Below are positions 1 through 64,000 of a stretch of 64,000 nt of DNA, piece by piece. A program made the position numbers and the translations under genes. The DNA comes from a virus. Taxonomy: Duplodnaviria > Heunggongvirae > Uroviricota > Caudoviricetes. The DNA lies in IMG/VR virus record IMGVR_UViG_2541047850_000005, positions 3,554-67,553 of that record; one strand, given 5' to 3'. The notes under the pieces were generated by a model. The model was not told the DNA's origin. It was given only the letters and a program-made list of their open reading frames with translations, and ran no database searches. The first letter of the stretch is position 1, and each line of letters begins with the position of its first letter.

Positions 1-2
1 AA

Positions 3-173
3 ATTAAATTGGACGCTGGCTATACTCAAGCCAACCAGTTGATCAATCTTTGCGAACGTCTTGGACTTGTTGAAAAAGTCAAAGGAGCTGGGATCGCAAA
101 AGCTGGTACTCAGCAATATCGCTTCATTAAAAATGATTTCTACAATTATTTAGCTGATGCTTTCAAAGCGTAA
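3..173 (+). CDS. 3' end of a hypothetical protein gene (5' part outside window)
   Basis: Frame 3 is open from the window edge (IKLDAGYTQANQLINLCERLGLVEKVKGAG..ADAFKA*). TAA at 171-173, followed by hairpin GCGCCCATAGTGGGCGC. Confidence 0.4.
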   Translation: MKLDAGYTQANQLINLCERLGLVEKVKGAGIAKAGTQQYRFIKNDFYNYLADAFKA

Positions 174-220
174 TTAATGGAATCAAGCGCCCATAGTGGG
201 CGCTTTAAAGGAGCTTTAAA

Positions 221-424
221 ATGATCAGCTATGACAAGATCCGCGCGGAATATCGCGCAAAGTATCGCGCTTATAAACTGGAATTAATCGATGATTTGAT
301 CGCGCAACGCGACCAATTAAATTTTACGTTTTCTGATTTGCTTAACAGCAAGCAAGATTGCAAGCGCAAACGTGAATACTTACGTTTAAGCGCATTAATC
401 GGAAAACTTCAAAATTCTATTTAA
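221..424 (+). CDS. hypothetical small protein (67 aa)
   Basis: ORF with SD AAGGAG (ttaAAGGAGctttaaaATG). No family recognised. Confidence 0.55.
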   Translation: MISYDKIRAEYRAKYRAYKLELIDDLIAQRDQLNFTFSDLLNSKQDCKRKREYLRLSALIGKLQNSI

Positions 425-445
425 TTTTTTTTAAGGAGCTTAATC

Positions 446-676
446 ATGTTTGTTCTTATCGCTGGCGTTAACGTCCATAATGAATATTATGTTAATCGCA
501 TCGCTGGGATCGCTGGTTACGCTGGGCGCGCAGTCGAGCTTATAGATGAAACGACGCGCAAAATTGACTTATTGAGCGACCAGGAGCGAAAAAAAGCAGA
601 CGTGAACGACGCTGATATATTTTTAATGTTAAAAGCGTTTGTAGAAATGGGGTTTAAAATCAGTTTACACAAATAA
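446..676 (+). CDS. hypothetical small protein (76 aa)
   Basis: ORF with the same SD context (ttAAGGAGcttaatcATG), followed by two terminators. Confidence 0.55.
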   Translation: MFVLIAGVNVHNEYYVNRIAGIAGYAGRAVELIDETTRKIDLLSDQERKKADVNDADIFLMLKAFVEMGFKISLHK

Positions 677-681
677 AATCG

Positions 682-706
682 AGCGCCCACTATGGGCGCT
701 TTTTTC
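682..706 (+). terminator. rho-independent terminator
   Basis: Hairpin AGCGCCCACTATGGGCGCT followed by TTTTT. Confidence 0.7.
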
Positions 707-726
707 GTTTCCAATACACCTACCAT

Positions 727-751
727 AACGCGCCAATGATGGCGCGTTTTT
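727..751 (+). terminator. second rho-independent terminator
   Basis: Hairpin AACGCGCCAATGATGGCGCGTT followed by a T run. Confidence 0.55.
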
Positions 752-1291
752 ATTGTCTTTAACTCACTCCAACAACATAAAAATAAGCGCCAAAATAACG
801 CCATAGACGCGATTTTATATCCTTGCCAGTACACACCCATTACTTAACACATTAACGCGCTTAAAACGCGTTATATTGCGCTATAGAGTATGGTTAATCA
901 TTGGCTTTTAGTCTTGCTTTATGATCCGCGTTTATTTGTCGGCGCGGATCGGCATTTTGTTTTGTTCCGTATCCGCTCGCGTATTATGTGCGCGTGATTT
1001 TTCACATAATCACACCACTTAATCACGTATGTGATTACGCTACGAAAGAAATCTGGATGTCTCAGGCGACGAAAGTCATAATAATTTTCCCCGCTCACCT
1101 GTCCGACAACCGCTGGTTGGATTCCACCAGCTTCCCGATGTTTTTTCTACATAAAGGCGAATGCAGCCGTTTCCCGAAAAAATCCTGGCCGTTTCCCGTC
1201 GGCTAATGAATACGTTCCTCGCCGTTTCTGAAAATTTCCCTACGGCAGCTGATGGATATAGAGAAAGGGCCGTTTCTGGCCCTCTTCTCAG

Positions 1292-1774
1292 TTACACGCC
1301 ATCAAGGATGTGGATGCGGTTGCTTGCGTATACATTCAGCATAAAGTTAGCGCAAAACAGTTTCCATGTATCAACGCCAGCGGTATACGTAATGTTTTTG
1401 CATTTAATTGCATTGTTGGCGATCCGCATCCCCTGCGATACTGCTTCATCGTCGGAAAATTTGAACGACGATTGAGTTTTAATCCAGACAGAAATCTGCG
1501 TAGCGAACTCAATCAGCTTGGACTGGCAGAATCGCCCGGAGCGCACCGGAAAGACGAACGTTCCGAATCCAGAATTTACCACATACGCTTTCTCAAATAC
1601 CCGCGAGTAACGACGATTGCCAATGATGTCGCGTGCAATAATGCATTTTTCTTGTGCTGACAGTTCTACCGTCTCATTGTCGCGCCATGCACCAAGTACT
1701 CGTTTTTCAATGTCAGAGAACGTTACAGCGATATTGCCATGTGCGGGTGCGTTTACAGTAGCGATAAAATTCAT
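1292..1774 (-). CDS. hypothetical protein (160 aa)
   Basis: ORF with SD AAGGA (gatAAGGAattaatcATG). GATAAT-like -10 and motif-1 palindrome (1794-1809) upstream. Confidence 0.65.
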   Translation of the reverse strand: MNFIATVNAPAHGNIAVTFSDIEKRVLGAWRDNETVELSAQEKCIIARDIIGNRRYSRVFEKAYVVNSGFGTFVFPVRSGRFCQSKLIEFATQISVWIKTQSSFKFSDDEAVSQGMRIANNAIKCKNITYTAGVDTWKLFCANFMLNVYASNRIHILDGV

Positions 1775-1978
1775 GATTAATTCCTTATCGTAAATAACAA
1801 ATTGTTTTCTTGTTGGCGTTAATTATCGTTGTACGAATAAGGCATCAAAGTGGAAAGTTGCGGTAGCCGGACGGGAACAGGTGGGTTTGTCGGTTGCCTG
1901 GAGGTAAGAGGTTGGTGTTTTTAGCCTGCGGGAAACAGGATGGTCATTTAAGGCCACCAGCAGTGGTGGCCTTAATAA

Positions 1979-2122
1979 TTATCGACCGATTACGCTAAGG
2001 ATCTTTTCCTCAACTGATTTGTTGTTGCGACTAAACTGCCTTGCGTATCTGATGACAGAAGAGGCGTTTTGCTTTCTGACTATCTCGGCTCTTTCCTTCA
2101 GGCGTTTCTTGAAATCGCCCAT
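1979..2122 (-). CDS. small basic protein (47 aa), below ORF-track cutoff
   Basis: MGDFKKRLKERAEIVRKQNASSVIRYARQFSRNNKSVEEKILSVIGR*. ATG lies 2 nt after the stop of 2125..2499. Hairpin 1951-1975 follows. Confidence 0.4.
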   Translation of the reverse strand: MGDFKKRLKERAEIVRKQNASSVIRYARQFSRNNKSVEEKILSVIGR

Positions 2123-2124
2123 AT

Positions 2125-2499
2125 TTACCACCAGGCGCAGAAGGTCAGTCTGTTATTGTGAAAGTCGTGGTTCTTAATCAGCTCTTCCACAAGTTTTTTC
2201 AACTCCCCCACGTCATGCCAGTACCCTTCATCGTACTCCTGACTGCCGAAGAAAAAACCTTCACAGGTAGGTAAGTACTCTTCGCAGTTACTTTCGTTCA
2301 TGTGCATCAAATGAGCTTTCAGAGCACAAATGTCATTCATCGTTAATTCTAAAAGCTCACAATTTTTGACTTCACCTACGTTGCGTTCCATCCACCCAAA
2401 GAGAGCATTGAACTTACGGAAGTAAGCAACCTTCTTTCTGGATGCATCGTTATTCAGATCGTTTTTTGGTTGCGTCTCAATGTAGATATCAAGTCCCAT
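2125..2499 (-). CDS. hypothetical protein (124 aa)
   Basis: ORF with SD AAGGAAA. Motif-1 copy at 2558-2574 sits 17 bp upstream of GAAAAT. Confidence 0.65.
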   Translation of the reverse strand: MGLDIYIETQPKNDLNNDASRKKVAYFRKFNALFGWMERNVGEVKNCELLELTMNDICALKAHLMHMNESNCEEYLPTCEGFFFGSQEYDEGYWHDVGELKKLVEELIKNHDFHNNRLTFCAWW

Positions 2500-2617
2500 G
2501 ATGGTTTCCTTATCAAGTTGCTTTCAGTGAAAGCATTTTCACAAATCAGATAAGGCAGAAAACAAATTGTTATCGGGCATAAGAAAATGGCGCGGTTTAC
2601 GCGCCATTCAAAGAGGA

Positions 2618-3025
2618 TTAAGCGAATACGCTTTCAGGGATTAAGGTGTCAGCAGGAATGCCGGAGGTAATGCGCAGACCATACTGACCAATCCAGGTAG
2701 TGTTAGTGTTCAGACTGGAAGCGAATACGGTGTTAACCATATTCATCATGGTTTCAAACACCTCTTTATTCACCTTACGGAAGTAACTTTCAATTTTCAA
2801 CAACAACGGGTCCGTTGCATCAAAAATGGACTGATATTGCGCCTCATATTCCCCGCCTGATGTATCTCCTTTACGCACAATAGTACTTGCCTGAACTTCA
2901 GTTCCAGTTTCGGTGTTGTACGTAACGACGGTGATTTTAGCTACATTCTTACCTTCGGCGCTTTCTGAAGCATAGTAGACATCAACTGTCAGGTTTTCTC
3001 GTTTAACGCTCATATCACTCTCCAT
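2618..3025 (-). CDS. hypothetical protein (135 aa)
   Basis: ORF preceded by TTGTAA-17-TAAAAT, which overlaps motif-2 site 3057-3076. Confidence 0.65.
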   Translation of the reverse strand: MESDMSVKRENLTVDVYYASESAEGKNVAKITVVTYNTETGTEVQASTIVRKGDTSGGEYEAQYQSIFDATDPLLLKIESYFRKVNKEVFETMMNMVNTVFASSLNTNTTWIGQYGLRITSGIPADTLIPESVFA

Positions 3026-3139
3026 AGTGTCTTGGTTATTTTTCTATTTTATAGACATAGGTATGTACTTACAATACAAAAAAAACCCGTAAGGATGGCG
3101 GGGCTGTCGTACTGTCGACTAATTACCACTTGCACATTA

Positions 3140-3451
3140 TCAGGCTATTGCCATCACTGATGCTCTCTGAATCTCTTGCTGGGCCACGCGGTTAACTTCC
3201 ATCAAAGCCAGTTCGAGCTGATGTTCCGGCCACATTCTTTGAAATGCCATCCAGCCTTTTCCACGCTGGCGACGAACATTCATTACATAACGAGTAAAGG
3301 TGTTTTTATCGAAAGACACCGCTGTTTCACGGAACAGACGAATAGAGGTTCCATTGGCAACGATGTCCAGCAAAGTTAATTGAGCAACCAGCGCAGGCTT
3401 CTCTTTTCTCTTCTGGTCTTTGTCCAGACCAAGAACCAATGATTTTTTCAT
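3140..3451 (-). CDS. hypothetical protein (103 aa)
   Basis: ATG 3451 has GGAG 7 nt upstream. The longer track start (3481) would lie inside motif-1 palindrome 3462-3477. Confidence 0.6.
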   Translation of the reverse strand: MKKSLVLGLDKDQKRKEKPALVAQLTLLDIVANGTSIRLFRETAVSFDKNTFTRYVMNVRRQRGKGWMAFQRMWPEHQLELALMEVNRVAQQEIQRASVMAIA

Positions 3452-3604
3452 CACAACTCCGTAAACAACTTGTTTTCTCAATGTCGTAAATAATACCAGT
3501 AAGAAAACGGCTACAAAGCATATTGATCAGGTGCATGAGCGATATGCAGGTTCTTCCCTGCGGCTATAGAGAAATTAAGCCAGCAATGCTGGCTTTGGTT
3601 GGGA

Positions 3605-3934
3605 TTACGCGAATACCTCAAGAAACTCCTGAACGTCCCAATGCTGGACGAGGTGAAGATAGACCTTAGAAATCACGTCATTTTCACTATCGCATGTGAA
3701 GTAGTACTTCTGGCTGCGGTTGTATGTGTCCACACAAAATTCGCTCATATCCATAAAGTCAGCATCTTCACCCATGTCGCAAATCATCAAAGCAGGTGCG
3801 TCATCACGAGTCATCAGCTCCAGCACCCATATTGAATTAATCAGAGTGGAAGACCAACCTTCCAGCTCATAAAACTGGTCAAACTCTTTTTGAGTCAATT
3901 TCTTAATTTGGTTGATGTCGATATTTGCAAACAT
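3605..3934 (-). CDS. hypothetical acidic protein (109 aa)
   Basis: ATG 3934 has AAGGA 8 nt upstream. Earlier in-frame ATGs fall in or after motif-1 palindrome 3946-3961. Confidence 0.6.
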   Translation of the reverse strand: MFANIDINQIKKLTQKEFDQFYELEGWSSTLINSIWVLELMTRDDAPALMICDMGEDADFMDMSEFCVDTYNRSQKYYFTCDSENDVISKVYLHLVQHWDVQEFLEVFA

Positions 3935-4073
3935 AAAGCAATCCTTAAACATGTTGTTTTCTGAATTACGTAAACAATACCAGTAAGAAAACGGCCACAA
4001 AGTATATCGTTACGGTGCTGCGCTGCCCCGGAGGTTAATAGCGACAAAAGCCACCGTGCTGGTGGCCTCACTC

Positions 4074-4292
4074 TTAATCTTGGTCGTCCGGGAACTCGCT
4101 GTGTACCGCGCCAACCAGCTCCCGCTTTTCATCTTCACTCAGCAGGTGCCAGATATCCTTCCCTTTGGGCGATTCCCCTTCTGCCGGGACGAACGACCAC
4201 AACTTGCGGTACAACTCCGGCCCCACTGCATCCAGACACTCAGCCAGGGAATCCACGCCCCACACCTCAACCGTCACAGGCATCTTAATCAT
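4074..4292 (-). CDS. hypothetical acidic protein (72 aa)
   Basis: ORF with SD GAGGA. Hairpin GCCACCGTGCTGGTGGC lies downstream. Confidence 0.55.
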   Translation of the reverse strand: MIKMPVTVEVWGVDSLAECLDAVGPELYRKLWSFVPAEGESPKGKDIWHLLSEDEKRELVGAVHSEFPDDQD

Positions 4293-4319
4293 CTCTTCAT
4301 CCTCACTTCGTTTCTATAA

Positions 4320-5760
4320 CGTCTAAATATGCTGTTTACTTGTTGGTGTTATTATCGCAATAAGACAAAGGCGAAAAAGGATTTTATGTCGGGAAAGCCA
4401 GGCTGGGCAGTGAATATCCGGGAACGACACGAGAGCCAGTATTTACGATATTCTGCTCTACGCACGCCGCGGGGCTGGTGGGCAGAATAATCCTCTCCCC
4501 GAAAACCTACTGAAATCGATTGTGACCCGCTGGCTGTCTGGCACAATTACGCTGTATCTGGCATTCAGAGGGAATCCAGCGGTAAGCAAGTCAGCCTGCA
4601 CGTGAGCGTCTCTCTTCTTCCCGCACATTACAGGTGGGTAGCTGCAACTCTCTCTCGCTATACCGGTACGCCGCCGTTCCTGAACCGGCATCGAGCCTTT
4701 TCCCGAAATCCACACAGGCAACTCGACCGTTTCCCTGAAAATCCCCAGCCGTTTCTGTAGCGTATGCAACCTTTTCTCTGTATGGACCGAAGGCTGACCG
4801 TAGGGGTGTTACGGGGGATGATGGTAAGATGTTGAATAAATACGAAAAAGGAGGCGACACCCCTCCTTCCCTCCCCACTTATACATACCTTGCTTCTTCG
4901 CTATACATGTTGTGTTTTCTTCGTGTTTTATCTGTCTCAACCTCTCTATAGGCGTTAATGCTTACTCCTTCCAGAACGTTCTATACGGCGACTATTTCTG
5001 TTGGTGAATTGGGTGTGTTGTTTTCTCTGTCGATGTATGTGGTTTCGTTCGTTTTGCGGTGGTTCTTCTATGGGGTGTTCTCGTCGTTTTGGTGATTGTT
5101 CTTCTCCGTGTATGGAGTAATGGCAGGTGGGCGATTCCTTTCGTTATTGTGTTTGAGTTGTTTGTCTGGAGTGTGTGAAGGGCTTTTGTAGTTATTCGTG
5201 TATTGGGTAATGGCGTTTCCCGTGATTGTTATGTTTCGTGTCTTTTGGGATTGAGAGAAACCTTGCGGTTACAGGCTTCGTTGGGGTTTCAGCGGTTCAG
5301 GTGTTTCTTCGCTGTTTGGGTAATGGCGTGTCGTGGGTATCGCGCGTATGAATGTTTTCGGATTGCCTGTGAAAGTTAGGTTGGTTATCCGGTAGCCTGG
5401 GAAGAAGAGGTGGGGTCTTTTCGGTAGCCTGCCATAAAGAGGTTGGTTGTTTTGGGTAATGGCATATGTGTTATTTGGTTGTTTTGTTATGCCTGAAAAT
5501 AAGTTGTTTATATGGTTGTGTAACGCAACGGGAGCGATTTTGAGCGTGTGTTTTTGTTGGTAGTGTGTTGAGTCGTCTGTGGTGAAAATTGGACGCTGTG
5601 GAGCTGTCTGCTGCGTAGGTTTACGGGTATAAGAAGTGATGTGTGAAAACGTCAATTTTTTAGACCAAATCGGGAGAAAGCGTTGATGTTTCGTTGATCT
5701 GTTATTTAGTTGTTTTCTTATTGGTATAAACAACTGTAACCTATTGATATTTAAGGATGT
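4320..5760. other. ORF-poor region; its right 0.9 kb is strongly G+T-rich on the + strand and carries dispersed short direct repeats
   Basis: Only low-complexity or overlapping ORFs. TGGGTAATGGC-type repeat at about 5113, 5203, 5316 and 5452. CGGTAGCCTG occurs twice at about 5390 and 5423. Confidence 0.5.
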
Positions 5761-5861
5761 GATTGCAGGCATGGAAGGGGAGTAGTGGCGATCAACGGAT
5801 TCTTATAGAAAAGAATCAAATTGTGACCGCCATTATCAACGGTTTGAATATGTTTGCAGAT

Positions 5862-6161
5862 TTACCAGTTCCAGCACTCAAGCCCTTCAACGACCGGCGC
5901 ACCACAATCAAAATGTACAGAGTCAAAGCCTACATCAAGTACTTTCTGAATGTTAGCAATCGCGCCTTCGGATATACCATATCGACGCAAGTCGTCTTTC
6001 CAGACATCATCCTGTAACCCGGCGTGGACAATACAACCGCCATCAATTTGTGAAACCCAATCCAGCTCATTGCTTGCGATCATGAATCGGCGAGCATCTT
6101 CCTCTGATGTATGAGATGAACTGATCAATGCCACCTGGTAGGCTTGGGTAATGTTCAACAT
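5862..6161 (-). CDS. hypothetical protein (99 aa)
   Basis: ATG 6161 has GGAG 8 nt upstream (track start 6170 is a GTG). Two motif-1 palindromes upstream (6174, 6224). Confidence 0.6.
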   Translation of the reverse strand: MLNITQAYQVALISSSHTSEEDARRFMIASNELDWVSQIDGGCIVHAGLQDDVWKDDLRRYGISEGAIANIQKVLDVGFDSVHFDCGAPVVEGLECWNW

Positions 6162-6274
6162 TTCAACCACTCCAAAACAAGTTGTTTTCTTATGTGGCTT
6201 ATTATCTCTAACAACAAAAGGCAGAAAACAAATTGTTTTAGGTACTGTGTAAATCAGAAGGGATTGTGTCTATA

Positions 6275-6303
6275 TGAAAATGCCCGGCGTGTTGCCGGGC
6301 ATT
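6275..6303 (-). terminator. metG terminator
   Basis: Hairpin AATGCCCGGC..GCCGGGCATT followed by TTTTC on the minus strand. Confidence 0.75.
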
Positions 6304-6322
6304 GCGAAGAGAGGTTGCTTAA

Positions 6323-8356
6323 TTACTTAACCTGGTGACCAGGTTTAGCACCAGCATCCGGGCTTAACAGGAAGATATCTTTCCCACCAGGACCAGCAGC
6401 CATCACCATGCCTTCTGAGATACCGAAACGCATTTTACGCGGAGCCAGGTTAGCCACCATAATGGTGTGACGACCAATCAGTGCCTGTGGGTCTGGATAA
6501 GCAGAACGAATGCCGGAGAAGACATTACGCTTTTCCCCACCGAGATCCAGTGTCAGACGCAGCAGTTTGTCAGAGCCTTCAACAAACTCCGCGTTTTCAA
6601 TCAGCGCCACACGCAGGTCAACTTTGGCGAAGTCGTCAAAGGTGATGGTTTCCTGAATCGGGTCGTCAGCCAGTGGGCCAGTTACCGGTGCGGCTGTGGC
6701 TTTCACTTCTTCTTTGGATGCTTCCACCAGTGCTTCCACCTGTTTCATATCGATGCGGTTATACAGCGCCTTGAACGGATTCACTTTGTGGCCCAGCAGC
6801 GGTTGCTGGATACCATCCCAGGTCAGTTCTGTATTGAGGAATGCTTCTGCGCGCTCGGTCAGTTTCGGCAGTACCGGTTTCAGGTAAGTCATCAGCACGC
6901 GGAACAGGTTAATGCCCATAGAGCAAATCGCCTGCAGATCGGCATCGCGACCTTCCTGCTTCGCCACCACCCACGGAGCCTGTTCATCGACATAGCGGTT
7001 AGCCAGGTCAGCCAGTGCCATGATTTCACGGATAGCTTTACCAAATTCGCGGCTTTCCCATGCTTCGCCAATCACTTCAGCGGCATCAGTAAAGGTTTTG
7101 TACAGTTGCGGGTCAGCCAGTTCGCTTGCCAGCACGCCGTCAAAACGCTTGTTGATAAAGCCTGCATTACGGGAGGCCAGGTTAACCACTTTGTTCACGA
7201 TATCGGCATTCACTCGCTGAACGAAATCTTCCAGGTTGAGATCGATATCATCAATGCGCGAAGAGAGTTTCGCAGTGTAGTAGTAACGCAGGCTGTCGGC
7301 GTCAAAATGATTCAGCCAGGTGCTGGCTTTAATGAACGTGCCGCGAGACTTGGACATCTTCGCACCGTTCACCGTCACATAGCCATGAACAAACAGGTTG
7401 GTCGGCTTGCGGAAGTTGCTGCCTTCCAGCATGGCAGGCCAGAACAGGCTGTGGAAGTAAACGATATCTTTACCGATGAAGTGGTACAGCTCGGCGGTGG
7501 AGTCTTTCTTCCAGTATTCATCGAAGCTGGAGGTGTCGCCGCGTTTGTCGCACAGATTCTTGAAGGAACCCATGTAGCCAATCGGCGCGTCCAGCCAGAC
7601 GTAGAAATATTTGCCCGGCGCGTTCGGAATTTCAAAACCGAAATAAGGGGCGTCGCGGGAGATATCCCACTGTTGCAGGCCAGATTCAAACCACTCCTGC
7701 ATTTTATTTGCCACCTGCTCCTGCAACGCACCGCTGCGGGTCCATGCCTGCAGCATTTCGCTGAAAGAAGGCAGATCAAAGAAGAAGTGTTCGGAATCAC
7801 GCATTACCGGCGTAGCACCAGAAACTACCGATTTCGGCTCGATCAGTTCAGTCGGGCTGTAAGTCGCGCCGCAGACTTCACAGTTATCGCCGTATTGATC
7901 TGGCGCTTTACATTTAGGGCAGGTGCCTTTTACAAAACGGTCCGGCAGGAACATGCCTTTTTCCGGGTCGTATAACTGAGAGATGGTGCGGTTTTTAATA
8001 AAACCGTTCTCTTTCAGGCGAGTATAAATAAGCTCGGACAACTGACGGTTCTCTTCGCTGTGCGTCGAGTGATAGTTGTCATAGCTGATGTTAAAGCCTG
8101 CAAAATCAGTCTGGTGTTCCTGACTCATTTCGCCAATCATCTGTTCCGGTGTGATACCAAGCTGCTGTGCTTTCAGCATGATCGGTGTGCCGTGGGCATC
8201 GTCGGCACAGATGAAATTAACCTCGTGGCCGCGCATTCGCTGGTAACGAACCCAGACATCAGCCTGGATGTGCTCCAGCATATGGCCGAGGTGGATTGAG
8301 CCGTTAGCGTACGGCAGCGCGCACGTCACCAGAATTTTCTTCGCGACTTGGGTCAT
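6323..8356 (-). CDS. metG: methionyl-tRNA synthetase
   Basis: 677 aa from [30 protein letters not shown] motif present, plus a C-terminal tRNA-binding domain. Near-identical to E. coli MetG as recalled. Confidence 0.97.
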
Positions 8357-8513
8357 AGTAGGCATTACTTCTTTGTAGTGAAAAGGGGCTTGATAGTAAC
8401 AAAATGGCCTTATGTCTGCCATGTGATAACAGCATTTCTCATAAATGATTAAATGCCGTAGCTGGAGTACACTACAAGGCGACAATTGCGCAAATTAAAA
8501 TAAAGGAGACGGG

Positions 8514-9614
8514 ATGAGCGAGTCCAAATCGCCGGATGCCCTGAGAGCAATGGTAGCCGGTACGCTGGCTAATTTTCAGCACCCAACCCTGAAACACAAC
8601 CTGACTACGCTTAAAGCGTTACACCATGTTGCGTTGATGGATGACACACTGCATGTCGAACTAATCATGCCTTTCGTGTGGAATAAGCCTTTTGAAGACC
8701 TGAAAGAGCAATGTAGTGGTGATCTGCTCCGTATCACTGGCGCAAAGGCTATCGACTGGAAGCTGTCGTACAACATTGCCACGCTTAAGCGCGTCAAAAA
8801 CCAACCAGGCATTAATGGCGTTAAGAACATTATCGCCGTCAGCTCAGGCAAGGGCGGCGTTGGTAAATCCTCCACGGCGGTAAACCTGGCACTGGCGTTG
8901 GCTGCTGAAGGTGCGAAAGTTGGTATTTTGGATGCCGATATCTACGGGCCATCAATTCCAACCATGCTTGGCGCGGAAAACCAACGTCCAACCTCACCGG
9001 ACGGTACTCACATGGCACCGATTATGTCTCATGGACTGGCAACCAATTCAATTGGTTATCTGGTAACTGACGACAATGCGATGGTGTGGCGTGGTCCGAT
9101 GGCGAGCAAGGCGTTAATGCAGATGTTGCAGGAAACTCTATGGCCTGATCTGGACTATCTCGTTCTCGATATGCCGCCGGGTACTGGTGATATTCAGCTG
9201 ACGCTGGCGCAGAACATTCCTGTAACTGGTGCTGTTGTGGTAACTACGCCGCAAGATATCGCGCTGATCGATGCGAAGAAAGGCATTGTGATGTTCGAAA
9301 AAGTCGAAGTGCCGGTACTGGGTATCGTCGAAAACATGAGTGTGCATATTTGCAGTAACTGCGGTCATCACGAGCCAATTTTTGGCACCGGTGGCGCACA
9401 GAAACTGGCCGAGAAATACAACACGCAGTTGTTAGGCCAAATGCCACTTCATATCTCTCTTCGTGAAGATCTGGATAACGGAACACCAACCGTTATTAGT
9501 CGTCCAGATAGCGAATTTACGGCTATTTATCGTGACCTTGCAGATCGCGTTGCTGCCCAAATGTATTGGCAAGGTGAAGTAATACCTGGCGAAATCGCAT
9601 TCCGCGCAGTGTGA
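8514..9614 (+). CDS. apbC: Fe-S cluster carrier ATPase ApbC/Mrp
   Basis: P-loop SSGKGGVGKSS and CSNCGHH motif. Divergent from metG as in E. coli. SD AAGGAG. Confidence 0.95.
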   Translation: MSESKSPDALRAMVAGTLANFQHPTLKHNLTTLKALHHVALMDDTLHVELIMPFVWNKPFEDLKEQCSGDLLRITGAKAIDWKLSYNIATLKRVKNQPGINGVKNIIAVSSGKGGVGKSSTAVNLALALAAEGAKVGILDADIYGPSIPTMLGAENQRPTSPDGTHMAPIMSHGLATNSIGYLVTDDNAMVWRGPMASKALMQMLQETLWPDLDYLVLDMPPGTGDIQLTLAQNIPVTGAVVVTTPQDIALIDAKKGIVMFEKVEVPVLGIVENMSVHICSNCGHHEPIFGTGGAQKLAEKYNTQLLGQMPLHISLREDLDNGTPTVISRPDSEFTAIYRDLADRVAAQMYWQGEVIPGEIAFRAV

Positions 9615-9615
9615 T

Positions 9616-9640
9616 AAAAAGGTGGTGCAATGCACCACCT
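9616..9640. terminator. bidirectional terminator shared by apbC and the humD-like gene
   Basis: AAAAA-GGTGGTGCAATGCACCACC hairpin between two convergent stop codons. Confidence 0.7.
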
Positions 9641-9651
9641 AAACAGTTCTC

Positions 9652-10041
9652 CTACATCACAGGACAATCATCAAACTCGCCACTTCTTGCGTCGTTGATA
9701 ATGTGAGTGATCACACCAAACACGGCATTGCTGCCCGTGCATCCATCATCATCCTTTGGCAATGCTTCCTTCTTACCAGTTCTTAAATCCTCCAGATGCT
9801 GACGTGGATACTTCCGGTATCTTTTTACGCGATATTCCCCATCCAGAGCACATACAAGAAGAGATCCATCAACAGGAGTGAGTGAGGAATCGACCACCAG
9901 CAATGCACCCTGCAATATTCCCTCACGATGATGGCTATCAGCTGCCCTCAAGAAGTAGGTCGCTGAAGGATGTCTAATTATCTGCTGATCAAGAGAAATA
10001 CGGCTCTCAGCATAATCCGCCGCAGGAGAGGGGTACCCCAT
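9652..10041 (-). CDS. humD: UmuD'-like protein encoded in pre-processed form (P1 HumD-like)
   Basis: MGYPSPAADYAE.. aligns with UmuD from the Cys24/Gly25 cleavage site onward. The ADSH Ser and VKRYRK Lys are retained. Confidence 0.85.
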   Translation of the reverse strand: MGYPSPAADYAESRISLDQQIIRHPSATYFLRAADSHHREGILQGALLVVDSSLTPVDGSLLVCALDGEYRVKRYRKYPRQHLEDLRTGKKEALPKDDDGCTGSNAVFGVITHIINDARSGEFDDCPVM

Positions 10042-10059
10042 AGCGTTTTACCTCAAAAA

Positions 10060-10079
10060 TACTGTTTATCTGTACAGTA
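10060..10079. promoter_or_regulatory. LexA (SOS) box upstream of the humD-like gene
   Basis: TACTGTTTATCTGTACAGTA equals CTGT-N8-ACAG, 19 bp upstream of the ATG. Confidence 0.8.
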
Positions 10080-10198
10080 TACATTAAAGAAGCACCTTTG
10101 GTGCATTAGAGAAATGCAAAACGATAATAGAGGCTAAATCGAGGTAGAAAACACATTGTTTAAGGCCACTAATTGTGGCCTTAATGGAGAGGGGATGC

Positions 10199-10723
10199 TT
10201 ATTGGCTATGGCTAAAAATCAAATTAGACACTTCATGTGGTTGTAGCTCGTCAAGATCCGGTGCCACAAAACCTTTTCCGAAAGACTTCACAAGTGATTC
10301 ACCAGCCGCATCATTGTCACCTATTACACGAAAGTCATACGGCAGCATTGCCAGTTGACGACGTAATCCTGCTGAGAAAGTCGAACCTAACAGCGCCCAC
10401 GAATTTCCGCCCGCGTTGTGCACTGCTGCACTTTTAAAAATCGACTCAGTTATCCATATCGGTCCATCTTTTAAAGGAAGATAGGTTCCCCATAGTAGCT
10501 GTCTGCCGTGCGCTCGTGTGAAATACCGGGCCATCTTCGGATTGCTGTGCTGCTTAGGAGCGCCTGGTCTGTATGTCTGATACCCGGCCAACATCCCATC
10601 AAACCTGTATAGAGGGAATGTAACAACTCCTTCGCTTTCATCGATCCACTGTCTATATGGGTGTATATCATGGCGGTAGTTACGAGTCAGCAAATGAGCT
10701 TCCAGCTTTCCAAATTTGGTCAT
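10199..10723 (-). CDS. Toprim-domain protein (primase-core-like)
   Basis: IWITESIFKSAAV (Toprim Glu) and VIGDNDAAG (DxD). ATG 10723 lies 13 nt after the upstream stop and has a GAGG SD. Confidence 0.55.
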   Translation of the reverse strand: MTKFGKLEAHLLTRNYRHDIHPYRQWIDESEGVVTFPLYRFDGMLAGYQTYRPGAPKQHSNPKMARYFTRAHGRQLLWGTYLPLKDGPIWITESIFKSAAVHNAGGNSWALLGSTFSAGLRRQLAMLPYDFRVIGDNDAAGESLVKSFGKGFVAPDLDELQPHEVSNLIFSHSQ

Positions 10724-10736
10724 AACTTCGCATCCC

Positions 10737-11591
10737 TCATAACACTTCCCATTTATCACCATATTTCTCCATAGCTCTTAGCCAGTAAACATGGCCACTA
10801 GGCATAGTGATGTGAGGCTCGCCAAACTCTTCTCCATGCACATCAAAGATGTCCCCAACAGAGAATTGGGGGATTTCTGTGCCGTTTTCACCTATATGCG
10901 TAATTCGTATACGTTTCGGTTGAGATTCGCCCCCTTTGAGCGAGTTGTTCACGGCTCTTGCAATCTTCTCCCGCAATTGCTGCGTTCCGTGATACGAAAC
11001 CGCAATATCCCGCAACTCGTTCACCAGTTCTCGAATTTGGTGATCTTTAAGCTCATTATTTGGGTGATGGGCAACAACTCTGGTTAATTCACCCTTGTCT
11101 TTTGCTCTTACGTATGCAGCTCTTGTGCATTCGACCCATGTATTACCGCCTACATTAACTTCGTAGATTAGGCTGGACTTATCTGTTAATTCGGCACAAA
11201 TACGGGCCGTGGTCTGACAACTAGAGCATTCGCAGTGATCACGGAAACCGTGATCTACTGGCTTCGGTTTCACATCATCAACTTTTTCTACCCTATTGGA
11301 ATTTAAATACTTCGAAGCCTTGCTATGCCAATCGCTGGTTTTAGGATCTTGTCCATCCATCAAACGCCAGGCTTCAGCGATTAACTCATAACTAGTGACT
11401 GTAGCTTCCTGCGCATCACCAATAAGTCGTGTAATCTCTCTTTCAAGCCGACCGCCTAATTCCGTTTTAGTGCAATGTTCTGACCAATCGCCAGCCTCAA
11501 GAAGCGCGAGAATGTTTAAAATATCGTCCAATAGAACGGTAGTATTTTCGACTTCCTTCTGAAGCTCTCCGGCTGCTGATTTATGCGTCAT
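10737..11591 (-). CDS. hypothetical protein (284 aa)
   Basis: Long ORF with Cys cluster HCECSSC, start overlapping the upstream stop. Confidence 0.65.
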   Translation of the reverse strand: MTHKSAAGELQKEVENTTVLLDDILNILALLEAGDWSEHCTKTELGGRLEREITRLIGDAQEATVTSYELIAEAWRLMDGQDPKTSDWHSKASKYLNSNRVEKVDDVKPKPVDHGFRDHCECSSCQTTARICAELTDKSSLIYEVNVGGNTWVECTRAAYVRAKDKGELTRVVAHHPNNELKDHQIRELVNELRDIAVSYHGTQQLREKIARAVNNSLKGGESQPKRIRITHIGENGTEIPQFSVGDIFDVHGEEFGEPHITMPSGHVYWLRAMEKYGDKWEVL

Positions 11592-11857
11592 TCGTCATCC
11601 TCATCCGACTCATCCTCATCACAGGTTGAGAGTAGTGGGTTAGTCATTCGTCCTACTTGAGTGGCGTAGCCACGCCGACAGAGATTGCGCAGCACACTGT
11701 ATATTTCGAACATCTCGGTTCGTTCCTCACCAACATCAAGCTCAGATGCTATAGCGTGGCATTCAGTCGCGAGAGCCGATATTTTCTGAAATAACTCTGC
11801 TTTATTCACTCTTCGACTCCTGCGGAGGTTCTGGTAGCGGCATCCAGTGTGTGACAT
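11588..11857 (-). CDS. hypothetical protein with acidic tail
   Basis: ORF ends CDEDESDEDDE. A GTG at 11809 with GGAG 7 nt upstream is a likely alternative start. Confidence 0.5.
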   Translation of the reverse strand: MSHTGCRYQNLRRSRRVNKAELFQKISALATECHAIASELDVGEERTEMFEIYSVLRNLCRRGYATQVGRMTNPLLSTCDEDESDEDDE

Positions 11858-12410
11858 TGCTAATCAGACCATATTCATTCGTTTGAGGATGGTTGCCGTT
11901 ATCGTCTCCGTATTTAAGACTCTCCATAAAGCCATAATGCCTATCACCATTAACGCTCACAAAGCCGTAATAAGCAGGTATAACGCCGATCTCACACGTA
12001 ACCAGCAAAGGAAAACTAGTTCTCCAATTTAGCTCGCCGATTACAGGCATCTGCTCACTACAGCTTATCCAACCATCAGGAGTAACCGGATAGTTGCGCA
12101 TTGCGACCTTAAATGCCTCATAGAAGCAACCTTTCAGATTATTGAACTGACGCCCGTTCAGAGGGCCATGTTCTGTCAACATGTTGTGTAATTTCCATGC
12201 CGCGTCGTTAACTTCGTTGGATGATCTGGGAGGCAACTTGCAAGTTTGGCTTACAGGTTCTGCACTATCAGCTTCGCGCCGCTTCTGTAGCTCTGCTGCC
12301 ATCGCTCTCACGACTTCAACTGGTGCCCTTGCAGCAAACTCTATGTTGGTGATCAGCTCATTAAGATATTGCTCGCCTGGATACTGTTTCTTATCGGTTA
12401 TAGTAGTCAT
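11802..12410 (-). CDS. DUF551-like phage protein (202 aa)
   Basis: C-terminal ..NVTHWMPLPEPPQ signature. ATG 12410 preceded by GGAGAGTGAT. Confidence 0.65.
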   Translation of the reverse strand: MTTITDKKQYPGEQYLNELITNIEFAARAPVEVVRAMAAELQKRREADSAEPVSQTCKLPPRSSNEVNDAAWKLHNMLTEHGPLNGRQFNNLKGCFYEAFKVAMRNYPVTPDGWISCSEQMPVIGELNWRTSFPLLVTCEIGVIPAYYGFVSVNGDRHYGFMESLKYGDDNGNHPQTNEYGLISNVTHWMPLPEPPQESKSE

Positions 12411-12411
12411 A

Positions 12412-12849
12412 TCACTCTCCTTTTCCCTGAAGCATGGCAGCGTGGCAGGCATCCTCTACGCCCTTAACTGCATCTGCGCAGTAGTTATAGCGATTGCATT
12501 CCACTAACTTCTGCTTGAGATTTTCAATTGCTTGCGCGACATCAGCCTGTATTACGGGAACGAGGGGAGCGGCGTATACTTCAATTGTCCCATTATCAAT
12601 AGGCCACTCCCCATCCTTGATGTAGTCACTTGTGCCGTCAACTTGCTGTTCTGCAATGTGGAATGCACCTATTGGTTTTGTCTCAAGTGAGGCCAGTGCA
12701 ATTCGTGCCAGTTTTAGATCTCGTTCGACCATCTCAATAACAACTTTGCAGTCCGCACCTTCTTTACTAACACGTCCTTTCAAGTCTTCCAGATAACTAA
12801 CGCTTTCGCGTGCATGGGAGATTAACTGTTCTTTGGTTAAGGTGGTCAT
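12412..12849 (-). CDS. hypothetical protein (145 aa)
   Basis: ORF in a tightly coupled minus-strand chain. Confidence 0.6.
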   Translation of the reverse strand: MTTLTKEQLISHARESVSYLEDLKGRVSKEGADCKVVIEMVERDLKLARIALASLETKPIGAFHIAEQQVDGTSDYIKDGEWPIDNGTIEVYAAPLVPVIQADVAQAIENLKQKLVECNRYNYCADAVKGVEDACHAAMLQGKGE

Positions 12850-13034
12850 TAGGCAGCTCTCTCAACAACAAGCAATTCGTCGTAGTCATAATCAGTTTCG
12901 GAACCATCCGTACCGAACAGAGTCACTTTGTCATCTTCCATCCAAAAAGATTTAACCGCACATTGTTGACCTTTAGATGTTATGAGCACATCACCAGGGA
13001 TTACATCTTCAGCGCGAACTTCTAGTGTTCTCAT
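12849..13034 (-). CDS. hypothetical protein (61 aa)
   Basis: ORF whose start and stop overlap both neighbours. Confidence 0.5.
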   Translation of the reverse strand: MRTLEVRAEDVIPGDVLITSKGQQCAVKSFWMEDDKVTLFGTDGSETDYDYDELLVVERAA

Positions 13035-13561
13035 CGTGCTGACCCCTCTTTGGTTAAAATGCCTGCTGCAATGCTGTTTATGATGCTGTCAGTGCATGGA
13101 GTAGAAAGCTGGGCATCTCCAGCAATTTTCATGACCTCAACATCCGCATATCGAATACCGAGGTGTATCAGACCGGCTATACCTGACTTAAGTCGAACAT
13201 TTTCCATAAACAGATCTTTTTCCCGCTGTTTAGCGGCTTCCAACTCCATCGACAATTTTTCCAACTGCTCTTTATGCTTCTTGTATTCCTGATACGCGTG
13301 CCAAGACTGACCTTTGCGCACACTATCAGTGATATCAGCAACCTGCTCCGGTGTTAGCGTGGTCAGTGGCTGTGCTGGAAAAATCATCACCTTCCCGGCA
13401 TCCCAATCAAAACCCGCCTGAATTGACTGAACCTCAACTGATGGTGTTGAACCGATGCGACCAGGCGAATGAACAACGATCGTTACATCCATATCGCGAC
13501 GATGGCTGTGGTTGTTGGACAAAATACGATTCACCAACTCAGAAAATTTGGAAAATTTCAT
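13031..13561 (-). CDS. hypothetical coiled-coil protein (176 aa)
   Basis: ATG 13561 overlaps the upstream stop (ATGA). Confidence 0.6.
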
Positions 13562-13881
13562 GCTGATCCCTCTTTTTCTCCCCGGATAATTCTGTTGCAC
13601 ACATCCACACACTCGTCGCAGATGAAAACGGCGTCCCCAGCAATTAACTTTTTGACGGCGTACTGGGATTTGTTGCAGAAGCTGCAACAAAGTGTTCGCC
13701 TGACTGATAAGGATGGAGCGCCAGATGTCAGCCGCTCCATATCGTTCTTGCGACGCAATATCACACGGCTGAACTCAACCAGTTTCTCCGGGGATATCTC
13801 CTCCTCCGTAGCAAGCGCCTCTAATCGTTCGAGTATGTGGAAGGCTTTTTTCTGGGTAATTGCAGAATGCGATGTGGTCAT
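13558..13881 (-). CDS. stand-alone ClpX-type C4 zinc-finger protein (107 aa)
   Basis: [35 protein letters not shown] matches the ClpX N-terminal domain (CSFCGKSQHEVRKLIAG..ICDECVDLCNDII). No AAA+ module. Confidence 0.75.
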
Positions 13882-13882
13882 C

Positions 13883-14413
13883 TCACTCTCCTTTGATGCG
13901 AATGCCAGCGGCGCGGGAATCATTCCATCGCTTTACTTCTTCACGAATTACGTCAATGCATTCTTTCGAATCCATTAGGTAATCTTCATCAAAAAGACGT
14001 TCCTGTTCGTTTTCTATCGCAACAATGATTGCTTCAACTAACTTTTGTGCCTGAGAATCACTTTCTAACTCTGCTATGCGCTTACTTCCATCCGAGATAA
14101 CGCCCTCGTAATACTCACGCTGCTCGTTGAGTTTTGATTTTGCCAACTCCAGTTGTTTTGTTAGTTCCGCAATACGGCAAACATCGTTGATACGCGTTTC
14201 CTCTAATGCGTTGATCTCATCCAGTAGTGCCAGCACGGTTTCTGGTCCGGCCAGAAATTTGAAGGCGTTGAGGGCATCAATATCAACACCGCTATCTTTA
14301 AGTTCCTGTTCACTTAACAAGTCATCATCAGCTGGCAACATTAACAGGCGTTCCATTGCTGGAATTGCACGTTCCGCCACCTCACGCAGTGCCTGGTAAT
14401 TAATTTCGCTCAC
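13883..14413 (-). CDS. hypothetical coiled-coil protein (176 aa)
   Basis: GTG start with AGGAGG 6 nt upstream. Confidence 0.6.
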
Positions 14414-14654
14414 TGGCTGCCTCCTGCTTTTCTGCCTTCAACACCATGCGAGAACCATCATCCAGCTCCCACACTATCTCACCACCTTCAGCCATGACCA
14501 GTTGCCACACCAATTGAGCAGCCTCATTGGTAACATCACGACCTGGATCATTGCCAACGCGCATACGTCCACCTTCAACATCGCGCATTTTTGCCAGCAT
14601 GATAGTTTTTGATAGCGGTGAAAAACCAAGCTGTAGTCGTGCTGAATTACTCAC
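14400..14654 (-). CDS. hypothetical protein (84 aa)
   Basis: GTG start overlapping the upstream stop (GTGA). GGAGG SD. Confidence 0.55.
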   Translation of the reverse strand: MSNSARLQLGFSPLSKTIMLAKMRDVEGGRMRVGNDPGRDVTNEAAQLVWQLVMAEGGEIVWELDDGSRMVLKAEKQEAASERN

Positions 14655-15157
14655 TGGTTGCCTCCTTTGCGAAGCTGGTCGGCGAACAAACGTACACCAG
14701 ACGCTTCACTGCGTAGAAACTTAACGGCATCATCAAAACCACCTCGTTCTGCGTCGTCTGCTCCGTTGTCGAGGTTATCTGCGTACATCTCTACCCCCTG
14801 CGCCCGTACTTCAGCCAGAAAAGCATCGGTGGCTGGAGTCTCCGTTAATTCGCTAACCCAATTATCTCCGTGTTCCTCGGCACGCATCGCATCGAATGCT
14901 CGCTCAGATTCTTTCAGGGCTGCATTCTCCGCCGCTAATGCGTCTCTCTGCGCCCGCAACTTCTCAATTTCGGCAGCCATGTAGTAACCAACCATAGCGA
15001 AGACGGCAAAAGAGTTGTCTGCCTCATCAGGCGACACTGAGGCCATTAGCAGACCATCGTAATAATCGTGACTCCCATTGGTGATCGCCACCGCATAGGA
15101 GTCGTGGTTCTCACGCTTGTGAATGAGAACTACGGGGTTTTCGATTTTGTTACTCAT
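14651..15157 (-). CDS. hypothetical protein (168 aa)
   Basis: First gene after the promoter with motif-1 (15230). Conserved leader AGAGAAAAACACATG. Confidence 0.65.
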   Translation of the reverse strand: MSNKIENPVVLIHKRENHDSYAVAITNGSHDYYDGLLMASVSPDEADNSFAVFAMVGYYMAAEIEKLRAQRDALAAENAALKESERAFDAMRAEEHGDNWVSELTETPATDAFLAEVRAQGVEMYADNLDNGADDAERGGFDDAVKFLRSEASGVRLFADQLRKGGNQ

Positions 15158-15295
15158 GTGTTTTTCTCTTCTTTGCTGTTACATAAGCACTACCAAGTGC
15201 TGGTTTATTTTCACAAATAAGAAAATGTAGAAAACAATTTATTTAAGGCCACAACTTATGGCCTTTATTTATTCATGCCGAAGGATTTGTAGCGT

Positions 15296-15676
15296 CTAAT
15301 TGCCGTATAAAATGGGGTGAGGTGCTTGCCAGTAGGCTCCACCGGTCCATGTGAACCCCATGCGAATAAGAGTGTTTATTGCGGCTTTGGTAGACTCCGA
15401 TTCGACACTGGCTTTACGAAACTCTTGAACCTCTTTCGCCAACCTGTATGTAATTGTGCAGGGGACGATTGCAGCCCAGCCTTTCTCATGACTGTTAATG
15501 ACCATCTGGATGTGACCATCCAGAATAGGTTGATTAGACATGTTATTGAAAATGTCTGCCTGTTTTTGAATGTGAAGAAAAAGCCTTGCCAGCTCCATTT
15601 GCTCACTACGAGACAAGGGATTATCAAGAGGGCTTTTTGCAAAAGCGGCTATACGCTGTGCGTCAATGCCAAACAT
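15296..15676 (-). CDS. hypothetical protein (126 aa)
   Basis: ORF whose start abuts the upstream stop. Confidence 0.6.
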   Translation of the reverse strand: MFGIDAQRIAAFAKSPLDNPLSRSEQMELARLFLHIQKQADIFNNMSNQPILDGHIQMVINSHEKGWAAIVPCTITYRLAKEVQEFRKASVESESTKAAINTLIRMGFTWTGGAYWQAPHPILYGN

Positions 15677-16380
15677 CAGCGCACCTCACCATCTTTATGG
15701 CTGGAGTTAACTTCCGCCATTAAATGTCTGACGTAATCGACAAGAGAGCCACCTGGTGGAATCTGGCATTCCTCAACTAACTGGAAGTAGATATCCGCAG
15801 CATTACGTGTATTGCTACCCGCGCATATTCTTTCTTCCCGAAGTGCATGAAGCTCGTTGATCAAACGGTCACACTCTCCGTTACGCTGATCCACAACAGC
15901 CTCAAGTTCTGCGACGCGTTCACCTGGCGTCTTACCTTCTTCGCGTTGGATGGTAACGACGAAATCGCCAATTGCAGGGACGTTGTAATCCAGCTCAAGG
16001 TAGTTTTTGGCACCGCTGCGGACGAACTCACCCGCGAACATGGTGGCGAACATCTCAGAGGCCATTGTGCTGTTGAAAAGTGACTCCAGATCTAACGGAG
16101 TCCCGGCAGCCAGAGCCTCTTTTGCTGTATCCATTGCATCCATGAACCGATCAAACTCATTAGCGCGCTTTTCCAGGTCTTTCCATTGCTCGCTCCAACG
16201 TTTGGCAATGAAGTCTATGAATGTTTTCGCGGATTCATCAAAATCCCCCTCAAACTTAACGATGCCTTTATCAATAATGATCTGGCCTACCGCATCCTCT
16301 GCATAACCTTTCAATGTAAACTTGAAAGGAAAATCAGAATGGCCTGTGACGTTAAAATGCTCTAACTGGAGGTTGTTCAT
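15676..16380 (-). CDS. hypothetical protein (234 aa)
   Basis: ORF preceded by motif-2 site 16423-16442 and leader AGAGAAAAACATATG. Confidence 0.65.
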   Translation of the reverse strand: MNNLQLEHFNVTGHSDFPFKFTLKGYAEDAVGQIIIDKGIVKFEGDFDESAKTFIDFIAKRWSEQWKDLEKRANEFDRFMDAMDTAKEALAAGTPLDLESLFNSTMASEMFATMFAGEFVRSGAKNYLELDYNVPAIGDFVVTIQREEGKTPGERVAELEAVVDQRNGECDRLINELHALREERICAGSNTRNAADIYFQLVEECQIPPGGSLVDYVRHLMAEVNSSHKDGEVR

Positions 16381-16441
16381 ATGTTTTTCTCTTATCGTTT
16401 AGTTATTACATTCTTACACAAATTAAGTAAGTATTTACCTA

Positions 16442-18127
16442 TCATTTAACGCGTTTGAAAACGTATACGCTGACTGTGATCCCTGTGTCTTCAAACTCGT
16501 TGGTAAACGACTTCCCTCTGGCATAAACGTAATTATCCATCGTCATCCAGTCCAGTATTGGCGCAGTGCCCGGCAATACTGCTACAAGACGCCCGCCGAC
16601 TTTCAGATGCCCCAGCGCAGCCAGCGTGTGCTCTCTATGACGACCAAGCGAGTACGGCGGGTTCATAACGATTTTGTCGAACTGATAACCTGCGTTGTCC
16701 TCAGACCACTTTATGAAGTCGCAGCAAATCGTGTTCGTATACCCTTTTCCACGCAGGATATCAGCGAAGAGAGGTGCGATTTCTATACAGGTAACATCTT
16801 CCAGATCGGCGTTAATATAGGCCAGAAGATCCCCACGTCCGGCTTGAGGCTCCAGCAGCTTCTCACCAGGCTTCAATTCAGTGGCTCTGGCAACGTACTC
16901 AGCAATCAAGCGTGGGGTAGGGTAGAACTGGTGTGATTTTGTATCCGGTATTAAACCGGTAGCCACAATCGTATTTAGCGTATGGCCGATCTCATACTGG
17001 AACTGCCAGTGCTTTTTCTCCTGCACGCCGCCAATGAAGCTCAGTGTGCGCTCAAGCTCTTCCACCTGCGACTTCTGGAGAGCTGAATCAGAGAAGTACC
17101 ATACGCCTTTGTCTTTGCTCAATCGCCCGTCACGAAGCGCAGTGCGAACCGGCACGGAGATCGTCTTCTGGATTAACCCGAACTGCTTTGGTGCCCGTGT
17201 TTTTGGCGCAGTTCGGCATGGCGCGGGGATTGCAGCAGGCATACTGTAAGCCAGCACCTCATTCAACTTCCAGGCCACGTCAGGATGTATTTCAAAGTGA
17301 ACGTTGCCGTTCTTGAACATCTTCACGCGCATCAGATTTCCATCGACGTTCATCCAGTCACCGGTCTGGCAGTCGTTTGCCCTATACGCAGCTGATAGCA
17401 CCTCAGCAGTGCGGTTGATGGTAATAAATTCTTTGTGCGCGAAGAAATGAAGCAAGACACGCAGATCGTCGATGTAGTCCTCTTTGCGATAGTTCACGCT
17501 AACGCTGTCCCGCCAGAAATCAGAAATGCAGTCAGCGATTATCAGCCGCTCGCTGAAACCGTTTGTCTTATTTGTCTTGTGCGCAGGACTCAGCGCCTTA
17601 AACAAGCCATACACGCGCTCAGAGAGATATTTGTGCCTGTCATTCAGCAAATTAAGCATCGTGGGTATGACCGTTTCTGCTTTGAACTCCGGTACACCAA
17701 CGAACTCTTTAACCTTCATCTGATAGCCGGTTCTGTCAGTTTTGATGACTTCCTGCTTGCCCTCGATAAATTGCTCACGCCACTCGTCGCGACGGGAAGC
17801 TGGCATGATCAGCAGAACGTTAGTCATATCCGTGACCTTCCTCCAGTACTCGGCCCAAATATTCTGTTTCACCCATTCCAGATCGACGTTATCCAGCCAG
17901 ACTCGATTCAAACGTGAGCGATCTTCATCTGGTCGGTGGTTTAGTCGAAGCAGGCGATTAATCATGTTGTGGCGTTCATCGCCATAAACGAAGTCGTGTA
18001 CCTGATACATGAAGGAGATCTCTTTCTCGCACTCGGCCACAATTTCGTGGATGACGTTCATTTCCTGTCGATAGTCGATAGCAGTGTTTGAGCTGGCATC
18101 GTCCATGATGGAAAGAGCTGTATTCAT
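16442..18127 (-). CDS. N6-adenine DNA methyltransferase with a large N-terminal domain of unknown function
   Basis: C-terminal LLEPQAGRGDL (SAM motif I) and IVMNPPYS (motif IV). Confidence 0.8.
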   Translation of the reverse strand: MNTALSIMDDASSNTAIDYRQEMNVIHEIVAECEKEISFMYQVHDFVYGDERHNMINRLLRLNHRPDEDRSRLNRVWLDNVDLEWVKQNIWAEYWRKVTDMTNVLLIMPASRRDEWREQFIEGKQEVIKTDRTGYQMKVKEFVGVPEFKAETVIPTMLNLLNDRHKYLSERVYGLFKALSPAHKTNKTNGFSERLIIADCISDFWRDSVSVNYRKEDYIDDLRVLLHFFAHKEFITINRTAEVLSAAYRANDCQTGDWMNVDGNLMRVKMFKNGNVHFEIHPDVAWKLNEVLAYSMPAAIPAPCRTAPKTRAPKQFGLIQKTISVPVRTALRDGRLSKDKGVWYFSDSALQKSQVEELERTLSFIGGVQEKKHWQFQYEIGHTLNTIVATGLIPDTKSHQFYPTPRLIAEYVARATELKPGEKLLEPQAGRGDLLAYINADLEDVTCIEIAPLFADILRGKGYTNTICCDFIKWSEDNAGYQFDKIVMNPPYSLGRHREHTLAALGHLKVGGRLVAVLPGTAPILDWMTMDNYVYARGKSFTNEFEDTGITVSVYVFKRVK

Positions 18128-18230
18128 AATTGCACCATTAAGAAATGATTTGTTTAATGATGCAATTATTTCAAAAATAAAAAGGTGCTAAATAGAAATT
18201 AACAGGCAATACTTAAAATAAAGGCATTGA

Positions 18231-18845
18231 CTAATCATACTTGGATGTATTTATAACCAGGACTTTATTTGTATATAGTTTTTTTACATCCCATGTAACA
18301 TTACTTGAATACCATTCACCATTATATATTTGGTTTCCCGTTGCGCCTGTCATTGTTACGTATACAGGTCTGTCGTAAGGTGTTCGTCTATAGTTATATA
18401 CTCCAACCATTGCAGGCATTATCGCACACGGGTATCCCATATTTATGGTAAATTGAGGATTTGTAATAGTGATAATCTCTGCATCAAGGGGCATCATCTC
18501 ACCGTGATATACCATTTTACCTGCGCTATTATACATGGCAATACCATATCCTGAATGTGGTAACACCATATCAGAAAAAGCATAAACTGTTATCGTTCCG
18601 GGGTTTCCTCCAACCTGATTCAGTCTGAGAACATTATACCCATCTCTAAATTCATGAACGAACATCATATTCGCCTTATTACTGCTTTTTATAAAGAAAA
18701 AACATGATTTGTTCGACGGTATTGAAGTCTTAAAAACAGAACCTTTAGACGTGGACATTGTCCCCCTATTAATCAAATTTTGCGGTGTAAATTCTGGACT
18801 CATCCACACATTACCATTTGACTGAGTAATTGACATCCCGAACAT
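18231..18845 (-). CDS. hypothetical protein (204 aa) in an AT-rich cassette
   Basis: ATG 18845 with GGGGA 8 nt upstream, 5 nt after the stop of 18851..19132. Beta-rich sequence, no family recognised. Confidence 0.55.
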   Translation of the reverse strand: MFGMSITQSNGNVWMSPEFTPQNLINRGTMSTSKGSVFKTSIPSNKSCFFFIKSSNKANMMFVHEFRDGYNVLRLNQVGGNPGTITVYAFSDMVLPHSGYGIAMYNSAGKMVYHGEMMPLDAEIITITNPQFTINMGYPCAIMPAMVGVYNYRRTPYDRPVYVTMTGATGNQIYNGEWYSSNVTWDVKKLYTNKVLVINTSKYD

Positions 18846-18850
18846 TATTG

Positions 18851-19132
18851 TTATCCCCAATATGTATATATATAAGATCCAAGTCCCTTGTATAAATTTG
18901 ACCAACTTACTGTATTGCCGTTAATAGTGATAGTTGGTGTAGGTATATTTACATGGTTATCGTTATTTAAAGGCATCAATGAGCACACAGCATGTAATGA
19001 TTTGCCAGGTGGTGGATTTGGGTAAGTCTTAGAGCCTGACGTGGTTGTAAATCGATCAAGAAAAAAAATAGGAGTAAGGAAGCCGGTAACGTTAACTCCC
19101 TTATTATTGTAGATCCCTGTACCGTATGCCAT
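18851..19132 (-). CDS. hypothetical protein (93 aa) in an AT-rich cassette
   Basis: The ORF shares a G(Y/T)GI(Y/M)YN..GK motif with the next gene. Confidence 0.5.
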   Translation of the reverse strand: MAYGTGIYNNKGVNVTGFLTPIFFLDRFTTTSGSKTYPNPPPGKSLHAVCSLMPLNNDNHVNIPTPTITINGNTVSWSNLYKGLGSYIYTYWG

Positions 19133-19186
19133 TTTTCATCCTTGTTTTTATCAACATAATATGGCCGATCATGCGGCCATATCAGA

Positions 19187-19756
19187 TCAATTAGAGCTTT
19201 GAAAGGCTTTGTGTGGCTGTGTTGCGAGGTTATGTCGATGGCTTAACTCACGCATCATGTCTTCAAAGCGACTCTTTGTGTCGTCGAGTTGGTCAGCCAT
19301 TGCTCCTAAAAGCTGACGAACTACCATCGGATCGTCGCTGTTTAGTGATGGCATTTTATAACCCGCCTGAGAAGACATCAGATTGAATGCAGACATCAAC
19401 ATCGTTAGAGAGGATTTAAGCCCGGCAATTTCACGATCTTTGCTGGCAATAATCGTCTCACTTTTGTTACTGTCATGAGTTCCTTGAGTCTCGCTCACCA
19501 TATCCAAAGTCGCCTGCAACTTATCAGCGCGCTCTTTTTCAGCAAGATAATGAACACCGAAATGATGTGCTAAAGCTACAACCTGAGTTGGCTCTTCAAA
19601 GGTGGACTCAAAATTAAGTGCTGTAACCACTCTCTCAAAAATGGAAACGTCTTCTATTCCTCGAAGAATGGCTAACATTTTGACCAGTTCATTAGCATCC
19701 ATTTCTTCGAATAAGGCGTTTTGTTCATCAGCTATCGCTTTGCATTTCTTGCACAT
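19187..19756 (-). CDS. hypothetical protein (189 aa)
   Basis: Motif-1 promoter (19774-19789) and leader AGGAAAAACACATG. Confidence 0.65.
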   Translation of the reverse strand: MCKKCKAIADEQNALFEEMDANELVKMLAILRGIEDVSIFERVVTALNFESTFEEPTQVVALAHHFGVHYLAEKERADKLQATLDMVSETQGTHDSNKSETIIASKDREIAGLKSSLTMLMSAFNLMSSQAGYKMPSLNSDDPMVVRQLLGAMADQLDDTKSRFEDMMRELSHRHNLATQPHKAFQSSN

Positions 19757-19895
19757 GTGTTTTTCCTAATGCTTAAACAAGTTGTTTTCTTATTGGCTTT
19801 ATTGTGATGTGGCATAAAAGGGGAGCAAGCTAAACGTAAAGGTGCAAACTCTCTATTTCGGTCAACGAAACACAATGGCCATTTGACCCTTGTCA

Positions 19896-20054
19896 TTAAC
19901 ACGTTGCTTTACGGACTAGCGGATAAGCGAAGTAGATCGCCAGACCAATGAGGACGCCATCAGAAATGACAGACATCATCTTTCCCGTAAAATCCACCAA
20001 CACCGCCATCACCAGAAGAGCAATGACGGTCACAAGCCGGAATCTCTCAAGCAT
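19896..20054 (-). CDS. small hydrophobic protein (52 aa), below ORF-track cutoff
   Basis: MLERFRLVTVIALLVMAVLVDFTGKMMSVISDGVLIGLAIYFAYPLVRKATC*. The ATG overlaps the TerB-like stop (TAATG). Confidence 0.45.
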   Translation of the reverse strand: MLERFRLVTVIALLVMAVLVDFTGKMMSVISDGVLIGLAIYFAYPLVRKATC

Positions 20055-20479
20055 TAGAGATAAGCATCCAGTGACAACTGAAGCGCCTGGGCGATCTTTT
20101 TCAGCGCCTGCTCTTCTGGTTCATCAATGCCGTCTTGGTCGGCAATATCAAGGCACAGACAAAGTACATCTACTGCATCATCAGTCCCGGCCACATCCGC
20201 CAGCTCACGTAAAGCCTGGGCATTAGCACGGCGCGGTGAGGCTTCGTATTGAGCGCGGATATTGGCGCTCATCTGGGCAATCTCACCAGCAAAAGGAGAA
20301 AATGCAGGCAGAGCTGCAATTGTTTTCTCAAGAATGGAAATTTCTTTTGCATCGCATGTACCGTTGGCATAGGAGATCATGTACCCACCCCACACGGTGG
20401 CTTCAACCGCATCACGGTTCTCCATTTTTTTGACTTCGATAACTGCTTTACGAGTTTTCTTTTTGAAGAAACCTAACAT
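20054..20479 (-). CDS. TerB-like domain protein (141 aa)
   Basis: Helical protein with DQDGIDEPEEQAL, resembling the TerB acidic motif. Motif-1 promoter and conserved leader upstream. Confidence 0.55.
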   Translation of the reverse strand: MLGFFKKKTRKAVIEVKKMENRDAVEATVWGGYMISYANGTCDAKEISILEKTIAALPAFSPFAGEIAQMSANIRAQYEASPRRANAQALRELADVAGTDDAVDVLCLCLDIADQDGIDEPEEQALKKIAQALQLSLDAYL

Positions 20480-20572
20480 GTGTTTTCCTTTTGTTATTTG
20501 TCAAAACAAGTTGTTTTCTAGTTAAATAAATTGCTTACGCAAAGGCGGTCAATGCATATGCACTAACAACCG

Positions 20573-20761
20573 TCAGAAATAACCAAGTACCGAACCGACT
20601 GGAAAAATAAAAATCCCAACTACACGAGCCAAGGTCATGCCAGCCTGAAACTGGAGATCGCCAGAGCAAACAAGTTTTATAATGTTCGATACCCAACCGG
20701 CGGCCATGAGGGCAAGAATTGCCAGCCAAATTTTTCCAAAGTGATTTGAAAACCAGTTCAT
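20573..20761 (-). CDS. small membrane protein (62 aa, two hydrophobic segments)
   Basis: The ATG overlaps the stop of the embedded ORF 20758..21009 (ATGA). Confidence 0.55.
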   Translation of the reverse strand: MNWFSNHFGKIWLAILALMAAGWVSNIIKLVCSGDLQFQAGMTLARVVGIFIFPVGSVLGYF

Positions 20762-21009
20762 ACAACCGCCTTAGTCACAGCATGATCCTGAGTAACTGGA
20801 TGAACTTGAGGTATCGCATCCACCGTCATCCCATCCAGAGTGACAGGACGCTCTGCTGGAGTGGTGGTAATTGTCGTCGACGGAGGTGTGGTGATGGATG
20901 AATCCGGCATCAAAAGGCTCTGGCCGGCTGGAACGGCTACCGTCGCCAGTGAAACTATAATGAGAACGTAGGCCATTGGTTTCAGCCTCTTTCTTTGAAA
21001 ATTTTCCAT
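20758..21009 (-). CDS. alternative-frame ORF embedded in 20771..21265 (TM segment plus Pro/Thr-rich, 83 aa)
   Basis: AAGGA SD 9 nt upstream and a 4-nt ATGA overlap with the next gene. Only one of the two frames may be real. Confidence 0.3.
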   Translation of the reverse strand: MENFQRKRLKPMAYVLIIVSLATVAVPAGQSLLMPDSSITTPPSTTITTTPAERPVTLDGMTVDAIPQVHPVTQDHAVTKAVV

Positions 21010-21265
21010 TCGAACTGTCCTTGTTGTTTTTCTCCTTCACTAAAGGCCGTGCATTTTTCGCTTGGTGTGAAGAACCAGAGGTAACAATCGCCCCCACGTT
21101 CGCAACAACTGACGCTTGCTTATCTAAACGTTCATTCAGCAACCGAACGGTAGTCTCAAGTTCATCAAGACGTGACAGAACACGACCGCTAAATAATTCG
21201 GCCAAAATTTGACGTAGTGAACGAGGACGTTTAGTTGCAGAAGTGAAATAGGTTTGACGTGCCAT
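20771..21265 (-). CDS. hypothetical protein with coiled-coil N-terminus and Ser/His/Cys-rich tail (164 aa)
   Basis: ATG 21265 with GGAG 6-7 nt upstream. Tail ..HHHTSVDDNYHHSS..GGCDTSSSSSYSGSCCD. Confidence 0.5.
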   Translation of the reverse strand: MARQTYFTSATKRPRSLRQILAELFSGRVLSRLDELETTVRLLNERLDKQASVVANVGAIVTSGSSHQAKNARPLVKEKNNKDSSNGKFSKKEAETNGLRSHYSFTGDGSRSSRPEPFDAGFIHHHTSVDDNYHHSSRASCHSGWDDGGCDTSSSSSYSGSCCD

Positions 21266-21410
21266 GTGGACTCCATCCAGTGTCATAAAGAGTTGCGGCT
21301 GGCGATTGCCAGCCGCCTTTCTCGTTCCATCCTGGAACTGTGTCTTACCGACACATTGTCATCCTGACGCCGATAAGATACATGATTTATAATGATAGGT
21401 AAACACTTAC

Positions 21411-22004
21411 TTACTGCTTGTTATAAACAAAACCAATATCTTTCTTGTGAGGCATATCTGCTGCGGAAAAAGCTGCGATCTTCGCGAGTCGATCACATAT
21501 TTCATTTTCACGATGCCCGGCGTGACCTTTAACCCACTTCCAGCGAACATTATGTCGACTTGCGGCCTCATCCAGACGCTTCCACAGATCAACATTCTTT
21601 ACCGGTTTTTTGTCAGAAGTCATCCATCCATTGCGTTTCCACCATTTCATCCACTGTGTCATGCCGTTTTTCAGATACTGGCTATCAGAGTGCAAAATAA
21701 CGTTGCATGGATATTTCAAACGCTCCAGCCCGATAAGTGCCCCCATCATCTCCATGCGGTTATTGGTGGTGCTATGAAAACCATCTGAGAACTCGCGTTC
21801 CTCACCACGATACTGAAGAACGATACCGTAACCGCCCGGGCCACCCGGATTTTTAAGGCAAGAGCCATCACTGAAGATTTTCACGGTTTTAAGCTGGGGA
21901 TTGAACTCTACGACAGGCGTTGTGGGATTGGTACGGGGAGAATTTTTGTTTTTGGCTTTTTTGCGAGTTTTTGCTTGCGATCGGGCTGGTGTCTTCGTCG
22001 TCAT
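21411..22004 (-). CDS. rnhA: ribonuclease HI with a basic N-terminal extension
   Basis: [25 protein letters not shown] and [17 protein letters not shown] 22004 with an AGGAG SD. Confidence 0.9.
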
Positions 22005-22588
22005 ATAAACTCCTGAATCAAGCGCCGCGCCGATTTTTTTTTCCTCGCGCGTGCGCACACGCGTGCGTGTTAATAATTATTAAAATAAACAAATTACTTC
22101 CCAGAACAGGTTTTTATAAACCTGAACTGAACGAACGAAGTGAGTGAAGTTCACCTCGAACGAAGTGAGAGGTTGTCTTTTCAGGTAATACTCTCCCAGG
22201 GAGGTGAGTATAAAATTCCTCACCAACCTGGTCGTTTCATAACCTGAAAAGTTATGGTCTAAGTCTACTGCCAGCTTAGACTTGGGAAGTTATGGATGAC
22301 AGCACCCCAGAACCGAGATCTTCCCACACTTTATGAAGGGGAGTACTGGATTCAACCTCTCGAAACACCCCAGACTCGACAATCATAAAGTGACCCTTGT
22401 CTCTGCTCACTTTGGTTCCCCCTTCCCCGACACCTAAACGGCACCGGTTCTACGCTGGTAGTGAGCTTTTTAAACCTGACGCCAGTGACGCTTACCCCCA
22501 CCCATCAGGTCGAGCCTCCAGTCTACGACTGGAAACAATCAGATCTTAGCACTTACAATTCACTTTATGAATAGTTTGTACTTATCTA
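22005..22588 (-). other. ORF-free, hairpin-dense region (candidate long leader, ncRNA or origin)
   Basis: No ORF of 60 aa or more lies within about 22148-22588 on either strand. At least 6 stems of 6-7 bp, repeated words CATAAAGTG and TCTGGGGTG, motif-2 site at its upstream end. Confidence 0.35.
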
Positions 22589-22819
22589 TCATTGTGATTG
22601 ATTATTTTCTCGACCATGTAGTTGAACATTCAAGGCAAACACCTCATTGATCAACTCACCTAAAAGCTGTTCAACAAGTTCGCGATGCTCCCCAAGATGC
22701 AAGCACTTAATTGCCCATTCGTACAAGTTGAAAGCCTGCTCTCGATCTTTCATCATTTCACGAGCCTTAGCCAGAAAATCGCTCTCTACGAGCGCAACGA
22801 CATTAGTCGGGTATGACAT
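22589..22819 (-). CDS. hypothetical protein (76 aa)
   Basis: ATG 22819 with AAGGA 9 nt upstream. Confidence 0.55.
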   Translation of the reverse strand: MSYPTNVVALVESDFLAKAREMMKDREQAFNLYEWAIKCLHLGEHRELVEQLLGELINEVFALNVQLHGRENNQSQ

Positions 22820-23003
22820 GTTGGTTTCCTTAAAGTGGTTCATAAAATCGATTTTAAAGCGTCTGGGAAGGGGGTCTAGTGGATTCTGTAGTGATGTTCA
22901 GGTCTGGGAGTCTCTGATACAAAACAGCCTGCTTCCGTATATTAATAATTAATATGTAGTTATTTATATACAGAAGCAGGTTAATTACACTCGCCAGAAC
23001 AAA

Positions 23004-23597
23004 CTAAGCAGCCTTCTTTGATGCTCTTTTTTTTCTGACCACATTCGCAGGATCATACCCTCCCAGACTTTTCATGACGTCCAAAGGGATCTTGCTTATA
23101 GAGTGCCCAGCGTCCTGACAGAATCCTCGAAAAACAACGAGCATACTGCCACCGGGGTTGATGTTTACTTCTACCTGACCCAAATTGACGTCAGGCTCGA
23201 CAAACGCTACGCGGCCACCAGACAGAATAATCGTCTCATTCGCATACTCTGTTGCACGCTCATACCACTTTGTATCGAGGGATTGAGGAATTAGCATCAC
23301 TGTTGTAACTCCGCGAGCCTGCTCACGTATAGCCGCATCAATCCAGGGGGAGATTTTGGAGTAGGGTGGATTGAGGAAGGCAATTGTACCTGGCTGCCCC
23401 CATTCAGATTTCAAAGCATCGCGCTCAACGCCTATGAAAATAGGCAGCTTTGCATTGTCCTTGTTGCAGGCAACGTCAACATCAAATGTCACTCCAAGAT
23501 AACGTTGAATGGCAGAAAACAGCCAATCAGGTGTTCTCCAGAGATCACGAAGAGAGTTGTCGCGCTTTCGCTGTTTGATTTTTTCGGCTGCAATCAT
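23004..23597 (-). CDS. phage Dam-family N6-adenine DNA methyltransferase
   Basis: WRTPDWLF.., FDVDVACN.. and AFLNPPYS, as in the phage Dam family. Confidence 0.85.
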   Translation of the reverse strand: MIAAEKIKQRKRDNSLRDLWRTPDWLFSAIQRYLGVTFDVDVACNKDNAKLPIFIGVERDALKSEWGQPGTIAFLNPPYSKISPWIDAAIREQARGVTTVMLIPQSLDTKWYERATEYANETIILSGGRVAFVEPDVNLGQVEVNINPGGSMLVVFRGFCQDAGHSISKIPLDVMKSLGGYDPANVVRKKRASKKAA

Positions 23598-23608
23598 CTT
23601 TTTTCTCG

Positions 23609-23628
23609 ATAGGTAAGTGATTACCTAT
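23609..23628. promoter_or_regulatory. perfect motif-2 palindrome between the -10 and the start of the Dam-like gene
   Basis: ATAGGTAAGTGATTACCTAT (8-4-8), downstream of TTGCCA-16-CAAAAAT. Confidence 0.6.
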
Positions 23629-23780
23629 TTTTGCATTTGATTTCATGTATGGCAATCAAATAAAACGCGCCAGAAATGCGAACAAGAAGCTCTCTGGCGC
23701 GTTTTTGTGGTGCTGGGTATGGGTTATGCTTACCCAGCACTATAAAGCTCTCTATGGGCTTTATTTTCAGTAGGGGAACG

Positions 23781-24590
23781 TCATCCAATAGTGTACTCCG
23801 CGACAAACTTCTTAACGATCGGTGATTCTTCGTTCAATGTTAGATTTCCACCGTCTCTAACAGCAATTCCTGTAGCTGGAAATACAGCCATCATTTGCCC
23901 AGCCTGAGTTGACGCAGTGTTAAGCGGATACGGTTTTTCTGGATTGCTCATTAAAGCAATCTTAATACTATTACTTGTAGCCTTCTTTTCTGTGAGAAGG
24001 TGTCTCATGGAAATTACCGTGTAAACACTAATATCTGGACCTCCGCTAAACCAATTAAGAAGATTTAATATCTTATCCTTCGCTTTGACAGGCGCGTTTT
24101 CGTAAGCGTCTAAGAAAATATCTTTTTCTAAGCCTGCTTTATTGAAAAACGAATCATCTTTATCACTTAAAGTAAAACGAGGACCTCTTGCAACACGAGC
24201 TTTTTTATTTGTATTGCTATCATTTGACTGTTGAACTTTTAATTCATCATTAACCTCAACACACTCTTCAACCTCAATAAATCCCAATTGTTCTGGCTCG
24301 TTTTCGGCAGCTTCAACACTTTCAGCGTTAATTACGTTTATAGGCTCATGCGCTAACTCCAACTCATTTAAAGCAGAGCTGAAATCACCTGCTTTTTCTT
24401 CATTGAACAGTTCTTCGGCAACATCATCAGAACTCATGGCTACGCCAGCATCGAGGCCGAGAAGCAGATCGTCAATATCATCAGTATTTTCAACCTGTGC
24501 AGCTTTTTTTACTGGTTCATCAAGTGATTGCAACATGGCTGTCAGCTCATCCAGATCATCATTTGTCATTACATTTTCAACCGAACTCAT
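23781..24590 (-). CDS. hypothetical protein with an acidic N-terminal half (269 aa)
   Basis: Long ORF with an AAGGAG SD. No family recognised. Confidence 0.65.
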   Translation of the reverse strand: MSSVENVMTNDDLDELTAMLQSLDEPVKKAAQVENTDDIDDLLLGLDAGVAMSSDDVAEELFNEEKAGDFSSALNELELAHEPINVINAESVEAAENEPEQLGFIEVEECVEVNDELKVQQSNDSNTNKKARVARGPRFTLSDKDDSFFNKAGLEKDIFLDAYENAPVKAKDKILNLLNWFSGGPDISVYTVISMRHLLTEKKATSNSIKIALMSNPEKPYPLNTASTQAGQMMAVFPATGIAVRDGGNLTLNEESPIVKKFVAEYTIG

Positions 24591-24750
24591 GTAAGTCTCC
24601 TTCTGTTTAGTTGCATTTGCGTTTCGATGGCTACATTTTGACTAAACCTATCAGGCGGAAAAGTATTAAATACAGGCAGGAAATGATTGAAAGGCGACTG
24701 TTCTTTAAAAGAAAGCCTGCTTCAAACTCTCTTTAAAGCAGGCTTTTGTT

Positions 24751-25308
24751 TTACACAATTTCAGAGGGTAATTTAAAAAATCCGTATTTATTACGTGCCT
24801 TAAAGAAGCATTGCATCATTAAGTTTGTGTCATATAAGGCACTATGTGCTTTGGCATGATCGTATATAAAGCCAAGAGAGAAGGCCAATTCTTCAAGGCG
24901 AGGACGTTTACCGTCTTCTGTGGCCCACAATCCCGATAACATAGTATCTATAACGGGAACGTCTGGCAGTCTTACTCCATACCCTGAAAACTCGTGTCGA
25001 ATAAATGGTATATCAAACGCTTCGCCGTTATGAGCAATCCACGCACTACATGCCCCCATATAAGCGCCAATTTCGCTGGCATGATTTGACAACAAAGGTT
25101 CAGCTGCGAGCTGTTCTAATGAAATGCCATGAACGGCTTGAGCTTTCGGATCTATGTTTCTGCGAGGGTTAAAACGCATCTCCAGACTATCAATATGTCT
25201 CTGTGTCTCCAGTTCATAGCGGGTAATTGCGATTTCAATAATTTTATGACCAGCAAGGAAATCCAGTCCCGTAGACTCGATATCGATGCCTGCAACAATC
25301 GTTGTCAT
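24751..25308 (-). CDS. DnaQ-like DEDDh 3'-5' exonuclease
   Basis: GIDIESTGL (ExoI), HNGEAFDIPF (ExoII) and HSALYDTNL (ExoIII). Confidence 0.85.
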   Translation of the reverse strand: MTTIVAGIDIESTGLDFLAGHKIIEIAITRYELETQRHIDSLEMRFNPRRNIDPKAQAVHGISLEQLAAEPLLSNHASEIGAYMGACSAWIAHNGEAFDIPFIRHEFSGYGVRLPDVPVIDTMLSGLWATEDGKRPRLEELAFSLGFIYDHAKAHSALYDTNLMMQCFFKARNKYGFFKLPSEIV

Positions 25309-25317
25309 CAGAACTCC

Positions 25318-25737
25318 TTACAACTTCTTAGCGCCCTTAAGTAGTGCGCTACGTACAAATTGAGCCGCTTTTTTCAAAGTTTCTTGACTGGTTTCACAGA
25401 CAATCGGATTTTTCCACTTACCTGACGCAGTGTTGAGAATATTGATTTGGTTGCTATCCAGACAAACAGAGATATAAAGCACCGTGCCACCAGCCAGCAT
25501 CAAATGCATAGGAAACAGAGGCTTTTTACTGTCTTCACTGAACTGAGACATGGCGATGTTAATGGCTTCACCTACTTGTGCGCCAACAAGCCCCTGCGCA
25601 GTTTCGAATATGGCACGAATAGCCAGACGAGCCTCTCGATCGCTCATAAGCGACCGGGAATGTTCGTCCGCTACACGAATCAAAGCCTCTGTTGTTTTCC
25701 GATCCAGTTCATCTTCAAGCAACATTTCACTAAACAT
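25318..25737 (-). CDS. hypothetical protein (139 aa)
   Basis: ORF inside the operon. Confidence 0.6.
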   Translation of the reverse strand: MFSEMLLEDELDRKTTEALIRVADEHSRSLMSDREARLAIRAIFETAQGLVGAQVGEAINIAMSQFSEDSKKPLFPMHLMLAGGTVLYISVCLDSNQINILNTASGKWKNPIVCETSQETLKKAAQFVRSALLKGAKKL

Positions 25738-25798
25738 TTTTTATCCTTAACCCATTTTGAGAGTTTTATTGTCGCAATGTCGAAGAGGCGAACAATTT

Positions 25799-26443
25799 CT
25801 AATGAACGGTCACTCGGCCACAGAACCGGTTTTCTATCTTTTCTACAGCGTTATCTAGCACTCTCATCACTGATCTGGCTCTTGCTTCAACCGTGCGATA
25901 TCGGTTGGAAACGACGAAGGTTTGCAGATCCCCCCTTTGCGGATGCAGGTGAATTTTTGTCAGTTCCCCGCACATCAACGCATCAATACGAGCGACATAC
26001 AGACGGTCTAATGATGCTCGTTGTGATCGCAAGTAATCTCGCTCTGAGAGAGCGACTCCCGGGCGTAGGCCAGCAATGGCGTTAAAGTTTGAAATAGCAG
26101 TTTTGTGGCAAAACTTTTCGATATCGAGGGCTAACTCAATACATCGATCTTCATTGGTATGGCCGACCAAATCCAACGTGTAGGCCATAACATCAGCAGG
26201 TGTGCGATCGATAACAAAGCCTTCAACACCACGCGTAAGTAGCTCTATATGCTTTGCTATTTCCATTTGAATCTGAAGCCGCTCATATAGAGGCATAGAC
26301 TCACCTACTCGAACACCGAGTCGGCTCATCAAACTTCCGACACCAGCATCCACGTAAGGGATTCCGTAATGTTTGTCGATATATTTTGCCAGGGTTGTTT
26401 TCCCACTGCCCTGAGCACCAGTGATCCCAATCCGGTAATCCAT
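25799..26443 (-). CDS. P-loop NTPase/kinase-like protein
   Basis: GITGAQGSGKTTLAKYI Walker A at the N-terminus. Overlaps the folA stop. Confidence 0.6.
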   Translation of the reverse strand: MDYRIGITGAQGSGKTTLAKYIDKHYGIPYVDAGVGSLMSRLGVRVGESMPLYERLQIQMEIAKHIELLTRGVEGFVIDRTPADVMAYTLDLVGHTNEDRCIELALDIEKFCHKTAISNFNAIAGLRPGVALSERDYLRSQRASLDRLYVARIDALMCGELTKIHLHPQRGDLQTFVVSNRYRTVEARARSVMRVLDNAVEKIENRFCGRVTVH

Positions 26444-26919
26444 TACGACCTTCTGTATACGATCTGCGAAAAGCCAGGCTCTTCCTCGCTGGCTCGTTGG
26501 GTAAAAACTGTTTCAACAGGCACAAAGCCTAAATTACGCATCATGCTTGCCGGGAAGAATGCATCGGCGTTTGGCACATCAACGCCGATGTGGGAGAGCC
26601 AAATCTCTTCAACATGCGGCATGAATAGCGAGTAAATTTGTTCCCCGCCAATCACCCACACAGGCTCTGGTAATCGCAACACATCATCCACACCAGCAGG
26701 GTAGAATCCATTTGGTACAAAGCCATGAGAGCGCGTCAAAACGAGGTTATGACGCTCTGGAAGAGGGCGTTTGAGACTTTCCATCGTTTTACGCCCCATA
26801 ACGACAGTGGCGTTTTTGGTGAGTCTCTTAAATAGCTTCAGATCGGTAGAACAACGCCAGGGCAGTTCGTTCGCTATGCCGATCTCATAGTTACGGCCAA
26901 CAGCAGCTATCATCTTCAT
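26443..26919 (-). CDS. folA: dihydrofolate reductase
   Basis: MIAAVGRNYEIG..LPW..DLKLFKRLT..VVMGRKT aligns with E. coli FolA. Confidence 0.9.
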   Translation of the reverse strand: MKMIAAVGRNYEIGIANELPWRCSTDLKLFKRLTKNATVVMGRKTMESLKRPLPERHNLVLTRSHGFVPNGFYPAGVDDVLRLPEPVWVIGGEQIYSLFMPHVEEIWLSHIGVDVPNADAFFPASMMRNLGFVPVETVFTQRASEEEPGFSQIVYRRS

Positions 26920-27329
26920 TTGCTCACCTCATAGATGACCGGTCTATGATGAGAGTCAGCTAAAGCGGCACGGAGTCGAGGATCGTGCACCAGCGCAGCG
27001 ATAAGCAGATCGCCTTTATGCTCCGCTAATGTGCGCTTAATATGCTTCTCATAACTGGTGCCATTCGGTACGAGATGAAGCCAGTCGTAATCAACGCCAA
27101 AATCTTTCAGCCATCGTTTAGTGGGCGCTTCAAGAGTTTCAGAGCGGCTACTGATAAGCACCACTTCAGCCCCTGAGCGAGCAAAACCACGCAACATACG
27201 GCTGGTGGGGAAAATGAGTTCATCACCGGCAATGAGCTGGTCTGCATCCGTGTCAGGTACAGATTTACGATGGCTGGTATTTGCCAGCACACCTTCAATT
27301 TCGCATAAGACATACATACCTCTTGCCAT
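26916..27329 (-). CDS. HAD-like hydrolase candidate with degenerate motif I
   Basis: VLCEIEGVL sits where HAD has DxDG(T/V)L, with LISSRS as motif II. ATG 27329 lies 1 nt after the thyA stop. Weak call. Confidence 0.4.
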   Translation of the reverse strand: MARGMYVLCEIEGVLANTSHRKSVPDTDADQLIAGDELIFPTSRMLRGFARSGAEVVLISSRSETLEAPTKRWLKDFGVDYDWLHLVPNGTSYEKHIKRTLAEHKGDLLIAALVHDPRLRAALADSHHRPVIYEVSK

Positions 27330-27330
27330 A

Positions 27331-28434
27331 TCACACCGCCACTGGAACCTTGATCCACGGTAGAGGGTCATAGCCAAGAATCAGAATATCGTCCCATTTG
27401 AAATCATCCAGCTCAGACCATTCATGAGGGAAAATAACGACCGGATCTGAATGCTCTGGAGCCTGTCGTTTCATTAGCTCACACACACCTTCCATGTGGT
27501 TGTTGTACAAATGCACGTCAAAGCCAAAATGCACAAATGCACCGGCCATGTGACCCGTAATCTTCGCGAGAAAATGAGTGAGAATGCCATAGCCAGCAAT
27601 ATTGAATGGCATACCAACAAAAGTGTCTACGCTACGCTGTACGAGGCAGGAGTTGAGGATGCGTTTGGGGATTCCAAGTTCATCCAGTTCAGTTTCAGTA
27701 ACACTGCCGTCCATCTCCAGATCGTATAGCATCTTGGTGTAGATAGACTCATAACCGAGGCGACTGTGTTGAAGACCAATGTCAGTTGCCATCGTTAAAC
27801 GGGTTTCAAAATCAAGCTCACGACTCCACAAAGAGAAGACAAAGTGGCAAGGTGGCAGTTTCATATCCTCAAGCTCGCCTACGTTCCATGCGTTAAGCAT
27901 GATGCGACGATCGGTAGGGTTCGTGCGCAGTGTGTCGACAATACGCTGTAGCTGATCGATTTCACGGGACAGCACTACGCGATCTTCACTGATACCCAGG
28001 TATCCCTCGACTTTGTACCCGCGTTCACGGAAAGTAGCGATCTTGCTCAGATATTCACTATGGCTCACGATGCGGGTATCTTCCCATCGACGCCACTGCT
28101 TACCGTAAACCGGCCCCAAATCGCCATTCTCATCGGCCCATGCATCCCAAATCTTAACGCCGTTATCCTTAAGAAATTGGATGTTGCCCGTGCCTTTCAG
28201 ATACCACTCAAGTTCGACAAGCAGTGGTTTAAGATTTACCGCCTTTCCAGAAATAAGCGGCACAGTCCCACCAGTAAGCATGTAGTAAGAGGGAACGTAG
28301 CAGGTGCTTAAAGTACCAGTGCCTGTGCGATCATCAGTCTGCACGCCGCTTTTAAGCACCGTCTCAATAACTTTTGCATACGATGCGTTTGTTACCTGAC
28401 CGTTCGTATGCTCACGATTCAAAAGGAGTGACAT
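27331..28434 (-). CDS. thyA: thymidylate synthase (ThyA family, with insertions)
   Basis: DRTGTGT, PPCH and VDTFVGMPFNIAGY (specificity Asn retained). Confidence 0.85.
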   Translation of the reverse strand: MSLLLNREHTNGQVTNASYAKVIETVLKSGVQTDDRTGTGTLSTCYVPSYYMLTGGTVPLISGKAVNLKPLLVELEWYLKGTGNIQFLKDNGVKIWDAWADENGDLGPVYGKQWRRWEDTRIVSHSEYLSKIATFRERGYKVEGYLGISEDRVVLSREIDQLQRIVDTLRTNPTDRRIMLNAWNVGELEDMKLPPCHFVFSLWSRELDFETRLTMATDIGLQHSRLGYESIYTKMLYDLEMDGSVTETELDELGIPKRILNSCLVQRSVDTFVGMPFNIAGYGILTHFLAKITGHMAGAFVHFGFDVHLYNNHMEGVCELMKRQAPEHSDPVVIFPHEWSELDDFKWDDILILGYDPLPWIKVPVAV

Positions 28435-28510
28435 AAAACCTCACGAAGATAAGTAATCAATTATTTATCACGTGAGTTTACATTCATTGATAACACAAGA
28501 CCAGATAGAT

Positions 28511-28540
28511 AAAAAATGGTGGCCATAGGCCACCAAAAAG
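28511..28540. terminator. bidirectional-looking terminator
   Basis: AAAAAA-TGGTGGCCATAGGCCACCA-AAAAAG. Confidence 0.65.
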
Positions 28541-28601
28541 AATAGTCGCTCCAGAGTTTTATACGCAAATCAAATATACATTAGTAGATAATCACCTACA
28601 A

Positions 28602-29471
28602 TTATTTTTTGATCATTCCGTACATTGCTGAGGCTTTAGCTTGCTCAACAAAGGAGGATAAATCGACATCACTATAGGTTGGAGACTTCAGAATCTTTCC
28701 ATCGGAAATTCGAAAACCGATCATCTTATCGGTGCCATCAGCATGGCGGAATCCCAGATCTGAAGAGTCGTATTTGCAGTTGGCCACAGCCTGGCGACGT
28801 TCCTCGACATCAGCAGGCCATAATTTTGTCATGTTAGACCGATGAATTTCGCCAACCAGCTCGACTACATTGATACCGAGGAAATCAGCCAGTCGATAGG
28901 TCATCATGCACGCCACATAGATTTTGTTCATGACACGGCGCAGTTCCTGAATCAGCTCAGAATCCTTAACAGTCTTGTTCTCAAGTTTATCTGCCAGCTC
29001 TTCGAGCATACATGACGCCTCACGAGCTTCCTGAAATGGCATTGCCATATCATCGAAAACAGTGTTACCGGGCACAAAAATTGTCTGCATAAAGCGATCA
29101 ATGCTCTGTTCCTGCGTGTAATAGGTCATGCCGGTAGAAATACCACCTTTGATGGCGACCATCGTACCAACACCAACGTATAAAAAGTCGGCCATTGCAT
29201 CCAGCAGTTGCTCAATATCCCCATTCATTGCAGCTGGAATACCTTCCACTACAGCTTCTTCATGAATCAGGCTTGCACGGAGACGAAGCAGCTCTGGTGT
29301 CGGCATAACGCGTCTCGGATGCTGGAAGAGTTCATGAAACTGATCGACCATCTTGTAAATACTTTCAGTAGCTACACCATGACCTTCATGCAACTCATAT
29401 GGTTCTGGCTTAAATCCAATGAGACGATCGGTGGCAAGTTTCAGGTGGTCAGTCAGTTTGGTAAAGTTCAT
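28602..29471 (-). CDS. MazG-like all-alpha NTP pyrophosphohydrolase candidate
   Basis: LIHEEAVVEG.. and LLDAMADFLYVGVG, resembling the EExxE/DxxD motifs. ATG 29471. Confidence 0.5.
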   Translation of the reverse strand: MNFTKLTDHLKLATDRLIGFKPEPYELHEGHGVATESIYKMVDQFHELFQHPRRVMPTPELLRLRASLIHEEAVVEGIPAAMNGDIEQLLDAMADFLYVGVGTMVAIKGGISTGMTYYTQEQSIDRFMQTIFVPGNTVFDDMAMPFQEAREASCMLEELADKLENKTVKDSELIQELRRVMNKIYVACMMTYRLADFLGINVVELVGEIHRSNMTKLWPADVEERRQAVANCKYDSSDLGFRHADGTDKMIGFRISDGKILKSPTYSDVDLSSFVEQAKASAMYGMIKK

Positions 29472-29548
29472 GCTAGTTTTGTTCCTTCTTAATTCTTGTG
29501 ATCCATTGTGGCCCAGCGTTGCCAGGCCACATAATGCTTTGTATCGGT

Positions 29549-30691
29549 TTACAGGTCTGCAAACTGGCTTAGAGAAGCCTTGTCCACGGTAGAATCGATC
29601 TGACCTACCAGATATGTGCTTTGCTCTGCCTCTTGTGGTGCAATTTGCAGTGTGTCGGTTAACAACCACTTGTTCATCCAGACCAGCGGATCGGTGGTAA
29701 CCTCTGGAAATAAAGCCTTCAGGCCAAGACGATTCATAGCCAGATTGGTGCGGTATTTTACATAGGTCTTCAAAATATCCGCGTTTAAACCAATCATCGA
29801 ACCGTCTTTGAAGAGATACTCGGCCCAGTTCATTTCTTGTTCGGCGACTGATTTCATGGTGTCGTAAATGACGTTTTCTTCATCAGCAGCAATCTCTTTC
29901 CACAATAAACCTTCGCGACCGGTACGCATGAAGCGGATCATGCGTTCAGTTCCTTCGCAATGCAGAGCTTCATCACGGGCAATAAAGCGCATAATTTTGG
30001 TGTTACCCTCAAGCAACTTCCGTTCGCCAAAGGCAAACGTACATGCAAAACTTACATAGAAACGGATCGCCTCAAGCGCATTAATGGACACCAACGTGCG
30101 GAAAAGCTGACGGTGCAAAGGGTATGGCTCCCAGCCATATTCATTTACGTACAGACGTTCAAACTCCTTCTCACCTAACGACTGGCGCTCGCAGGTCATC
30201 CCATAAAGCCTGTCATATTCAGCAGAGATACTGATCGCTCGGTTGATGATTTCTTCATCCGTAACAATACCGTCAAAAACAATGCTCGGATCGTCCACCA
30301 TGCCACGAATAATGTGGGTGTAGCTGCGGCTATGGATAGTCTCAGAGAAAGACCATGTTTCAACCCACGTTTCCAGTTCAGGAATAGAGATAAGCGGCAG
30401 CAGCGTTGCATTTGGGCTACGTCCCTGAACTGAATCGAGTAACGTTTGATAACGGAGATTGCTCAGAAAAATGTGACGTTCGTGGTCCCGCAGCTTCGTG
30501 TTGAAGTCGATACGATCGCTCGAAATATCAACTTCTTCCGGCCGCCAGAAGAAAGACAATTGACGTTCAATCAACTTTTCAAAATCACGGTATTTTTGCT
30601 GATCGTAACGTGCCACGTTGACAGATTGTCCGAGGAACATAGGCTCTTTGGTTGCATCATTAGCACCCAAACGGAACGTTGAATATGACAT
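29549..30691 (-). CDS. nrdB: ribonucleotide reductase class Ia beta subunit
   Basis: 380 aa from MSYSTFRLG. Ferritin-like RNR2 motifs (..EALHCEG..). Leader AGGAAAAACACATG. Confidence 0.92.
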
Positions 30692-30760
30692 GTGTTTTTC
30701 CTTTTGCTTTTTGATGTGTTTAAACAAGTTGTTATCCTATTTGTTTAAACAAGGCTTACA

Positions 30761-30791
30761 AATCAAAGAGAAGGTGGGGATACACCCCACC
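30761..30791 (-). terminator. terminator between nrdA and nrdB
   Basis: GGTGGGGTGTATCCCCACC followed by TTCTCTTTGATT on the minus strand. Confidence 0.6.
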
Positions 30792-30796
30792 ATATG

Positions 30797-33112
30797 TCAG
30801 ATTTTGCAGGCTCCGTCGCACTCATCTTCTGGCTCGACGGCTACAGCTTGCGTCAGTGGATTCTGCGGTTCGTCGTCATCACGCTTTCCTGCCCCATCTC
30901 TGGTGTTGTGGTAGTAAAGCGTTTTAACTCCCATCTTGTAGGCGAGAAGCAAATCTGACAGTAGCGTCATCATTGGGACTTTATCGTCTTCAAAGCGAGA
31001 AGGGTCATAGTTGGTATTGGCCGAAATAGCCTGGTCAAAGAACTTCTGGATGATCGCCACCTTTGTCAGATAGCCGCGGTTGTCCGGCATATCCCACAGG
31101 TATTCATACTGTTCCTTCAGTTTTTCAAACTCAGGCACGACCATCTTAACGATGCCGTCCTTAGAAGATTTCACCGACACCGGTCCACGAGGCGGTTCGA
31201 TGCCGTTTGTGGAATTAGTGATCTGGCTGGAAGTCTCGCATGGCATTTGTGCCGTCAGTGTGGAGTTGCGAAGACCGTATTTTGCAATACGTTCACGCAG
31301 TTCTTCCCACGGCATCTTTAACTCAAAGTTGGTTTCGCCACTTTCGTCTAATGAAGAACGATAGTGGTCGATCGGCAACTGACCAATTGCGTACTTGGTC
31401 TGCTCAAACCAGTCACACTCACCTTTTGCTTCAGCAAGTCGGCAGCTGGCATCAAGAAGGTAATACTGGATAGCTTCGAACGTTTCATGCACCAGTTTAT
31501 TGCCAGCGGTATCAGAATAACGAACGCCATTCTTTGCCAGGTAATAAGCAAAGTTGGTTACACCGATTCCCAGGCTACGACGAGCTTTGGCAGGCACTTC
31601 AGCTGCCTCCATCGGATAGTCTTGATAATCCAGTAACGAATCCAGTGCAGCAACGGCATAGAACGCCACCTCTTTAAGAGACTCCAGTGAACGGATGGCT
31701 CCGAGGTTAAAAGCGGATAAAGTGCAAAGCGCGATCTCACCGTTCGGGTCGTCGGTAAATGCCAGTGGACGAGTGGGTAGAGTGATCTCCATGCACAGGT
31801 TTGACTGGCGAACAGGTGCAAGAGCAGGAATGAAAGCGCCATGCTCATTAATATGATCGACGTTCGCAATATAAATTCGGCCAGTGGACGCTCGTTCCTG
31901 CATCAGAGATGAAAACAGCTCAATGGCAGGCACTGACTTCTTGCGAATTGAATCATCGGCTTCGTATTTATGGTACAGCTTTTCAAACAGATCTTGGTCT
32001 GTGAAAAAGGCTTCGTACATATCAGGCACATCATGCGGGCTGAACAGAGTGATGTTCTCGCTTCTGACGAGTCGACGGTACATCAGACGGTTACTCATGA
32101 CGCCGTAATCAAGATGGCGAACGCGGTTTTCATCGATACCACGGTTATTTTTCACCACCAGCAGACTTTCAACTTCAAGATGCCAGATCGGGTAAAACGC
32201 TGTTGCTGCGCCACCACGAACACCACCTTGCGAGCAAGATTTAACAGCAGTCTGGAAATGCTTCAGGAATGGAATAACTCCGGTATGGGTGGCTTCACCA
32301 TTGCGGATCTCACTGCCCAGCGCACGGATACGGCCAAAACCAATACCAATTCCAGCACGACGTGAAACGTAGTCGATAATTGCGGCTGAAGCTGCACTAA
32401 TACCTTTCAGACTATCGCCAGACTCAATCAGCACACAACTGGAGAACTGACGGGTTGGAGTACGGACGCCGACCATGATTGGTGTGGGCAGAGACAGTTT
32501 GAACGTACTTGTAACGTCATAGAAACCTTTGACCATCTCCATACGTGTTTTGCCAGCGCAGTCGTCTTCCCAATTCTGGAACAGACACATGCCCACCAGC
32601 ATATAGATATGTTGCGGCCCCTCATGAATCTCACCAGTAACACGGTTTTGAACGAGGTATTTGCTTTGCAACTGCGCCGTAGCTGCATAGCCAAAAAGAT
32701 CGTCACGTTTCGGCTTAATGTAATTGCCGAGTTCTTCGATCTCTTCAAACGAATAATGTGTCAGCAAATCCTTGTCATAAACGCCCTTGTTAACGTTCTT
32801 GACAATGTGTTGGTAGAAGTTCGGATAGTCGTAACGACCGAAGGCATCTTTGCGGATTTTAAAAATGTTCAGGCGGGCAGCCACCTGCGAGTAATTTGGT
32901 GCATCTGGTGAGATCAAATCAGCGGCAGATTTAACCAAAGCCTCATGCAACTGGCTGGTGGTAATCCCATCAAAAATGCTGGCCGCAGCTCCCATTGCTA
33001 CAGCGGATGCGCTTACACCACGAATGCCTTCTACGCCATACATTACGACGCGGTTGTATTTTTCTTCGGATAACGGCTCTGTTTGGCCGTTACGTTTTAC
33101 GATGCTTATCAT
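30797..33112 (-). CDS. nrdA: ribonucleotide reductase class Ia alpha subunit
   Basis: 771 aa. ATP-cone start (VKRNGQTEPL), SNLCMEI active site and a C-terminal CDGACKI. Confidence 0.95.
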   Translation of the reverse strand: MISIVKRNGQTEPLSEEKYNRVVMYGVEGIRGVSASAVAMGAAASIFDGITTSQLHEALVKSAADLISPDAPNYSQVAARLNIFKIRKDAFGRYDYPNFYQHIVKNVNKGVYDKDLLTHYSFEEIEELGNYIKPKRDDLFGYAATAQLQSKYLVQNRVTGEIHEGPQHIYMLVGMCLFQNWEDDCAGKTRMEMVKGFYDVTSTFKLSLPTPIMVGVRTPTRQFSSCVLIESGDSLKGISAASAAIIDYVSRRAGIGIGFGRIRALGSEIRNGEATHTGVIPFLKHFQTAVKSCSQGGVRGGAATAFYPIWHLEVESLLVVKNNRGIDENRVRHLDYGVMSNRLMYRRLVRSENITLFSPHDVPDMYEAFFTDQDLFEKLYHKYEADDSIRKKSVPAIELFSSLMQERASTGRIYIANVDHINEHGAFIPALAPVRQSNLCMEITLPTRPLAFTDDPNGEIALCTLSAFNLGAIRSLESLKEVAFYAVAALDSLLDYQDYPMEAAEVPAKARRSLGIGVTNFAYYLAKNGVRYSDTAGNKLVHETFEAIQYYLLDASCRLAEAKGECDWFEQTKYAIGQLPIDHYRSSLDESGETNFELKMPWEELRERIAKYGLRNSTLTAQMPCETSSQITNSTNGIEPPRGPVSVKSSKDGIVKMVVPEFEKLKEQYEYLWDMPDNRGYLTKVAIIQKFFDQAISANTNYDPSRFEDDKVPMMTLLSDLLLAYKMGVKTLYYHNTRDGAGKRDDDEPQNPLTQAVAVEPEDECDGACKI

Positions 33113-33120
33113 GTATCACC

Positions 33121-33151
33121 AAATAAAGAGGGCCACTAAATATAGTGGCCC
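33121..33151 (-). terminator. terminator-like hairpin in the nrdA leader
   Basis: GGGCCACTATATTTAGTGGCCC followed by TCTTTATTT, between motif-2 site 33158-33177 and the nrdA ATG. Confidence 0.5.
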
Positions 33152-33185
33152 ATGTTAATAGATAAGCACCTACCTATCAATGAAA

Positions 33186-33755
33186 TCAAATGAGAGACTT
33201 AAGAACATCGCGCACCTGGCGGAACTGATCTGTTTGCATACCGGTATGGATGGCAGCCACCGCATCAGCCAAATGTTCGTTTTTGTTCACGAGAACATCC
33301 TGTCCAGATTGCTTACGACGCAGCCACGGTGCTTTAGGGTGTTTTTTCGTAGCCCACTGGATAATCTCTTCTTTCGATGTAGTAAGTTTATTGCCGACAA
33401 AATGCTTGATTTCGTTTGGAGTAACCTGGATCAATGGCTTATCCACACACGCAAGTACACCGATACAAATACCGTAAGACGTCTGCGAACGAGAGTTTTG
33501 GCTCCCAACCGGTAGCTCACAAAAAACCATATTTGCCTTATCAATGATTGGCTTCGCAACACGCCATATTTCACTGGCTCGGCGCAGATCGTCACTGTTC
33601 ACACGAACGGTCTTTTTGTTACTCCCCGCTTTAGTCTCAACAAGAGTAAGGCCGTGAATCTCAAGTTCGTCCGTCTCAAGGTCTAAAGTGCCCACAGCAA
33701 GCCCAAAGTTGCTCATTGAGGGATCAACACCAACTACGCTGATTTTTTTACTCAT
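33186..33755 (-). CDS. RuvC-like Holliday junction resolvase
   Basis: VVGVDPS.., ..FCELP.. and HLADAVAAIHTG match the RuvC-fold catalytic positions. Confidence 0.7.
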   Translation of the reverse strand: MSKKISVVGVDPSMSNFGLAVGTLDLETDELEIHGLTLVETKAGSNKKTVRVNSDDLRRASEIWRVAKPIIDKANMVFCELPVGSQNSRSQTSYGICIGVLACVDKPLIQVTPNEIKHFVGNKLTTSKEEIIQWATKKHPKAPWLRRKQSGQDVLVNKNEHLADAVAAIHTGMQTDQFRQVRDVLKSLI

Positions 33756-33764
33756 ATAGTCTCC

Positions 33765-34523
33765 TTACCATGTTCCCCATATAGGGTTTTCCAATAATCT
33801 CGCCTCCAACGAATTGGCTACTATTGCCGTTTGCAACGTTGGTTGGGGATAGTTTGCAAAGTCTGAATACTCATTTTCCTGCGTGACACGTTTATCTGCG
33901 GCATGTTTATCTGCGGCATGTTTTACACCACTTGCTATGAAATGACGCATGATGCCCAACAGCCTCCGACTGTCTGCACTATCGTTTGCTAAAACATGAG
34001 GGAGCTGAAGTTCGATTTCTACCATTTCTCCATACTTACCAACAAACTGTAGTTTGTCCGCACTGTACTTTTTATCCCTCCTTTGGATAAGGAAACCAAT
34101 AAAAGCATCACCTGGCGATGCCAAACTATCCACCCGCTTATTGGCAAGTCGAATAAGGTTCGTGAAAGCCATACAGTGATGCGCACCCATTCCCCCAAAG
34201 AACCCTTCGCTATTAATGTTAAGATCTTCAGTTTCATGGGATGCAATAAACCCAGGCCCGACGTTGGGAAGATATCCCCCCTCAACAAAAGGATTAATCA
34301 GGATCGGCGCAATACATCCAGGTGGTAGTGATTTCAAACTTTGCATCAATGGCGTCTCGGATATTAGACCAAGCAACGCGGCGAATTGTACTCCGTCAAT
34401 ATTGTTGCTGCCCCACAGAATACGTGGAGCCGCACCATTGGAAGTATGCCCATTGATCAGTTTTATCGACTGCATCACTGCAAATACCTGCAAAAACTGC
34501 GAGCGGCTTAATTTAAACGACAT
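33765..34523 (-). CDS. hypothetical protein (252 aa)
   Basis: Long ORF. Contains a 15-bp perfect tandem duplication (KHAADKHAADK). Confidence 0.6.
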   Translation of the reverse strand: MSFKLSRSQFLQVFAVMQSIKLINGHTSNGAAPRILWGSNNIDGVQFAALLGLISETPLMQSLKSLPPGCIAPILINPFVEGGYLPNVGPGFIASHETEDLNINSEGFFGGMGAHHCMAFTNLIRLANKRVDSLASPGDAFIGFLIQRRDKKYSADKLQFVGKYGEMVEIELQLPHVLANDSADSRRLLGIMRHFIASGVKHAADKHAADKRVTQENEYSDFANYPQPTLQTAIVANSLEARLLENPIWGTW

Positions 34524-36429
34524 AGCTGCGCCCCTCTTTAACTTCCAGCGTAATAGTTTCCCGGAACCATGACTTCATCTCTTTATGGGAGATAATCAGC
34601 ACAGTACCTCGCTCGCGAGCTTTGGACTCCAGAATACCCATGAGGCGTTCAAGACCGGCTGTATCGAGTGCATCGTCAATTTCGTCGCCGATAAACAAAT
34701 CGATGTTTTTACTCGCCCGGTTACTAACCAGATCCTGCAATGCCAAAGAACACGCAATGCGAACCTTCCGCTTCTCACCACCAGAGAGGGTCTGGAACGA
34801 CTTACTTGAACCTTTCTTCTGCACACTAATGTTGAATTTGTCGCGATACTCACCTTTTTTGGTGACATCCATCGTCGACCACTCAGCAGTAATATTCCCG
34901 TCAGACAACGTATTGAGATACTCGGCAGTGCGTGTATTCAGGAAAGGCGTAACAGACGTCAAAATATGAGAACGCACCCCGGCAGGAGAGTAGACCTGAC
35001 GAGCTTTTTCCAATAGCAACGTTTGTTCCTGAATAGCCTTCAACTCATCTTTTAAGGACTTGAAGGTAGACTTACTGGATACCAGGTTATCTTCGTGTCT
35101 GGCGATAAGAGCAATAAACGGATTAATCTCTTTTGATATACGATCGACCTCAGTACGAGCACGAGTCACAAGAGACTCAATAGCAACAACCTCCTTCTCA
35201 CGATGACGCAAAGATGAGAGTTGTTTCGTAAGCTCTTCAATCCGGGCAATGATAGCCGTTACATCAGGTGTCGTTTTAACAAGGGCAGACTCAATGCTTA
35301 ACGCTTTCTCAAGATTCGTTTTGTGTTTAGCCATTGCCTCTGCAAGTGTCTTCGCCTGACCAATTTCCTGACGTGCTTGTTCAATGAAATTCTCCTTCAC
35401 CGTTGATAGATCTTCTTCGCAGTAGGCTTTGCCACAAGTAGGGCATGGTGATCCCACTTTAGTACCAACCTCTTCTGCTTTGGTCTTAAAATTACGCGCG
35501 CGGCTCATTGCATCAGCCTGACTATTTTCTGTAGCTTTGATGCTTGCCCGAATATCAGTTATCGCACCACGAACTTTGAGCAACTTGGCGTCATGTTCTT
35601 CTTTTGAGGCTAACTTTTTGCGCTCACTTTCGATTGCCTTCTCGGTATCACGGATCTGTTCGGGAAGAGTGCGGATCTCAAGTTCAACTTCCGTTAACTC
35701 AACTTCGGCACTGGCCAGCCCAGCCAGGGCATCGTCATAACGTTTAGAACGCTCTTGCTCCCATGATTCAGAGGAGGCTTTCGCTGACTCAATTTCTGAC
35801 TGTGTTGCCTCAATGGTCGAGATTGTCGACTCCAATTTGGTTTTAACCACATCCATACGTGCGGCAGCTGCATTAGCTCGCTCACGAGCAATAGCGTAGG
35901 CGCGTGTCAGTCTGTCAACGCCAGCGGCTTCTTCTACGATGGTTTTGAGGTTTTTGTCGGACATTCCAGGTAAATCTGGCATAGCTTCTTGGCTCGCATA
36001 GATGGAAGCCATGAAAACCTCTTTAGATGCACCGATCAGACGCTCGACGAACTCTTGCGTCAGCGCATCTTTGCCTTTCGTCATATCGCCGTCTTCACCA
36101 CGAACGATAAGCCGATTTTTGAACTCTTTGTGTTTACGGTGACGAATGATCGCATATCTCTTGCCTTCATCCTCGATGGTTACTGCAACACGACAGTTCT
36201 TTTCATGGTCGGTAGACAACACATCGTCACCCTTCACACCATGAGCTGTTTCGCCATAAAGACACCACATCAGGCTATTCATTAGCGTTGACTTTCCAGA
36301 GCCATTACTTGATGCGGAACTATCATCACTATTAACACCCTGAATGAGCACTAAACCACGCTGATCTAACTCGACCTCCGCGCTGGCGATAGCCATAAAA
36401 TTCTCAACCTGGAGCTTTAAAAACTTCAT
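34513..36429 (-). CDS. SbcC/Rad50-like ATPase
   Basis: N-terminal NGSGKST, a CPTCGK zinc hook in the coiled coil, LSGGEKRK signature and DEIDDALD. Confidence 0.85.
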   Translation of the reverse strand: MKFLKLQVENFMAIASAEVELDQRGLVLIQGVNSDDSSASSNGSGKSTLMNSLMWCLYGETAHGVKGDDVLSTDHEKNCRVAVTIEDEGKRYAIIRHRKHKEFKNRLIVRGEDGDMTKGKDALTQEFVERLIGASKEVFMASIYASQEAMPDLPGMSDKNLKTIVEEAAGVDRLTRAYAIARERANAAAARMDVVKTKLESTISTIEATQSEIESAKASSESWEQERSKRYDDALAGLASAEVELTEVELEIRTLPEQIRDTEKAIESERKKLASKEEHDAKLLKVRGAITDIRASIKATENSQADAMSRARNFKTKAEEVGTKVGSPCPTCGKAYCEEDLSTVKENFIEQARQEIGQAKTLAEAMAKHKTNLEKALSIESALVKTTPDVTAIIARIEELTKQLSSLRHREKEVVAIESLVTRARTEVDRISKEINPFIALIARHEDNLVSSKSTFKSLKDELKAIQEQTLLLEKARQVYSPAGVRSHILTSVTPFLNTRTAEYLNTLSDGNITAEWSTMDVTKKGEYRDKFNISVQKKGSSKSFQTLSGGEKRKVRIACSLALQDLVSNRASKNIDLFIGDEIDDALDTAGLERLMGILESKARERGTVLIISHKEMKSWFRETITLEVKEGRSYVV

Positions 36430-36617
36430 ATAACACCTTTGATACCGTGTGTTAGCTTTTGACCTTCTTTCAATCTGAACTCCGTATGCGCCGGGAAGGA
36501 TCTGCGCCTCAATACGCCTTTTCTGGTTAACCTTCCAAGATAAAACGCTACGGGATTTCCTTGTGGCGGGTAGGGCTTGTGAAACATCACCGTCTGGCCT
36601 CGTTCAAGTCTTTTCAT
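36426..36617 (-). CDS. small basic protein (63 aa)
   Basis: MKRLERGQTVMFHK... The stop overlaps the SbcC-like ATG (ATGA). Start uncertain. Confidence 0.4.
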   Translation of the reverse strand: MKRLERGQTVMFHKPYPPQGNPVAFYLGRLTRKGVLRRRSFPAHTEFRLKEGQKLTHGIKGVI

Positions 36618-36658
36618 CGTGATGGCAAAGTCTCGAAAGCTCCCATAACGACTTTGCC

Positions 36659-37744
36659 TCACACAGCCTCCGAACTCTCCGCTTCGGTGAGGATTTCCTG
36701 ACACAAAATATCCAACTTGCTCAGATCAAATCCGCCGTCAGTATCGTGGACAATCTTGCAATAAGCAGATACCGACTCTCCCAGGCTATCGATTTTGCTG
36801 GTTTCCGTTGTGCTTACTGTCCCTTCCATCATTGATGACTTACGGATGAAGTTGCACACGACACCTTTTGCACCCATTGTTTTGAGGATGTTCTGGTACT
36901 TAATGCCTTCTTCATCGTTCTCAATTACGGCGCGGAAACGCACGTAGTTGCCGCGAATTTGGTCATCGGCAACATAATCTTCTAGGTTAATGAATTTAGG
37001 CGCACTGGTTTCGTAGTGACTGAAACTGCCGTCCGGGTTTACGATCATGTAACCAGCCAGAGATCCAACATCTCCCCAATTTTGATGGGTCAGCGCACCG
37101 ACACTGATAACTCCAGGAATGACCTCTTTGTGGTTGTGGTAATGCCCACTAAGCACGAGACGAAAGCCGATATCCTTTAACTCCTGCGCATCGATACCGA
37201 CGTCAGGCATTGTTGGAATGGCTTTGTTAATGGATGTATGGATAACAACGTCATGATTATCACCTTCTACGCTCTTACGTAATGCTTTCAGATCGCTGAT
37301 AAGCTCCGCATGATTGTTACGCCAGCTAATCAGGTGGACAGTCACATCACCAATTTTTATTGAGTGTGGGCGTTTGCCACATACGATTACCACGCCGATA
37401 GAACTCAGCGATGCTGCTGCGTTGGCGCTATATACTGAATCGTTGGTTTCAAGATCGTGATTACCGGCCAGCATTACTACTGTCAGATCAAGCTCGTTGA
37501 TAATCCACTTGTACGTTTCAGTTACGTAATGCAAAACAGAAGGGGACACAGTTCCTCGGACGTGAAATGTATCACCGGCAACCAACATGTACTTACAACC
37601 GGCCTTCTTCATGGCGATGGCTGCTTCTTTCGTTGCTTCCAACTGTATTTCAAGTCTGGAGTTAAGCCCCTCAGCGTTCGTCGTGGAGAACGCATCCCAT
37701 TTGTGGTAGTGGCAGTCAGAAATGACGCCGTATGGCAAAGTCAT
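36659..37744 (-). CDS. SbcD/Mre11-like nuclease
   Basis: Metallophosphoesterase motifs DCHYH, GDTFH, GNHD and GHYHNH. Leader AGGAAAAACACATG. Confidence 0.85.
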   Translation of the reverse strand: MTLPYGVISDCHYHKWDAFSTTNAEGLNSRLEIQLEATKEAAIAMKKAGCKYMLVAGDTFHVRGTVSPSVLHYVTETYKWIINELDLTVVMLAGNHDLETNDSVYSANAAASLSSIGVVIVCGKRPHSIKIGDVTVHLISWRNNHAELISDLKALRKSVEGDNHDVVIHTSINKAIPTMPDVGIDAQELKDIGFRLVLSGHYHNHKEVIPGVISVGALTHQNWGDVGSLAGYMIVNPDGSFSHYETSAPKFINLEDYVADDQIRGNYVRFRAVIENDEEGIKYQNILKTMGAKGVVCNFIRKSSMMEGTVSTTETSKIDSLGESVSAYCKIVHDTDGGFDLSKLDILCQEILTEAESSEAV

Positions 37745-37998
37745 GTGTTTTTCCTTTGTGGTTATTTTGATACAAATTTTAAGAGCAATGAGAAGGTAAA
37801 CAACTATGCATAACGGTATGTTAGGAATGAAACGAGCGTCTTAATATACAAAATTTATAAGTAAGTATATACCTATTTGTTGTGACGCAACTTTGCTTGT
37901 CTGTATGACTAAAAATAAGACAGGATCACTGTAGAACGCTATGAGAGCTATTTTGAGGGGGCGTAGATTCTATCTACGCCAATATACGATCTGGAGGG

Positions 37999-38643
37999 TT
38001 ACAGCGCGTCAGTGGGCTTTTTACGCGCTGCGTTTATGCTTATGACGCCAGCTTTTGGACGTGGGTCAACAAGGTTAAGCTCTTCTTCACTGTGGTATTC
38101 GAGGTCGAACTCACGTTTTACATGTCTGATGTAGATTGCGGTGAGCAGGCTATCTTTGGTCAGAAAGTGTCCGTAGGATTTGCGGATCACTTCTTTTACC
38201 TTCTCGATTTTCTCACCACCCATACAGAGATGATTAAATCGGCTGTGTTTCCGCAACATTTCGTCTACTGGGCCTGAGTAAACCTTGTCCACTTTCCCAA
38301 AACGGATGATTTTCCCTGTGTCTGCGGATACGAGGCAAATCAGCTTGTCTGGTGATAAACGATCTCGCCACGTCACACCTGAACGGAGTGTGTTGAAGTA
38401 GGGGGCATCCAATCCGATGATCGGTTTACGAAATGCGAGCAATGGAACGTACCTGATGCAACTGTTTAAATGAAAATTCACACCAGCCTTATCAAGTTTT
38501 ATTCTGGTTTCGTAGATCGGGCACTTCGCCGCTATACCGCAGATGTCACAAAGCAACTTCTGCTTGTTCAGGTTGGAATTTGATTCGATAGTGTAGGAGC
38601 CGTCTTCAAGACGACGAACCCAGCGCGTGCGTTTTAGATCCAT
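37999..38643 (-). CDS. hypothetical protein (214 aa)
   Basis: Long ORF followed by terminator GGCGTAGAT..ATCTACGCC. Confidence 0.6.
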   Translation of the reverse strand: MDLKRTRWVRRLEDGSYTIESNSNLNKQKLLCDICGIAAKCPIYETRIKLDKAGVNFHLNSCIRYVPLLAFRKPIIGLDAPYFNTLRSGVTWRDRLSPDKLICLVSADTGKIIRFGKVDKVYSGPVDEMLRKHSRFNHLCMGGEKIEKVKEVIRKSYGHFLTKDSLLTAIYIRHVKREFDLEYHSEEELNLVDPRPKAGVISINAARKKPTDAL

Positions 38644-38721
38644 ATGTCATTTTTCTGTGATTGTTAGCCGAGGCAACGATAACCCACCAGGTGCGCCGAA
38701 GGTAGTAAATGCCTGTTTTAA

Positions 38722-38944
38722 TTATTCACATATCCACAGGATAGATCCTAATAAAGAGATCCATAGATAGATCCTTGTATAGATCAAATAAGATCCCCGA
38801 TCGCTGTAAGCCGCGCCACGACTGGTCTGAAGCCATGTTCATGTATGCTGTCAGCGGTAATTGATAGTCTGTCAGCGGTTCACCGTATGCTGCCAACTGT
38901 TTTTGGTATTCTGTCAGCGGCAAATCAAGTATGCTGTCAGCGGT
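38722..38944 (+). other. P1-oriR-like plasmid origin (DnaA boxes, GATC cluster, 5 iterons)
   Basis: TTATTCACA and ATATCCACA at 38722-38738. GATC at 38744, 38758, 38770, 38782, 38792 and 38799. Iterons at 38843-38944. Confidence 0.75.
38843..38944 (+). repeat. upstream iteron array (5 copies, spaced about 21 bp)
   Basis: GTATGCTGTCAGCGGT at 38843 and 38929. Variants at 38865, 38885 and 38906. Confidence 0.85.
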
Positions 38945-38964
38945 TGAATGACAAAGGTGTCCAC

Positions 38965-40059
38965 ATGTCCACAAAAAATAAAAAAGGTAAAAATAACAAA
39001 GAAGTAGAAGATAACATCGACAACTTTGAAGAAGGTTCCCTTGAATTGTACACAGGGGAACTTGTCCCTAATAGCAACAATACAGTCCAACCAATTGCGT
39101 TGATGCGACTGGGGTTGTTCGTCCCCACGCTTAAGGGAACAAAATACAGTAAACGTAACAAGCCAAATGAGATCGATGCTTCAAAGGAGCTTGTCCAGCT
39201 CGAAGTAGCCCGTTCTGAAGGCTATTCCGATATCAAGATAACCGGTCCTCGTCTCGACATGGATCATGATTTCAAAACGTGGGTGGGCGTTGTGCGTTCG
39301 CTGGCAGAATACGGCGAACCTAATGGTCGTGTCGAGTTAAGCATCACGAAATTTGCGAAGTTTTGTGGCTATCCATCGTCACAGATCCGCAAAACACTCC
39401 GCGACCGGCTTACAAACAGTCTTTTGAAGATCATGCGTACAACTCTGTCTTTCCAGAGAACGTATGAAGAAAAGAACGTCGACGGCTCTAACAAGATCTC
39501 GCTTCTGATGGTGCACCTCATCAATAGCGTGGACTACAACGAGCAGAAAGATACGGTGGTGTTCTATGCAGAACCGAAGCTGGCCGAACTATATCGCTTT
39601 GACCATAAGGTTCTTTTGCAGTTAAAGGTTATCAATAAGCTACCACGCAAAGAAACAGCACAGGCTCTGTACACCTTCATCGAAAGTCTTCCAACCAAGC
39701 CTGCGCCGGTATCGCTTGCTCGATTGCGTGCGCGACTCAATTTGAGTAGCAGGAATGTCAGCTCGCAGAATCAGACTATACGTAACGGCTTAAAAGCTCT
39801 CCAAGATTTGGGCTATCTCGAATACAGCGAGATTAAGCGTGGGCGGTCGATCTATATCCAGATTCACAGCCGCAATCCAAAACTCAAAGTCGCACCGCCA
39901 AAACCTGAAGACATCGAACCCAAAAAACCAGATGAGAAAGCTGGGGAAATTGATGCCAAACAGAACATTATCAACAAGATAACCGAACTTTCGCAGAATT
40001 TGACGCCTGAAAATATCAAGATGATTGAGATCCTTTCCAATAGTCTCAAACTGCTTTGA
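38965..40059 (+). CDS. repA: iteron-type replication initiator
   Basis: 364 aa from MSTKNKKGKNNKE. ATG lies 20 bp after the last iteron. The track start 38845 lies inside the iterons. Flanked by arrays as in P1/RepFIB. Confidence 0.8.
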   Translation: MSTKNKKGKNNKEVEDNIDNFEEGSLELYTGELVPNSNNTVQPIALMRLGLFVPTLKGTKYSKRNKPNEIDASKELVQLEVARSEGYSDIKITGPRLDMDHDFKTWVGVVRSLAEYGEPNGRVELSITKFAKFCGYPSSQIRKTLRDRLTNSLLKIMRTTLSFQRTYEEKNVDGSNKISLLMVHLINSVDYNEQKDTVVFYAEPKLAELYRFDHKVLLQLKVINKLPRKETAQALYTFIESLPTKPAPVSLARLRARLNLSSRNVSSQNQTIRNGLKALQDLGYLEYSEIKRGRSIYIQIHSRNPKLKVAPPKPEDIEPKKPDEKAGEIDAKQNIINKITELSQNLTPENIKMIEILSNSLKLL

Positions 40060-40176
40060 TATGCTGTCAGCGGTGAAATGTATGCTATCAGCGGCTATTT
40101 TTCTGAAAAGTATGCTGTGAACGGTTAAAGATATGCTACCAGCGGTATAGTGAGATAAACGTATGCTGTGAGCGGT
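40058..40176 (+). repeat. downstream iteron array A (5 copies)
   Basis: (G/A)TATGCT(G/A)(T/C)(C/G)A(G/A)CGG(T/C) at 40058, 40080, 40110, 40131 and 40161. Confidence 0.85.
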
Positions 40177-40336
40177 AAATCATCTATCACCACTCAATGC
40201 TCTTTTATACCTCCCCAGTGGTTACTAACCTCGAAGAGTGCATTCCATATAGGTTTGCGCTCACTAACATTCTATTCCCATTGCGCTGATTACTTGTAGT
40301 GAAAGGTATTTATTGCCTGCTGCTCCCTGATAGAAC

Positions 40337-40591
40337 GTATGCTGTCAGCGGTGTTTTATTGAGGAATTTTTGTTTGGATATGCTATCAGCGGTAATTAAT
40401 GGCATATGTCAGACCTTCGTATGCTGCCAGCGGTAATTTTGTTCTGGTTATACCCATACCGGTACACATTATTCATGCAATGTCTTAAGTATGCTGTCAG
40501 CGGTAAAAAATCGAGTAAAGTATGCTGTGAGCGGTGAGATAGACTCTCGATATGCTATCAGCGGCAGTTGATTGTGTATGCTGTCAGCGGT
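40337..40591 (+). repeat. downstream iteron array B (7 copies)
   Basis: Same 16-mer at 40337, 40378, 40419, 40489, 40520, 40550 and 40576, all in one orientation. Confidence 0.85.
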
Positions 40592-40600
40592 GACGACTAT

Positions 40601-40629
40601 GAAATATGACTGCGGAACGTGCCGCAGTC
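40601..40629 (-). terminator. terminator of the 40639..41186 operon
   Basis: GACTGCGG..CCGCAGTC hairpin followed by an AT-rich tail. Confidence 0.55.
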
Positions 40630-40638
40630 AGTTTGCAT

Positions 40639-40851
40639 TTAGTGTATTTTCTTCAACAGACCCCAAAGTGTTCCGGCTTTTGTAGTCAGTTTTCCTGTTT
40701 CTGGATCGTACATACGCCATTCACGCCGCTGGTGGACGATATACCCATCTTCACGTTCCAGACGCTCAAGAATGCCAGGCTGCTTGAAACCCTTAGCACG
40801 CCAGTATCCGCTTGTTTTCTCGATTTCCAGACCTGCCAGTGTTAATGCCAT
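40639..40851 (-). CDS. hypothetical protein (70 aa)
   Basis: The ORF start abuts the upstream stop. Confidence 0.5.
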   Translation of the reverse strand: MALTLAGLEIEKTSGYWRAKGFKQPGILERLEREDGYIVHQRREWRMYDPETGKLTTKAGTLWGLLKKIH

Positions 40852-41186
40852 TATCCAACCTCCTTGCAGTCATCGAAAAGGTAGCTTTGCTGAGAAGCGT
40901 GAACGCCATAGAAGCCCTTGTATTTGTTGTATACGAAGTGGTCTTCTCCGACGCCGGTTAATTTGCCATTACGGTTTGTGAGATATGGGGATGACAATAC
41001 TCGATCGTCACGCACAACATAGAACTGGTCGCCGCTGTCTACGACCATCGCTCCATATGGTGCTTTTATGACGTCGGTAAGAGCGCCATTCTTAACGTCG
41101 GCTACAGACATTTCACACTGATAAACAGTGGTGTCGGTCACAACGATCGAGGAAAGGAACAACAGAGCGAATGGGATGGCCTTCAT
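40851..41186 (-). CDS. secreted/periplasmic hypothetical protein (111 aa)
   Basis: Signal-peptide-like MKAIPFALLFLSSIVV. Confidence 0.6.
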   Translation of the reverse strand: MKAIPFALLFLSSIVVTDTTVYQCEMSVADVKNGALTDVIKAPYGAMVVDSGDQFYVVRDDRVLSSPYLTNRNGKLTGVGEDHFVYNKYKGFYGVHASQQSYLFDDCKEVG

Positions 41187-41401
41187 GCTGCCACCTCTTT
41201 GATTACATCAAATGCTGAATTAAATACGAGCACGATAGCCAAAGCGTTTATGACTACGTCGTTCACCGGGGAAAAGACTTTACGAATGACACCGGTGAAA
41301 ATGCAGTCGATGACAAAAGCTATTGAAACGATGAGTAACAAGTATTCAATAAAAATCTTAATGATAGGTAGATACTAACTTATATAAATTTTACTGTAAA
41401 C

Positions 41402-41677
41402 TCACTCAAAAGTGCTGATGCTTAAAATACGCTCAAGATGTGCGGCATCTTCATCACTGATTTGTTGAGTCTCTTCTACGTACCAACAGTTGCCGTTATG
41501 CCAACAAACACCATCATCATCAACCATCACTGAATCAGCGTCATGACCTGTATATTCAACGAGAATACGCTGGATCAGCGCGTCAGTTTCTTCGTCGTTA
41601 AGACCATCGGCTTTGACCATAAAAAGCGGAAACACGTCATAGACAGTGCTGGTAACGATTCGAACTAAAACTCTCAT
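41402..41677 (-). CDS. hypothetical protein (91 aa)
   Basis: ORF with leader AGGAAAAACACATG. Confidence 0.55.
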   Translation of the reverse strand: MRVLVRIVTSTVYDVFPLFMVKADGLNDEETDALIQRILVEYTGHDADSVMVDDDGVCWHNGNCWYVEETQQISDEDAAHLERILSISTFE

Positions 41678-41732
41678 GTGTTTTTCCTTTTGTGGTTAGT
41701 GTTTACTTATTTTGTTAGTTATGAATAGGCGA

Positions 41733-42158
41733 TCAATCTTCTTGTTTAGGGAAAAACTGTTCAATAACTCTGTCAACGGCTGTGTCTATATGGAGTAGAT
41801 GCCACACAACCATATCTTTGCTTCCCATGCCTTGTGTGAATATCACGTCATACTTACGCCATGCGCAGTGGAACCAATATGCTGAGTCATCAATTGGTAA
41901 ATCCTCTCCCGCCTCTTTGAAGTATTTCAGCAGCATTGCCTGCTCTGCCGTTGGCGTTGGGCCTATTTCCTGAGCGTACATACGGATGAATCGCTGCCAG
42001 TCTGTCTCGTCGGGGGTTGGATCTGGTGGGGTCATTTCTGAGATAGCGTTTCGTAGCTGATGCGCCCAATCAGGTTCAGGAAAGCCTTTTGCTACTTCAT
42101 CATCAATAACATCCAGAGCCACGTTTGCGGCATCGTAGAGTTTCTTAATAGCTGTCAT
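41733..42158 (-). CDS. hypothetical protein (141 aa)
   Basis: ORF with motif-1 promoter (42174-42189). Confidence 0.6.
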   Translation of the reverse strand: MTAIKKLYDAANVALDVIDDEVAKGFPEPDWAHQLRNAISEMTPPDPTPDETDWQRFIRMYAQEIGPTPTAEQAMLLKYFKEAGEDLPIDDSAYWFHCAWRKYDVIFTQGMGSKDMVVWHLLHIDTAVDRVIEQFFPKQED

Positions 42159-42207
42159 GTTTTCTTATCCTTTTAAACAAATTGTTTTCTTAATAAGATA
42201 ATTGCGA

Positions 42208-42233
42208 TAAAAAAGGCGTCCAACTGGACGCCT
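42208..42233 (-). terminator. rho-independent terminator
   Basis: AGGCGTCCAGTTGGACGCCT followed by TTTTTT on the minus strand. Confidence 0.8.
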
Positions 42234-42250
42234 GATCTTCTCAAAGAGAG

Positions 42251-43081
42251 TTATTTCACTGTAATGAAAGGAGTGTTAGCCCCTTGAGTCATGTACTGCG
42301 GTAACTGGCCATTCCATTTATTGATGGCTTCCAGCTCCATAACGTTCGGGTTTTGACGCAGAGCTTCACCGCGCAGACGAATGGCGTCTGCTTCTGCTTG
42401 CGCACGAGCACGGATAGCATCAGCTTCACCATTAGCCTGTTCACGTAGCATATTCGCCTCAGCTTTACGTTGTTCAACTTCCTGCTGACGTTGCAGAGTA
42501 CGCTGGTTAGCCGTTACTTTGGCGTTGATAGATTCAATGACGGTTTTTGGGTAATCAGGCTTTCCAACCCATGACAGGCTCAGTACCTCAATACCAACCG
42601 GAGACATCTCTTTCTGAATATCTTTCAGTGCGTTGTCCAGCAATTGTGCCTTACCACCGTCGATAAATGAGTCAGTGGTCATACGGCTGGCCAAACGGTT
42701 TAGAGAGTCGGCAATTTTCTGACGCAGATCTGATTCGGTGATATCGTCTACGCCTTTGCGATAGGTCTGGAACACCGTCGTTACCTTGTCACGATTAACC
42801 AGATACGCAACGCCAATTTTGTGACCAATAGCAGTACCGTCACTCATCTGGAATGTGAACGGCTCGTCGTAGGTCTTCATTTGTTTGAAGGTCGGGAATA
42901 CGTAAAGTTCGGTGTTAAGACCTGTCCATTGGCGACCAACGCCAACTACTTCACCAATCCCTTTGTCTTCACCTAATTTGTTTACTTTGATGCCAACGTA
43001 TCCAGGCTCCACGCGATCACAGCCAGTAAGACCCATTGTGCAAACAGCGGCCACGATCACTGCCAGTAAACCTTTCTTCAT
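42251..43081 (-). CDS. SPFH/band-7 (prohibitin-like) lipoprotein
   Basis: Lipobox LTGC. SPFH-like core and an Ala/Glu/Arg/Gln-rich coiled-coil tail. Confidence 0.75.
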   Translation of the reverse strand: MKKGLLAVIVAAVCTMGLTGCDRVEPGYVGIKVNKLGEDKGIGEVVGVGRQWTGLNTELYVFPTFKQMKTYDEPFTFQMSDGTAIGHKIGVAYLVNRDKVTTVFQTYRKGVDDITESDLRQKIADSLNRLASRMTTDSFIDGGKAQLLDNALKDIQKEMSPVGIEVLSLSWVGKPDYPKTVIESINAKVTANQRTLQRQQEVEQRKAEANMLREQANGEADAIRARAQAEADAIRLRGEALRQNPNVMELEAINKWNGQLPQYMTQGANTPFITVK

Positions 43082-43084
43082 TAC

Positions 43085-43285
43085 TTACTTCTCCTTCGAA
43101 TTGATGAGTGACTTTAGAAACTTACGACCTGCAATAAACCCGATCACAGGAGCGCCAAAAGCAACGATGATTCCAAGCATTACGGCAATGTCGCTTTTAG
43201 TAGAGATCAGCGACGGAACCAGCAAACAGTAGATGAAAACTACAGATAGACCTGTAACTACTGCCATAAGATAGAGTTTGATCAT
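43085..43285 (-). CDS. small membrane protein (66 aa) co-transcribed with the SPFH gene
   Basis: Two hydrophobic segments. Leader AGGAAAACACATG. Motif-2 site 43318-43337 upstream. Confidence 0.55.
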   Translation of the reverse strand: MIKLYLMAVVTGLSVVFIYCLLVPSLISTKSDIAVMLGIIVAFGAPVIGFIAGRKFLKSLINSKEK

Positions 43286-43347
43286 GTGTTTTCCTATGTG
43301 GTTGTTATGCGAAAATAATAAGTAAGTGCTTATGTATTTTCAAGAGA

Positions 43348-43372
43348 TAAAAAAGGCGTCCTGTGGACGCCT
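43348..43372 (-). terminator. rho-independent terminator after recA
   Basis: AGGCGTCCACAGGACGCCT followed by TTTTT on the minus strand. Confidence 0.8.
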
Positions 43373-43377
43373 TGTGT

Positions 43378-45717
43378 TTACTCTTCTACTGACTCGGTGG
43401 GGTTGTCTTTTGCTCTTCGGTCGTCGATTGCCTGCAAAGCCGCAATGATTTCAGCCAGTGGCTTCTCCCGATACATCTCGACGATCTGCGATTTGGTGTA
43501 TTTCTTGTCACCAATTTCAACTCGCCCGCTGGCGTTCTTTGGCAGGTATCCTTCTTCCAGCATGTACTCGACGAGCGATTCGATAACGTCGAGGCCACGA
43601 GTAGGATCGAAGTAGAATTTCCAGGTGCATTTGCCATACGGTGGTGCAACTTTGTTTTTGATGCATTCTGCGCCTACGTCCTGGCCGATCTTCTCTTTAC
43701 CATCCTTCATCACCGATGCACCAAGACGGATACGTACAGAAGCGTAGAACTTCGGTGAATCTCCACCTGGCGACGTAGTAGGGTCGCCAAACATTACACC
43801 GATTTTTGTGCGAACCTGATTCAAGAAGATGATGCAGGCGTTGTATTTGCGTGCCCACAAAGCCAGAGTAGGGAAGTTCGCACTTGTCGCACGAGCCAGT
43901 GCCGTATTGTCGTTCATGTTTAGCTGATCTTTGTCTTTGGCAGTGCCTTCAGCCATCTTTTCGAACTTCTCGGCTTTGGAGTTCGGAACCATAGACGCAA
44001 GTGAGTCAGCCACGATACAGATAGGTGCTGATTCAGGAATAAGCTCTTCATCACGTACCAATTTAAGAATTGTGCCGATCAACTCTACAGAGTCTTCGAA
44101 GGTATCAGGCTGCTTGTATACCCACTGACCGTCATCCTCATCTGCGTTCAGGCCATTGGCTACAGCCAGGCCAACGTCAAAACTGTTTTCATGATCGAGG
44201 AATACCGCCAGACCATCTTGTTTTTGAGCGGAGATCATCGCTGCTGTTGCAAGGAATGTGTTGTGGCTGATAATCCCGTTAGACCAGAAAGAGTGTGTTT
44301 CCGGCATCGCTACGTCGAACGTTGGTGCTTCACCTTCCTCAATAGCCACGACTTCGTCGTAGAATAAGTTAGAGCCAATTACCGCTGCCAGTTGTGCAAA
44401 CAGATGCTCGTTAAAACGATTCTTTCTGCCAATGAAGGAGACATAGATTTCTCGCAGTTTGTCTATTCCGACACGATCGCCGCGGCCAATAACGTGGTCT
44501 ACCAGAGCGTAGTCTTCACGGGTGGTCTTGGTGAGCGACTCGTAGAGTGATTTCACTAAGCCGCTGATGTGCGGAACATAGCCTGAGTAAGTGCGGTCAA
44601 AACCAATGTCCCGTTTGGTTGCCACTGATAAACGTGCCGGAGATTCGAAACCAATCGTTGACAGAAAAAGGTCGTAATTAGAGCCACTGAATGACAGCCG
44701 GTAATATGTATTTTCATAACCCGCGACGTGTTTTTCAGAGATAGTTGACGTAATCCCCAGATTCAGGAGCATGAGGCGAATTTGCTGTAGCAGCAGCCCA
44801 CTCGCGCTCACAACCTCAATGCAGCGACCACCATTGACGTGGCATTCCAGCTCAAAGTAGCCGCGAAGGAATGCAATTTGAGCCTCGCTATTGGCGCGAC
44901 GCACACTCAACGGAACCTGCTTGCCAGCAGCTTTCTCATACTCCAGACCATATTCTTTAAAAAGCAGCGAACGCACCTCTTTGCTAAACAGCACATGGTC
45001 TTCCGAGCCGTTATGTTTTCTCGTAACTGGCATCTTGTCTGATACCAGCGAAATGAGGCGGTAGTACTCATCCTTGATGAATGGATCTGTGTTAGAAAAA
45101 TGCACAGAATTTTCAGAGGCCACGTATCCGTCAGCAATTAAATAGCCCATCAGTTTTGCGATATTGGCATCCAAGTGCTGATCGCCGAATTGATGTGTGC
45201 CAACCATTGAAGGAATCGTGTCGCCTACACTGATTTTTTCAGCATACCGCCAGACGATATTGCCTAAGTCGTCAACCACACGAATTGGGTGACGGAACGT
45301 AGCCTCGATGTAACCCCCTGATGCCAGCTTAATGCGCTTGAATTTGCGACGGTTGTTCCATGTCAGGTGTGAGGTTTTCTCTATCACGCCATTTTCATTG
45401 ATGAGTCCAACGTTATGCTCTACATCGCGAGTAGTGCATGTTGCTTTGTGCCCCTCAATCTCAAACAGTTCTTTCACTGTTACCATTCCACGCTCCGTCA
45501 GCAGCATGGTGTCTGCGGTAACACATTTCCCCGCACTTGGAGGACCGAATACTTCGACGATACGACCACATGGGAAACCGCCATCGTAACGACCGGAAAT
45601 CGCTTTGTTTAACGGAGGAAAGCCTGTGTCAATCCAATGAGTTACTTTCTGAATTTCGTCGTTGCTACCGATTTTCTTTTTCAGAGCAAGTGCCAGTGCG
45701 GATTTTCCTTTTGCCAT
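43378..45717 (-). CDS. recA: RecA recombinase interrupted by an intein
   Basis: The exteins read GRIVEVFGPPSAGK|TFLA.., QPDTFE and FLNQVRTKIGVMFGDPTTSPGG..KFYASVR, which is RecA-like. Confidence 0.9.
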   Translation of the reverse strand: MAKGKSALALALKKKIGSNDEIQKVTHWIDTGFPPLNKAISGRYDGGFPCGRIVEVFGPPSAGKCVTADTMLLTERGMVTVKELFEIEGHKATCTTRDVEHNVGLINENGVIEKTSHLTWNNRRKFKRIKLASGGYIEATFRHPIRVVDDLGNIVWRYAEKISVGDTIPSMVGTHQFGDQHLDANIAKLMGYLIADGYVASENSVHFSNTDPFIKDEYYRLISLVSDKMPVTRKHNGSEDHVLFSKEVRSLLFKEYGLEYEKAAGKQVPLSVRRANSEAQIAFLRGYFELECHVNGGRCIEVVSASGLLLQQIRLMLLNLGITSTISEKHVAGYENTYYRLSFSGSNYDLFLSTIGFESPARLSVATKRDIGFDRTYSGYVPHISGLVKSLYESLTKTTREDYALVDHVIGRGDRVGIDKLREIYVSFIGRKNRFNEHLFAQLAAVIGSNLFYDEVVAIEEGEAPTFDVAMPETHSFWSNGIISHNTFLATAAMISAQKQDGLAVFLDHENSFDVGLAVANGLNADEDDGQWVYKQPDTFEDSVELIGTILKLVRDEELIPESAPICIVADSLASMVPNSKAEKFEKMAEGTAKDKDQLNMNDNTALARATSANFPTLALWARKYNACIIFLNQVRTKIGVMFGDPTTSPGGDSPKFYASVRIRLGASVMKDGKEKIGQDVGAECIKNKVAPPYGKCTWKFYFDPTRGLDVIESLVEYMLEEGYLPKNASGRVEIGDKKYTKSQIVEMYREKPLAEIIAALQAIDDRRAKDNPTESVEE
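44260..45525 (-). other. 422-aa intein with a LAGLIDADG homing-endonuclease domain inside the RecA Walker A
   Basis: Starts with Cys (GK|CVTADT) and ends ..GIISHN|T. LMGYLIADGY and FLRGYFELECH blocks. Confidence 0.85.
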
Positions 45718-45719
45718 GA

Positions 45720-45992
45720 TCAGGCTCCTTTTGTTTCGTTGATTCGTTTTAAAGCGGCGGATTCGTCGAATACAATCGCATCGTGGTTAAGGTGTCTGGA
45801 TACACGAGCGAGGATTTTTACGACCTGCTCGCTGACTAATCCAAACTCGCGATCTGTCGCTTTCATTCCGGCAGCGTCTAGAATTGACGGCAGTGCGATG
45901 ACAGCGTACTCACCGTGATAAAAGACAATCTCTTTTGCCAGTTGGGTAGGGGTGGTTGTAGCGCCATTAATAATCGATTTAAGCATTAGCAA
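45720..45992 (-). CDS. hypothetical protein (90 aa)
   Basis: ORF coupled to both neighbours. Confidence 0.5.
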   Translation of the reverse strand: MLMLKSIINGATTTPTQLAKEIVFYHGEYAVIALPSILDAAGMKATDREFGLVSEQVVKILARVSRHLNHDAIVFDESAALKRINETKGA

Positions 45993-46981
45993 TACCTTTC
46001 GAATGGAAGAACAAACACTTCAAGGTCTTCAAGGAACGAACGGAAATTCAGCTCGTAGCACAGTTGCTCGAATGCTTTCACGTCACGATTGCCTTTGATT
46101 GTTTCGATTTCGGTAGGCGGAAACTTCGTCTCAATCAGGTTCATTAGCGTGATGTTTCTCTTGAACGCTTCGAGCATTCGACAGCCTGTTTTCTCGTTGA
46201 AGGCATTCTTCGCTAGTTTGTTGAAGGCGGTCTTATGACGCCCTTTATTAACCACGATTGAGCCGTCGTTGATGCCGCGTACCATCGTTGCGACACTTCC
46301 CCATTCATGCAGTAGCTCTTTCGCACCGCCAGCACCAATGCCACCAACACCGCTAATGTTGTCCGATTTATCGCCTTGTAATGCTTTTGCTTCCAAAAAT
46401 GCGCGAGGAGTAGCGAATCCTGTCAGCTCCGCAAATTGCTCAAAATTAACCTGCTTGTTTTTGGCGTCTTCGCGCAGGCTTACCCAGCTTACGTTTTCGC
46501 GAACTAACTGAAGCCAGTCGCTATCGCCTGTTAACAGATAGATGTGTTCAACGATTGGCTGCGGTGCAATGCTGGCTACCAGCAGCCCGGCCAGATCATC
46601 CGCTTCTGCATCTTTTGCAATGAGTTGGGTAACTCCAAGCGCGGTCATCATTTTGAGGATGTATGGCTTCTGGATAGCAAAGCCTTCCTTCATCTTTTTC
46701 ATATCAGGATCGTCGTCGCGATTTGCTTTGTAGTCCGGGTAAAAGTCGCGACGCTTGTCACTAAATCCATCCCAAAGAATCATAGGTCGGGCATGGAGGA
46801 TGGAGGCATAACGACGGACGTTCTTAACAAAGCCGAAAGCAGCCTGTACTTCCATTTCGCCGTTGTGCAATTTGTCAGATTGTTGGTGGTAATAACCCAG
46901 GCTATTGCCATCTACGAAGAGATAATTCTCCGGTACATTCCTTCCAAAAAGTAAGGCGTCCGTAGACGCCTTACTGGTCAC
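45986..46981 (-). CDS. 5'-3' exonuclease / flap endonuclease
   Basis: YLFVDGNSLGYY and GDKSDNISGVGGIGAGGAKELL (H3TH). GTG start. Confidence 0.85.
   Translation of the reverse strand: MTSKASTDALLFGRNVPENYLFVDGNSLGYYHQQSDKLHNGEMEVQAAFGFVKNVRRYASILHARPMILWDGFSDKRRDFYPDYKANRDDDPDMKKMKEGFAIQKPYILKMMTALGVTQLIAKDAEADDLAGLLVASIAPQPIVEHIYLLTGDSDWLQLVRENVSWVSLREDAKNKQVNFEQFAELTGFATPRAFLEAKALQGDKSDNISGVGGIGAGGAKELLHEWGSVATMVRGINDGSIVVNKGRHKTAFNKLAKNAFNEKTGCRMLEAFKRNITLMNLIETKFPPTEIETIKGNRDVKAFEQLCYELNFRSFLEDLEVFVLPFERYC
46946..46974 (-). terminator. terminator-like hairpin inside the first 12 codons of the FEN gene
   Basis: GTAAGGCGTCTACGGACGCCTTAC followed by TTTTT on the minus strand. Confidence 0.5.
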
Positions 46982-46990
46982 GTAATGGGA

Positions 46991-48019
46991 TTAAAGAGAG
47001 TCCAGCTCTCTCAGTAGGTCATCCAGACCTTCATCTTCCGTCGCAGATGCGGCTGCTACAGATGTCGCTGCGACTGCTTCAGACTCTTTGACTGATACTG
47101 CAACGGCAGCGGAACTTGCTTCTGGTTTAAATTCAGTTTCAACGGCACGGAGGATTTCTTCATCAACCAGACTGGTTGGTTCAGAAGCTGGGGTGTGAGC
47201 GGTAGCTACAGCAGTCGCACCCTCCGTATGACCAGTGACAGAGCCAAATCCAGGCAGTGCCGCAGCCGATGTTTTCGCGGTTGAGGAAATTGCTGGTGCA
47301 GATGCTGCGGCAGTTGGTGCAGCGATGCCAATCAGACGACCCATAGTGCGAACTGTCGACAGAAGACGAGTTTCATCAGCCTGATTTGCGTATGCGATCA
47401 GATCATGCTGGGTGTTCCAGAATTTATCTTCGATATCGCCTTTGTAGACTTTACGCTTAGGCGAGACGTCATATTTGGTATCGCGACCAGAGCCAGTACG
47501 TTTAATCAGGAATGCGTAGCCTTCCTCTTTGCTCAGTGGATTACCGATATCATCAGCGATGTCTTCGGTGATTGCTTTGCAGATATCATCGAATACAGTA
47601 GACGGCAGCTCGATTAACTGGCATTTCTCAGCATCTGCGAAATCCTCACGAGCAGAAAGAATGCCGTTGACCAGGTAGCGAGGAGTGGCACGCATTTGAC
47701 CGATGCGTTCTTCCATTGCTTTGTTACCCTTGTGACGAGCGCGACCTTCCATCACCATTTCGCATAGCTGACAAGCGCGACCGTGAGTATGTTGCTCACA
47801 AATATAAGCGTTGGTTGCTTCTTTACCTTCCTCGTTCTGATACTTAACGTAGTGCATACCGAAAGTCTGGAAGAACTTACCGTTTGGGTCGTCTTTATTC
47901 GGGAAGATGCGGATATAGTTGACGCCGTCTTTTAAGCGAGTCAGATCAACGTTGTTACCACGTTTGGCGGCAATGTCTTCACGAGTTTTGTTAAGCAAAT
48001 CAAGTAATGTCTTAGACAT
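46991..48019 (-). CDS. gp32-like single-stranded DNA-binding protein candidate
   Basis: CEQHTHGRACQLC zinc motif, an Ala-rich linker and an acidic tail EDEGLDDLLRELDSL. Confidence 0.55.
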   Translation of the reverse strand: MSKTLLDLLNKTREDIAAKRGNNVDLTRLKDGVNYIRIFPNKDDPNGKFFQTFGMHYVKYQNEEGKEATNAYICEQHTHGRACQLCEMVMEGRARHKGNKAMEERIGQMRATPRYLVNGILSAREDFADAEKCQLIELPSTVFDDICKAITEDIADDIGNPLSKEEGYAFLIKRTGSGRDTKYDVSPKRKVYKGDIEDKFWNTQHDLIAYANQADETRLLSTVRTMGRLIGIAAPTAAASAPAISSTAKTSAAALPGFGSVTGHTEGATAVATAHTPASEPTSLVDEEILRAVETEFKPEASSAAVAVSVKESEAVAATSVAAASATEDEGLDDLLRELDSL

Positions 48020-48136
48020 GTGTTTCTCCTTGTTGTGATTTGGCCGATGGCGCTATGCGCGTTGGGCTTTCGTTCATTCGTGGCTCTTTCGAGCTGTTTA
48101 ATGATAGATCAGTGCTTACTTATTATCTATCAAAAA

Positions 48137-48568
48137 TCAACGGGGAGTAATAAAGCGTTCAGAGCCTAATCGCTCTAATTCAACGATGGCCATCTTTGAC
48201 GCCTGAACGATCATGTCTCGGCGATGCGAAAAGGCGGCGACAGCATGTTTGTATATGTCTGCGATGTGCCGTGCTTCATCCAACTTCTGCCGTTTAGACA
48301 GATACTGTGGGTTTGTTTTAACCTTAGCGTCCAGTACAGATTCGTTGAACTTAATGCCGTTCATACTCAAGTTCTTACGCTCTGTGTCGTATAGCTTTGC
48401 TTCAACAGCTTCAAGGTTAAGTTTTGCTTCTGCGACACTTCTTTCTGCATGGGCGAGTTTTGAGCCATATTCCATCAACAGGCGGGGTTGTCTACGCCAG
48501 ACTTCCTCCAGATTGTCTCGGTCAAACTCGAGATCAGACATTATTTTCTCGTAAATATCGGTGATCAT
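48137..48568 (-). CDS. hypothetical coiled-coil protein (143 aa)
   Basis: ORF downstream of dnaE. Confidence 0.6.
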   Translation of the reverse strand: MITDIYEKIMSDLEFDRDNLEEVWRRQPRLLMEYGSKLAHAERSVAEAKLNLEAVEAKLYDTERKNLSMNGIKFNESVLDAKVKTNPQYLSKRQKLDEARHIADIYKHAVAAFSHRRDMIVQASKMAIVELERLGSERFITPR

Positions 48569-48693
48569 GTGCTTTCCTTTTTACTTATCATCTTATATTG
48601 ATTATATCATTGTGATGATAAGGCAAGGAGTTCGAGGATAGGGGATATGAGGGGATAAGAGAAAACATGGCCATAGAGGCCATGTTTATTGGA

Positions 48694-51600
48694 TCACGAC
48701 TTAATAGTTTCTGCTACGTCGGCTAATATCGCTTCTAGTCGTTCTCCCTCTTCAGGTCTGAAGTAAAGAATGTTGGGGTTAAACCCGTAAAAGACAGTAA
48801 CGTCAAGGTCTGGAAGATACTCCTTCCTGCCGACCAAATCGGATGGCTTGTTTTTGTTGTTAAACAATGCCGTTGCCCGGCTGCCACACGTCAGCACATA
48901 GGTCGGACGCACCAGATTGATCTCTTCACGTATAAAGTCGGTGAACTGGCCGATCTCGTCTTTGGTGTAGTCTTTTTCTTTGTCTTTAACCTTCTTGCAA
49001 ACGCCTGTGACATAGAGATCGCCCATGCGTAAATCTCCAGCCGTCAATAGCTTGGCCTTAAAGTCGTCGTATCCGTTCTCCATAAAGTAACCTGTTCGAG
49101 CATCATTGCCGTTCGCATTGTCCAGAATGATCATGATTTTCGGCTTAATACCAATGCTGGGGCGGATTAGTTCATCACCTAAGCCCATTTCAGCCGCCAT
49201 CCGTGTCATGAGCACGTTAATCTCAGCCGAACGTTTGGGGTTCATCTCAAACGGACGTGAGGCTTTAACTGCGTCTATGACAAGATTTCCCATCAATTCC
49301 GCTTGGTCGCGGAGACGTTCTGGATCAGTTGCTGGCAGACTACCTGGCTCGATGGATGCAAACGCACCTACTTTTCGCAGTGATTCGCGCACTCGACTAT
49401 TACAGGCACGTTTCTCGACAGCTTCTTCGAATTGCGCCAGTGACTCGAATTTGCCGCCAACTTTTTCTCGCGCTCTCATGATGGCTTGGCAGCCATTCTC
49501 AGAACACCCCTTCACAGCAGAGAAGGGTGCATACAGAACCTGGCTGCCATCTTCAAGCGTGCGGATCTCGATTCGGTTAGATGACACGTTAACGTCTGGT
49601 GGCAATACGCGAATACCATAGGTCAGCGCATCTTTAACCAGCCCTTGGTGTTTATCTTCGCCAAGAATAGTGAGAGCAGCAGCGAAAAACTCTGCGGGAT
49701 AATGAGTTTTCAACCACATAGATTGATAACTGATTAAGGAGTAAGCAACAGAGTGTGATTTGTTGAACTGGTAGGCACCATTTTTTTCGAATGCGGTCCA
49801 GATCTCCTTCGCTTTCATCTCTGATAGGCCAGGATGTGACGCTGTAACGCGTACTGCGTTTATAGGTAGTTTTGCGCCGTGCTCAAGTGCCTCTTCGACA
49901 GTTTTCAGAGTTCCGTCTTCGCATTTAAAATGTTCCGCACGGTGAATGCGCTGTGTAGTGCCATCTTCCAGCTCAACGTCTATCCAGCCAGCTTGAGCCT
50001 GAACGATGAACTTCTCGCCCATGCTCTTCATTTTTTCCATGTTCTTCTTACCGATTGCGGAACGCACACCGTCAGCTTCAGCCATTGTGAAGCCGGCAAG
50101 CAATCGAGTCGCGTTCATCGTCTGTTCCTGATAGAGAATCACGCCATTTGTTTCCGCGGTAAGTTCATCAAGAACGGGGTGTAATGATTCCGGCGTCATA
50201 AAGCCTTTGGCGACAGAAACATAGTCATCCAACATGCCTGATTGAATTGGCCCCGGCCGGAAGAGCGCAGTTGTAGCGACGACCGTTTTAAAGCTCATTG
50301 GCTCAATTCCACCACCTAAATCTTTAAGCAGCTTGCGCATTGGGCCTGATTCAAGCTGGAAAACACCTTGAGTGTACCCAGCAGCAAAACCATCCAGTAC
50401 CTTGCGATCTTCAAGAGAAATGGCATCAAGATTGATATCCTCACCTGTGTTCTCTTTAATGTAGCGTTTTGCACTATCGAGCAAATCGAGAGTCGCCAGG
50501 CCAAGTACATCCAGCTTAATTAGGCCCATAGCCTCGCAGTAACGCTTGTCAAATGCGATACAACGCGCGTCACCACGGCGTTCAACCGGTGTACGTTCTG
50601 TCAAGGGAACACCTGCTACGATCATCCCTGCCGCATGTCTGCCAAAGCCACGCATAATGCTTTGTAACTTACAGGCTGCATTGAATGCATCAGGATATTT
50701 TGTCGCGTATTTGTCGAGACTTGCTAGTTGTTCGCGCAGCTCTTCCAATGGAAGGCTATCATCCTCGACGTTCTTCAGTTCTTTTGATACCGCCATATCC
50801 GCAGCATCGACACCGTAAATACGCGCAGTGTCACGCAGCGCAGAAGCAGCGCCCAGATAGGTGAAGTTCGGAATACCGGCAACGTAATCTTCGCCATAGC
50901 GTTCATTCAGATACTCGATCACCTCATGACGACGTGCCTGACTGAAGTCTAAATCAGCATCCGGCAAGTCGAGACGCTCAGGGTTGATGAAACGCTCAAA
51001 CAGAAGACCGTGACGGATTGGGTCGACGTTGGTTATGCCTATGCACCACGCCACCAGAGAACCGGCAGAGGAACCACGACCAGGCCCAACGGGAATGCCA
51101 GTTTCACGACTATGATTCATCAGATCGCGCACCATCAGGAAGTAACCACAGAATCCCAGGCGAGTCAGCGTGTCCATTTCGTACTTTAGCCGCTCAACAT
51201 AAACCCTGTTCTCAGAAGCAGGTGGTGTGTATCCAAACTCTTTTGTGGTAAGACGTTTACGCAGCCCTGCAACAGCCAGTTTCATCAGCGTTGCAGGTTC
51301 GTCGTCTGCCATCTTGGGCAGTGCTGGTGGCAATTCATGCCAGCGCCATGTGCAGGCATCGATAATGGTATCCTGCGTTGTTGAGGCCATTGCAGCTGTT
51401 ACCGGCACATCCATGCGAACGGAGAAGGCTTTAAGCGACTCAAGGAGATGGCGGCGACCATTGACGGCGTTATCTCGCTGGTGGGGGATACGCAGACGAT
51501 GCGGCTGGTCGATTTTTATGTTGTTCGTAACCATGTGCGCAATGTCTTTAATGTCTGCATCGTCGATCGATTCGTAATAAGCGGGATAGAACGCTACTGG

Positions 51601-52212
51601 CTCTATTTTCAGTGCGCTGGCTACTTTCATCGCTCGGACGTTAATCTGGTCGTAGAATGGGGTAGGGTGCGGATAAACCACGCTATAGAAGTTGTCTTTT
51701 CCACCCGCTGTAATCAGTGTGCTTATGATTTTTGCAAAATCGTTGCGTTGGAACACGCTACCGATGTCGGAAGTGAGCAGGATGATGTTGCCTTTGGCAT
51801 ATGTAGAAACCAACTGTTCGAGCGAGAGACGCGGTACAAAGTAGAACTGTTCTCGTGTGTTGGCCACCGTCATTAGTTCGCAGATGTCGCGATATCCTTG
51901 CTCATTTTTAATTAGAGCGGTAAACGAGTAGTTACGTCCCCGCTCTAATGATTCCATACATCTCATAGATTCTTTAGCAAGTTTAGCACGGTGCTCGTAT
52001 GTGGGATCATCAACAATGTTTAGTTTCACACCACAAATAACCGCCATGTCGTCACCAGCGGCACGTTGTAGTGGAATAACGCTCGCAATATTCATGCTAT
52101 CTGCTGAAATTACAGCGGTGTAGCCAGCTTCTCTGGCAATCTTCACCGCGTTTTCTGCTTTTAAAGCCGACTCCCCAAGTGAGAAGTCAGTTCGAACCAT
52201 CAGTGCCTTCAT
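48694..52212 (-). CDS. dnaE: DNA polymerase III alpha-type (C-family) polymerase
   Basis: 1172 aa. GRGSSAGSLVAWCIGIT and PDADLDF palm motifs. The N-terminal PHP region lacks the usual His residues (MVRTDFSLGESAL). Confidence 0.93.
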   Translation of the reverse strand: MKALMVRTDFSLGESALKAENAVKIAREAGYTAVISADSMNIASVIPLQRAAGDDMAVICGVKLNIVDDPTYEHRAKLAKESMRCMESLERGRNYSFTALIKNEQGYRDICELMTVANTREQFYFVPRLSLEQLVSTYAKGNIILLTSDIGSVFQRNDFAKIISTLITAGGKDNFYSVVYPHPTPFYDQINVRAMKVASALKIEPVAFYPAYYESIDDADIKDIAHMVTNNIKIDQPHRLRIPHQRDNAVNGRRHLLESLKAFSVRMDVPVTAAMASTTQDTIIDACTWRWHELPPALPKMADDEPATLMKLAVAGLRKRLTTKEFGYTPPASENRVYVERLKYEMDTLTRLGFCGYFLMVRDLMNHSRETGIPVGPGRGSSAGSLVAWCIGITNVDPIRHGLLFERFINPERLDLPDADLDFSQARRHEVIEYLNERYGEDYVAGIPNFTYLGAASALRDTARIYGVDAADMAVSKELKNVEDDSLPLEELREQLASLDKYATKYPDAFNAACKLQSIMRGFGRHAAGMIVAGVPLTERTPVERRGDARCIAFDKRYCEAMGLIKLDVLGLATLDLLDSAKRYIKENTGEDINLDAISLEDRKVLDGFAAGYTQGVFQLESGPMRKLLKDLGGGIEPMSFKTVVATTALFRPGPIQSGMLDDYVSVAKGFMTPESLHPVLDELTAETNGVILYQEQTMNATRLLAGFTMAEADGVRSAIGKKNMEKMKSMGEKFIVQAQAGWIDVELEDGTTQRIHRAEHFKCEDGTLKTVEEALEHGAKLPINAVRVTASHPGLSEMKAKEIWTAFEKNGAYQFNKSHSVAYSLISYQSMWLKTHYPAEFFAAALTILGEDKHQGLVKDALTYGIRVLPPDVNVSSNRIEIRTLEDGSQVLYAPFSAVKGCSENGCQAIMRAREKVGGKFESLAQFEEAVEKRACNSRVRESLRKVGAFASIEPGSLPATDPERLRDQAELMGNLVIDAVKASRPFEMNPKRSAEINVLMTRMAAEMGLGDELIRPSIGIKPKIMIILDNANGNDARTGYFMENGYDDFKAKLLTAGDLRMGDLYVTGVCKKVKDKEKDYTKDEIGQFTDFIREEINLVRPTYVLTCGSRATALFNNKNKPSDLVGRKEYLPDLDVTVFYGFNPNILYFRPEEGERLEAILADVAETIKS

Positions 52213-52396
52213 GTGTTTTTACCTTTCTGGTTTTTTTGATTTTGTCATTTGGGAAGCCTACGAACTTCCCATGCATCGAAATCGCAACTTCTTTTGCTGA
52301 TTGGTGACAATAAGGCTTGTCTGGACACACCAGACAAGCCTTACCAGTTTCAGAAGCAGCGATAAGAGAGCCGAAACATCCTTTACGCACGATCAA
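52187..52396 (-). CDS. small Cys-rich ORF bridging the cobS-like gene and dnaE
   Basis: TTG or GTG start overlapping the cobS-like stop. CLVCPDKPYC. Overlaps the dnaE start by 26 nt. Uncertain. Confidence 0.35.
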   Translation of the reverse strand: MIVRKGCFGSLIAASETGKACLVCPDKPYCHQSAKEVAISMHGKFVGFPNDKIKKTRKVKTHEGTDGSN

Positions 52397-53628
52397 CCAA
52401 ATATTTTTTGAACAACTTCACGAGCCGCTTGTGCAGAAGCTGAAGGGAGTTTGTTAATGAAAGAACGCTCAATACCTGTCACAAAATCGCCTCGCATCAT
52501 TCCAATCTTGGCCGACAACAAAAGCTCACGAGGCCCAATCGGTTGGCTGATATTGTGTTCTTCGTATCCATCGCGAACGATACCGGCAAACTTAACCATC
52601 TTTTCAGCGTATTCATCCACGATGCCGGCATTTATCAACATGTTGATCTCTGCCTCTTTGCTCATGTATTTCACATTCGAAACGATGCCAAAACGCGAAA
52701 AGTTAGCGGCGTTCTGGATGTTTGTACCCTGGTACAAGCCGGTTTCATCACCAGATCCGTTCGTGTTGCCAGTGCCAATGAAAGCAAACCGTTCATGCGG
52801 AGTAATGCGACGCCATTCTGGAGTCGCCTCTTTGATGACCAACGCTTCACCTTCCAGCACTGGCTGATACACGCCAAGAATCTGTGGAAACGCAAAGTCG
52901 TATTCATCCGCGAGGTAAACCCAGCCATGCTTCATTGCGAGCGCAAGCAAACCAGGCTCGAAATACGTAGAGCCATCACGCGCCAGAATTTGTCCCGTAA
53001 CATGAGCCTCTTCCATTGATGCTGTATGTTGGGCACGGATTAACGGACGATTGAGCAAAGCACATAGTTGTGTAGGCAATGAAGATTTGCCTGTTCCTGC
53101 ATGACCCCACAAATAGCCTGGTATGCCAAGTTCAAGCATCATGAAAATGTCTTTGATCAGTTCGAAGTCGCCATATACGTATCCCTTCTTCACTTCTGGA
53201 ACGAACTCTGGAAACGGCGTATTGACGTTGACGCTAACCATGAGCGGCGTCCCACGTTTTGTTCCGAGTTCTTTCACCGTTACATTTAGCATTTCGTGAG
53301 CTGCGACCAGATCTGTCTTGTACTCAACTGTGCCTGTATAGCCTGGGCTATTGGTCACGCCAGATGATTTGGCCATTTCGCTTTTTTGCTCGGCACGTTT
53401 AGCTTGAATTGCATCAAGTGCCTTTTTCGATAGCGTTGGCTCATCTGGAAACTGCGTTGTGTACATTTTCAGTACGGTGTCAGGATCGGCATCTTTTACT
53501 GACTCAGGAATGCCCTCGCAATTACCATTGGCTACATGGGACTTAAAATAGTGAAATGATTTTCCGCACCACTTGCAAACAAGGTAATCAGAAGGATTTT
53601 TTTCATTTTGCAGTGCAGTAGTAGTCAT
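52393..53628 (-). CDS. CobS-like MoxR-family AAA+ ATPase with an N-terminal zinc ribbon
   Basis: WGHAGTGKSS, VYLADEYD and FIGTGNTNGSGDETGLYQGT are CobS-like. CKWCGK..C at the N-terminus. Confidence 0.85.
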   Translation of the reverse strand: MTTTALQNEKNPSDYLVCKWCGKSFHYFKSHVANGNCEGIPESVKDADPDTVLKMYTTQFPDEPTLSKKALDAIQAKRAEQKSEMAKSSGVTNSPGYTGTVEYKTDLVAAHEMLNVTVKELGTKRGTPLMVSVNVNTPFPEFVPEVKKGYVYGDFELIKDIFMMLELGIPGYLWGHAGTGKSSLPTQLCALLNRPLIRAQHTASMEEAHVTGQILARDGSTYFEPGLLALAMKHGWVYLADEYDFAFPQILGVYQPVLEGEALVIKEATPEWRRITPHERFAFIGTGNTNGSGDETGLYQGTNIQNAANFSRFGIVSNVKYMSKEAEINMLINAGIVDEYAEKMVKFAGIVRDGYEEHNISQPIGPRELLLSAKIGMMRGDFVTGIERSFINKLPSASAQAAREVVQKIFG

Positions 53629-53723
53629 GCGTTTTTCCTTTGTTTTCTAATGAGCTTTCAACTTCTTATATAAATATACCATCAAATATCGTAAGTGATT
53701 ACTTATCATTAAGGCTATTCTAA

Positions 53724-55832
53724 TCACTTCAAAATGATACGAGATAGTTCAGTAACTACAGATGAACCAAGACTATCAACGCTCGTTACCAGGGCATGGT
53801 TTGCGTAAAATCTCTCCGGTGCGTCAGTCATGATGCCAATTGCCATCAAATCAATGTCAGTCTGCGTTTCAATTTGCTTCGCAACCGAACGCAAATGAGC
53901 GTCAAAACCTCTCCCAACAGCCAACGGCTCGCCATCATTCAGAACAAGCATGATCTTCCTGTCCTCCATGCGACCGGAAAATAACGATGCAAGGCTGGCT
54001 ATGCTTTCACCATCCACGTTATTAAGAAGTGGGAATGTGTAGCCTACGCACCCCATACGTGAGCGAACTTCGCGAGAATTTACCTTTTCATTCCAATTTT
54101 TGATGATAGGTAGCATTAAAGATTCAAAGCGAGAGAACTCATACTTGACAGCCTTAAGTTCTCCTGCCGCCATATGACTACCAAATGTAGTGAAGCCGGT
54201 GATAATGTTGGGAACATTTATTCGATCAAGGGCATCGGCGATGGTATATGCACTTGCAAGAGCCAATTGTATCGTTATACCACTCATTGAACCTGATAAA
54301 TCAATCACTTGTTGAACACAGGCGTTAACGGCTTTAGATTCTTCTTTTTTACGAAACACGCGATCATCATTCATTGCTAATCTGTAGATACTAGAACCAT
54401 GAATGCGCCCCCGACGCTGGCCCGGTATAAACTGAACTCTGTTTCTGCTTGCTATTGCTCGCTCCAGGTCTTTTGCCAGCGTCGACGAAACACCTGACGA
54501 AAGATGCTTTTCAATATATTTGTCGAAGAGCTGGTTGCCTTCAGGAACGATGCGATAGCGGCTGATTGGATATCCTCCTAAATCAATATCGGAGAATGTT
54601 TTAATAAGCCGTTTGATATGGGCTTCTGCCTGATCAATCGAGCCGATGAAGTCGTATGAGCGATTGTATGGCCTGTATTCACTTTTCGAGCTTTCTGTTA
54701 ACTCGCTTTTAATCGTTTCGGATAGAGCATCTTCTGTCATGCCTCCGACTTCATCTTCTATGCTATCCAGCTCCTCTAAAGCCTCTTCCAGACTCATTTT
54801 TGACGTAGTTGGAATATCTGAAGAGCCGTCTTCTGTCGTTTTTCTTTTTTCGTGGTCAGCGGTTAATGATTCTGACGCCGCGTTATCAGAAGCATCAGAA
54901 TCTGATACCTCTTTATCATTTTCTGTATCATCGAATATTGTTTCTGATGATTCAGAATTATCTGAATCATCACTGTCGTTATTATCATGTTTGTGCTTAC
55001 TATGTGATTCTGATTTGATAGATTTGTGATTATCTAACAATGAGGGTGTCTCATGATCTTCGTTGTCTTCATTGTTTTCTCCAGAGGCATCCGTCTGGTC
55101 AGCGTCTGAAGGATCGGAAGTTTTTCCCGGAGCTGACTCCTTACCTTTGCTTTCACTTTCAGTGTCTTTGAGGATCTTAGCTATGGTCGCAGCCACCTTT
55201 ACACAATCCTCGGTGCAAGACATGTTACGCACGGCCACATCGATACCATGTTCTTTTAATAATGAAATTGGTTTCTCAATGACAGGCCAATATTCATCCA
55301 TGAAATCTACGAACGGTGCTTGGCCATCCCAGGCTCTTACAACCGGACAGAGAAAGAAGTTTAGAAAAAGCGCGCGCTGATCTTTGCCACAATAAGCAAT
55401 AGCCTCTGAAGCCTTTGGTTTAAAGACTTTTTCGATTATAAGGCGCTGAGTTGCCATCAGATTACGTCTTGTTCCGTTAAAGACCTGACCCATTTTTCGC
55501 TCGATGAACACGTCTTCTAAGGCATTCCATAGCGACCAGGAAGGAACGCGTCCTTTTTCTTTCATTTTGTTGGACACACGAATATCGGTAAACAAAATGT
55601 GAGCAACCTCATGATCGAGAAATCCGCGCACAGCATTCATCAATGCCGGTGTTGCGTTATCCGGGATTGATGGGATGTTTACGAGAATTGGCTCTCCATC
55701 ATCATTATAGCGTACATAAGCGTCGTCCCCTCGTTCTGCAACAGGGATGTTTTTACCTGAAAGGAGAGCGACTACTCGTTTTACACTGTCACGGAAGTCC
55801 TGAACCTCTTTGATGGAACGTTTTTTAGACAT
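53724..55832 (-). CDS. CobT-like vWA-domain protein with an N-terminal HExxH motif and an acidic linker
   Basis: C-terminal VIDLSGSMSG MIDAS. HEVAH at aa 74-78. D/S/E-rich segment at about aa 225-345. Confidence 0.8.
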   Translation of the reverse strand: MSKKRSIKEVQDFRDSVKRVVALLSGKNIPVAERGDDAYVRYNDDGEPILVNIPSIPDNATPALMNAVRGFLDHEVAHILFTDIRVSNKMKEKGRVPSWSLWNALEDVFIERKMGQVFNGTRRNLMATQRLIIEKVFKPKASEAIAYCGKDQRALFLNFFLCPVVRAWDGQAPFVDFMDEYWPVIEKPISLLKEHGIDVAVRNMSCTEDCVKVAATIAKILKDTESESKGKESAPGKTSDPSDADQTDASGENNEDNEDHETPSLLDNHKSIKSESHSKHKHDNNDSDDSDNSESSETIFDDTENDKEVSDSDASDNAASESLTADHEKRKTTEDGSSDIPTTSKMSLEEALEELDSIEDEVGGMTEDALSETIKSELTESSKSEYRPYNRSYDFIGSIDQAEAHIKRLIKTFSDIDLGGYPISRYRIVPEGNQLFDKYIEKHLSSGVSSTLAKDLERAIASRNRVQFIPGQRRGRIHGSSIYRLAMNDDRVFRKKEESKAVNACVQQVIDLSGSMSGITIQLALASAYTIADALDRINVPNIITGFTTFGSHMAAGELKAVKYEFSRFESLMLPIIKNWNEKVNSREVRSRMGCVGYTFPLLNNVDGESIASLASLFSGRMEDRKIMLVLNDGEPLAVGRGFDAHLRSVAKQIETQTDIDLMAIGIMTDAPERFYANHALVTSVDSLGSSVVTELSRIILK

Positions 55833-55930
55833 GGCTAATCCTTTGTTATGAAAACAAATTATTTACTAGTATGTTTAATGTAGCACTGCGCGAACAGGGA
55901 ACTAAGCCATTCGCGCAGGTAGCAGAGGGG

Positions 55931-56143
55931 TTAACAGGTTCTGACGGCTAAAGAGCCAGAGCCGGTATTGATAAGCGTGAAGCGTTTGTTATTAAGTAGG
56001 AATATAAAGGCTGTTGCGTCATGCATACCAACCTGAATCTGCTCATTTGGTAATTCGGTGAGAATGTCAGCTACACATTCATCAGCTAATTTTTCAACGT
56101 GTCCGATCTCAAGAGTGATTAGGCTGGAAATAGTTGTTTTCAT
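55931..56143 (-). CDS. hypothetical protein (70 aa), first leftward gene of the divergent control region
   Basis: ORF divergent from the XRE gene. Confidence 0.5.
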   Translation of the reverse strand: MKTTISSLITLEIGHVEKLADECVADILTELPNEQIQVGMHDATAFIFLLNNKRFTLINTGSGSLAVRTC

Positions 56144-56318
56144 TCAATCAATCCATTCTAACTTAAAATATGGTAGGGAGTACTATTAAATCTTATATCA
56201 TAATTGAACTTATCTATATCATATCTGAGTTAGTTTTGTTACATGTTATTAGTCGTTTTTCTCCATTAATGAATGCTGATTGGTTAATATTTGTGCCTGT
56301 AGAAAAAATGATTATATC

Positions 56319-56361
56319 TTTACAACCCTAACCTTTGATGTAATATCGGTAAGCACTTACC
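56319..56361 (+). promoter_or_regulatory. candidate promoter of the XRE gene with a motif-2 half-site palindrome at +1
   Basis: TTTACA-16-TAATAT, then GGTAAGCACTTACC at 56348-56361. Confidence 0.5.
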
Positions 56362-56390
56362 AGAGAGTTTAACGCGCAAAGGTCGCAATA

Positions 56391-56777
56391 ATGTCTGACA
56401 AAAACATTGAATTTATAGAAAGTCGCTATGCTGCTTTTATCGCAGGGCTGATTGAATCCTCACCTATGAGTCAGGCCCAAATAGCCAGACTTATTGGTTA
56501 TAAAAATGCCAACAACCTTTCTTTAATTAAAAGTGGTAAAATTCCTTTGCCTATCGATAAGGTTCGTCCGCTGGCGTTGGCGCTGGGTATTGAGCCAAGT
56601 CGTCTTATGATGATGGTGCTGGAAGAACGCCAACCTGAACTCGCAGCATTTTTATACAAAGAAGGCACCGCTCCTCTTAACGAGGACGAAAAACAGGTTC
56701 TTGCTGCATATAACGAGCGATTCGGTAAAGAGAAAGGCGCATCACAAAAGGTTGTTGAGGCCATAAAGTCTCTATGA
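56391..56777 (+). CDS. XRE-family helix-turn-helix regulator (repressor candidate)
   Basis: SQAQIARLIGYKNANNLSLIKSGK HTH. The only obvious HTH protein in the block. Confidence 0.8.
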   Translation: MSDKNIEFIESRYAAFIAGLIESSPMSQAQIARLIGYKNANNLSLIKSGKIPLPIDKVRPLALALGIEPSRLMMMVLEERQPELAAFLYKEGTAPLNEDEKQVLAAYNERFGKEKGASQKVVEAIKSL

Positions 56778-57875
56778 AAAATTTAGACGAATAAGCTCTG
56801 TTGATAGACGATCTCCCTTGAATTTGTGGTCAATTTCGTCTAAATCCGGTTGCTCTACGATTGATGCGATGTACGTTGAGAAACTTTCTAAGGCGTCTCG
56901 CATCTCGTCCATATAATCGTGCCGGTCGTAGACCCGATCTATCCCCTCAAGACTGTGGTTCATGATTTTGCGTGATACCTCCTGGCTTATGCCTAATGCT
57001 GGGAAGTAACTACGCGCAGTACGACGCAAATCTCGGGGTGTAAATGGCGCAAGCTCCATCAGTTCTGGTCGTTCCAGAATACGACGTAATGCCTGGGCTA
57101 TTGCCACTTTAGACATAGGAAGGTCTTTCCCGATTTTTTTATTCGAAGGCACGAGCCACTGGCTGTCTTTACCGTATTCGAACAACTCTTCAATGCATGT
57201 GCGCATTAATGTGCTTAAAGGCAGCGAATGCTCACGTGCTGACTTGTTTCTCTTGCCTTGATTCCAAACTCCACGCTTAAGATTGAACTCACTTTTTTTA
57301 GCCCTCAGTACTTCGTCAGGTCGTCTTGCTGATACAAGACACAGCCTGGCCGCCCATTTTGTACCAGCGCACACATTGAAGTAGTCCCATATATTCCAGA
57401 ACACCCATACCTCTGCGTCGGTCAGCTTCCGCTCGCGAGGTGTGGGCTTTGCGCCACCGGCAACTTTGTTTAGTGACATATCGTTTAACGGTGACACGTC
57501 TATCATCCCCTGGAAGGCGCACCAGCTAAGGAACTGCTTCATCAGAGAGAAAACGCGGCGGCCCATAACAATTTTGCCATCCAGTATTAGTGGGTTGACC
57601 AGTTGGTTCACCATGAACCTATTAATGTCACTTACTTTTACATCGGCAATGTGCGGCAAAACATGTATCAAAATACAATGAACAGCGATCTCTGGCCGAC
57701 GTCTGGTTATCAGCAGAGATAAGCGAGTGAATAACATGAATGCGTCCGAGAATTTCATATCATTGCTAACCTGCGAGATCATAACGGCCTGCATTTGAGA
57801 TGCTCTTTCGAGATACTCAATCGCCTCTTTTGAGGTGTTCTCAGCAGCGCGTGCTCTGTCAAAGCTATTTTTCAT
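56772..57875 (-). CDS. int: tyrosine recombinase/integrase
   Basis: ..RDLRRTARS.. and ..MNHSLEGIDRVYDRHDY (R, H-x-x-R-like, Y). Confidence 0.88.
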   Translation of the reverse strand: MKNSFDRARAAENTSKEAIEYLERASQMQAVMISQVSNDMKFSDAFMLFTRLSLLITRRRPEIAVHCILIHVLPHIADVKVSDINRFMVNQLVNPLILDGKIVMGRRVFSLMKQFLSWCAFQGMIDVSPLNDMSLNKVAGGAKPTPRERKLTDAEVWVFWNIWDYFNVCAGTKWAARLCLVSARRPDEVLRAKKSEFNLKRGVWNQGKRNKSAREHSLPLSTLMRTCIEELFEYGKDSQWLVPSNKKIGKDLPMSKVAIAQALRRILERPELMELAPFTPRDLRRTARSYFPALGISQEVSRKIMNHSLEGIDRVYDRHDYMDEMRDALESFSTYIASIVEQPDLDEIDHKFKGDRLSTELIRLNFS

Positions 57876-57901
57876 ATGACAATCACCGAGTTACGCCGAT
57901 T

Positions 57902-57921
57902 TACTGTATAAGTAAACAGTA
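57902..57921. promoter_or_regulatory. LexA (SOS) box overlapping the -10 of the recombinase gene
   Basis: TACTGTATAAGTAAACAGTA equals CTGT-N8-ACAG. TAATAT lies adjacent on the coding strand. Confidence 0.75.
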
Positions 57922-57969
57922 TATTAGGCATAGATTCTTATAGGATCAAGAGTAAAAGTAACTCATTTT

Positions 57970-58010
57970 CAGTAATGATTCCATACATAGTAGGTATGGA
58001 ATCATTACTG
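57970..58010. repeat. perfect 17-7-17 inverted repeat (candidate recombinase core site)
   Basis: CAGTAATGATTCCATAC atagtag GTATGGAATCATTACTG, 95 bp upstream of the int start. Confidence 0.8.
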
Positions 58011-58340
58011 CATTTTCAGCCAATTCTGTAGCGCCTACGACTACGCTAACGAAGCGTTCGGGGTAACAGTTCCTCCCATCGTTAACTTGGTGAATATGTA
58101 CTATTATCTACTAACTTAATAGGGCAATGTGATAAGGGGCATCAATTTGTATAGTCTGCATTCACTGCCCTTATAGCCAGGCGTGATAGTGGAAAAACGG
58201 TCAGGATCAAATCATCTTGGATGACAAAAAAACTATTGCAAAAAATAATAACTAGTATTTTCCACTTTCTGAGTATGTGTGGGTTTTTAATAAATACTGT
58301 CTATATATTATACCAAAAAATATAAATATTTAGATAATAA

Positions 58341-58365
58341 ATAAAAAGCCACAATGCGGTGTGGC
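58341..58365 (-). terminator. terminator of the fimbrial operon
   Basis: GCCACACCGCATTGTGGC followed by TTTTT on the minus strand. Confidence 0.75.
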
Positions 58366-58407
58366 AAGATCTGAAGGGGTATATCAGAGGGCTGGTTTAA
58401 TTGTGGG

Positions 58408-59190
58408 TTATTTTGAGATATATAAAGTTTTGTGTGGCTGTTTATTTTTCAGGTAAAATTGTTTAGGTGTCATATTGAAGTACCTCTTAAACACTGAGAT
58501 AAAGTATGCTTCACTTGTATATCCTAAACACTTGGCGACAAAACCAACTTTCCCAGTGTTGTGTTCTAATAGTTGTAACGCGTTTTTCATTTTAGTATCT
58601 AAAGTTAACTGTGTAAAAGTATAATTTTCCTCTTTTAGTCTTCTCCTCAATGAGGATTCTGAAGTATAAAGAGCGGAAGCCATTTCGCCTATACGCCATT
58701 GTTGAGTTAAGTTTTTTTCTAAGATGGATGATACTTTTTCTGAAATCAAAATTACTGGCATTGACTGCTTAAAGAAGTTTGTAAGTTCATAGGTGTCTAT
58801 GCGGCTGAATAAAAATAACAGTATGCTAACGCGTCTAAAACCTGATTTTTCATTTTTAAGTTGTCTAAAGGCTAACTCTTCTTCCGTGTTCAGACTTGGT
58901 CCGATAATTAATGGTGGTTTGTTGTTGGTCGGGTGTATATTAACGCAGGAGAGAAATTTCACAATAATTCCAATATCCTCATCTTGAATAGTATAAATTT
59001 CGTCAGCAGAAACACGTCCGCTCAAACCAACAATTTTACTCTTTTTGCTAATAATGAAAAATGTATTTTTTAAAAGTTCTATCTCTTGATGCTCATTCAA
59101 ATAAATTTTTATTGATTGATGTTTGACATAAACTAAGGTGTATTTATTAAATATCATGTTTTTAAATGGCAACATGGTATTTTCCATCAC
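58408..59190 (-). CDS. Rns/CfaD/AggR-like AraC-family regulator
   Basis: 260 aa, AT-rich. C-terminal double HTH (..SESSLRRRLKEEN.., ..GYTSEAYFISVFKRYFNMTPKQF). N-terminus resembles Rns. Confidence 0.85.
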   Translation of the reverse strand: MMENTMLPFKNMIFNKYTLVYVKHQSIKIYLNEHQEIELLKNTFFIISKKSKIVGLSGRVSADEIYTIQDEDIGIIVKFLSCVNIHPTNNKPPLIIGPSLNTEEELAFRQLKNEKSGFRRVSILLFLFSRIDTYELTNFFKQSMPVILISEKVSSILEKNLTQQWRIGEMASALYTSESSLRRRLKEENYTFTQLTLDTKMKNALQLLEHNTGKVGFVAKCLGYTSEAYFISVFKRYFNMTPKQFYLKNKQPHKTLYISK

Positions 59191-59246
59191 GCAAATTTTT
59201 ATATTACCACACCATGATTATGATGTGGTACATACTATATGAATAT

Positions 59247-61727
59247 CTATTCGCAAACTAGGGAGAGTCGACTTATCTTGCTTTGGTTTGCTTTTAATTC
59301 AAATCGTGCGGAGCATTGGCTTTCTTTATTGTCTCCCCATTGGACATGCATTTCACCTCTGTCAGGCATACCACTCATCCATACCTGCCCATCGTTCGAA
59401 ACAATGCTTGTTACACTGATATCTCCGGCTTCTCCTTTTAACGAGGCAATAGCGCCAAAAGGAACGAAATTACCATTTTTTCTAATCAAAGTAATAAGTG
59501 CCTTATGTCCAGATACTACATTAAATTTGGCGTGAACTAACGCCCCACGGGAAGGTACTACCGTTAAATCAGATTTAATTATTTCAGTTTCTTCATTAAC
59601 CTTGTTTACGTCTAGAGATATTCCATTTTTTCTATAGGGTGAAAGGTAAGGAACCACAGCATATCCATTGAAATCTGTGCTAATACCAATACCTCTTTTT
59701 ACTTTGATGTCTTCTACGCCATTAGTGTCGATCAATGCATTAGCTCCGTCAAGAGATAACGGCTGAGACAATACAATCCCTTTTTTGTGTACAACTACTC
59801 CACCGCTAATGCCAAATTGTAATTGTTTTGAGTTATGTTGATGTGACACTGTTGATTGTATCTCTCCCTTGGAGGATTTATATCTCAGCGTTGCATTACC
59901 TGAACTGGAGTCACGACTACCGCTATGATAACCTTCCATGAAACTATAATATAATTGCTGGTCTATAAAATAACCACTCACACCTGCTTGTGTATTTGTG
60001 CTATTTCCTGAATTGTATACATTTGTTGTCAATGATGCATTACTATAGTTCGAAAAAGAACTAAAAGGTACTGAAACTGAAAGATAAACAGATTTATCTA
60101 TATCTTCATATTGTGGTTGTTTATTATAGTTTAATGACAAGGATGTAAATACCTTTTTTACAGGAAACGAATACGATAGCCGAAATTGGCGACTATCTTT
60201 AGCATTTCTATAAGTAGTCCAGTCTGAGGATAAGGTCAATTGGTTAGTATTGCCAATACTTTGTTGCAACTGAGTGGTAATTCTATTTATTTTATTAAAT
60301 TTGGAATTATTACCAATCTTCATCTGTTGATAATCATTAAAAGAATAGAAGTTCTGTGAATTATAAAGTTGCTCTGTCAAATTCAAATAAGTACCTGTAG
60401 ACTCAAATCCTTTCGCAAACATTAGTCGAGTTACAGAACCATTTTCACTTTTTCCATTATCTTTAGACACCGTATCAGAATCGGAGTAGCTCAGATCTAA
60501 TGAAAAAGCACCAATTGAAGATATGTACTTGCCAACTCCAAATGAAGCCGAACTATAGTTTTCGGCAACAATTATTCCACCAAAGATTGTAGTGTCCCAT
60601 CCTATACCCCATGCCGTTGAATATTGTAAGAATAAGGGCTTGTCTTTGAATGAGCTATTGATATCTCTATACTTACCAATTGCTGCGTGATAACGCATGC
60701 GACCTTTACGTTGGAGAATCGGTAATGTTGATGATGACTGTGTAAAGTGTCTAATCTCGCCATTACTTTCTCGTATTTCGATATCCATATCCCCTCCATA
60801 CAAAGGGAAGACATCTTGCAGCTCGAATGGACCTGCAGGAACGTCACCTTGCCAGATTATCATATTATTTTGCTTTACGATTATTTGGGATGGAGTGAAT
60901 GCGATTCCTCTAATTGTAGGGCTGTAAGTGCTCATCCAAGGGACGAGCATGCCATCATCGGACCCTATTGATATCCCTTCAAACGGAAAGCTTTCAAACA
61001 CTCCATCATCAGTTGATGATTGTCCAAATGTCAATTGTCCACCTTGTCCGAAGCTATAGTCATGACGCAAGTAGGTATTCAAATTTGTCCAGCCATATTT
61101 ACTTGAATTCCAGTACCCATTATGTCTCACTCTCCACCCCCCGATATTCAGTCCACTGTTAATTGCCAGTGATTGATTGTTCTTGGATGTTGAGTTTAGC
61201 CTTTGTCGTACATCAGAATAACGGTAATTTACAAGCAGTGAGGTTTCACCATCATCCCATGCTTGAGGTGGTATTTCTGACCACACAGGACGATAGATCC
61301 AACTTTGTGGAATGTTTACACTTAGAATCTGCTTGCTCTTATTGAATTTTACTTCAAACCCTTTGATCTGTTTTGAAAGTTCATTAGAAAGAATACTGCC
61401 ATTAGTTATATTTAAATTCGTTACATCAACCCCCCACTTTTTTAGACTCGTCTCTGTAAGTAGAGGAACAACCTTTCCTTTTCCTGATGATACGAATCGG
61501 ATCGTTTCCGTACCGAATGATTCATTGTTGACTTTAACATCAACAAGATATTCTCCAGGAAGAACTCCGTCCGCATGAGAGAAATAACTTAAATCAGGAG
61601 CATTAACCTTTTTATCATTACCAATATTAATAAATGCAGGATCAAATGTGTAGTTGGTTGCTAACTCTTCTGCATTGCTATAATGTATGACAAAAAAGAC
61701 AAATAAGGCTATTTGTTTTGTTTTCAT
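59247..61727 (-). CDS. fimbrial outer-membrane usher
   Basis: 826 aa, signal peptide, FimD/PapC-like length and beta-rich sequence, positioned between chaperone and regulator. Confidence 0.92.
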   Translation of the reverse strand: MKTKQIALFVFFVIHYSNAEELATNYTFDPAFINIGNDKKVNAPDLSYFSHADGVLPGEYLVDVKVNNESFGTETIRFVSSGKGKVVPLLTETSLKKWGVDVTNLNITNGSILSNELSKQIKGFEVKFNKSKQILSVNIPQSWIYRPVWSEIPPQAWDDGETSLLVNYRYSDVRQRLNSTSKNNQSLAINSGLNIGGWRVRHNGYWNSSKYGWTNLNTYLRHDYSFGQGGQLTFGQSSTDDGVFESFPFEGISIGSDDGMLVPWMSTYSPTIRGIAFTPSQIIVKQNNMIIWQGDVPAGPFELQDVFPLYGGDMDIEIRESNGEIRHFTQSSSTLPILQRKGRMRYHAAIGKYRDINSSFKDKPLFLQYSTAWGIGWDTTIFGGIIVAENYSSASFGVGKYISSIGAFSLDLSYSDSDTVSKDNGKSENGSVTRLMFAKGFESTGTYLNLTEQLYNSQNFYSFNDYQQMKIGNNSKFNKINRITTQLQQSIGNTNQLTLSSDWTTYRNAKDSRQFRLSYSFPVKKVFTSLSLNYNKQPQYEDIDKSVYLSVSVPFSSFSNYSNASLTTNVYNSGNSTNTQAGVSGYFIDQQLYYSFMEGYHSGSRDSSSGNATLRYKSSKGEIQSTVSHQHNSKQLQFGISGGVVVHKKGIVLSQPLSLDGANALIDTNGVEDIKVKRGIGISTDFNGYAVVPYLSPYRKNGISLDVNKVNEETEIIKSDLTVVPSRGALVHAKFNVVSGHKALITLIRKNGNFVPFGAIASLKGEAGDISVTSIVSNDGQVWMSGMPDRGEMHVQWGDNKESQCSARFELKANQSKISRLSLVCE

Positions 61728-61762
61728 CGCGTTTTTCTATAAATTTGAGTTATTTCTTATCA

Positions 61763-62440
61763 TTAAAATGAAATGTTTCTGCTGGCGCTATTACCACCAA
61801 AATCATTAATGATTGAAAAAGACATAGAGTTAATATTATTCTCTCTCAATATTATATCAGAAAATGGCTTAATCATTTCTGGCTGCCTATTGGTATTTAA
61901 ATTATTAAACTTAAAATTTGCTATTGTGACAAAGTATGGAGTGGGGTTTTCTATTCTTATACCGCTTTTATTTTTCGACAAAATTAGTTTATCTTGCAAA
62001 TGCTCAATAGTTAAAGGGTCATTTATTTCTCTAGGCCTGTATATTAGCTTGATCTTAGTGTTTAAGGCCATTTGTACTTCAGTTTTTTCTTTTTTTGGTG
62101 GAATAGCAAGTACATTTATCGCAAATAAACTCTCTCTATCTTTTGGCAATCTTTCAATGCTGTCTAATTTATTTATTCTAAACTGGATATCGCTATTAGG
62201 TTCGATTCTATTCAGTGGGGGGGTTATGAAAAATGGAACATCTTTATTATCGTTTGAATAATAGTTATTCGCGGTAGCACGAATAAGCAAGACCATCTGT
62301 GACGATGTGTTTTTCATAGTGAATGACTGACTGTTGTTTTGAGAGTCAAAAACAACTCTAGAAACATCTAAAGTAATTCCCCCAGAGCTAGCTATAGCTC
62401 CAAATGAAATAAAAATAAAAAGTATTAATGTTTTATACAT
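61763..62440 (-). CDS. PapD-like periplasmic fimbrial chaperone
   Basis: 225 aa from MYKTLILFIF. ..RVVF.. and ..LIRA..PPL.R.EP.. are chaperone hallmarks. Confidence 0.9.
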   Translation of the reverse strand: MYKTLILFIFISFGAIASSGGITLDVSRVVFDSQNNSQSFTMKNTSSQMVLLIRATANNYYSNDNKDVPFFITPPLNRIEPNSDIQFRINKLDSIERLPKDRESLFAINVLAIPPKKEKTEVQMALNTKIKLIYRPREINDPLTIEHLQDKLILSKNKSGIRIENPTPYFVTIANFKFNNLNTNRQPEMIKPFSDIILRENNINSMSFSIINDFGGNSASRNISF

Positions 62441-62517
62441 TTTTCCACCCACAATTGGTGTAGAAAGTTGATAAAAGGCATATTATAAAAATATGCCTTT
62501 ATATTAATTAATCGATA

Positions 62518-63102
62518 TTAGTCATAGCTAACGGAGTATTGAATAACCGTGCTAAAGTTGCCAGAATATACTGCCCCATCAACTGTTGGAGCTGGATTAT
62601 TACCGCGCTTCAGAAGAACAGCGTACGCAGGGATACTTAAGCTACCTTGTGCATTTGTAGTACCCAAACCTCGTTCTGATCCGTCAAGATACCAGTAACC
62701 AGATTTACCACCGGATTGTGCGGTAAAACTTAGAGCAAGACCACTAACCTCTTTTCCGGAAGCATCCTGAACAAGCGCCTGGAAGGCATTACCTTGCGCA
62801 CGTTGAGGGGCAGTTACGGTATATTTCATCGCTGTGTTAGCTGGGCAGTTTTCCAGTTCAAATTGCCCTTGTTGCATGTTCTGAATTACTGAGTTGTGAG
62901 ACAGAGTAGCATAGTCAGCCACACTAACTGGATCAAATCTAATGTCTGTAGGCCAAGAGGTAACTGTACAAGTCGGTGACACAACAGAACCTGAAATAGT
63001 TGCCTGAGAGCTACCAACATTATTGGCTGCTGCCATAGACACCACTGAAGTACCCATTAGCAGGGTGCCTACCATCATGCGTACAACAAATTTTTTATTC
63101 AC
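62518..63102 (-). CDS. fimbrial major subunit
   Basis: 194 aa, signal peptide ..VVSMAAA, a Cys pair, and a C-terminal beta-strand ..STVIQYSVSYD. Confidence 0.85.
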   Translation of the reverse strand: MNKKFVVRMMVGTLLMGTSVVSMAAANNVGSSQATISGSVVSPTCTVTSWPTDIRFDPVSVADYATLSHNSVIQNMQQGQFELENCPANTAMKYTVTAPQRAQGNAFQALVQDASGKEVSGLALSFTAQSGGKSGYWYLDGSERGLGTTNAQGSLSIPAYAVLLKRGNNPAPTVDGAVYSGNFSTVIQYSVSYD

Positions 63103-63513
63103 GAAAATCTCCTAGAGAAAGCTTAGTTCATTTTTATTACTGGATCACTAGGATAACCAGCGAATTAATTTTCAATTAATAGCTTTCCATCTGTCAATTT
63201 TCGTCTTTATCTTAATCTAAACTCAGAAACATAAATTAAACTTCAAAAAACATTAAAATTAGTTCATTTCAGAATAATATTCTGATTGTTTTAATTGTGC
63301 TCATACAATATCTTTTTAAAAGAGATGAATTTTGATTTCATCTGAAAAATTTTTACCGCAAAACCAAACTGTTATCATAATAGAAAACTGAGTTTTGTTA
63401 CTCTGAAACTCCTTTTGAGCCCTAGACTGGCCCCCTGAATCTCCAGACAACCAATATCACTTAAATAAGTGATAGTCTTAATACTAGTTTTTAGACTAGT
63501 CATTGGAGAACAG

Positions 63514-63879
63514 ATGATTGATGTCTTAGGGCCGGAGAAACGCAGACGGCGTACCACACAGGAAAAGATCGCAATTGTTCAGCAGAGCTTTGAACCGGGG
63601 ATGACGGTCTCCCTCGTTGCCCGGCAACATGGTGTAGCAGCCAGCCAGTTATTTCTCTGGCGTAAGCAATACCAGGAAGGAAGTCTTACTGCTGTCGCCG
63701 CCGGAGAACAGGTTGTTCCTGCCTCTGAACTTGCTGCCGCCATGAAGCAGATTAAAGAACTCCAGCGCCTGCTCGGCAAGAAAACGATGGAAAATGAACT
63801 CCTCAAAGAAGCCGTTGAATATGGACGGGCAAAAAAGTGGATAGCGCACGCGCCCTTATTGCCCGGGGATGGGGAGTAA
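63514..63879 (+). CDS. insC: IS2 transposase OrfA
   Basis: 121 aa, [26 protein letters not shown]... A6G slippery site at 63831-63837. Confidence 0.92.
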
Positions 63880-64000
63880 GCTTAGTCAGCCGTTGTCTCC
63901 GGGTGTCGCGTGCGCAGTTGCACGTCATTCTCAGACGAACCGATGACTGGATGGATGGCCGCCGCAGTCGTCACACTGATGATACGGATGTGCTTCTCCG
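63837..64000 (+). CDS. insD: IS2 transposase OrfB, 5' part (truncated by window end)
   Basis: (V)[37 protein letters not shown].., in the -1 frame relative to insC. Confidence 0.8.

Follow-up and report, generated by a model that had tools for sequence, protein, structure and literature searches.

The position between the lysine and threonine of the P-loop (K|T) is described as the 'classic' P-loop intein insertion point (PMC5050341). The TerL1-a intein of a mycobacteriophage, the RadA intein of Pyrococcus horikoshii and the DnaB-b, MCM-a and RFC-a inteins share this insertion point, GxxxxGK|T (PMC5050341, PMC4760082, PMC8529194), where the residue after the Walker A Lys is Thr or Ser. They splice by class-1 chemistry (Cys1, terminal His-Asn, +1 Thr), and their hosts are RecA-fold or P-loop ATPases of DNA metabolism. 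In Pyrococcus RadA, ATPase activity is compromised before splicing (PMC8529194), and conditional splicing of the RadA intein has been demonstrated. The M. tuberculosis RecA intein (PI-MtuI) is likewise a LAGLIDADG-endonuclease intein inside RecA, and RecA activity requires its splicing (Davis et al. 1992, as cited in PMC5050341).

The locus described here is the recA gene of an SSU5-like phage-plasmid. The window, meaning the whole 64,000-nucleotide stretch of DNA that was analyzed, is 100% identical to Escherichia phage PhiR41_1 (PV340561), a member of this group whose record labels the recA open reading frame (ORF) 'hypothetical protein'. All genes and domains given below lie on the minus strand of the window. 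The recA precursor ORF (43378..45717, stop included) encodes 779 aa (86.5 kDa), is unbroken from end to end, and matches Pfam RecA, LAGLIDADG_3 and Intein_splicing. Its N-extein (residues 1-64; 45526..45717) terminates in GPPSAGK, the Walker A motif up to the invariant Lys. An insert of 422 aa and 47.5 kDa, running from Cys1 to His421-Asn422, occupies precursor residues 65-486 (44260..45525). The C-extein (residues 487-779 plus the stop; 43378..44259) opens with the +1 Thr, which completes GKT, and carries the remaining RecA core. The junctions GPPSAGK|CVTADTMLL and SNGIISHN|TFLATAAM therefore lie at residues 64|65 and 486|487, and the coordinates of the insert given in the original prediction were exact. 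Cys1, the terminal His-Asn and the +1 Thr were all found in the translation as had been claimed.

Removal of residues 65-486 had been predicted to restore GPPSAGKT and a RecA core, and it does. The joined exteins form a protein of 357 aa (39.0 kDa) with GPPSAGKT, QPDT, FLNQVRTKIGVMFGDPTTSPGG and KFYASVR, and the ligated junction peptide is expected to read SAGK-TFLATAAMISAQK, in which the C-extein part starts TFLATAAM. The spliced protein matches Pfam RecA (PF00154) in one continuous stretch with 145.8 bits (cut-off 27), whereas the unspliced precursor scores 125.7 bits in two pieces. Alignment of the spliced protein to E. coli RecA is gap-free across the junction, at GPESSGK72|T73 (E ~1e-31 to 1e-35). 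On TIGR02012, the cellular RecA equivalog model, it reaches 153.7 bits, below the cut-off of 325.3, and the Pfam search of the recA protein reported no RecA_C domain. The product also matches PHROG 97 ('UvsX-like') at 1e-91; T4-type UvsX structures match at E 1e-9 to 1e-10, more weakly than bacterial RecA does. The host protein is thus a phage RecA-family recombinase outside the cellular RecA equivalog. Two broken recA alleles occur, in E. albertii p3RM15115 and in CP059946, and recA is therefore evidently dispensable for plasmid maintenance; selection for splicing may consequently be weaker than in an essential gene. Comparison of the C-exteins from two occupied alleles gave 22 synonymous substitutions against only 1 non-synonymous one.

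The designation of the insert as a class-1 intein that carries a LAGLIDADG endonuclease is supported by every sequence-level test. The N-terminal HINT region (intein ~1-110, an approximate boundary; 45196..45525) matches TIGR01445 and contains block A with Cys1 and block B, Thr76-Phe-Arg-His79; Cys1 and block B are kept in allelic relatives. The C-terminal HINT region (intein 386-422; 44260..44370) matches TIGR01443 and contains block F, TFDVAMPETHSF with Asp404, and block G, NGIISHN. A PTFDV..P.THSF..N...HN pattern is conserved in this region across the family alignment. The class-1 splicing residues are complete (Cys1, Thr76-x-x-His79, Asp404, His421-Asn422 and +1 Thr487), and three further cysteines are present at intein positions 30, 228 and 235. 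Comparison with Pfam, a check put forward with the original prediction, and with NCBIfam gave matches well outside what chance would produce: Intein_splicing at 46 bits (E=6e-12, cut-off 35.8), LAGLIDADG_3 at 68 bits (E=9e-19, cut-off 22.5), TIGR01445 intein_Nterm at 36.3 bits (E=8e-9, cut-off 24.5) and TIGR01443 intein_Cterm at 16.9 bits (cut-off 15.6). The alternatives of an independent endonuclease gene and of an intron were rejected, because the frame is continuous and the endonuclease domain has HINT blocks on both sides. A search of the window with a family HMM matched the recA ORF only and found no second intein.

Between the HINT regions lie the LAGLIDADG domain and linker helices (intein ~111-385, approximate; 44371..45195), identified by Pfam LAGLIDADG_3 and Foldseek. 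Both expected LAGLIDADG blocks are present. Motif 1, LMGYLIADG (intein 125-133; 45127..45153), holds the candidate catalytic Asp132. Motif 2, FLRGYFELECH (intein 219-229; 44839..44871), holds the candidate catalytic Glu227, which aligns to the Asp of the corresponding TliVMA motif; this motif ends in E-C, not D-G, and its ELEC is non-canonical. An AF2 model of the intein (a predicted structure; pLDDT 86.4, pTM 0.88) had the TliVMA intein 7qss as its best PDB match by Foldseek (E 1e-24, TM 0.72), with further matches to PI-PfuI, PI-PkoII, PhoVMA, PI-SceI, the Mxe GyrA intein and the splicing intermediate 4oz6. For the endonuclease domain, the matches were I-DmoI (TMt 0.62-0.72), I-Tsp061I, PI-PfuI and TliVMA. 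The model accordingly predicts a HINT fold and, for the endonuclease domain, an alpha-beta-beta-alpha-beta-beta-alpha pseudo-dimer. Purifying selection appears to act on the intein: the alleles compared differ by 66 synonymous and 22 non-synonymous changes in total, and dN/dS is 0.03-0.08 in the splicing regions (0.03 in the N-terminal HINT region). In the endonuclease domain dN/dS is 0.13-0.27 (35 synonymous and 17 non-synonymous at 0.13), which is looser than the 0.01 of the exteins. The low rate in the splicing regions lends indirect support to autocatalytic excision with joining of the exteins. Both the intein and its homing endonuclease are apparently active.

Insertion point, class-1 residues and type of host protein are those of the classic P-loop inteins, and the RadA site is homologous to the recA site, since RadA is the archaeal RecA homologue. 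The host here differs in being an enterobacterial phage-plasmid RecA-family recombinase, and sequence similarity to the classic P-loop inteins is low. RecA P-loop inteins at the same GK|C...HN|T site were found in metagenomes and metagenome-assembled genomes (MAGs): P0007/P0009 (on a phage-like 102-kb contig), P0011 (bacterial MAG GCA_027484465.1), P0016 and P0017. They are neither named nor studied. These are distant, at 27-45% identity, and P0011 and P0016 have lost the LAGLIDADG motifs that the intein here retains. Because they share the RecA site and blocks A, B, F and G with it, they and the intein here form one allelic family. In the profile of the PI-MtuI type (NF007072), by contrast, the N-extein extends to position ~253 and the intein matches from ~305, far from the P-loop. 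Our sequence scores 99.9 bits on the extein part and 22 bits on the intein part of that model (cut-off 1024). The M. tuberculosis RecA intein allele was ruled out on the different site and on scores so far under the cut-off, which makes the present intein an independent invasion. Among solved endonuclease-inteins, TliVMA/PhoVMA (7qss, 7qst), PI-PfuI (1dq3) and PI-PkoII (2cw7) share the HINT plus double-motif LAGLIDADG build at TM 0.6-0.72, and PI-SceI (1vde) shares the two-part architecture at TM 0.44-0.50, although identity is 10-21% and these come from archaeal or yeast hosts and other host proteins. The closest phage-borne relatives are the helicase inteins of Twort-like Staphylococcus, Listeria and Enterococcus phages and the RecA intein of Bacillus phage fHSPT3, which are 31-34% identical over their full length. 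Some are annotated as inteins; most interrupt another host gene, and their hosts are Gram-positive. Literature searches found no published account of the present intein; the one review that came up speaks of inteins in an unrelated context only.

Intein-less homologues have the junction that was predicted for them. In CMS-2020a, SSU5 and Klebsiella phage 1825 the empty alleles are shorter by exactly these 1266 nt, with GK|T at the site, and the mature protein is identical from PhiR41_1 (occupied) and CMS-2020a (empty). The CMS-2020a-type empty site is CCAAGTGCAGGGAAA|ACGTTCCTTGCAAC (in longer form, GCAGGGAAA|ACGTTCCTT); that of Klebsiella phage 1825 is GCTGGTAAA|ACCTTCCTG and that of SSU5 is GCCGGTAAA|ACCTTTTTG. 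The occupied allele is represented among phage isolates by PhiR41_1, Cyrano and vB_KpnS_p4727, three in all. Of 736 matching PLSDB plasmids, 248 contain the intein, and the ORF is intact in at least 237 plasmids. Among the 250 carrier E. coli genomes the intein occurs in 114, or ~2% of complete E. coli genomes (114/5426). Salmonella and Yersinia plasmids are intein-free. Occupied alleles reside on plasmids of Escherichia, Klebsiella, Enterobacter and Citrobacter, and their record labels are inconsistent ("hypothetical protein", "LAGLIDADG homing endonuclease" and sometimes "intein-containing recombinase RecA").

Between PhiR41_1 and Klebsiella p4727, the intein DNA is 98.1% identical, the exteins ~80% and the flanks 49-72%. 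For Escherichia, Klebsiella, Enterobacter and Citrobacter plasmids in general, the intein DNA is ~98% identical and the exteins only ~80%. Extein identities are patchy, and the intein in L010 is a mosaic. Across the Escherichia, Klebsiella, Enterobacter and Citrobacter comparisons, dS is ~0.05 for the intein and 1.2-2.0 for the exteins, making the intein younger than its host genes by a factor of 20-40, in at least four genera. Occupied and empty alleles were compared on extein-only sequences. In four lineage pairs, the differences fell at extein positions 186/189/195(-210), at the junction, a clustering with hypergeometric P = 0.003, 0.041, 0.007 and 1.6e-5. All occupied alleles have GGG AAA|ACA TTC CT in common, with donor-type synonymous bases, and the co-transferred sequence ends ~3-20 nt from the intein borders in the four lineages. 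We read the junction differences as a co-conversion footprint. Young age, co-converted flanks and sporadic occupancy together make up the signature of homing, and they mark the intein as mobile between plasmids.

The interrupted gene belongs to a recombination module. Directly upstream, a small conserved ORF (45720..45992; PHROG 2207), also present in SSU5 and in plasmid loci, abuts the recA start. The same gene string includes a 5'-3' exonuclease (45986..46981; Pfam 5_3_exonuc_N and 5_3_exonuc, PHROG 107). A gp32-like single-strand DNA-binding protein (46991..48019; Pfam gp32, 224.7 bits) is also part of the module. The ORF at 48137..48568 is a 'UvsY recombination mediator' by the annotation of phage Cyrano only; it had no Pfam match, and its matching PHROG carries no functional annotation. 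The element had also been described as SOS-wired, and this was borne out in part. Two strong LexA boxes lie in the window, at 10060-10079 and 57902-57921 (chance expectation 0.03), and a UmuD'/HumD-like gene is present at 9652..10041 by the Cyrano annotation, PHROG and Pfam; a regex search of the window for the canonical UmuD GDSM motif did not pick it up. The window search found no LexA box near recA, the strong boxes being only those at 10060 and 57902. SOS wiring applies to the humD-like and integrase genes and not demonstrably to recA itself.

We put the probability at roughly 0.7 that this is an active class-1 homing intein between the Walker A Lys and Thr of the SSU5-like phage-plasmid RecA. 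What the data show is the anatomy, the predicted fold, the presence of the catalytic residues, empty alleles with a precise junction and the population signature of horizontal spread; splicing, cleavage and the cut site are inferred. The 86.5-kDa precursor would be inactive until spliced because its split P-loop cannot form, and from this and the Pyrococcus RadA precedent we infer that recombinase activity depends on splicing. Splicing would start with an N-S acyl shift at Cys1, and the thioester would be attacked by the +1 Thr. Cyclization of Asn422, aided by His421 and Asp404, and an O-N shift would then release the 47.5-kDa endonuclease and leave a 39-kDa RecA in which GPPSAGKT is whole. 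When occupied and empty elements meet in one cell, for example when a phage infects the carrier of a related plasmid-prophage, cleavage of the empty recA by the endonuclease is expected at a GGKAAA|ACN site, and repair of the break from the occupied copy would copy in the intein and a few flanking bases. Through such cutting and repair the intein would behave as a selfish homing element, now sweeping SSU5-like plasmids in the gut bacteria Escherichia, Klebsiella, Enterobacter and Citrobacter.

It is conceivable, though unlikely, that the intein splices while its endonuclease is dead or dying, and that vertical inheritance and ordinary homologous recombination between co-resident SSU5-like plasmids account for its distribution. 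Such recombination could transfer an intein between related plasmids with no endonuclease, and the mosaic L010 intein and the patchy extein identities speak for free recombination among these elements. Endonuclease decay also occurs in the allelic family, as the lost LAGLIDADG motifs of P0011 and P0016 attest, and motif 2 here is the non-canonical ELEC. Both acidic residues are nevertheless retained, in a domain with dN/dS as low as 0.13, and the youth of the intein relative to its host genes in at least four genera favors homing. Random recombination break-points would not be expected so near the intein borders every time, whereas transferred tracts ending ~3-20 nt away in four lineages are the outcome expected when a break at the site of insertion is repaired.

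Two further readings concern the effect on the recombinase. P-loop inteins of RadA and DnaB splice conditionally (PMC8529194, PMC4760082, PMC6195587), and the intein might have been co-opted as a post-translational switch responsive to redox, temperature, DNA damage or the lytic cycle, with the recombinase off during plasmid maintenance and on when needed. About half of the E. coli carriers keep the intein, and Cys1 with Cys30, Cys228 and Cys235 could provide a redox sensor; conditions of prophage induction might be another signal. Were RecA, held as an inactive precursor, coupled to a cellular signal in this way, the intein would switch the element from quiet maintenance as a plasmid to lytic replication that depends on recombination. 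The interrupted recombinase might, in addition, itself catalyze the homing event. We regard this as very improbable: near-identical empty alleles coexist and give the same mature protein, so that the intein is not needed, and recent horizontal spread with a co-conversion footprint fits a selfish element. Loss of splicing altogether, leaving the occupied recA effectively a pseudogene that is tolerated as host RecA substitutes, is harder still to credit. The plasmid does survive recA breakage, and many records name the ORF solely as a homing endonuclease; against this stand the intact splicing residues, the low HINT dN/dS, an intact ORF in at least 237 plasmids, the near absence of non-synonymous change in the occupied C-exteins and the isolation of phages with the occupied allele.

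The active homing intein that we favor is a textbook P-loop intein and conceptually nothing new. Laboratory E. coli routinely serves as an intein-free expression host. Here, a complete, apparently active intein with its homing endonuclease occurs on plasmid-prophages of E. coli, Klebsiella, Enterobacter and Citrobacter. The predicted endonuclease would be a new rare-cutter with a known target region, and the occupied and near-isogenic empty alleles, each available in phage isolates as well as in plasmid-prophages, offer a genetically tractable natural E. coli system for intein homing, co-conversion and fitness cost. Hundreds of records mislabel the gene as 'hypothetical protein' or 'LAGLIDADG family homing endonuclease', and the recombinase of a clinically widespread plasmid-prophage family is thereby hidden.

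The gene is an unbroken 779-codon ORF on the minus strand (window 43378-45717), encoding an 86.5-kDa precursor in which RecA is split within its Walker A motif by a 422-aa, 47.5-kDa insert (window 44260-45525). The N-terminal junction, GPPSAGK|CVTADTMLL, lies at residues 64/65 of the 779-aa precursor and the C-terminal junction, SNGIISHN|TFLATAAM, at residues 486/487; both strings and the coordinates of the original prediction were exact. Joining the exteins yields a 357-aa, 39.0-kDa protein with GPPSAGKT, QPDT, FLNQVRTKIGVMFGDPTTSPGG and KFYASVR, and the predicted restoration of a RecA core was borne out by a match to Pfam RecA in one continuous stretch (145.8 bits; cut-off 27). Searched with Pfam, the whole precursor gives a RecA match broken in two, along with LAGLIDADG_3 (4.8e-18) and Intein_splicing (3e-11).

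The insert scores above the curated thresholds of four family models: Intein_splicing (46; threshold 35.8), LAGLIDADG_3 (68; 22.5), intein_Nterm (36.3; 24.5) and intein_Cterm (16.9; 15.6). Its key splicing residues are Cys1, Thr76-x-x-His79 in block B, Asp404 in block F, the block G pair His421-Asn422, and a +1 Thr. LAGLIDADG motif 1 is LMGYLIADG (Asp132), and motif 2 is FLRGYFELECH, in which Glu227 aligns with the TliVMA intein's catalytic Asp. An AlphaFold2 model built from a 12-sequence alignment was confident (pLDDT 86.4, pTM 0.88), and its best PDB matches were the endonuclease-bearing inteins TliVMA (7qss; E 1e-24, TM 0.72), PI-PfuI, PI-PkoII, PhoVMA and PI-SceI; I-DmoI matched the endonuclease domain only. 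The family models, residues, motifs and fold agree with the original interpretation, and we put the probability that the insert is a splicing intein at about 0.95. A search of the window with the family HMM found no second intein.

The joined exteins align to E. coli RecA without a gap through the junction (GRIVEVFGPPSAGKTFLATAAM), which places the insert between the residues corresponding to K72 and T73. They score 153.7 against TIGR02012, the cellular RecA equivalog, well below its cut-off of 325.3, and match PHROG 97, 'UvsX-like recombinase', at 1e-91. In a PDB search, bacterial RecA was matched at ~1e-31 to 1e-35, and phage recombinase and UvsX structures far more weakly (E 1e-10 and 2e-9). 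On the low TIGR02012 score, the PHROG 97 match and bacterial RecA as the best PDB match, the host gene product is named a phage RecA-family recombinase. Encoded in the same gene string are a 5'-3' exonuclease, a gp32-like single-strand DNA-binding protein and the product of a gene called UvsY in phage Cyrano, a label that no family model supports. A conserved 90-aa ORF of unknown function (PHROG 2207) ends directly against recA, stop codon to start codon (window 45717-45720), which suggests translational coupling inside the exonuclease-ORF-recA string.

The window recA is 100% identical to that of Escherichia phage PhiR41_1 (PV340561), there annotated 'hypothetical protein', and 98% and 91% identical to those of phage Cyrano ('RecA') and Klebsiella phage vB_KpnS_p4727; all three are SSU5-like phage-plasmids. 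Other group members carry an uninterrupted recA. The mature protein is 100% identical over 342 aligned residues (16-357) to that of Escherichia phage CMS-2020a (two records), 95% identical to that of SSU5 and ~93% to those of several Klebsiella phages. These empty alleles lack exactly 1266 nt and read GGG AAA|ACG (G-K|T) at the junction, as had been predicted for intein-less homologues.

Between PhiR41_1 and p4727, DNA identity is 98.1% in the intein, 79.7% in the N-extein, 81-84% in the C-extein and 49-72% in the flanks. Nei-Gojobori dS between genera is ~0.05 for the intein and 1.2-2.0, that is, saturated, for the exteins; judged by divergence, the host genes are far older than the intein they carry. 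Synonymous positions adjacent to the junction differ between an occupied allele and its nearest empty allele in four independent lineage pairs. Extein differences fall at 186, 189 and 195, and next only at 543, between p4727 and phage 1825, and at 186, 189, 195, 198, 199, 201, 204 and 210 between the Enterobacter occupied allele and SSU5; the junction-proximal differences between PhiR41_1 and CMS-2020a are at 186 and 195. All occupied alleles share GGG AAA|ACA TTC CT, while empty alleles have lineage-specific wobble bases. This clustering (20-nt window, hypergeometric) gave P values of 0.003, 0.041, 0.007 and 1.6e-5 for the four pairs, and is read as a short co-conversion tract, as expected for double-strand break repair at the insertion site. 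The footprint also implies that the empty alleles were never invaded, as opposed to having shed the intein precisely. The endonuclease is probably still active in homing. PhiR41_1 and CMS-2020a have five more synonymous N-extein differences (90-141; N-extein at window 45526-45717) and no difference across the other 879 nt of the C-extein, which may reflect a longer, one-sided tract on the upstream side.

Selection was measured against an E. albertii intein copy (93% identical; 66 synonymous and 22 non-synonymous differences). For the N- and C-terminal splicing regions dN/dS was 0.03 and 0.08, respectively, and for the endonuclease domain 0.13, so splicing and endonuclease activities both appear to be under purifying selection. 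That copy (locus L008, 1306-3150; plasmid p3RM15115, CP043243.1) is an intact, divergent intein with 93% DNA identity and dS 0.27, compared to 0.05-0.12 in the adjacent exteins, which shows a second intein lineage. Beyond about gene nt 1770, unrelated sequence interrupts the recA C-extein of this plasmid, showing that recA is dispensable for plasmid maintenance. K. pneumoniae plasmid pRHBSTW-00510_5 has 17 synonymous differences from other Klebsiella copies in intein codons 1-110 and almost none beyond, which points to recombination between two intein lineages. Among plasmids CP059946.1 (H107), NZ_CP075717.1 (H229) and CP057895.1 (H230), one has a two-piece recA match of 3120 nt, which would imply a ~780-nt insertion, and two carry 3' intein fragments only; these copies may be decaying or rearranged.

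In PLSDB, the whole recA gene matches 736 plasmids and the intein alone 248, 236 of them at 95-99% identity. Plasmids matching recA and the intein, respectively, number 229 and 123 in Escherichia, 269 and 71 in Klebsiella, 91 and 41 in Enterobacter, 21 and 6 in Citrobacter, 8 and 2 in Shigella, 9 and 2 in Cronobacter, 42 and 1 in Salmonella, and 63 and 0 in Yersinia; one Kluyvera and one uncultured-bacterium plasmid also carry the intein. The gene occurs in 250 of 5426 complete E. coli genomes, always plasmid-borne, and is occupied in 114 of the 250. RefSeq is inconsistent in naming the product ('LAGLIDADG family homing endonuclease', 'hint domain-containing protein', 'recombinase RecA'), Enterobacter copies being named 'intein-containing recombinase RecA'; PHROG 9666, built on the same 779-aa protein, is labeled 'unknown function'.

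The position used here, after the invariant Lys of Walker A and before the next Thr, is described as 'classic' for P-loop inteins (PMC5050341); DnaB, MCM and RFC (PMC4760082) and Pyrococcus RadA (PMC8529194) are other hosts. The nearest relatives of the intein are 27-45% identical and are found in other RecAs at this very GK|C...HN|T position, so the site hosts an allelic intein family. One, in bacterial MAG GCA_027484465.1 (locus L012, 3001-5166), interrupts a bona fide bacterial RecA with a RecA_C domain; it has lost the LAGLIDADG motifs and its endonuclease domain has decayed. Another, on a metagenomic 102-kb phage-like contig (locus L013, 6001-8217), retains LAGLIDADG at the identical site. 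More distant, at 31-34% identity, are inteins in the helicases of Twort-like phages (Staphylococcus, Listeria, Enterococcus) and in the RecA of Bacillus phage fHSPT3. The M. tuberculosis RecA intein was ruled out as the same allele, its insertion site being different.

The element had also been described as SOS-wired. Two strong LexA boxes were seen in the window, with 0.03 expected by chance. The CTGT-N8-ACAG core of near-consensus TACTGTTTATCTGTACAGTA (10060-10079) precedes by 20 nt a UmuD'/HumD-like gene (9652-10041, minus strand; 129 aa, PHROG 811, Pfam Peptidase_S24) that starts without the cleavable N-terminal part. The second, TACTGTATAAGTAAACAGTA (57902-57921), stands upstream of a tyrosine-integrase gene (56772-57875, minus strand) at a distance of ~27 nt, which suggests SOS control of the integrase recombinase in a plasmid-prophage. 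The boxes and the HumD-like gene thus stand; scanning the window revealed no LexA box near recA, so SOS control of the RecA recombinase is not supported. Adjoining the integrase, ORFs at 58408-61727 (minus strand) resemble, on inspection of their sequences, an AraC-type regulator (260 aa) and a fimbrial usher (826 aa) and may be bacterial cargo.

Anatomy, predicted fold, catalytic residues, exact empty alleles, recent inter-genus spread, co-conversion footprint and purifying selection are established, and a mechanism can be proposed. The precursor, without a functional P-loop, would be inactive; Pyrococcus RadA, with an intein in its P-loop, has compromised ATPase activity until it splices (PMC8529194). 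Class-1 splicing would then release the 39-kDa RecA and the 47.5-kDa endonuclease. In a cell that carries two related elements, the endonuclease would cut empty alleles, and repair would copy the intein in. The element belongs to a well-known kind, the classic P-loop intein carrying a LAGLIDADG endonuclease, and is itself unpublished: no paper on an intein in SSU5-like phage-plasmids turned up in the literature searched. It brings no new biology; its interest is that in plasmid-prophages of E. coli and Klebsiella it is widespread and, it appears, still moving, and that natural occupied/empty pairs are usable for experiments.

Follow-up and report, generated by a model that had tools for sequence, protein, structure and literature searches.

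A lox-like recombinase/site pair with int under predicted SOS control as a candidate multimer resolution or cyclisation module in SSU5-type phage-plasmids

Among the described site-specific recombination systems, Cre/loxP of phage P1 is similar to the locus analysed here in several respects. In both cases a phage-plasmid carries one tyrosine recombinase gene beside a palindromic target, the target is composed of two inverted arms of approximately 13 bp around a short asymmetric spacer, and the enzyme lacks an arm-binding domain; the inferred role, namely dimer resolution and cyclisation, would likewise be the same. No arm-type sites are evident in the present locus, but its flank element at +11 to +23 and the lone half-sites kilobases away may act as accessory sites. 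The two systems differ in that the recombinase of the present locus, here termed Int, is no relative of Cre, in the length of the spacer (7 nt here as opposed to 8), and in the presence here of additional lone half-sites and a conserved flank element. To our knowledge no LexA box has been described for cre, while the predicted promoter of int has one.

Plasmid-encoded multimer resolution by a tyrosine recombinase is also known from ResD/rfsF of F and Rsd/crs of Salmonella virulence plasmids. As in the present locus, the site of these systems is located immediately upstream of the recombinase gene on a large low-copy plasmid (a setting to be compared with that of the modules on 437-723 kb replicons of Pantoea, Erwinia and Rahnella described below), but the site architectures differ; we know of no LexA control of either system. 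The nearest outgroup of Int at the sequence level is formed by the P4-type and CP4-57-type integrases (PF13356 + PF22022 + PF00589; 26-33% identity), which share with it the central and catalytic domains and a C-terminal Y-x-R-x-D-Y-type motif. These integrases possess an arm-binding N-terminal domain and integrate into the chromosome, often at tRNA genes, whereas the Int clade has lost this domain, has a symmetric core site and has never been found integrated. Integron integrases (IntI) are reportedly LexA-regulated, as is said to have been described by Guerin et al. in 2009, the parallel being a LexA box which overlaps the promoter of a tyrosine recombinase gene and by which recombination would be coupled to DNA damage; IntI, however, shuffles cassettes at attI and folded single-stranded attC sites, while the present site is a plain double-stranded palindrome with no cassette arrays. 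In the Rci/sfx shufflon of IncI plasmids, the sfx site consists of a conserved 12-bp arm and a 7-bp spacer, the other arm not being conserved, and such one-armed sites formally resemble the lone half-sites of the present locus. The latter, however, share no spacer with the palindrome nor consistently with each other, and one of them is situated in an essential-looking dnaE gene. Shufflon-type inversion was considered and rejected, as the 7 nt after the lone sites differ and gene order is constant in more than 100 loci, with no sign of inversion.

The window (the whole stretch of 64,000 nucleotides that was analysed) represents an E. coli phage-plasmid of the SSU5/pHCM2 type and exhibits 99.9% identity to Escherichia phage PhiR41_1. 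SSU5-type elements are reported to be exclusively extrachromosomal (PMC9600943), and are induced by ciprofloxacin or mitomycin C (PMC9928086, PMC9600943). The following features were identified in the window:

51946-51961, plus strand: lone half-site TAATGATTCCATACAT in dnaE, pointing toward the palindrome
56391-56777, plus strand: HTH regulator gene (128 aa; ORF and domain/PHROG annotation), convergent with int, with a 6-bp overlap at the int 3' end
56772-57875, minus strand: int (ORF), encoding a tyrosine recombinase of 367 aa that has a core-binding and a catalytic domain but no arm-binding domain
57883-57887, minus strand: probable ribosome-binding site GGTGA (int strand), read from the sequence 7 nt before the ATG; GTGA is kept in the alignment
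57902-57921, no strand: LexA (SOS) box TACTGTATAAGTAAACAGTA, covering the -10/+1 region of the predicted int promoter
57921-57926, minus strand: predicted -10 TAATAT of the int promoter, kept in 10/12 aligned clade representatives
57944-57949, minus strand: predicted -35 TTGATC of the int promoter, 17 nt from the -10 and kept in 10/12 aligned representatives, the 17-nt spacer being variable
57970-58010, no strand: 17-7-17 palindrome, the outer 4 bp of each arm being lineage-specific
57974-57986, plus strand: left arm AATGATTCCATAC of the family-conserved core site (from sequence and relatives)
57987-57993, no strand: spacer ATAGTAG, 7 nt, asymmetric, a putative crossover region with variants in relatives
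57994-58006, minus strand: right arm of the core site (GTATGGAATCATT on the plus strand; from sequence and relatives)
58007-58033, plus strand: flank of the core site distal to int, containing a T-run together with AATTCTG (58022-58028) at a family-conserved distance; a possible accessory element

Int belongs to PHROG 1 (integrase), and the domain search returned PF00589 (E=1e-9; 38.8 bits against a cutoff of 27.1) together with a weak match to PF22022. The arm-binding domain PF13356, present in the nearest outgroup integrases (26-33% identity), is absent from Int. Residues R185, K211, R281-x-x-R284, H307 and Y316 are invariant in 35 Int homologs, down to 43% identity, and with all catalytic residues thus retained the recombinase chemistry is under selection. 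In the AF2 model (pLDDT 82.7) the N-terminus is entirely helical, and the best matches in a fold search were lambda Int 75-356, Tn1549 Int and Xer, with Cre chains ranking 35th and lower, after lambda Int, Tn1549 Int, XerA/D/H and IntI. Comparison by sequence with solved structures produced no match at E values up to 1. Membership of the Cre family was rejected on the basis of this null result and of the low rank of Cre in the fold search; Int is derived from P4-type integrases and is not a Cre relative.

An earlier reading of the window made from its letters alone (the sequence-only reading) had described the LexA box and a 17-7-17 palindrome at coordinates which match the sequence exactly. 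This palindrome is perfect in the window, where approximately 4e-6 such structures would be expected per 64 kb, while the conserved family site is a 13-7-13 palindrome, which spans 57974-58006 and lies 98 bp before the int ATG. Only in this element and PhiR41_1 were arm bases 14-17 and the right-hand CATTTTCAG seen; in PhiR41_1 the spacer is inverted relative to the window (CTACTAT as opposed to ATAGTAG). The CATTTTCAG repeat, which had been placed on both flanks, is indeed present in two copies (57964-57972 and 58011-58019), but the left arm shares its first 3 nt with the left copy, which is therefore strictly speaking no flank, and the repeat is lineage-specific, its family-level counterpart being just a same-strand T-run on both sides. 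The possibility that it represents a target-site duplication was rejected since no insertion model fits consistently. Among relatives the spacer occurs in more than 10 forms, always of 7 nt, and the arms are constant, a constancy which is partly by construction because the scan for relatives required exact arms. On the side away from int, the information content of 23 dissimilar flanks peaks at +11 to +13 and at +18 to +21 and reaches background after approximately +24, and a distant clade carries similar flank motifs (ATTCTGA / AATCTG); this conserved element, approximately 11-23 nt outside the arm, suggests that the site may be less simple than loxP.

In a protein-first sample, Int homologs at 43-49% identity were taken from Xenorhabdus, Providencia, Pantoea vagans, Pantoea allii, Rahnella and Erwinia. 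The lox-like geometry that had been proposed for the window recurs in every one of them, as a perfect palindrome with arms of 11-15 bp and a spacer of 7 nt located 17-146 bp upstream of int. The arms co-vary with Int, in that ATGATTCCATAC of the SSU5 clade is replaced by ATGACTCCAGAC at 43-49% identity through two changes that are symmetric in both arms. Four of the sampled homologs reside on replicons of 437-723 kb (Pantoea, Erwinia, Rahnella) with no phage genes and with unrelated neighbours; as these modules are without HTH, cobT and dnaE, int is the only constant partner of the palindrome. These comparisons support the notion that Int and the palindrome constitute a self-contained lox-like module, of which site and gene travel together.

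The proposal that an SOS box overlies the TAATAT -10 of int was substantiated. On the int-sense strand the last base of TAATAT is the first base of the box TACTGTATAAGTAAACAGTA, whose three mismatches to TACTG(TA)5CAGTA are all central and non-critical, and the window contains two matches at three or fewer mismatches compared to 0.03 expected from shuffles. The other match, the sole strong LexA box besides that of int in the window, is located on a gene of the classical SOS type, which encodes a umuD-like S24 peptidase. Similarly, the strong LexA boxes of a complete 110-kb relative number just two, those of int and of the umuD-like gene, the former being the one that adjoins the putative immunity region. 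Of the distinct clade relatives, 61/61 keep CTG-N10-CAG and 57/61 keep CTGT-N8-ACAG, while the -35 and -10 hexamers are kept in nearly all of the 61; the DNA between the hexamers drifts, and both the promoter spacer and the inner 8 nt of the box are variable when relatives from E. coli, Klebsiella, the Salmonella type and Yersinia are compared. This pattern is a phylogenetic footprint of the LexA box on the predicted int promoter. A generic promoter scan did not list this promoter because it matches the sigma-70 consensus at only 8/12 positions. The box is absent in one subclade and in the distant clade, and LexA control is therefore not intrinsic to the module.

Across 5,426 complete E. coli genomes, int was found at 254 places, all of them on plasmids and none chromosomal, and none of the 208 places at which the site occurs is chromosomal. 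The search for a second copy (attL/attR) advocated in the sequence-only reading yielded neither a chromosomal copy nor a contig with two full sites among approximately 100 loci, in which no dimer, cointegrate or site-flanked cassette was seen. The same reading had held that the geometry is not that of a tRNA-type attP, with which the zero chromosomal copies, the lack of a tRNA gene in the window and the missing arm-binding domain of Int agree, and it had correctly noted the transition to AT-rich fimbrial DNA on the right, the composition scan giving a GC content of 0.42-0.49 over int and of 0.30-0.41 in that DNA. Homology to approximately 200 E. coli plasmids stops at 58006, the outer edge of the right arm, and the palindrome is a mosaic junction, in that 105 oriented loci fall into 15 clusters on the int side and 32 on the other. 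The E. coli-type int side is joined to six different right sides, and one right-side cluster is joined to four int-side clusters and two spacers. In PhiR41_1 the fimbrial cargo is situated between the right arm and a lone half-site of the same orientation. IS remnants are present at the far end of the cargo region.

From the observed sequence elements, their conservation, their co-variation with int and their plasmid-only distribution, we infer Int binding, strand exchange, LexA binding and a biological role in the following terms. We consider it reasonably likely that 56772-58033 constitutes a lox-like Int/site module which is self-contained, serves to resolve multimers or to cyclise the genome, and has its int gene controlled by the SOS response. 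An Int dimer would bind the 13-7-13 palindrome (57974-58006), two sites would synapse, either within a plasmid dimer or, upon infection, at the terminally redundant ends of the incoming genome, and strands would be exchanged across the 7-nt spacer, whereby multimers would be converted to monomers or the genome cyclised; precedents for such a role are Cre/loxP in P1 and ResD/rfsF in F. As only identical spacers would need to meet, the spacer would be free to drift, and a side effect may be that differing spacers keep related co-resident elements from fusing. With the -10/+1 region of its sigma-70 promoter under a LexA box, int would be expressed at a low but nonzero level in undamaged lysogens, and would rise upon LexA cleavage, when RecA-driven recombination makes multimers and lytic replication begins. 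Of the two roles put forward in the sequence-only reading, dimer resolution is the one we favour; integration is disfavoured by the zero chromosomal copies, the absence of an arm-binding domain and the freely variable spacer. Prediction of a target from a palindrome beside a recombinase gene has been validated for 8/17 Cre-type candidates (PMC10250229). In our literature search nothing was found on Int, its site or LexA control in SSU5/pHCM2/pMT1 elements; the pair itself appears not to have been described before, and it probably keeps plasmid copies separate, as Cre/lox does in P1.

Several other explanations were weighed against this one, of which some are compatible with it. It is possible, if rather doubtful, that the LexA-controlled promoter serves chiefly to drive transcription through int into the convergent gene of the HTH protein, a putative repressor, whose expression would be lowered by collision or antisense RNA so that the lytic cycle is triggered, a switch which could coexist with a resolution module. 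The two genes overlap tail to tail by 6 bp, an arrangement kept in phage-plasmid relatives, a scan found no convincing terminator inside or after int, the HTH protein is without an S24 self-cleavage domain according to the domain search, and the int LexA box of the 110-kb relative, one of its two strong boxes, adjoins the putative immunity region. In addition, elements of this type are SOS-inducible (PMC9928086, PMC9600943), and the phage-plasmids N15 and GIL01 provide a precedent for induction through host LexA (PMC11652158). Against this switch, the distant clade and one subclade keep convergent int and HTH genes without the LexA box, and the role of the HTH protein as lysogeny repressor is putative only, the counterpart in phage Cyrano being annotated as a putative repressor. 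It is less likely, and on the whole improbable, that Int acts at the palindrome to swap or capture the accessory DNA that lies beyond it as seen from int (the fimbrial operon in the window) in the manner of an integron or of cassette exchange. The mosaic junction (15 against 32 clusters in 105 loci), the exact stop of homology at the outer edge of the right arm and the position of the PhiR41_1 cargo between this arm and a lone half-site would all suit such an activity, but no locus has cargo between two full sites, and the ATC with which the lone sites continue fits no palindrome spacer, which makes strand exchange unlikely. Moreover, a short conserved island beside a plastic region would be a natural breakpoint for ordinary or illegitimate recombination, and the far end of the cargo carries IS remnants.

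To a similarly small extent we credit the notion that the palindrome and lone half-sites are binding sites without recombination, serving as operators or architectural sites for Int itself (as autoregulator or roadblock) or for another protein of the phage-plasmid with a role in replication, partition or repression. Identical 16-bp half-sites occur at three more positions within 6 kb and nowhere else in 110 kb, the one in dnaE is conserved at synonymous positions, and in some relatives a distance of 17-50 bp separates the palindrome from the int ATG, so that its occupancy would affect the promoter. However, the stand-alone modules on replicons of megaplasmid size have retained nothing but int and the palindrome, by which a binding protein specific to the phage is excluded, the catalytic residues of Int are all invariant, and the putative HTH operators (TATATCATA repeats in 56144-56390) are unrelated in sequence to the palindrome arms. 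That the palindrome is a crossover site for chromosomal integration and excision is very improbable, even though int is annotated as an integrase, its nearest outgroup comprises P4-type integrases and SOS induction would suit excision: the 5,426 complete E. coli genomes contain no chromosomal copy of int or site, Int is without an arm-binding domain and is modelled with an all-helical N-terminus, there is no tRNA gene in the window, and the elements are reported as exclusively extrachromosomal (PMC9600943). The spacer, furthermore, differs among relatives in the same host genus, so that no fixed attB overlap is implied, and this explanation was rejected on account of the plasmid-only distribution and the domain content of Int. 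Hardly any credence is given to the idea that the palindrome is merely a transcription terminator or RNA hairpin. Its transcript would form a stable fold (-24.5 kcal/mol in the window, -16.8 kcal/mol with the 13-bp arms), and in many relatives a plus-strand T-run follows it at a distance of 9-10 nt; yet the stem is AT-rich, with four G-C pairs in 13, the T-run is not adjacent and the terminator scan makes no call, while the arm sequence is constant, beyond what pairing demands, where lineage flanks are unalignable. In relatives the palindrome either separates the promoter region from the int ATG or is situated 17 bp from this ATG, positions in which termination in both directions would prevent int transcription, and the neighbouring genes have terminators of their own (in the window a predicted hairpin at 58348-58365, in pG749_2 one that follows grxA). 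No match to known RNA families in Rfam was obtained at the palindrome or the lone half-sites. The terminator explanation was rejected on the basis of stem composition, T-run position, arm conservation and location relative to the int ATG in relatives.

Phage-plasmids of the SSU5/pHCM2/pKpn/pMT1 type, whose cargo includes resistance and virulence genes, are frequently present in E. coli, Klebsiella, Salmonella and Yersinia. The proposed resolution module would constitute a testable answer to the question of how the copies of these elements are kept as monomers, and a lead on the route by which they receive the DNA-damage signal. Given the presence of the same pair on the 437-723 kb replicons of Pantoea, Erwinia and Rahnella, it may represent a general stability function in Enterobacterales. 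Should Int work alone on a 33-bp site with a free 7-nt spacer, genome engineering would also gain a new orthogonal recombinase, one whose lineage would escape the existing Cre-type searches for 13-8-13 sites (PMC10250229). As the site further coincides with the edge of the cargo region, it helps to trace gene pick-up, as of the fimbrial operon in this case.

The arm sequence recurs as identical lone 16-bp half-sites 2.7-6 kb from the palindrome, one of them inside dnaE, and in the complete 110-kb relative the motif is confined to the palindrome and three lone sites within 6 kb, for which reason a genome-wide operator comparable to the P1 C1 operators was rejected. Two of the three lone sites are located beyond the cargo region, pG749_2 having two such sites at 105813 and 106813, and all three face the palindrome; all 114 copies found do so as well, but these represent only about three orthologous positions and the orientation rule was accordingly given little statistical weight. 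The lone sites always continue with ATC, which matches no palindrome spacer and renders strand exchange with the palindrome unlikely, and the 7 nt that follow each of them differ from the palindrome spacer and mostly from one another. Their origin as recombination scars was rejected, as they are invariant across clades, carry ATC whatever the local spacer and, in one case, are in frame in dnaE. In 23 distinct dnaE contexts the motif shows no variation, even at synonymous positions, and it is absent from dnaE of the distant clade. This invariance, the non-coding location of one site and the position of another, which makes up codons 1-5 of a small ORF in the opposite strand sense, led us to reject the possibility that the lone sites are kept merely as coding sequence. 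The lone half-sites are not predicted by a plain lox-type model and would be compatible with a further function of the arm sequence or with an additional protein that binds it. In a broader and distinctly unlikely scheme, Int would do more than resolve dimers, and the palindrome, faced by the three lone half-sites, would serve both as the centre of an extended Int-bound architecture and as a fixed junction for module exchange between phage-plasmids, with spacers acting as compatibility classes, SOS timing the events, and LexA-driven transcription through int, antisense to the repressor-like gene, serving as induction switch.

The window region is part of an SSU5/pHCM2-type phage-plasmid. Positions 44300-63422 share 99.93% identity with Escherichia phage PhiR41_1. 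At 56303-58006, identity is 96-98% to some 200 E. coli plasmids, each near 110 kb in size, and about 74% to Klebsiella phage-plasmids; phage Cyrano is 96% identical in this region. On the minus strand dnaE, a cobS-like gene, a cobT-like gene and a 70-aa ORF are followed by a convergent plus-strand HTH gene and then by int, the tyrosine recombinase gene. The features concerned are:

56391-56777, plus strand: HTH gene (128-aa regulator)
56772-57875, minus strand: int (367-aa product, Int)
57902-57921: LexA box TACTGTATAAGTAAACAGTA in the int promoter, differing from the E. coli consensus at three central positions
57970-58010: palindrome, candidate core site of Int
58408-59190: AraC/GadW-like regulator gene
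59247-61727: usher gene, followed by chaperone and subunit genes

The sequence-only reading had placed an SOS box over the TAATAT of int, and both strings, like the others it gave, lie at its stated positions: on the int strand TTGATC, 17 nt, TAATAT, the LexA box, a GGTGA ribosome-binding site and the ATG at 57875 occur in that order, the box beginning at the final base of the -10 element. The promoter scores 8/12 to consensus, under the threshold of a generic promoter scan, and the window holds two LexA-box matches of this quality, the int box among them, versus 0.03 expected. For the SOS footprint set, the palindrome-to-int-ATG interval was extracted at each related locus. It measures 132-139 nt in the clade to which the E. 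coli, Klebsiella, Salmonella-type, Citrobacter and Yersinia elements belong; there CTG-N10-CAG is retained in all distinct sequences (61/61) and CTGT-N8-ACAG in 57/61, TTGATC and TAATAT are each retained in 10 of 12 aligned representatives, and variation falls in the octamer inside the box, in the 17 nt between the hexamers and in the 5' leader. Such a footprint is expected from a working LexA-repressed promoter and, in line with the SOS control originally proposed, LexA very probably represses int. The sole other strong LexA box of the window, TACTGTTTATCTGTACAGTA (10060-10079), lies 19 nt upstream of a gene for a 129-aa UmuD-like S24 peptidase (9652-10041, minus strand) and serves as an internal control for the int box; the complete 110-kb relative pG749_2 carries exactly the same two strong boxes, at int and the umuD-like gene. 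SSU5-type elements, Cyrano included, are induced by ciprofloxacin or mitomycin C (PMC9928086, PMC9600943). No LexA box was found at int in the distant clade (Int homologs at 43-49% identity) or in one subclade whose palindrome lies approximately 45 bp from the int ATG; LexA control of int is not universal. Beside the umuD-like gene the window also carries a host-like housekeeping homolog, ApbC/Mrp (8514-9614, plus strand), and in pG749_2 (52295-55586) metG is present there too.

The 3' ends of int and the HTH gene share 6 bp (56772-56777), an overlap kept in phage-plasmid relatives as far off as Xenorhabdus and Providencia, and a terminator scan found no convincing terminator between them. The Cyrano annotation lists the HTH gene as a putative repressor, and Cyrano lysogens express it (PMC9928086). 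Since the element has just two strong LexA boxes, of which the int box is one, SOS-driven transcription through int, antisense to the HTH gene, could conceivably provide a route from DNA damage to induction, although the same convergent layout occurs in relatives without a LexA box. An AT-rich divergent control region (56144-56390) separates the HTH gene from the 70-aa ORF; its direct repeats TATATCATAATTGA / TATATCATATCTGA, notably at 56194-56228, may serve as operators for the HTH protein and are unrelated to the palindrome arms.

As a sequence, the 17-7-17 palindrome is perfect, as had been noted; as a family site, however, its core is AATGATTCCATAC-N7-GTATGGAATCATT at 57974-58006 (compared with pG749_2, Cyrano and Klebsiella pJN2-26), arm bases 14-17 and the right-hand CATTTTCAG being present only in the window element and PhiR41_1. 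The two flanking copies of CATTTTCAG reported earlier do exist, although the left one shares 3 nt with the left arm. A scan for exact 12-bp arms around any 7-nt spacer, in which the arms are fixed by construction, matched approximately 100 viral contigs and seven species-representative genomes (Kluyvera, Chimaeribacter, Buttiauxella and Yersinia pestis), with more than ten spacer forms, all of 7 nt (including ATAGTAG, TTAATAG, CTACCAA, CTTACAA, TATATAA, TTACATA, CTAAAGA and TTTATAG). Because this design fixes the arms, protein-first sampling was added: in all six lineages examined at 43-49% Int identity (6/6), int is preceded at 17-146 bp by a perfect palindrome, again with 7 nt between the arms, and their co-varying arms, (A)TGACTCCAGAC, two symmetric substitutions from the window arm, support the proposal of a lox-like core for int. 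In four of the six, on 437-723 kb replicons of Pantoea, Erwinia and Rahnella, int is surrounded by genes for transporters, receptors and regulators, and HTH, cobT, dnaE and any further phage genes are missing nearby, so int and palindrome form an autonomous two-part module with Int as the only constant candidate binder.

Dimer resolution and integration/excision had both been put forward as functions, of which the former is favoured. Integration at an attP was rejected: in E. coli the int region matched plasmids only (254/254), as did the site region (208/208), and neither matched any of 5,426 chromosomes; the window contains no tRNA gene, and SSU5-type elements are reported to be exclusively extrachromosomal (PMC9600943). 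Moreover, a spacer that drifts among relatives of one host genus is at odds with a fixed attB, and is what self-by-self recombination permits. That the palindrome merely terminates transcription, one of the refuting cases named at the outset, was also rejected, as the hairpin is AT-rich, has no adjoining U-run and was not called by the scan; its arm sequence is itself conserved beyond mere pairing, it lies 17-50 bp from the int ATG in some relatives, and the neighbouring genes have terminators of their own. Plasmid-only spread, a drifting spacer and poor terminator traits thus lead us to read the palindrome as a lox-like site, probably the core site of Int, with multimer resolution or genome cyclisation as its likeliest predicted role. 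Targets predicted from a palindrome beside a recombinase gene proved correct in 8/17 Cre-type candidates (PMC10250229), a fair prior that the co-variation of arms with int raises. The full statement, combining LexA control of int, the palindrome as core site and a resolution role, is on balance favoured.

Int homologs form a tight family (340-395 aa, at least 43% identity) in which R185, K211, R284, H307 and Y316 are invariant; beyond it similarity falls sharply to P4-type integrases (26-33% identity), whose PF13356 arm-binding domain is absent from the Int family. A sequence search against solved structures detected none, and the AlphaFold model (pLDDT 82.7, N-terminal half all-helical) best matches lambda Int 75-356, Tn1549 Int and Xer proteins, with Cre lower in the list. 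Int derives from P4-type integrases and has lost their arm-binding domain; the int/palindrome pair would work in the manner of Cre/loxP, although the enzyme lies outside the Cre family, and of ResD/rfsF. No description of Int, its site or LexA control was found in the literature on SSU5/pHCM2/pMT1 elements; the unusual features of the module are SOS control and lone half-sites.

The flank element, mosaic junction and flipped spacer each fall outside a simple lox-like model. On the side away from int (58007-58033) approximately 23 nt are conserved in pattern, a T-run followed by a AAATTCTGA- or GAAATCTG-like motif (in the window AATTCTG, 58022-58028, at a fixed distance from the arm); this spacing is held across otherwise unalignable relatives, with similar motifs in the distant clade and stand-alone modules, so that an accessory factor may take part and the flank is a candidate binding element for it. 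The window spacer ATAGTAG (57987-57993) is the exact reverse complement of CTACTAT in PhiR41_1 (L001 13688-13694), between perfect 17-bp arms in sequence otherwise 99.93% identical over 19 kb, and so has flipped recently; since both polarities relative to int are found across the family, flipping recurs, probably when the perfect arms recombine with each other or mediate template switching. The palindrome is also a mosaic junction between 15 int-side and 32 far-side clusters, one far-side cluster being joined to four int-side clusters and to two spacers, which fits Int-mediated exchange and, equally, an island of conservation at the edge of plastic DNA.

To the right of the palindrome, a chaperone-usher fimbrial operon with its AraC-type regulator (58408-63105) occupies the position at which typical relatives have a grxA / tRNA / ligase region. 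GC falls from 0.42-0.49 to 0.30-0.41 on entering it, as the sequence-only reading described. Among complete E. coli genomes, PLSDB plasmids and GenBank phages, PhiR41_1 is the only close match to 57960-59300, the next best being an usher fragment at 83% identity. Positions 63423-64000 (TAGACTGGCCCCCTGAATCTCC...) we take to be the left end of an IS2-like element, inserted in AT-rich DNA upstream of a fimbrial subunit gene; PhiR41_1 is without it at the matching position.

Also unaccounted for by a simple lox-like model is the occurrence of single arms, extended to (A)ATGATTCCATACATC, 2.7-6 kb from the palindrome on either side:

window 51946-51961, plus strand: inside dnaE
pG749_2 (NZ_CP014490.1) 97048, plus strand
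pG749_2 105813 and 106813, minus strand: on the opposite side of the palindrome, 2.7 and 3.7 kb away
PhiR41_1 (L001) 19584-19596, minus strand: beyond the fimbrial cargo

The whole 110 kb of pG749_2 holds no arm copies besides its palindrome and these lone sites. The dnaE half-site is invariant, synonymous positions included, in 23 distinct contexts; lone half-sites are absent from the distant clade and the stand-alone modules, and the DnaE stretch concerned is not conserved in the distant clade. All 114 copies face the palindrome, but as they come from only about three orthologous positions, this orientation rule is weak evidence. Every lone half-site continues with ATC, which matches no palindrome spacer, and a role as recombination partners or scars was therefore rejected. 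In pG749_2 (L121 6676-6827, minus strand) one of the lone half-sites encodes the N-terminal MIPYI, codons one to five, of an unannotated hydrophobic ORF of 50 aa, which has AGGAG before its start and an N-terminus conserved in other clades.
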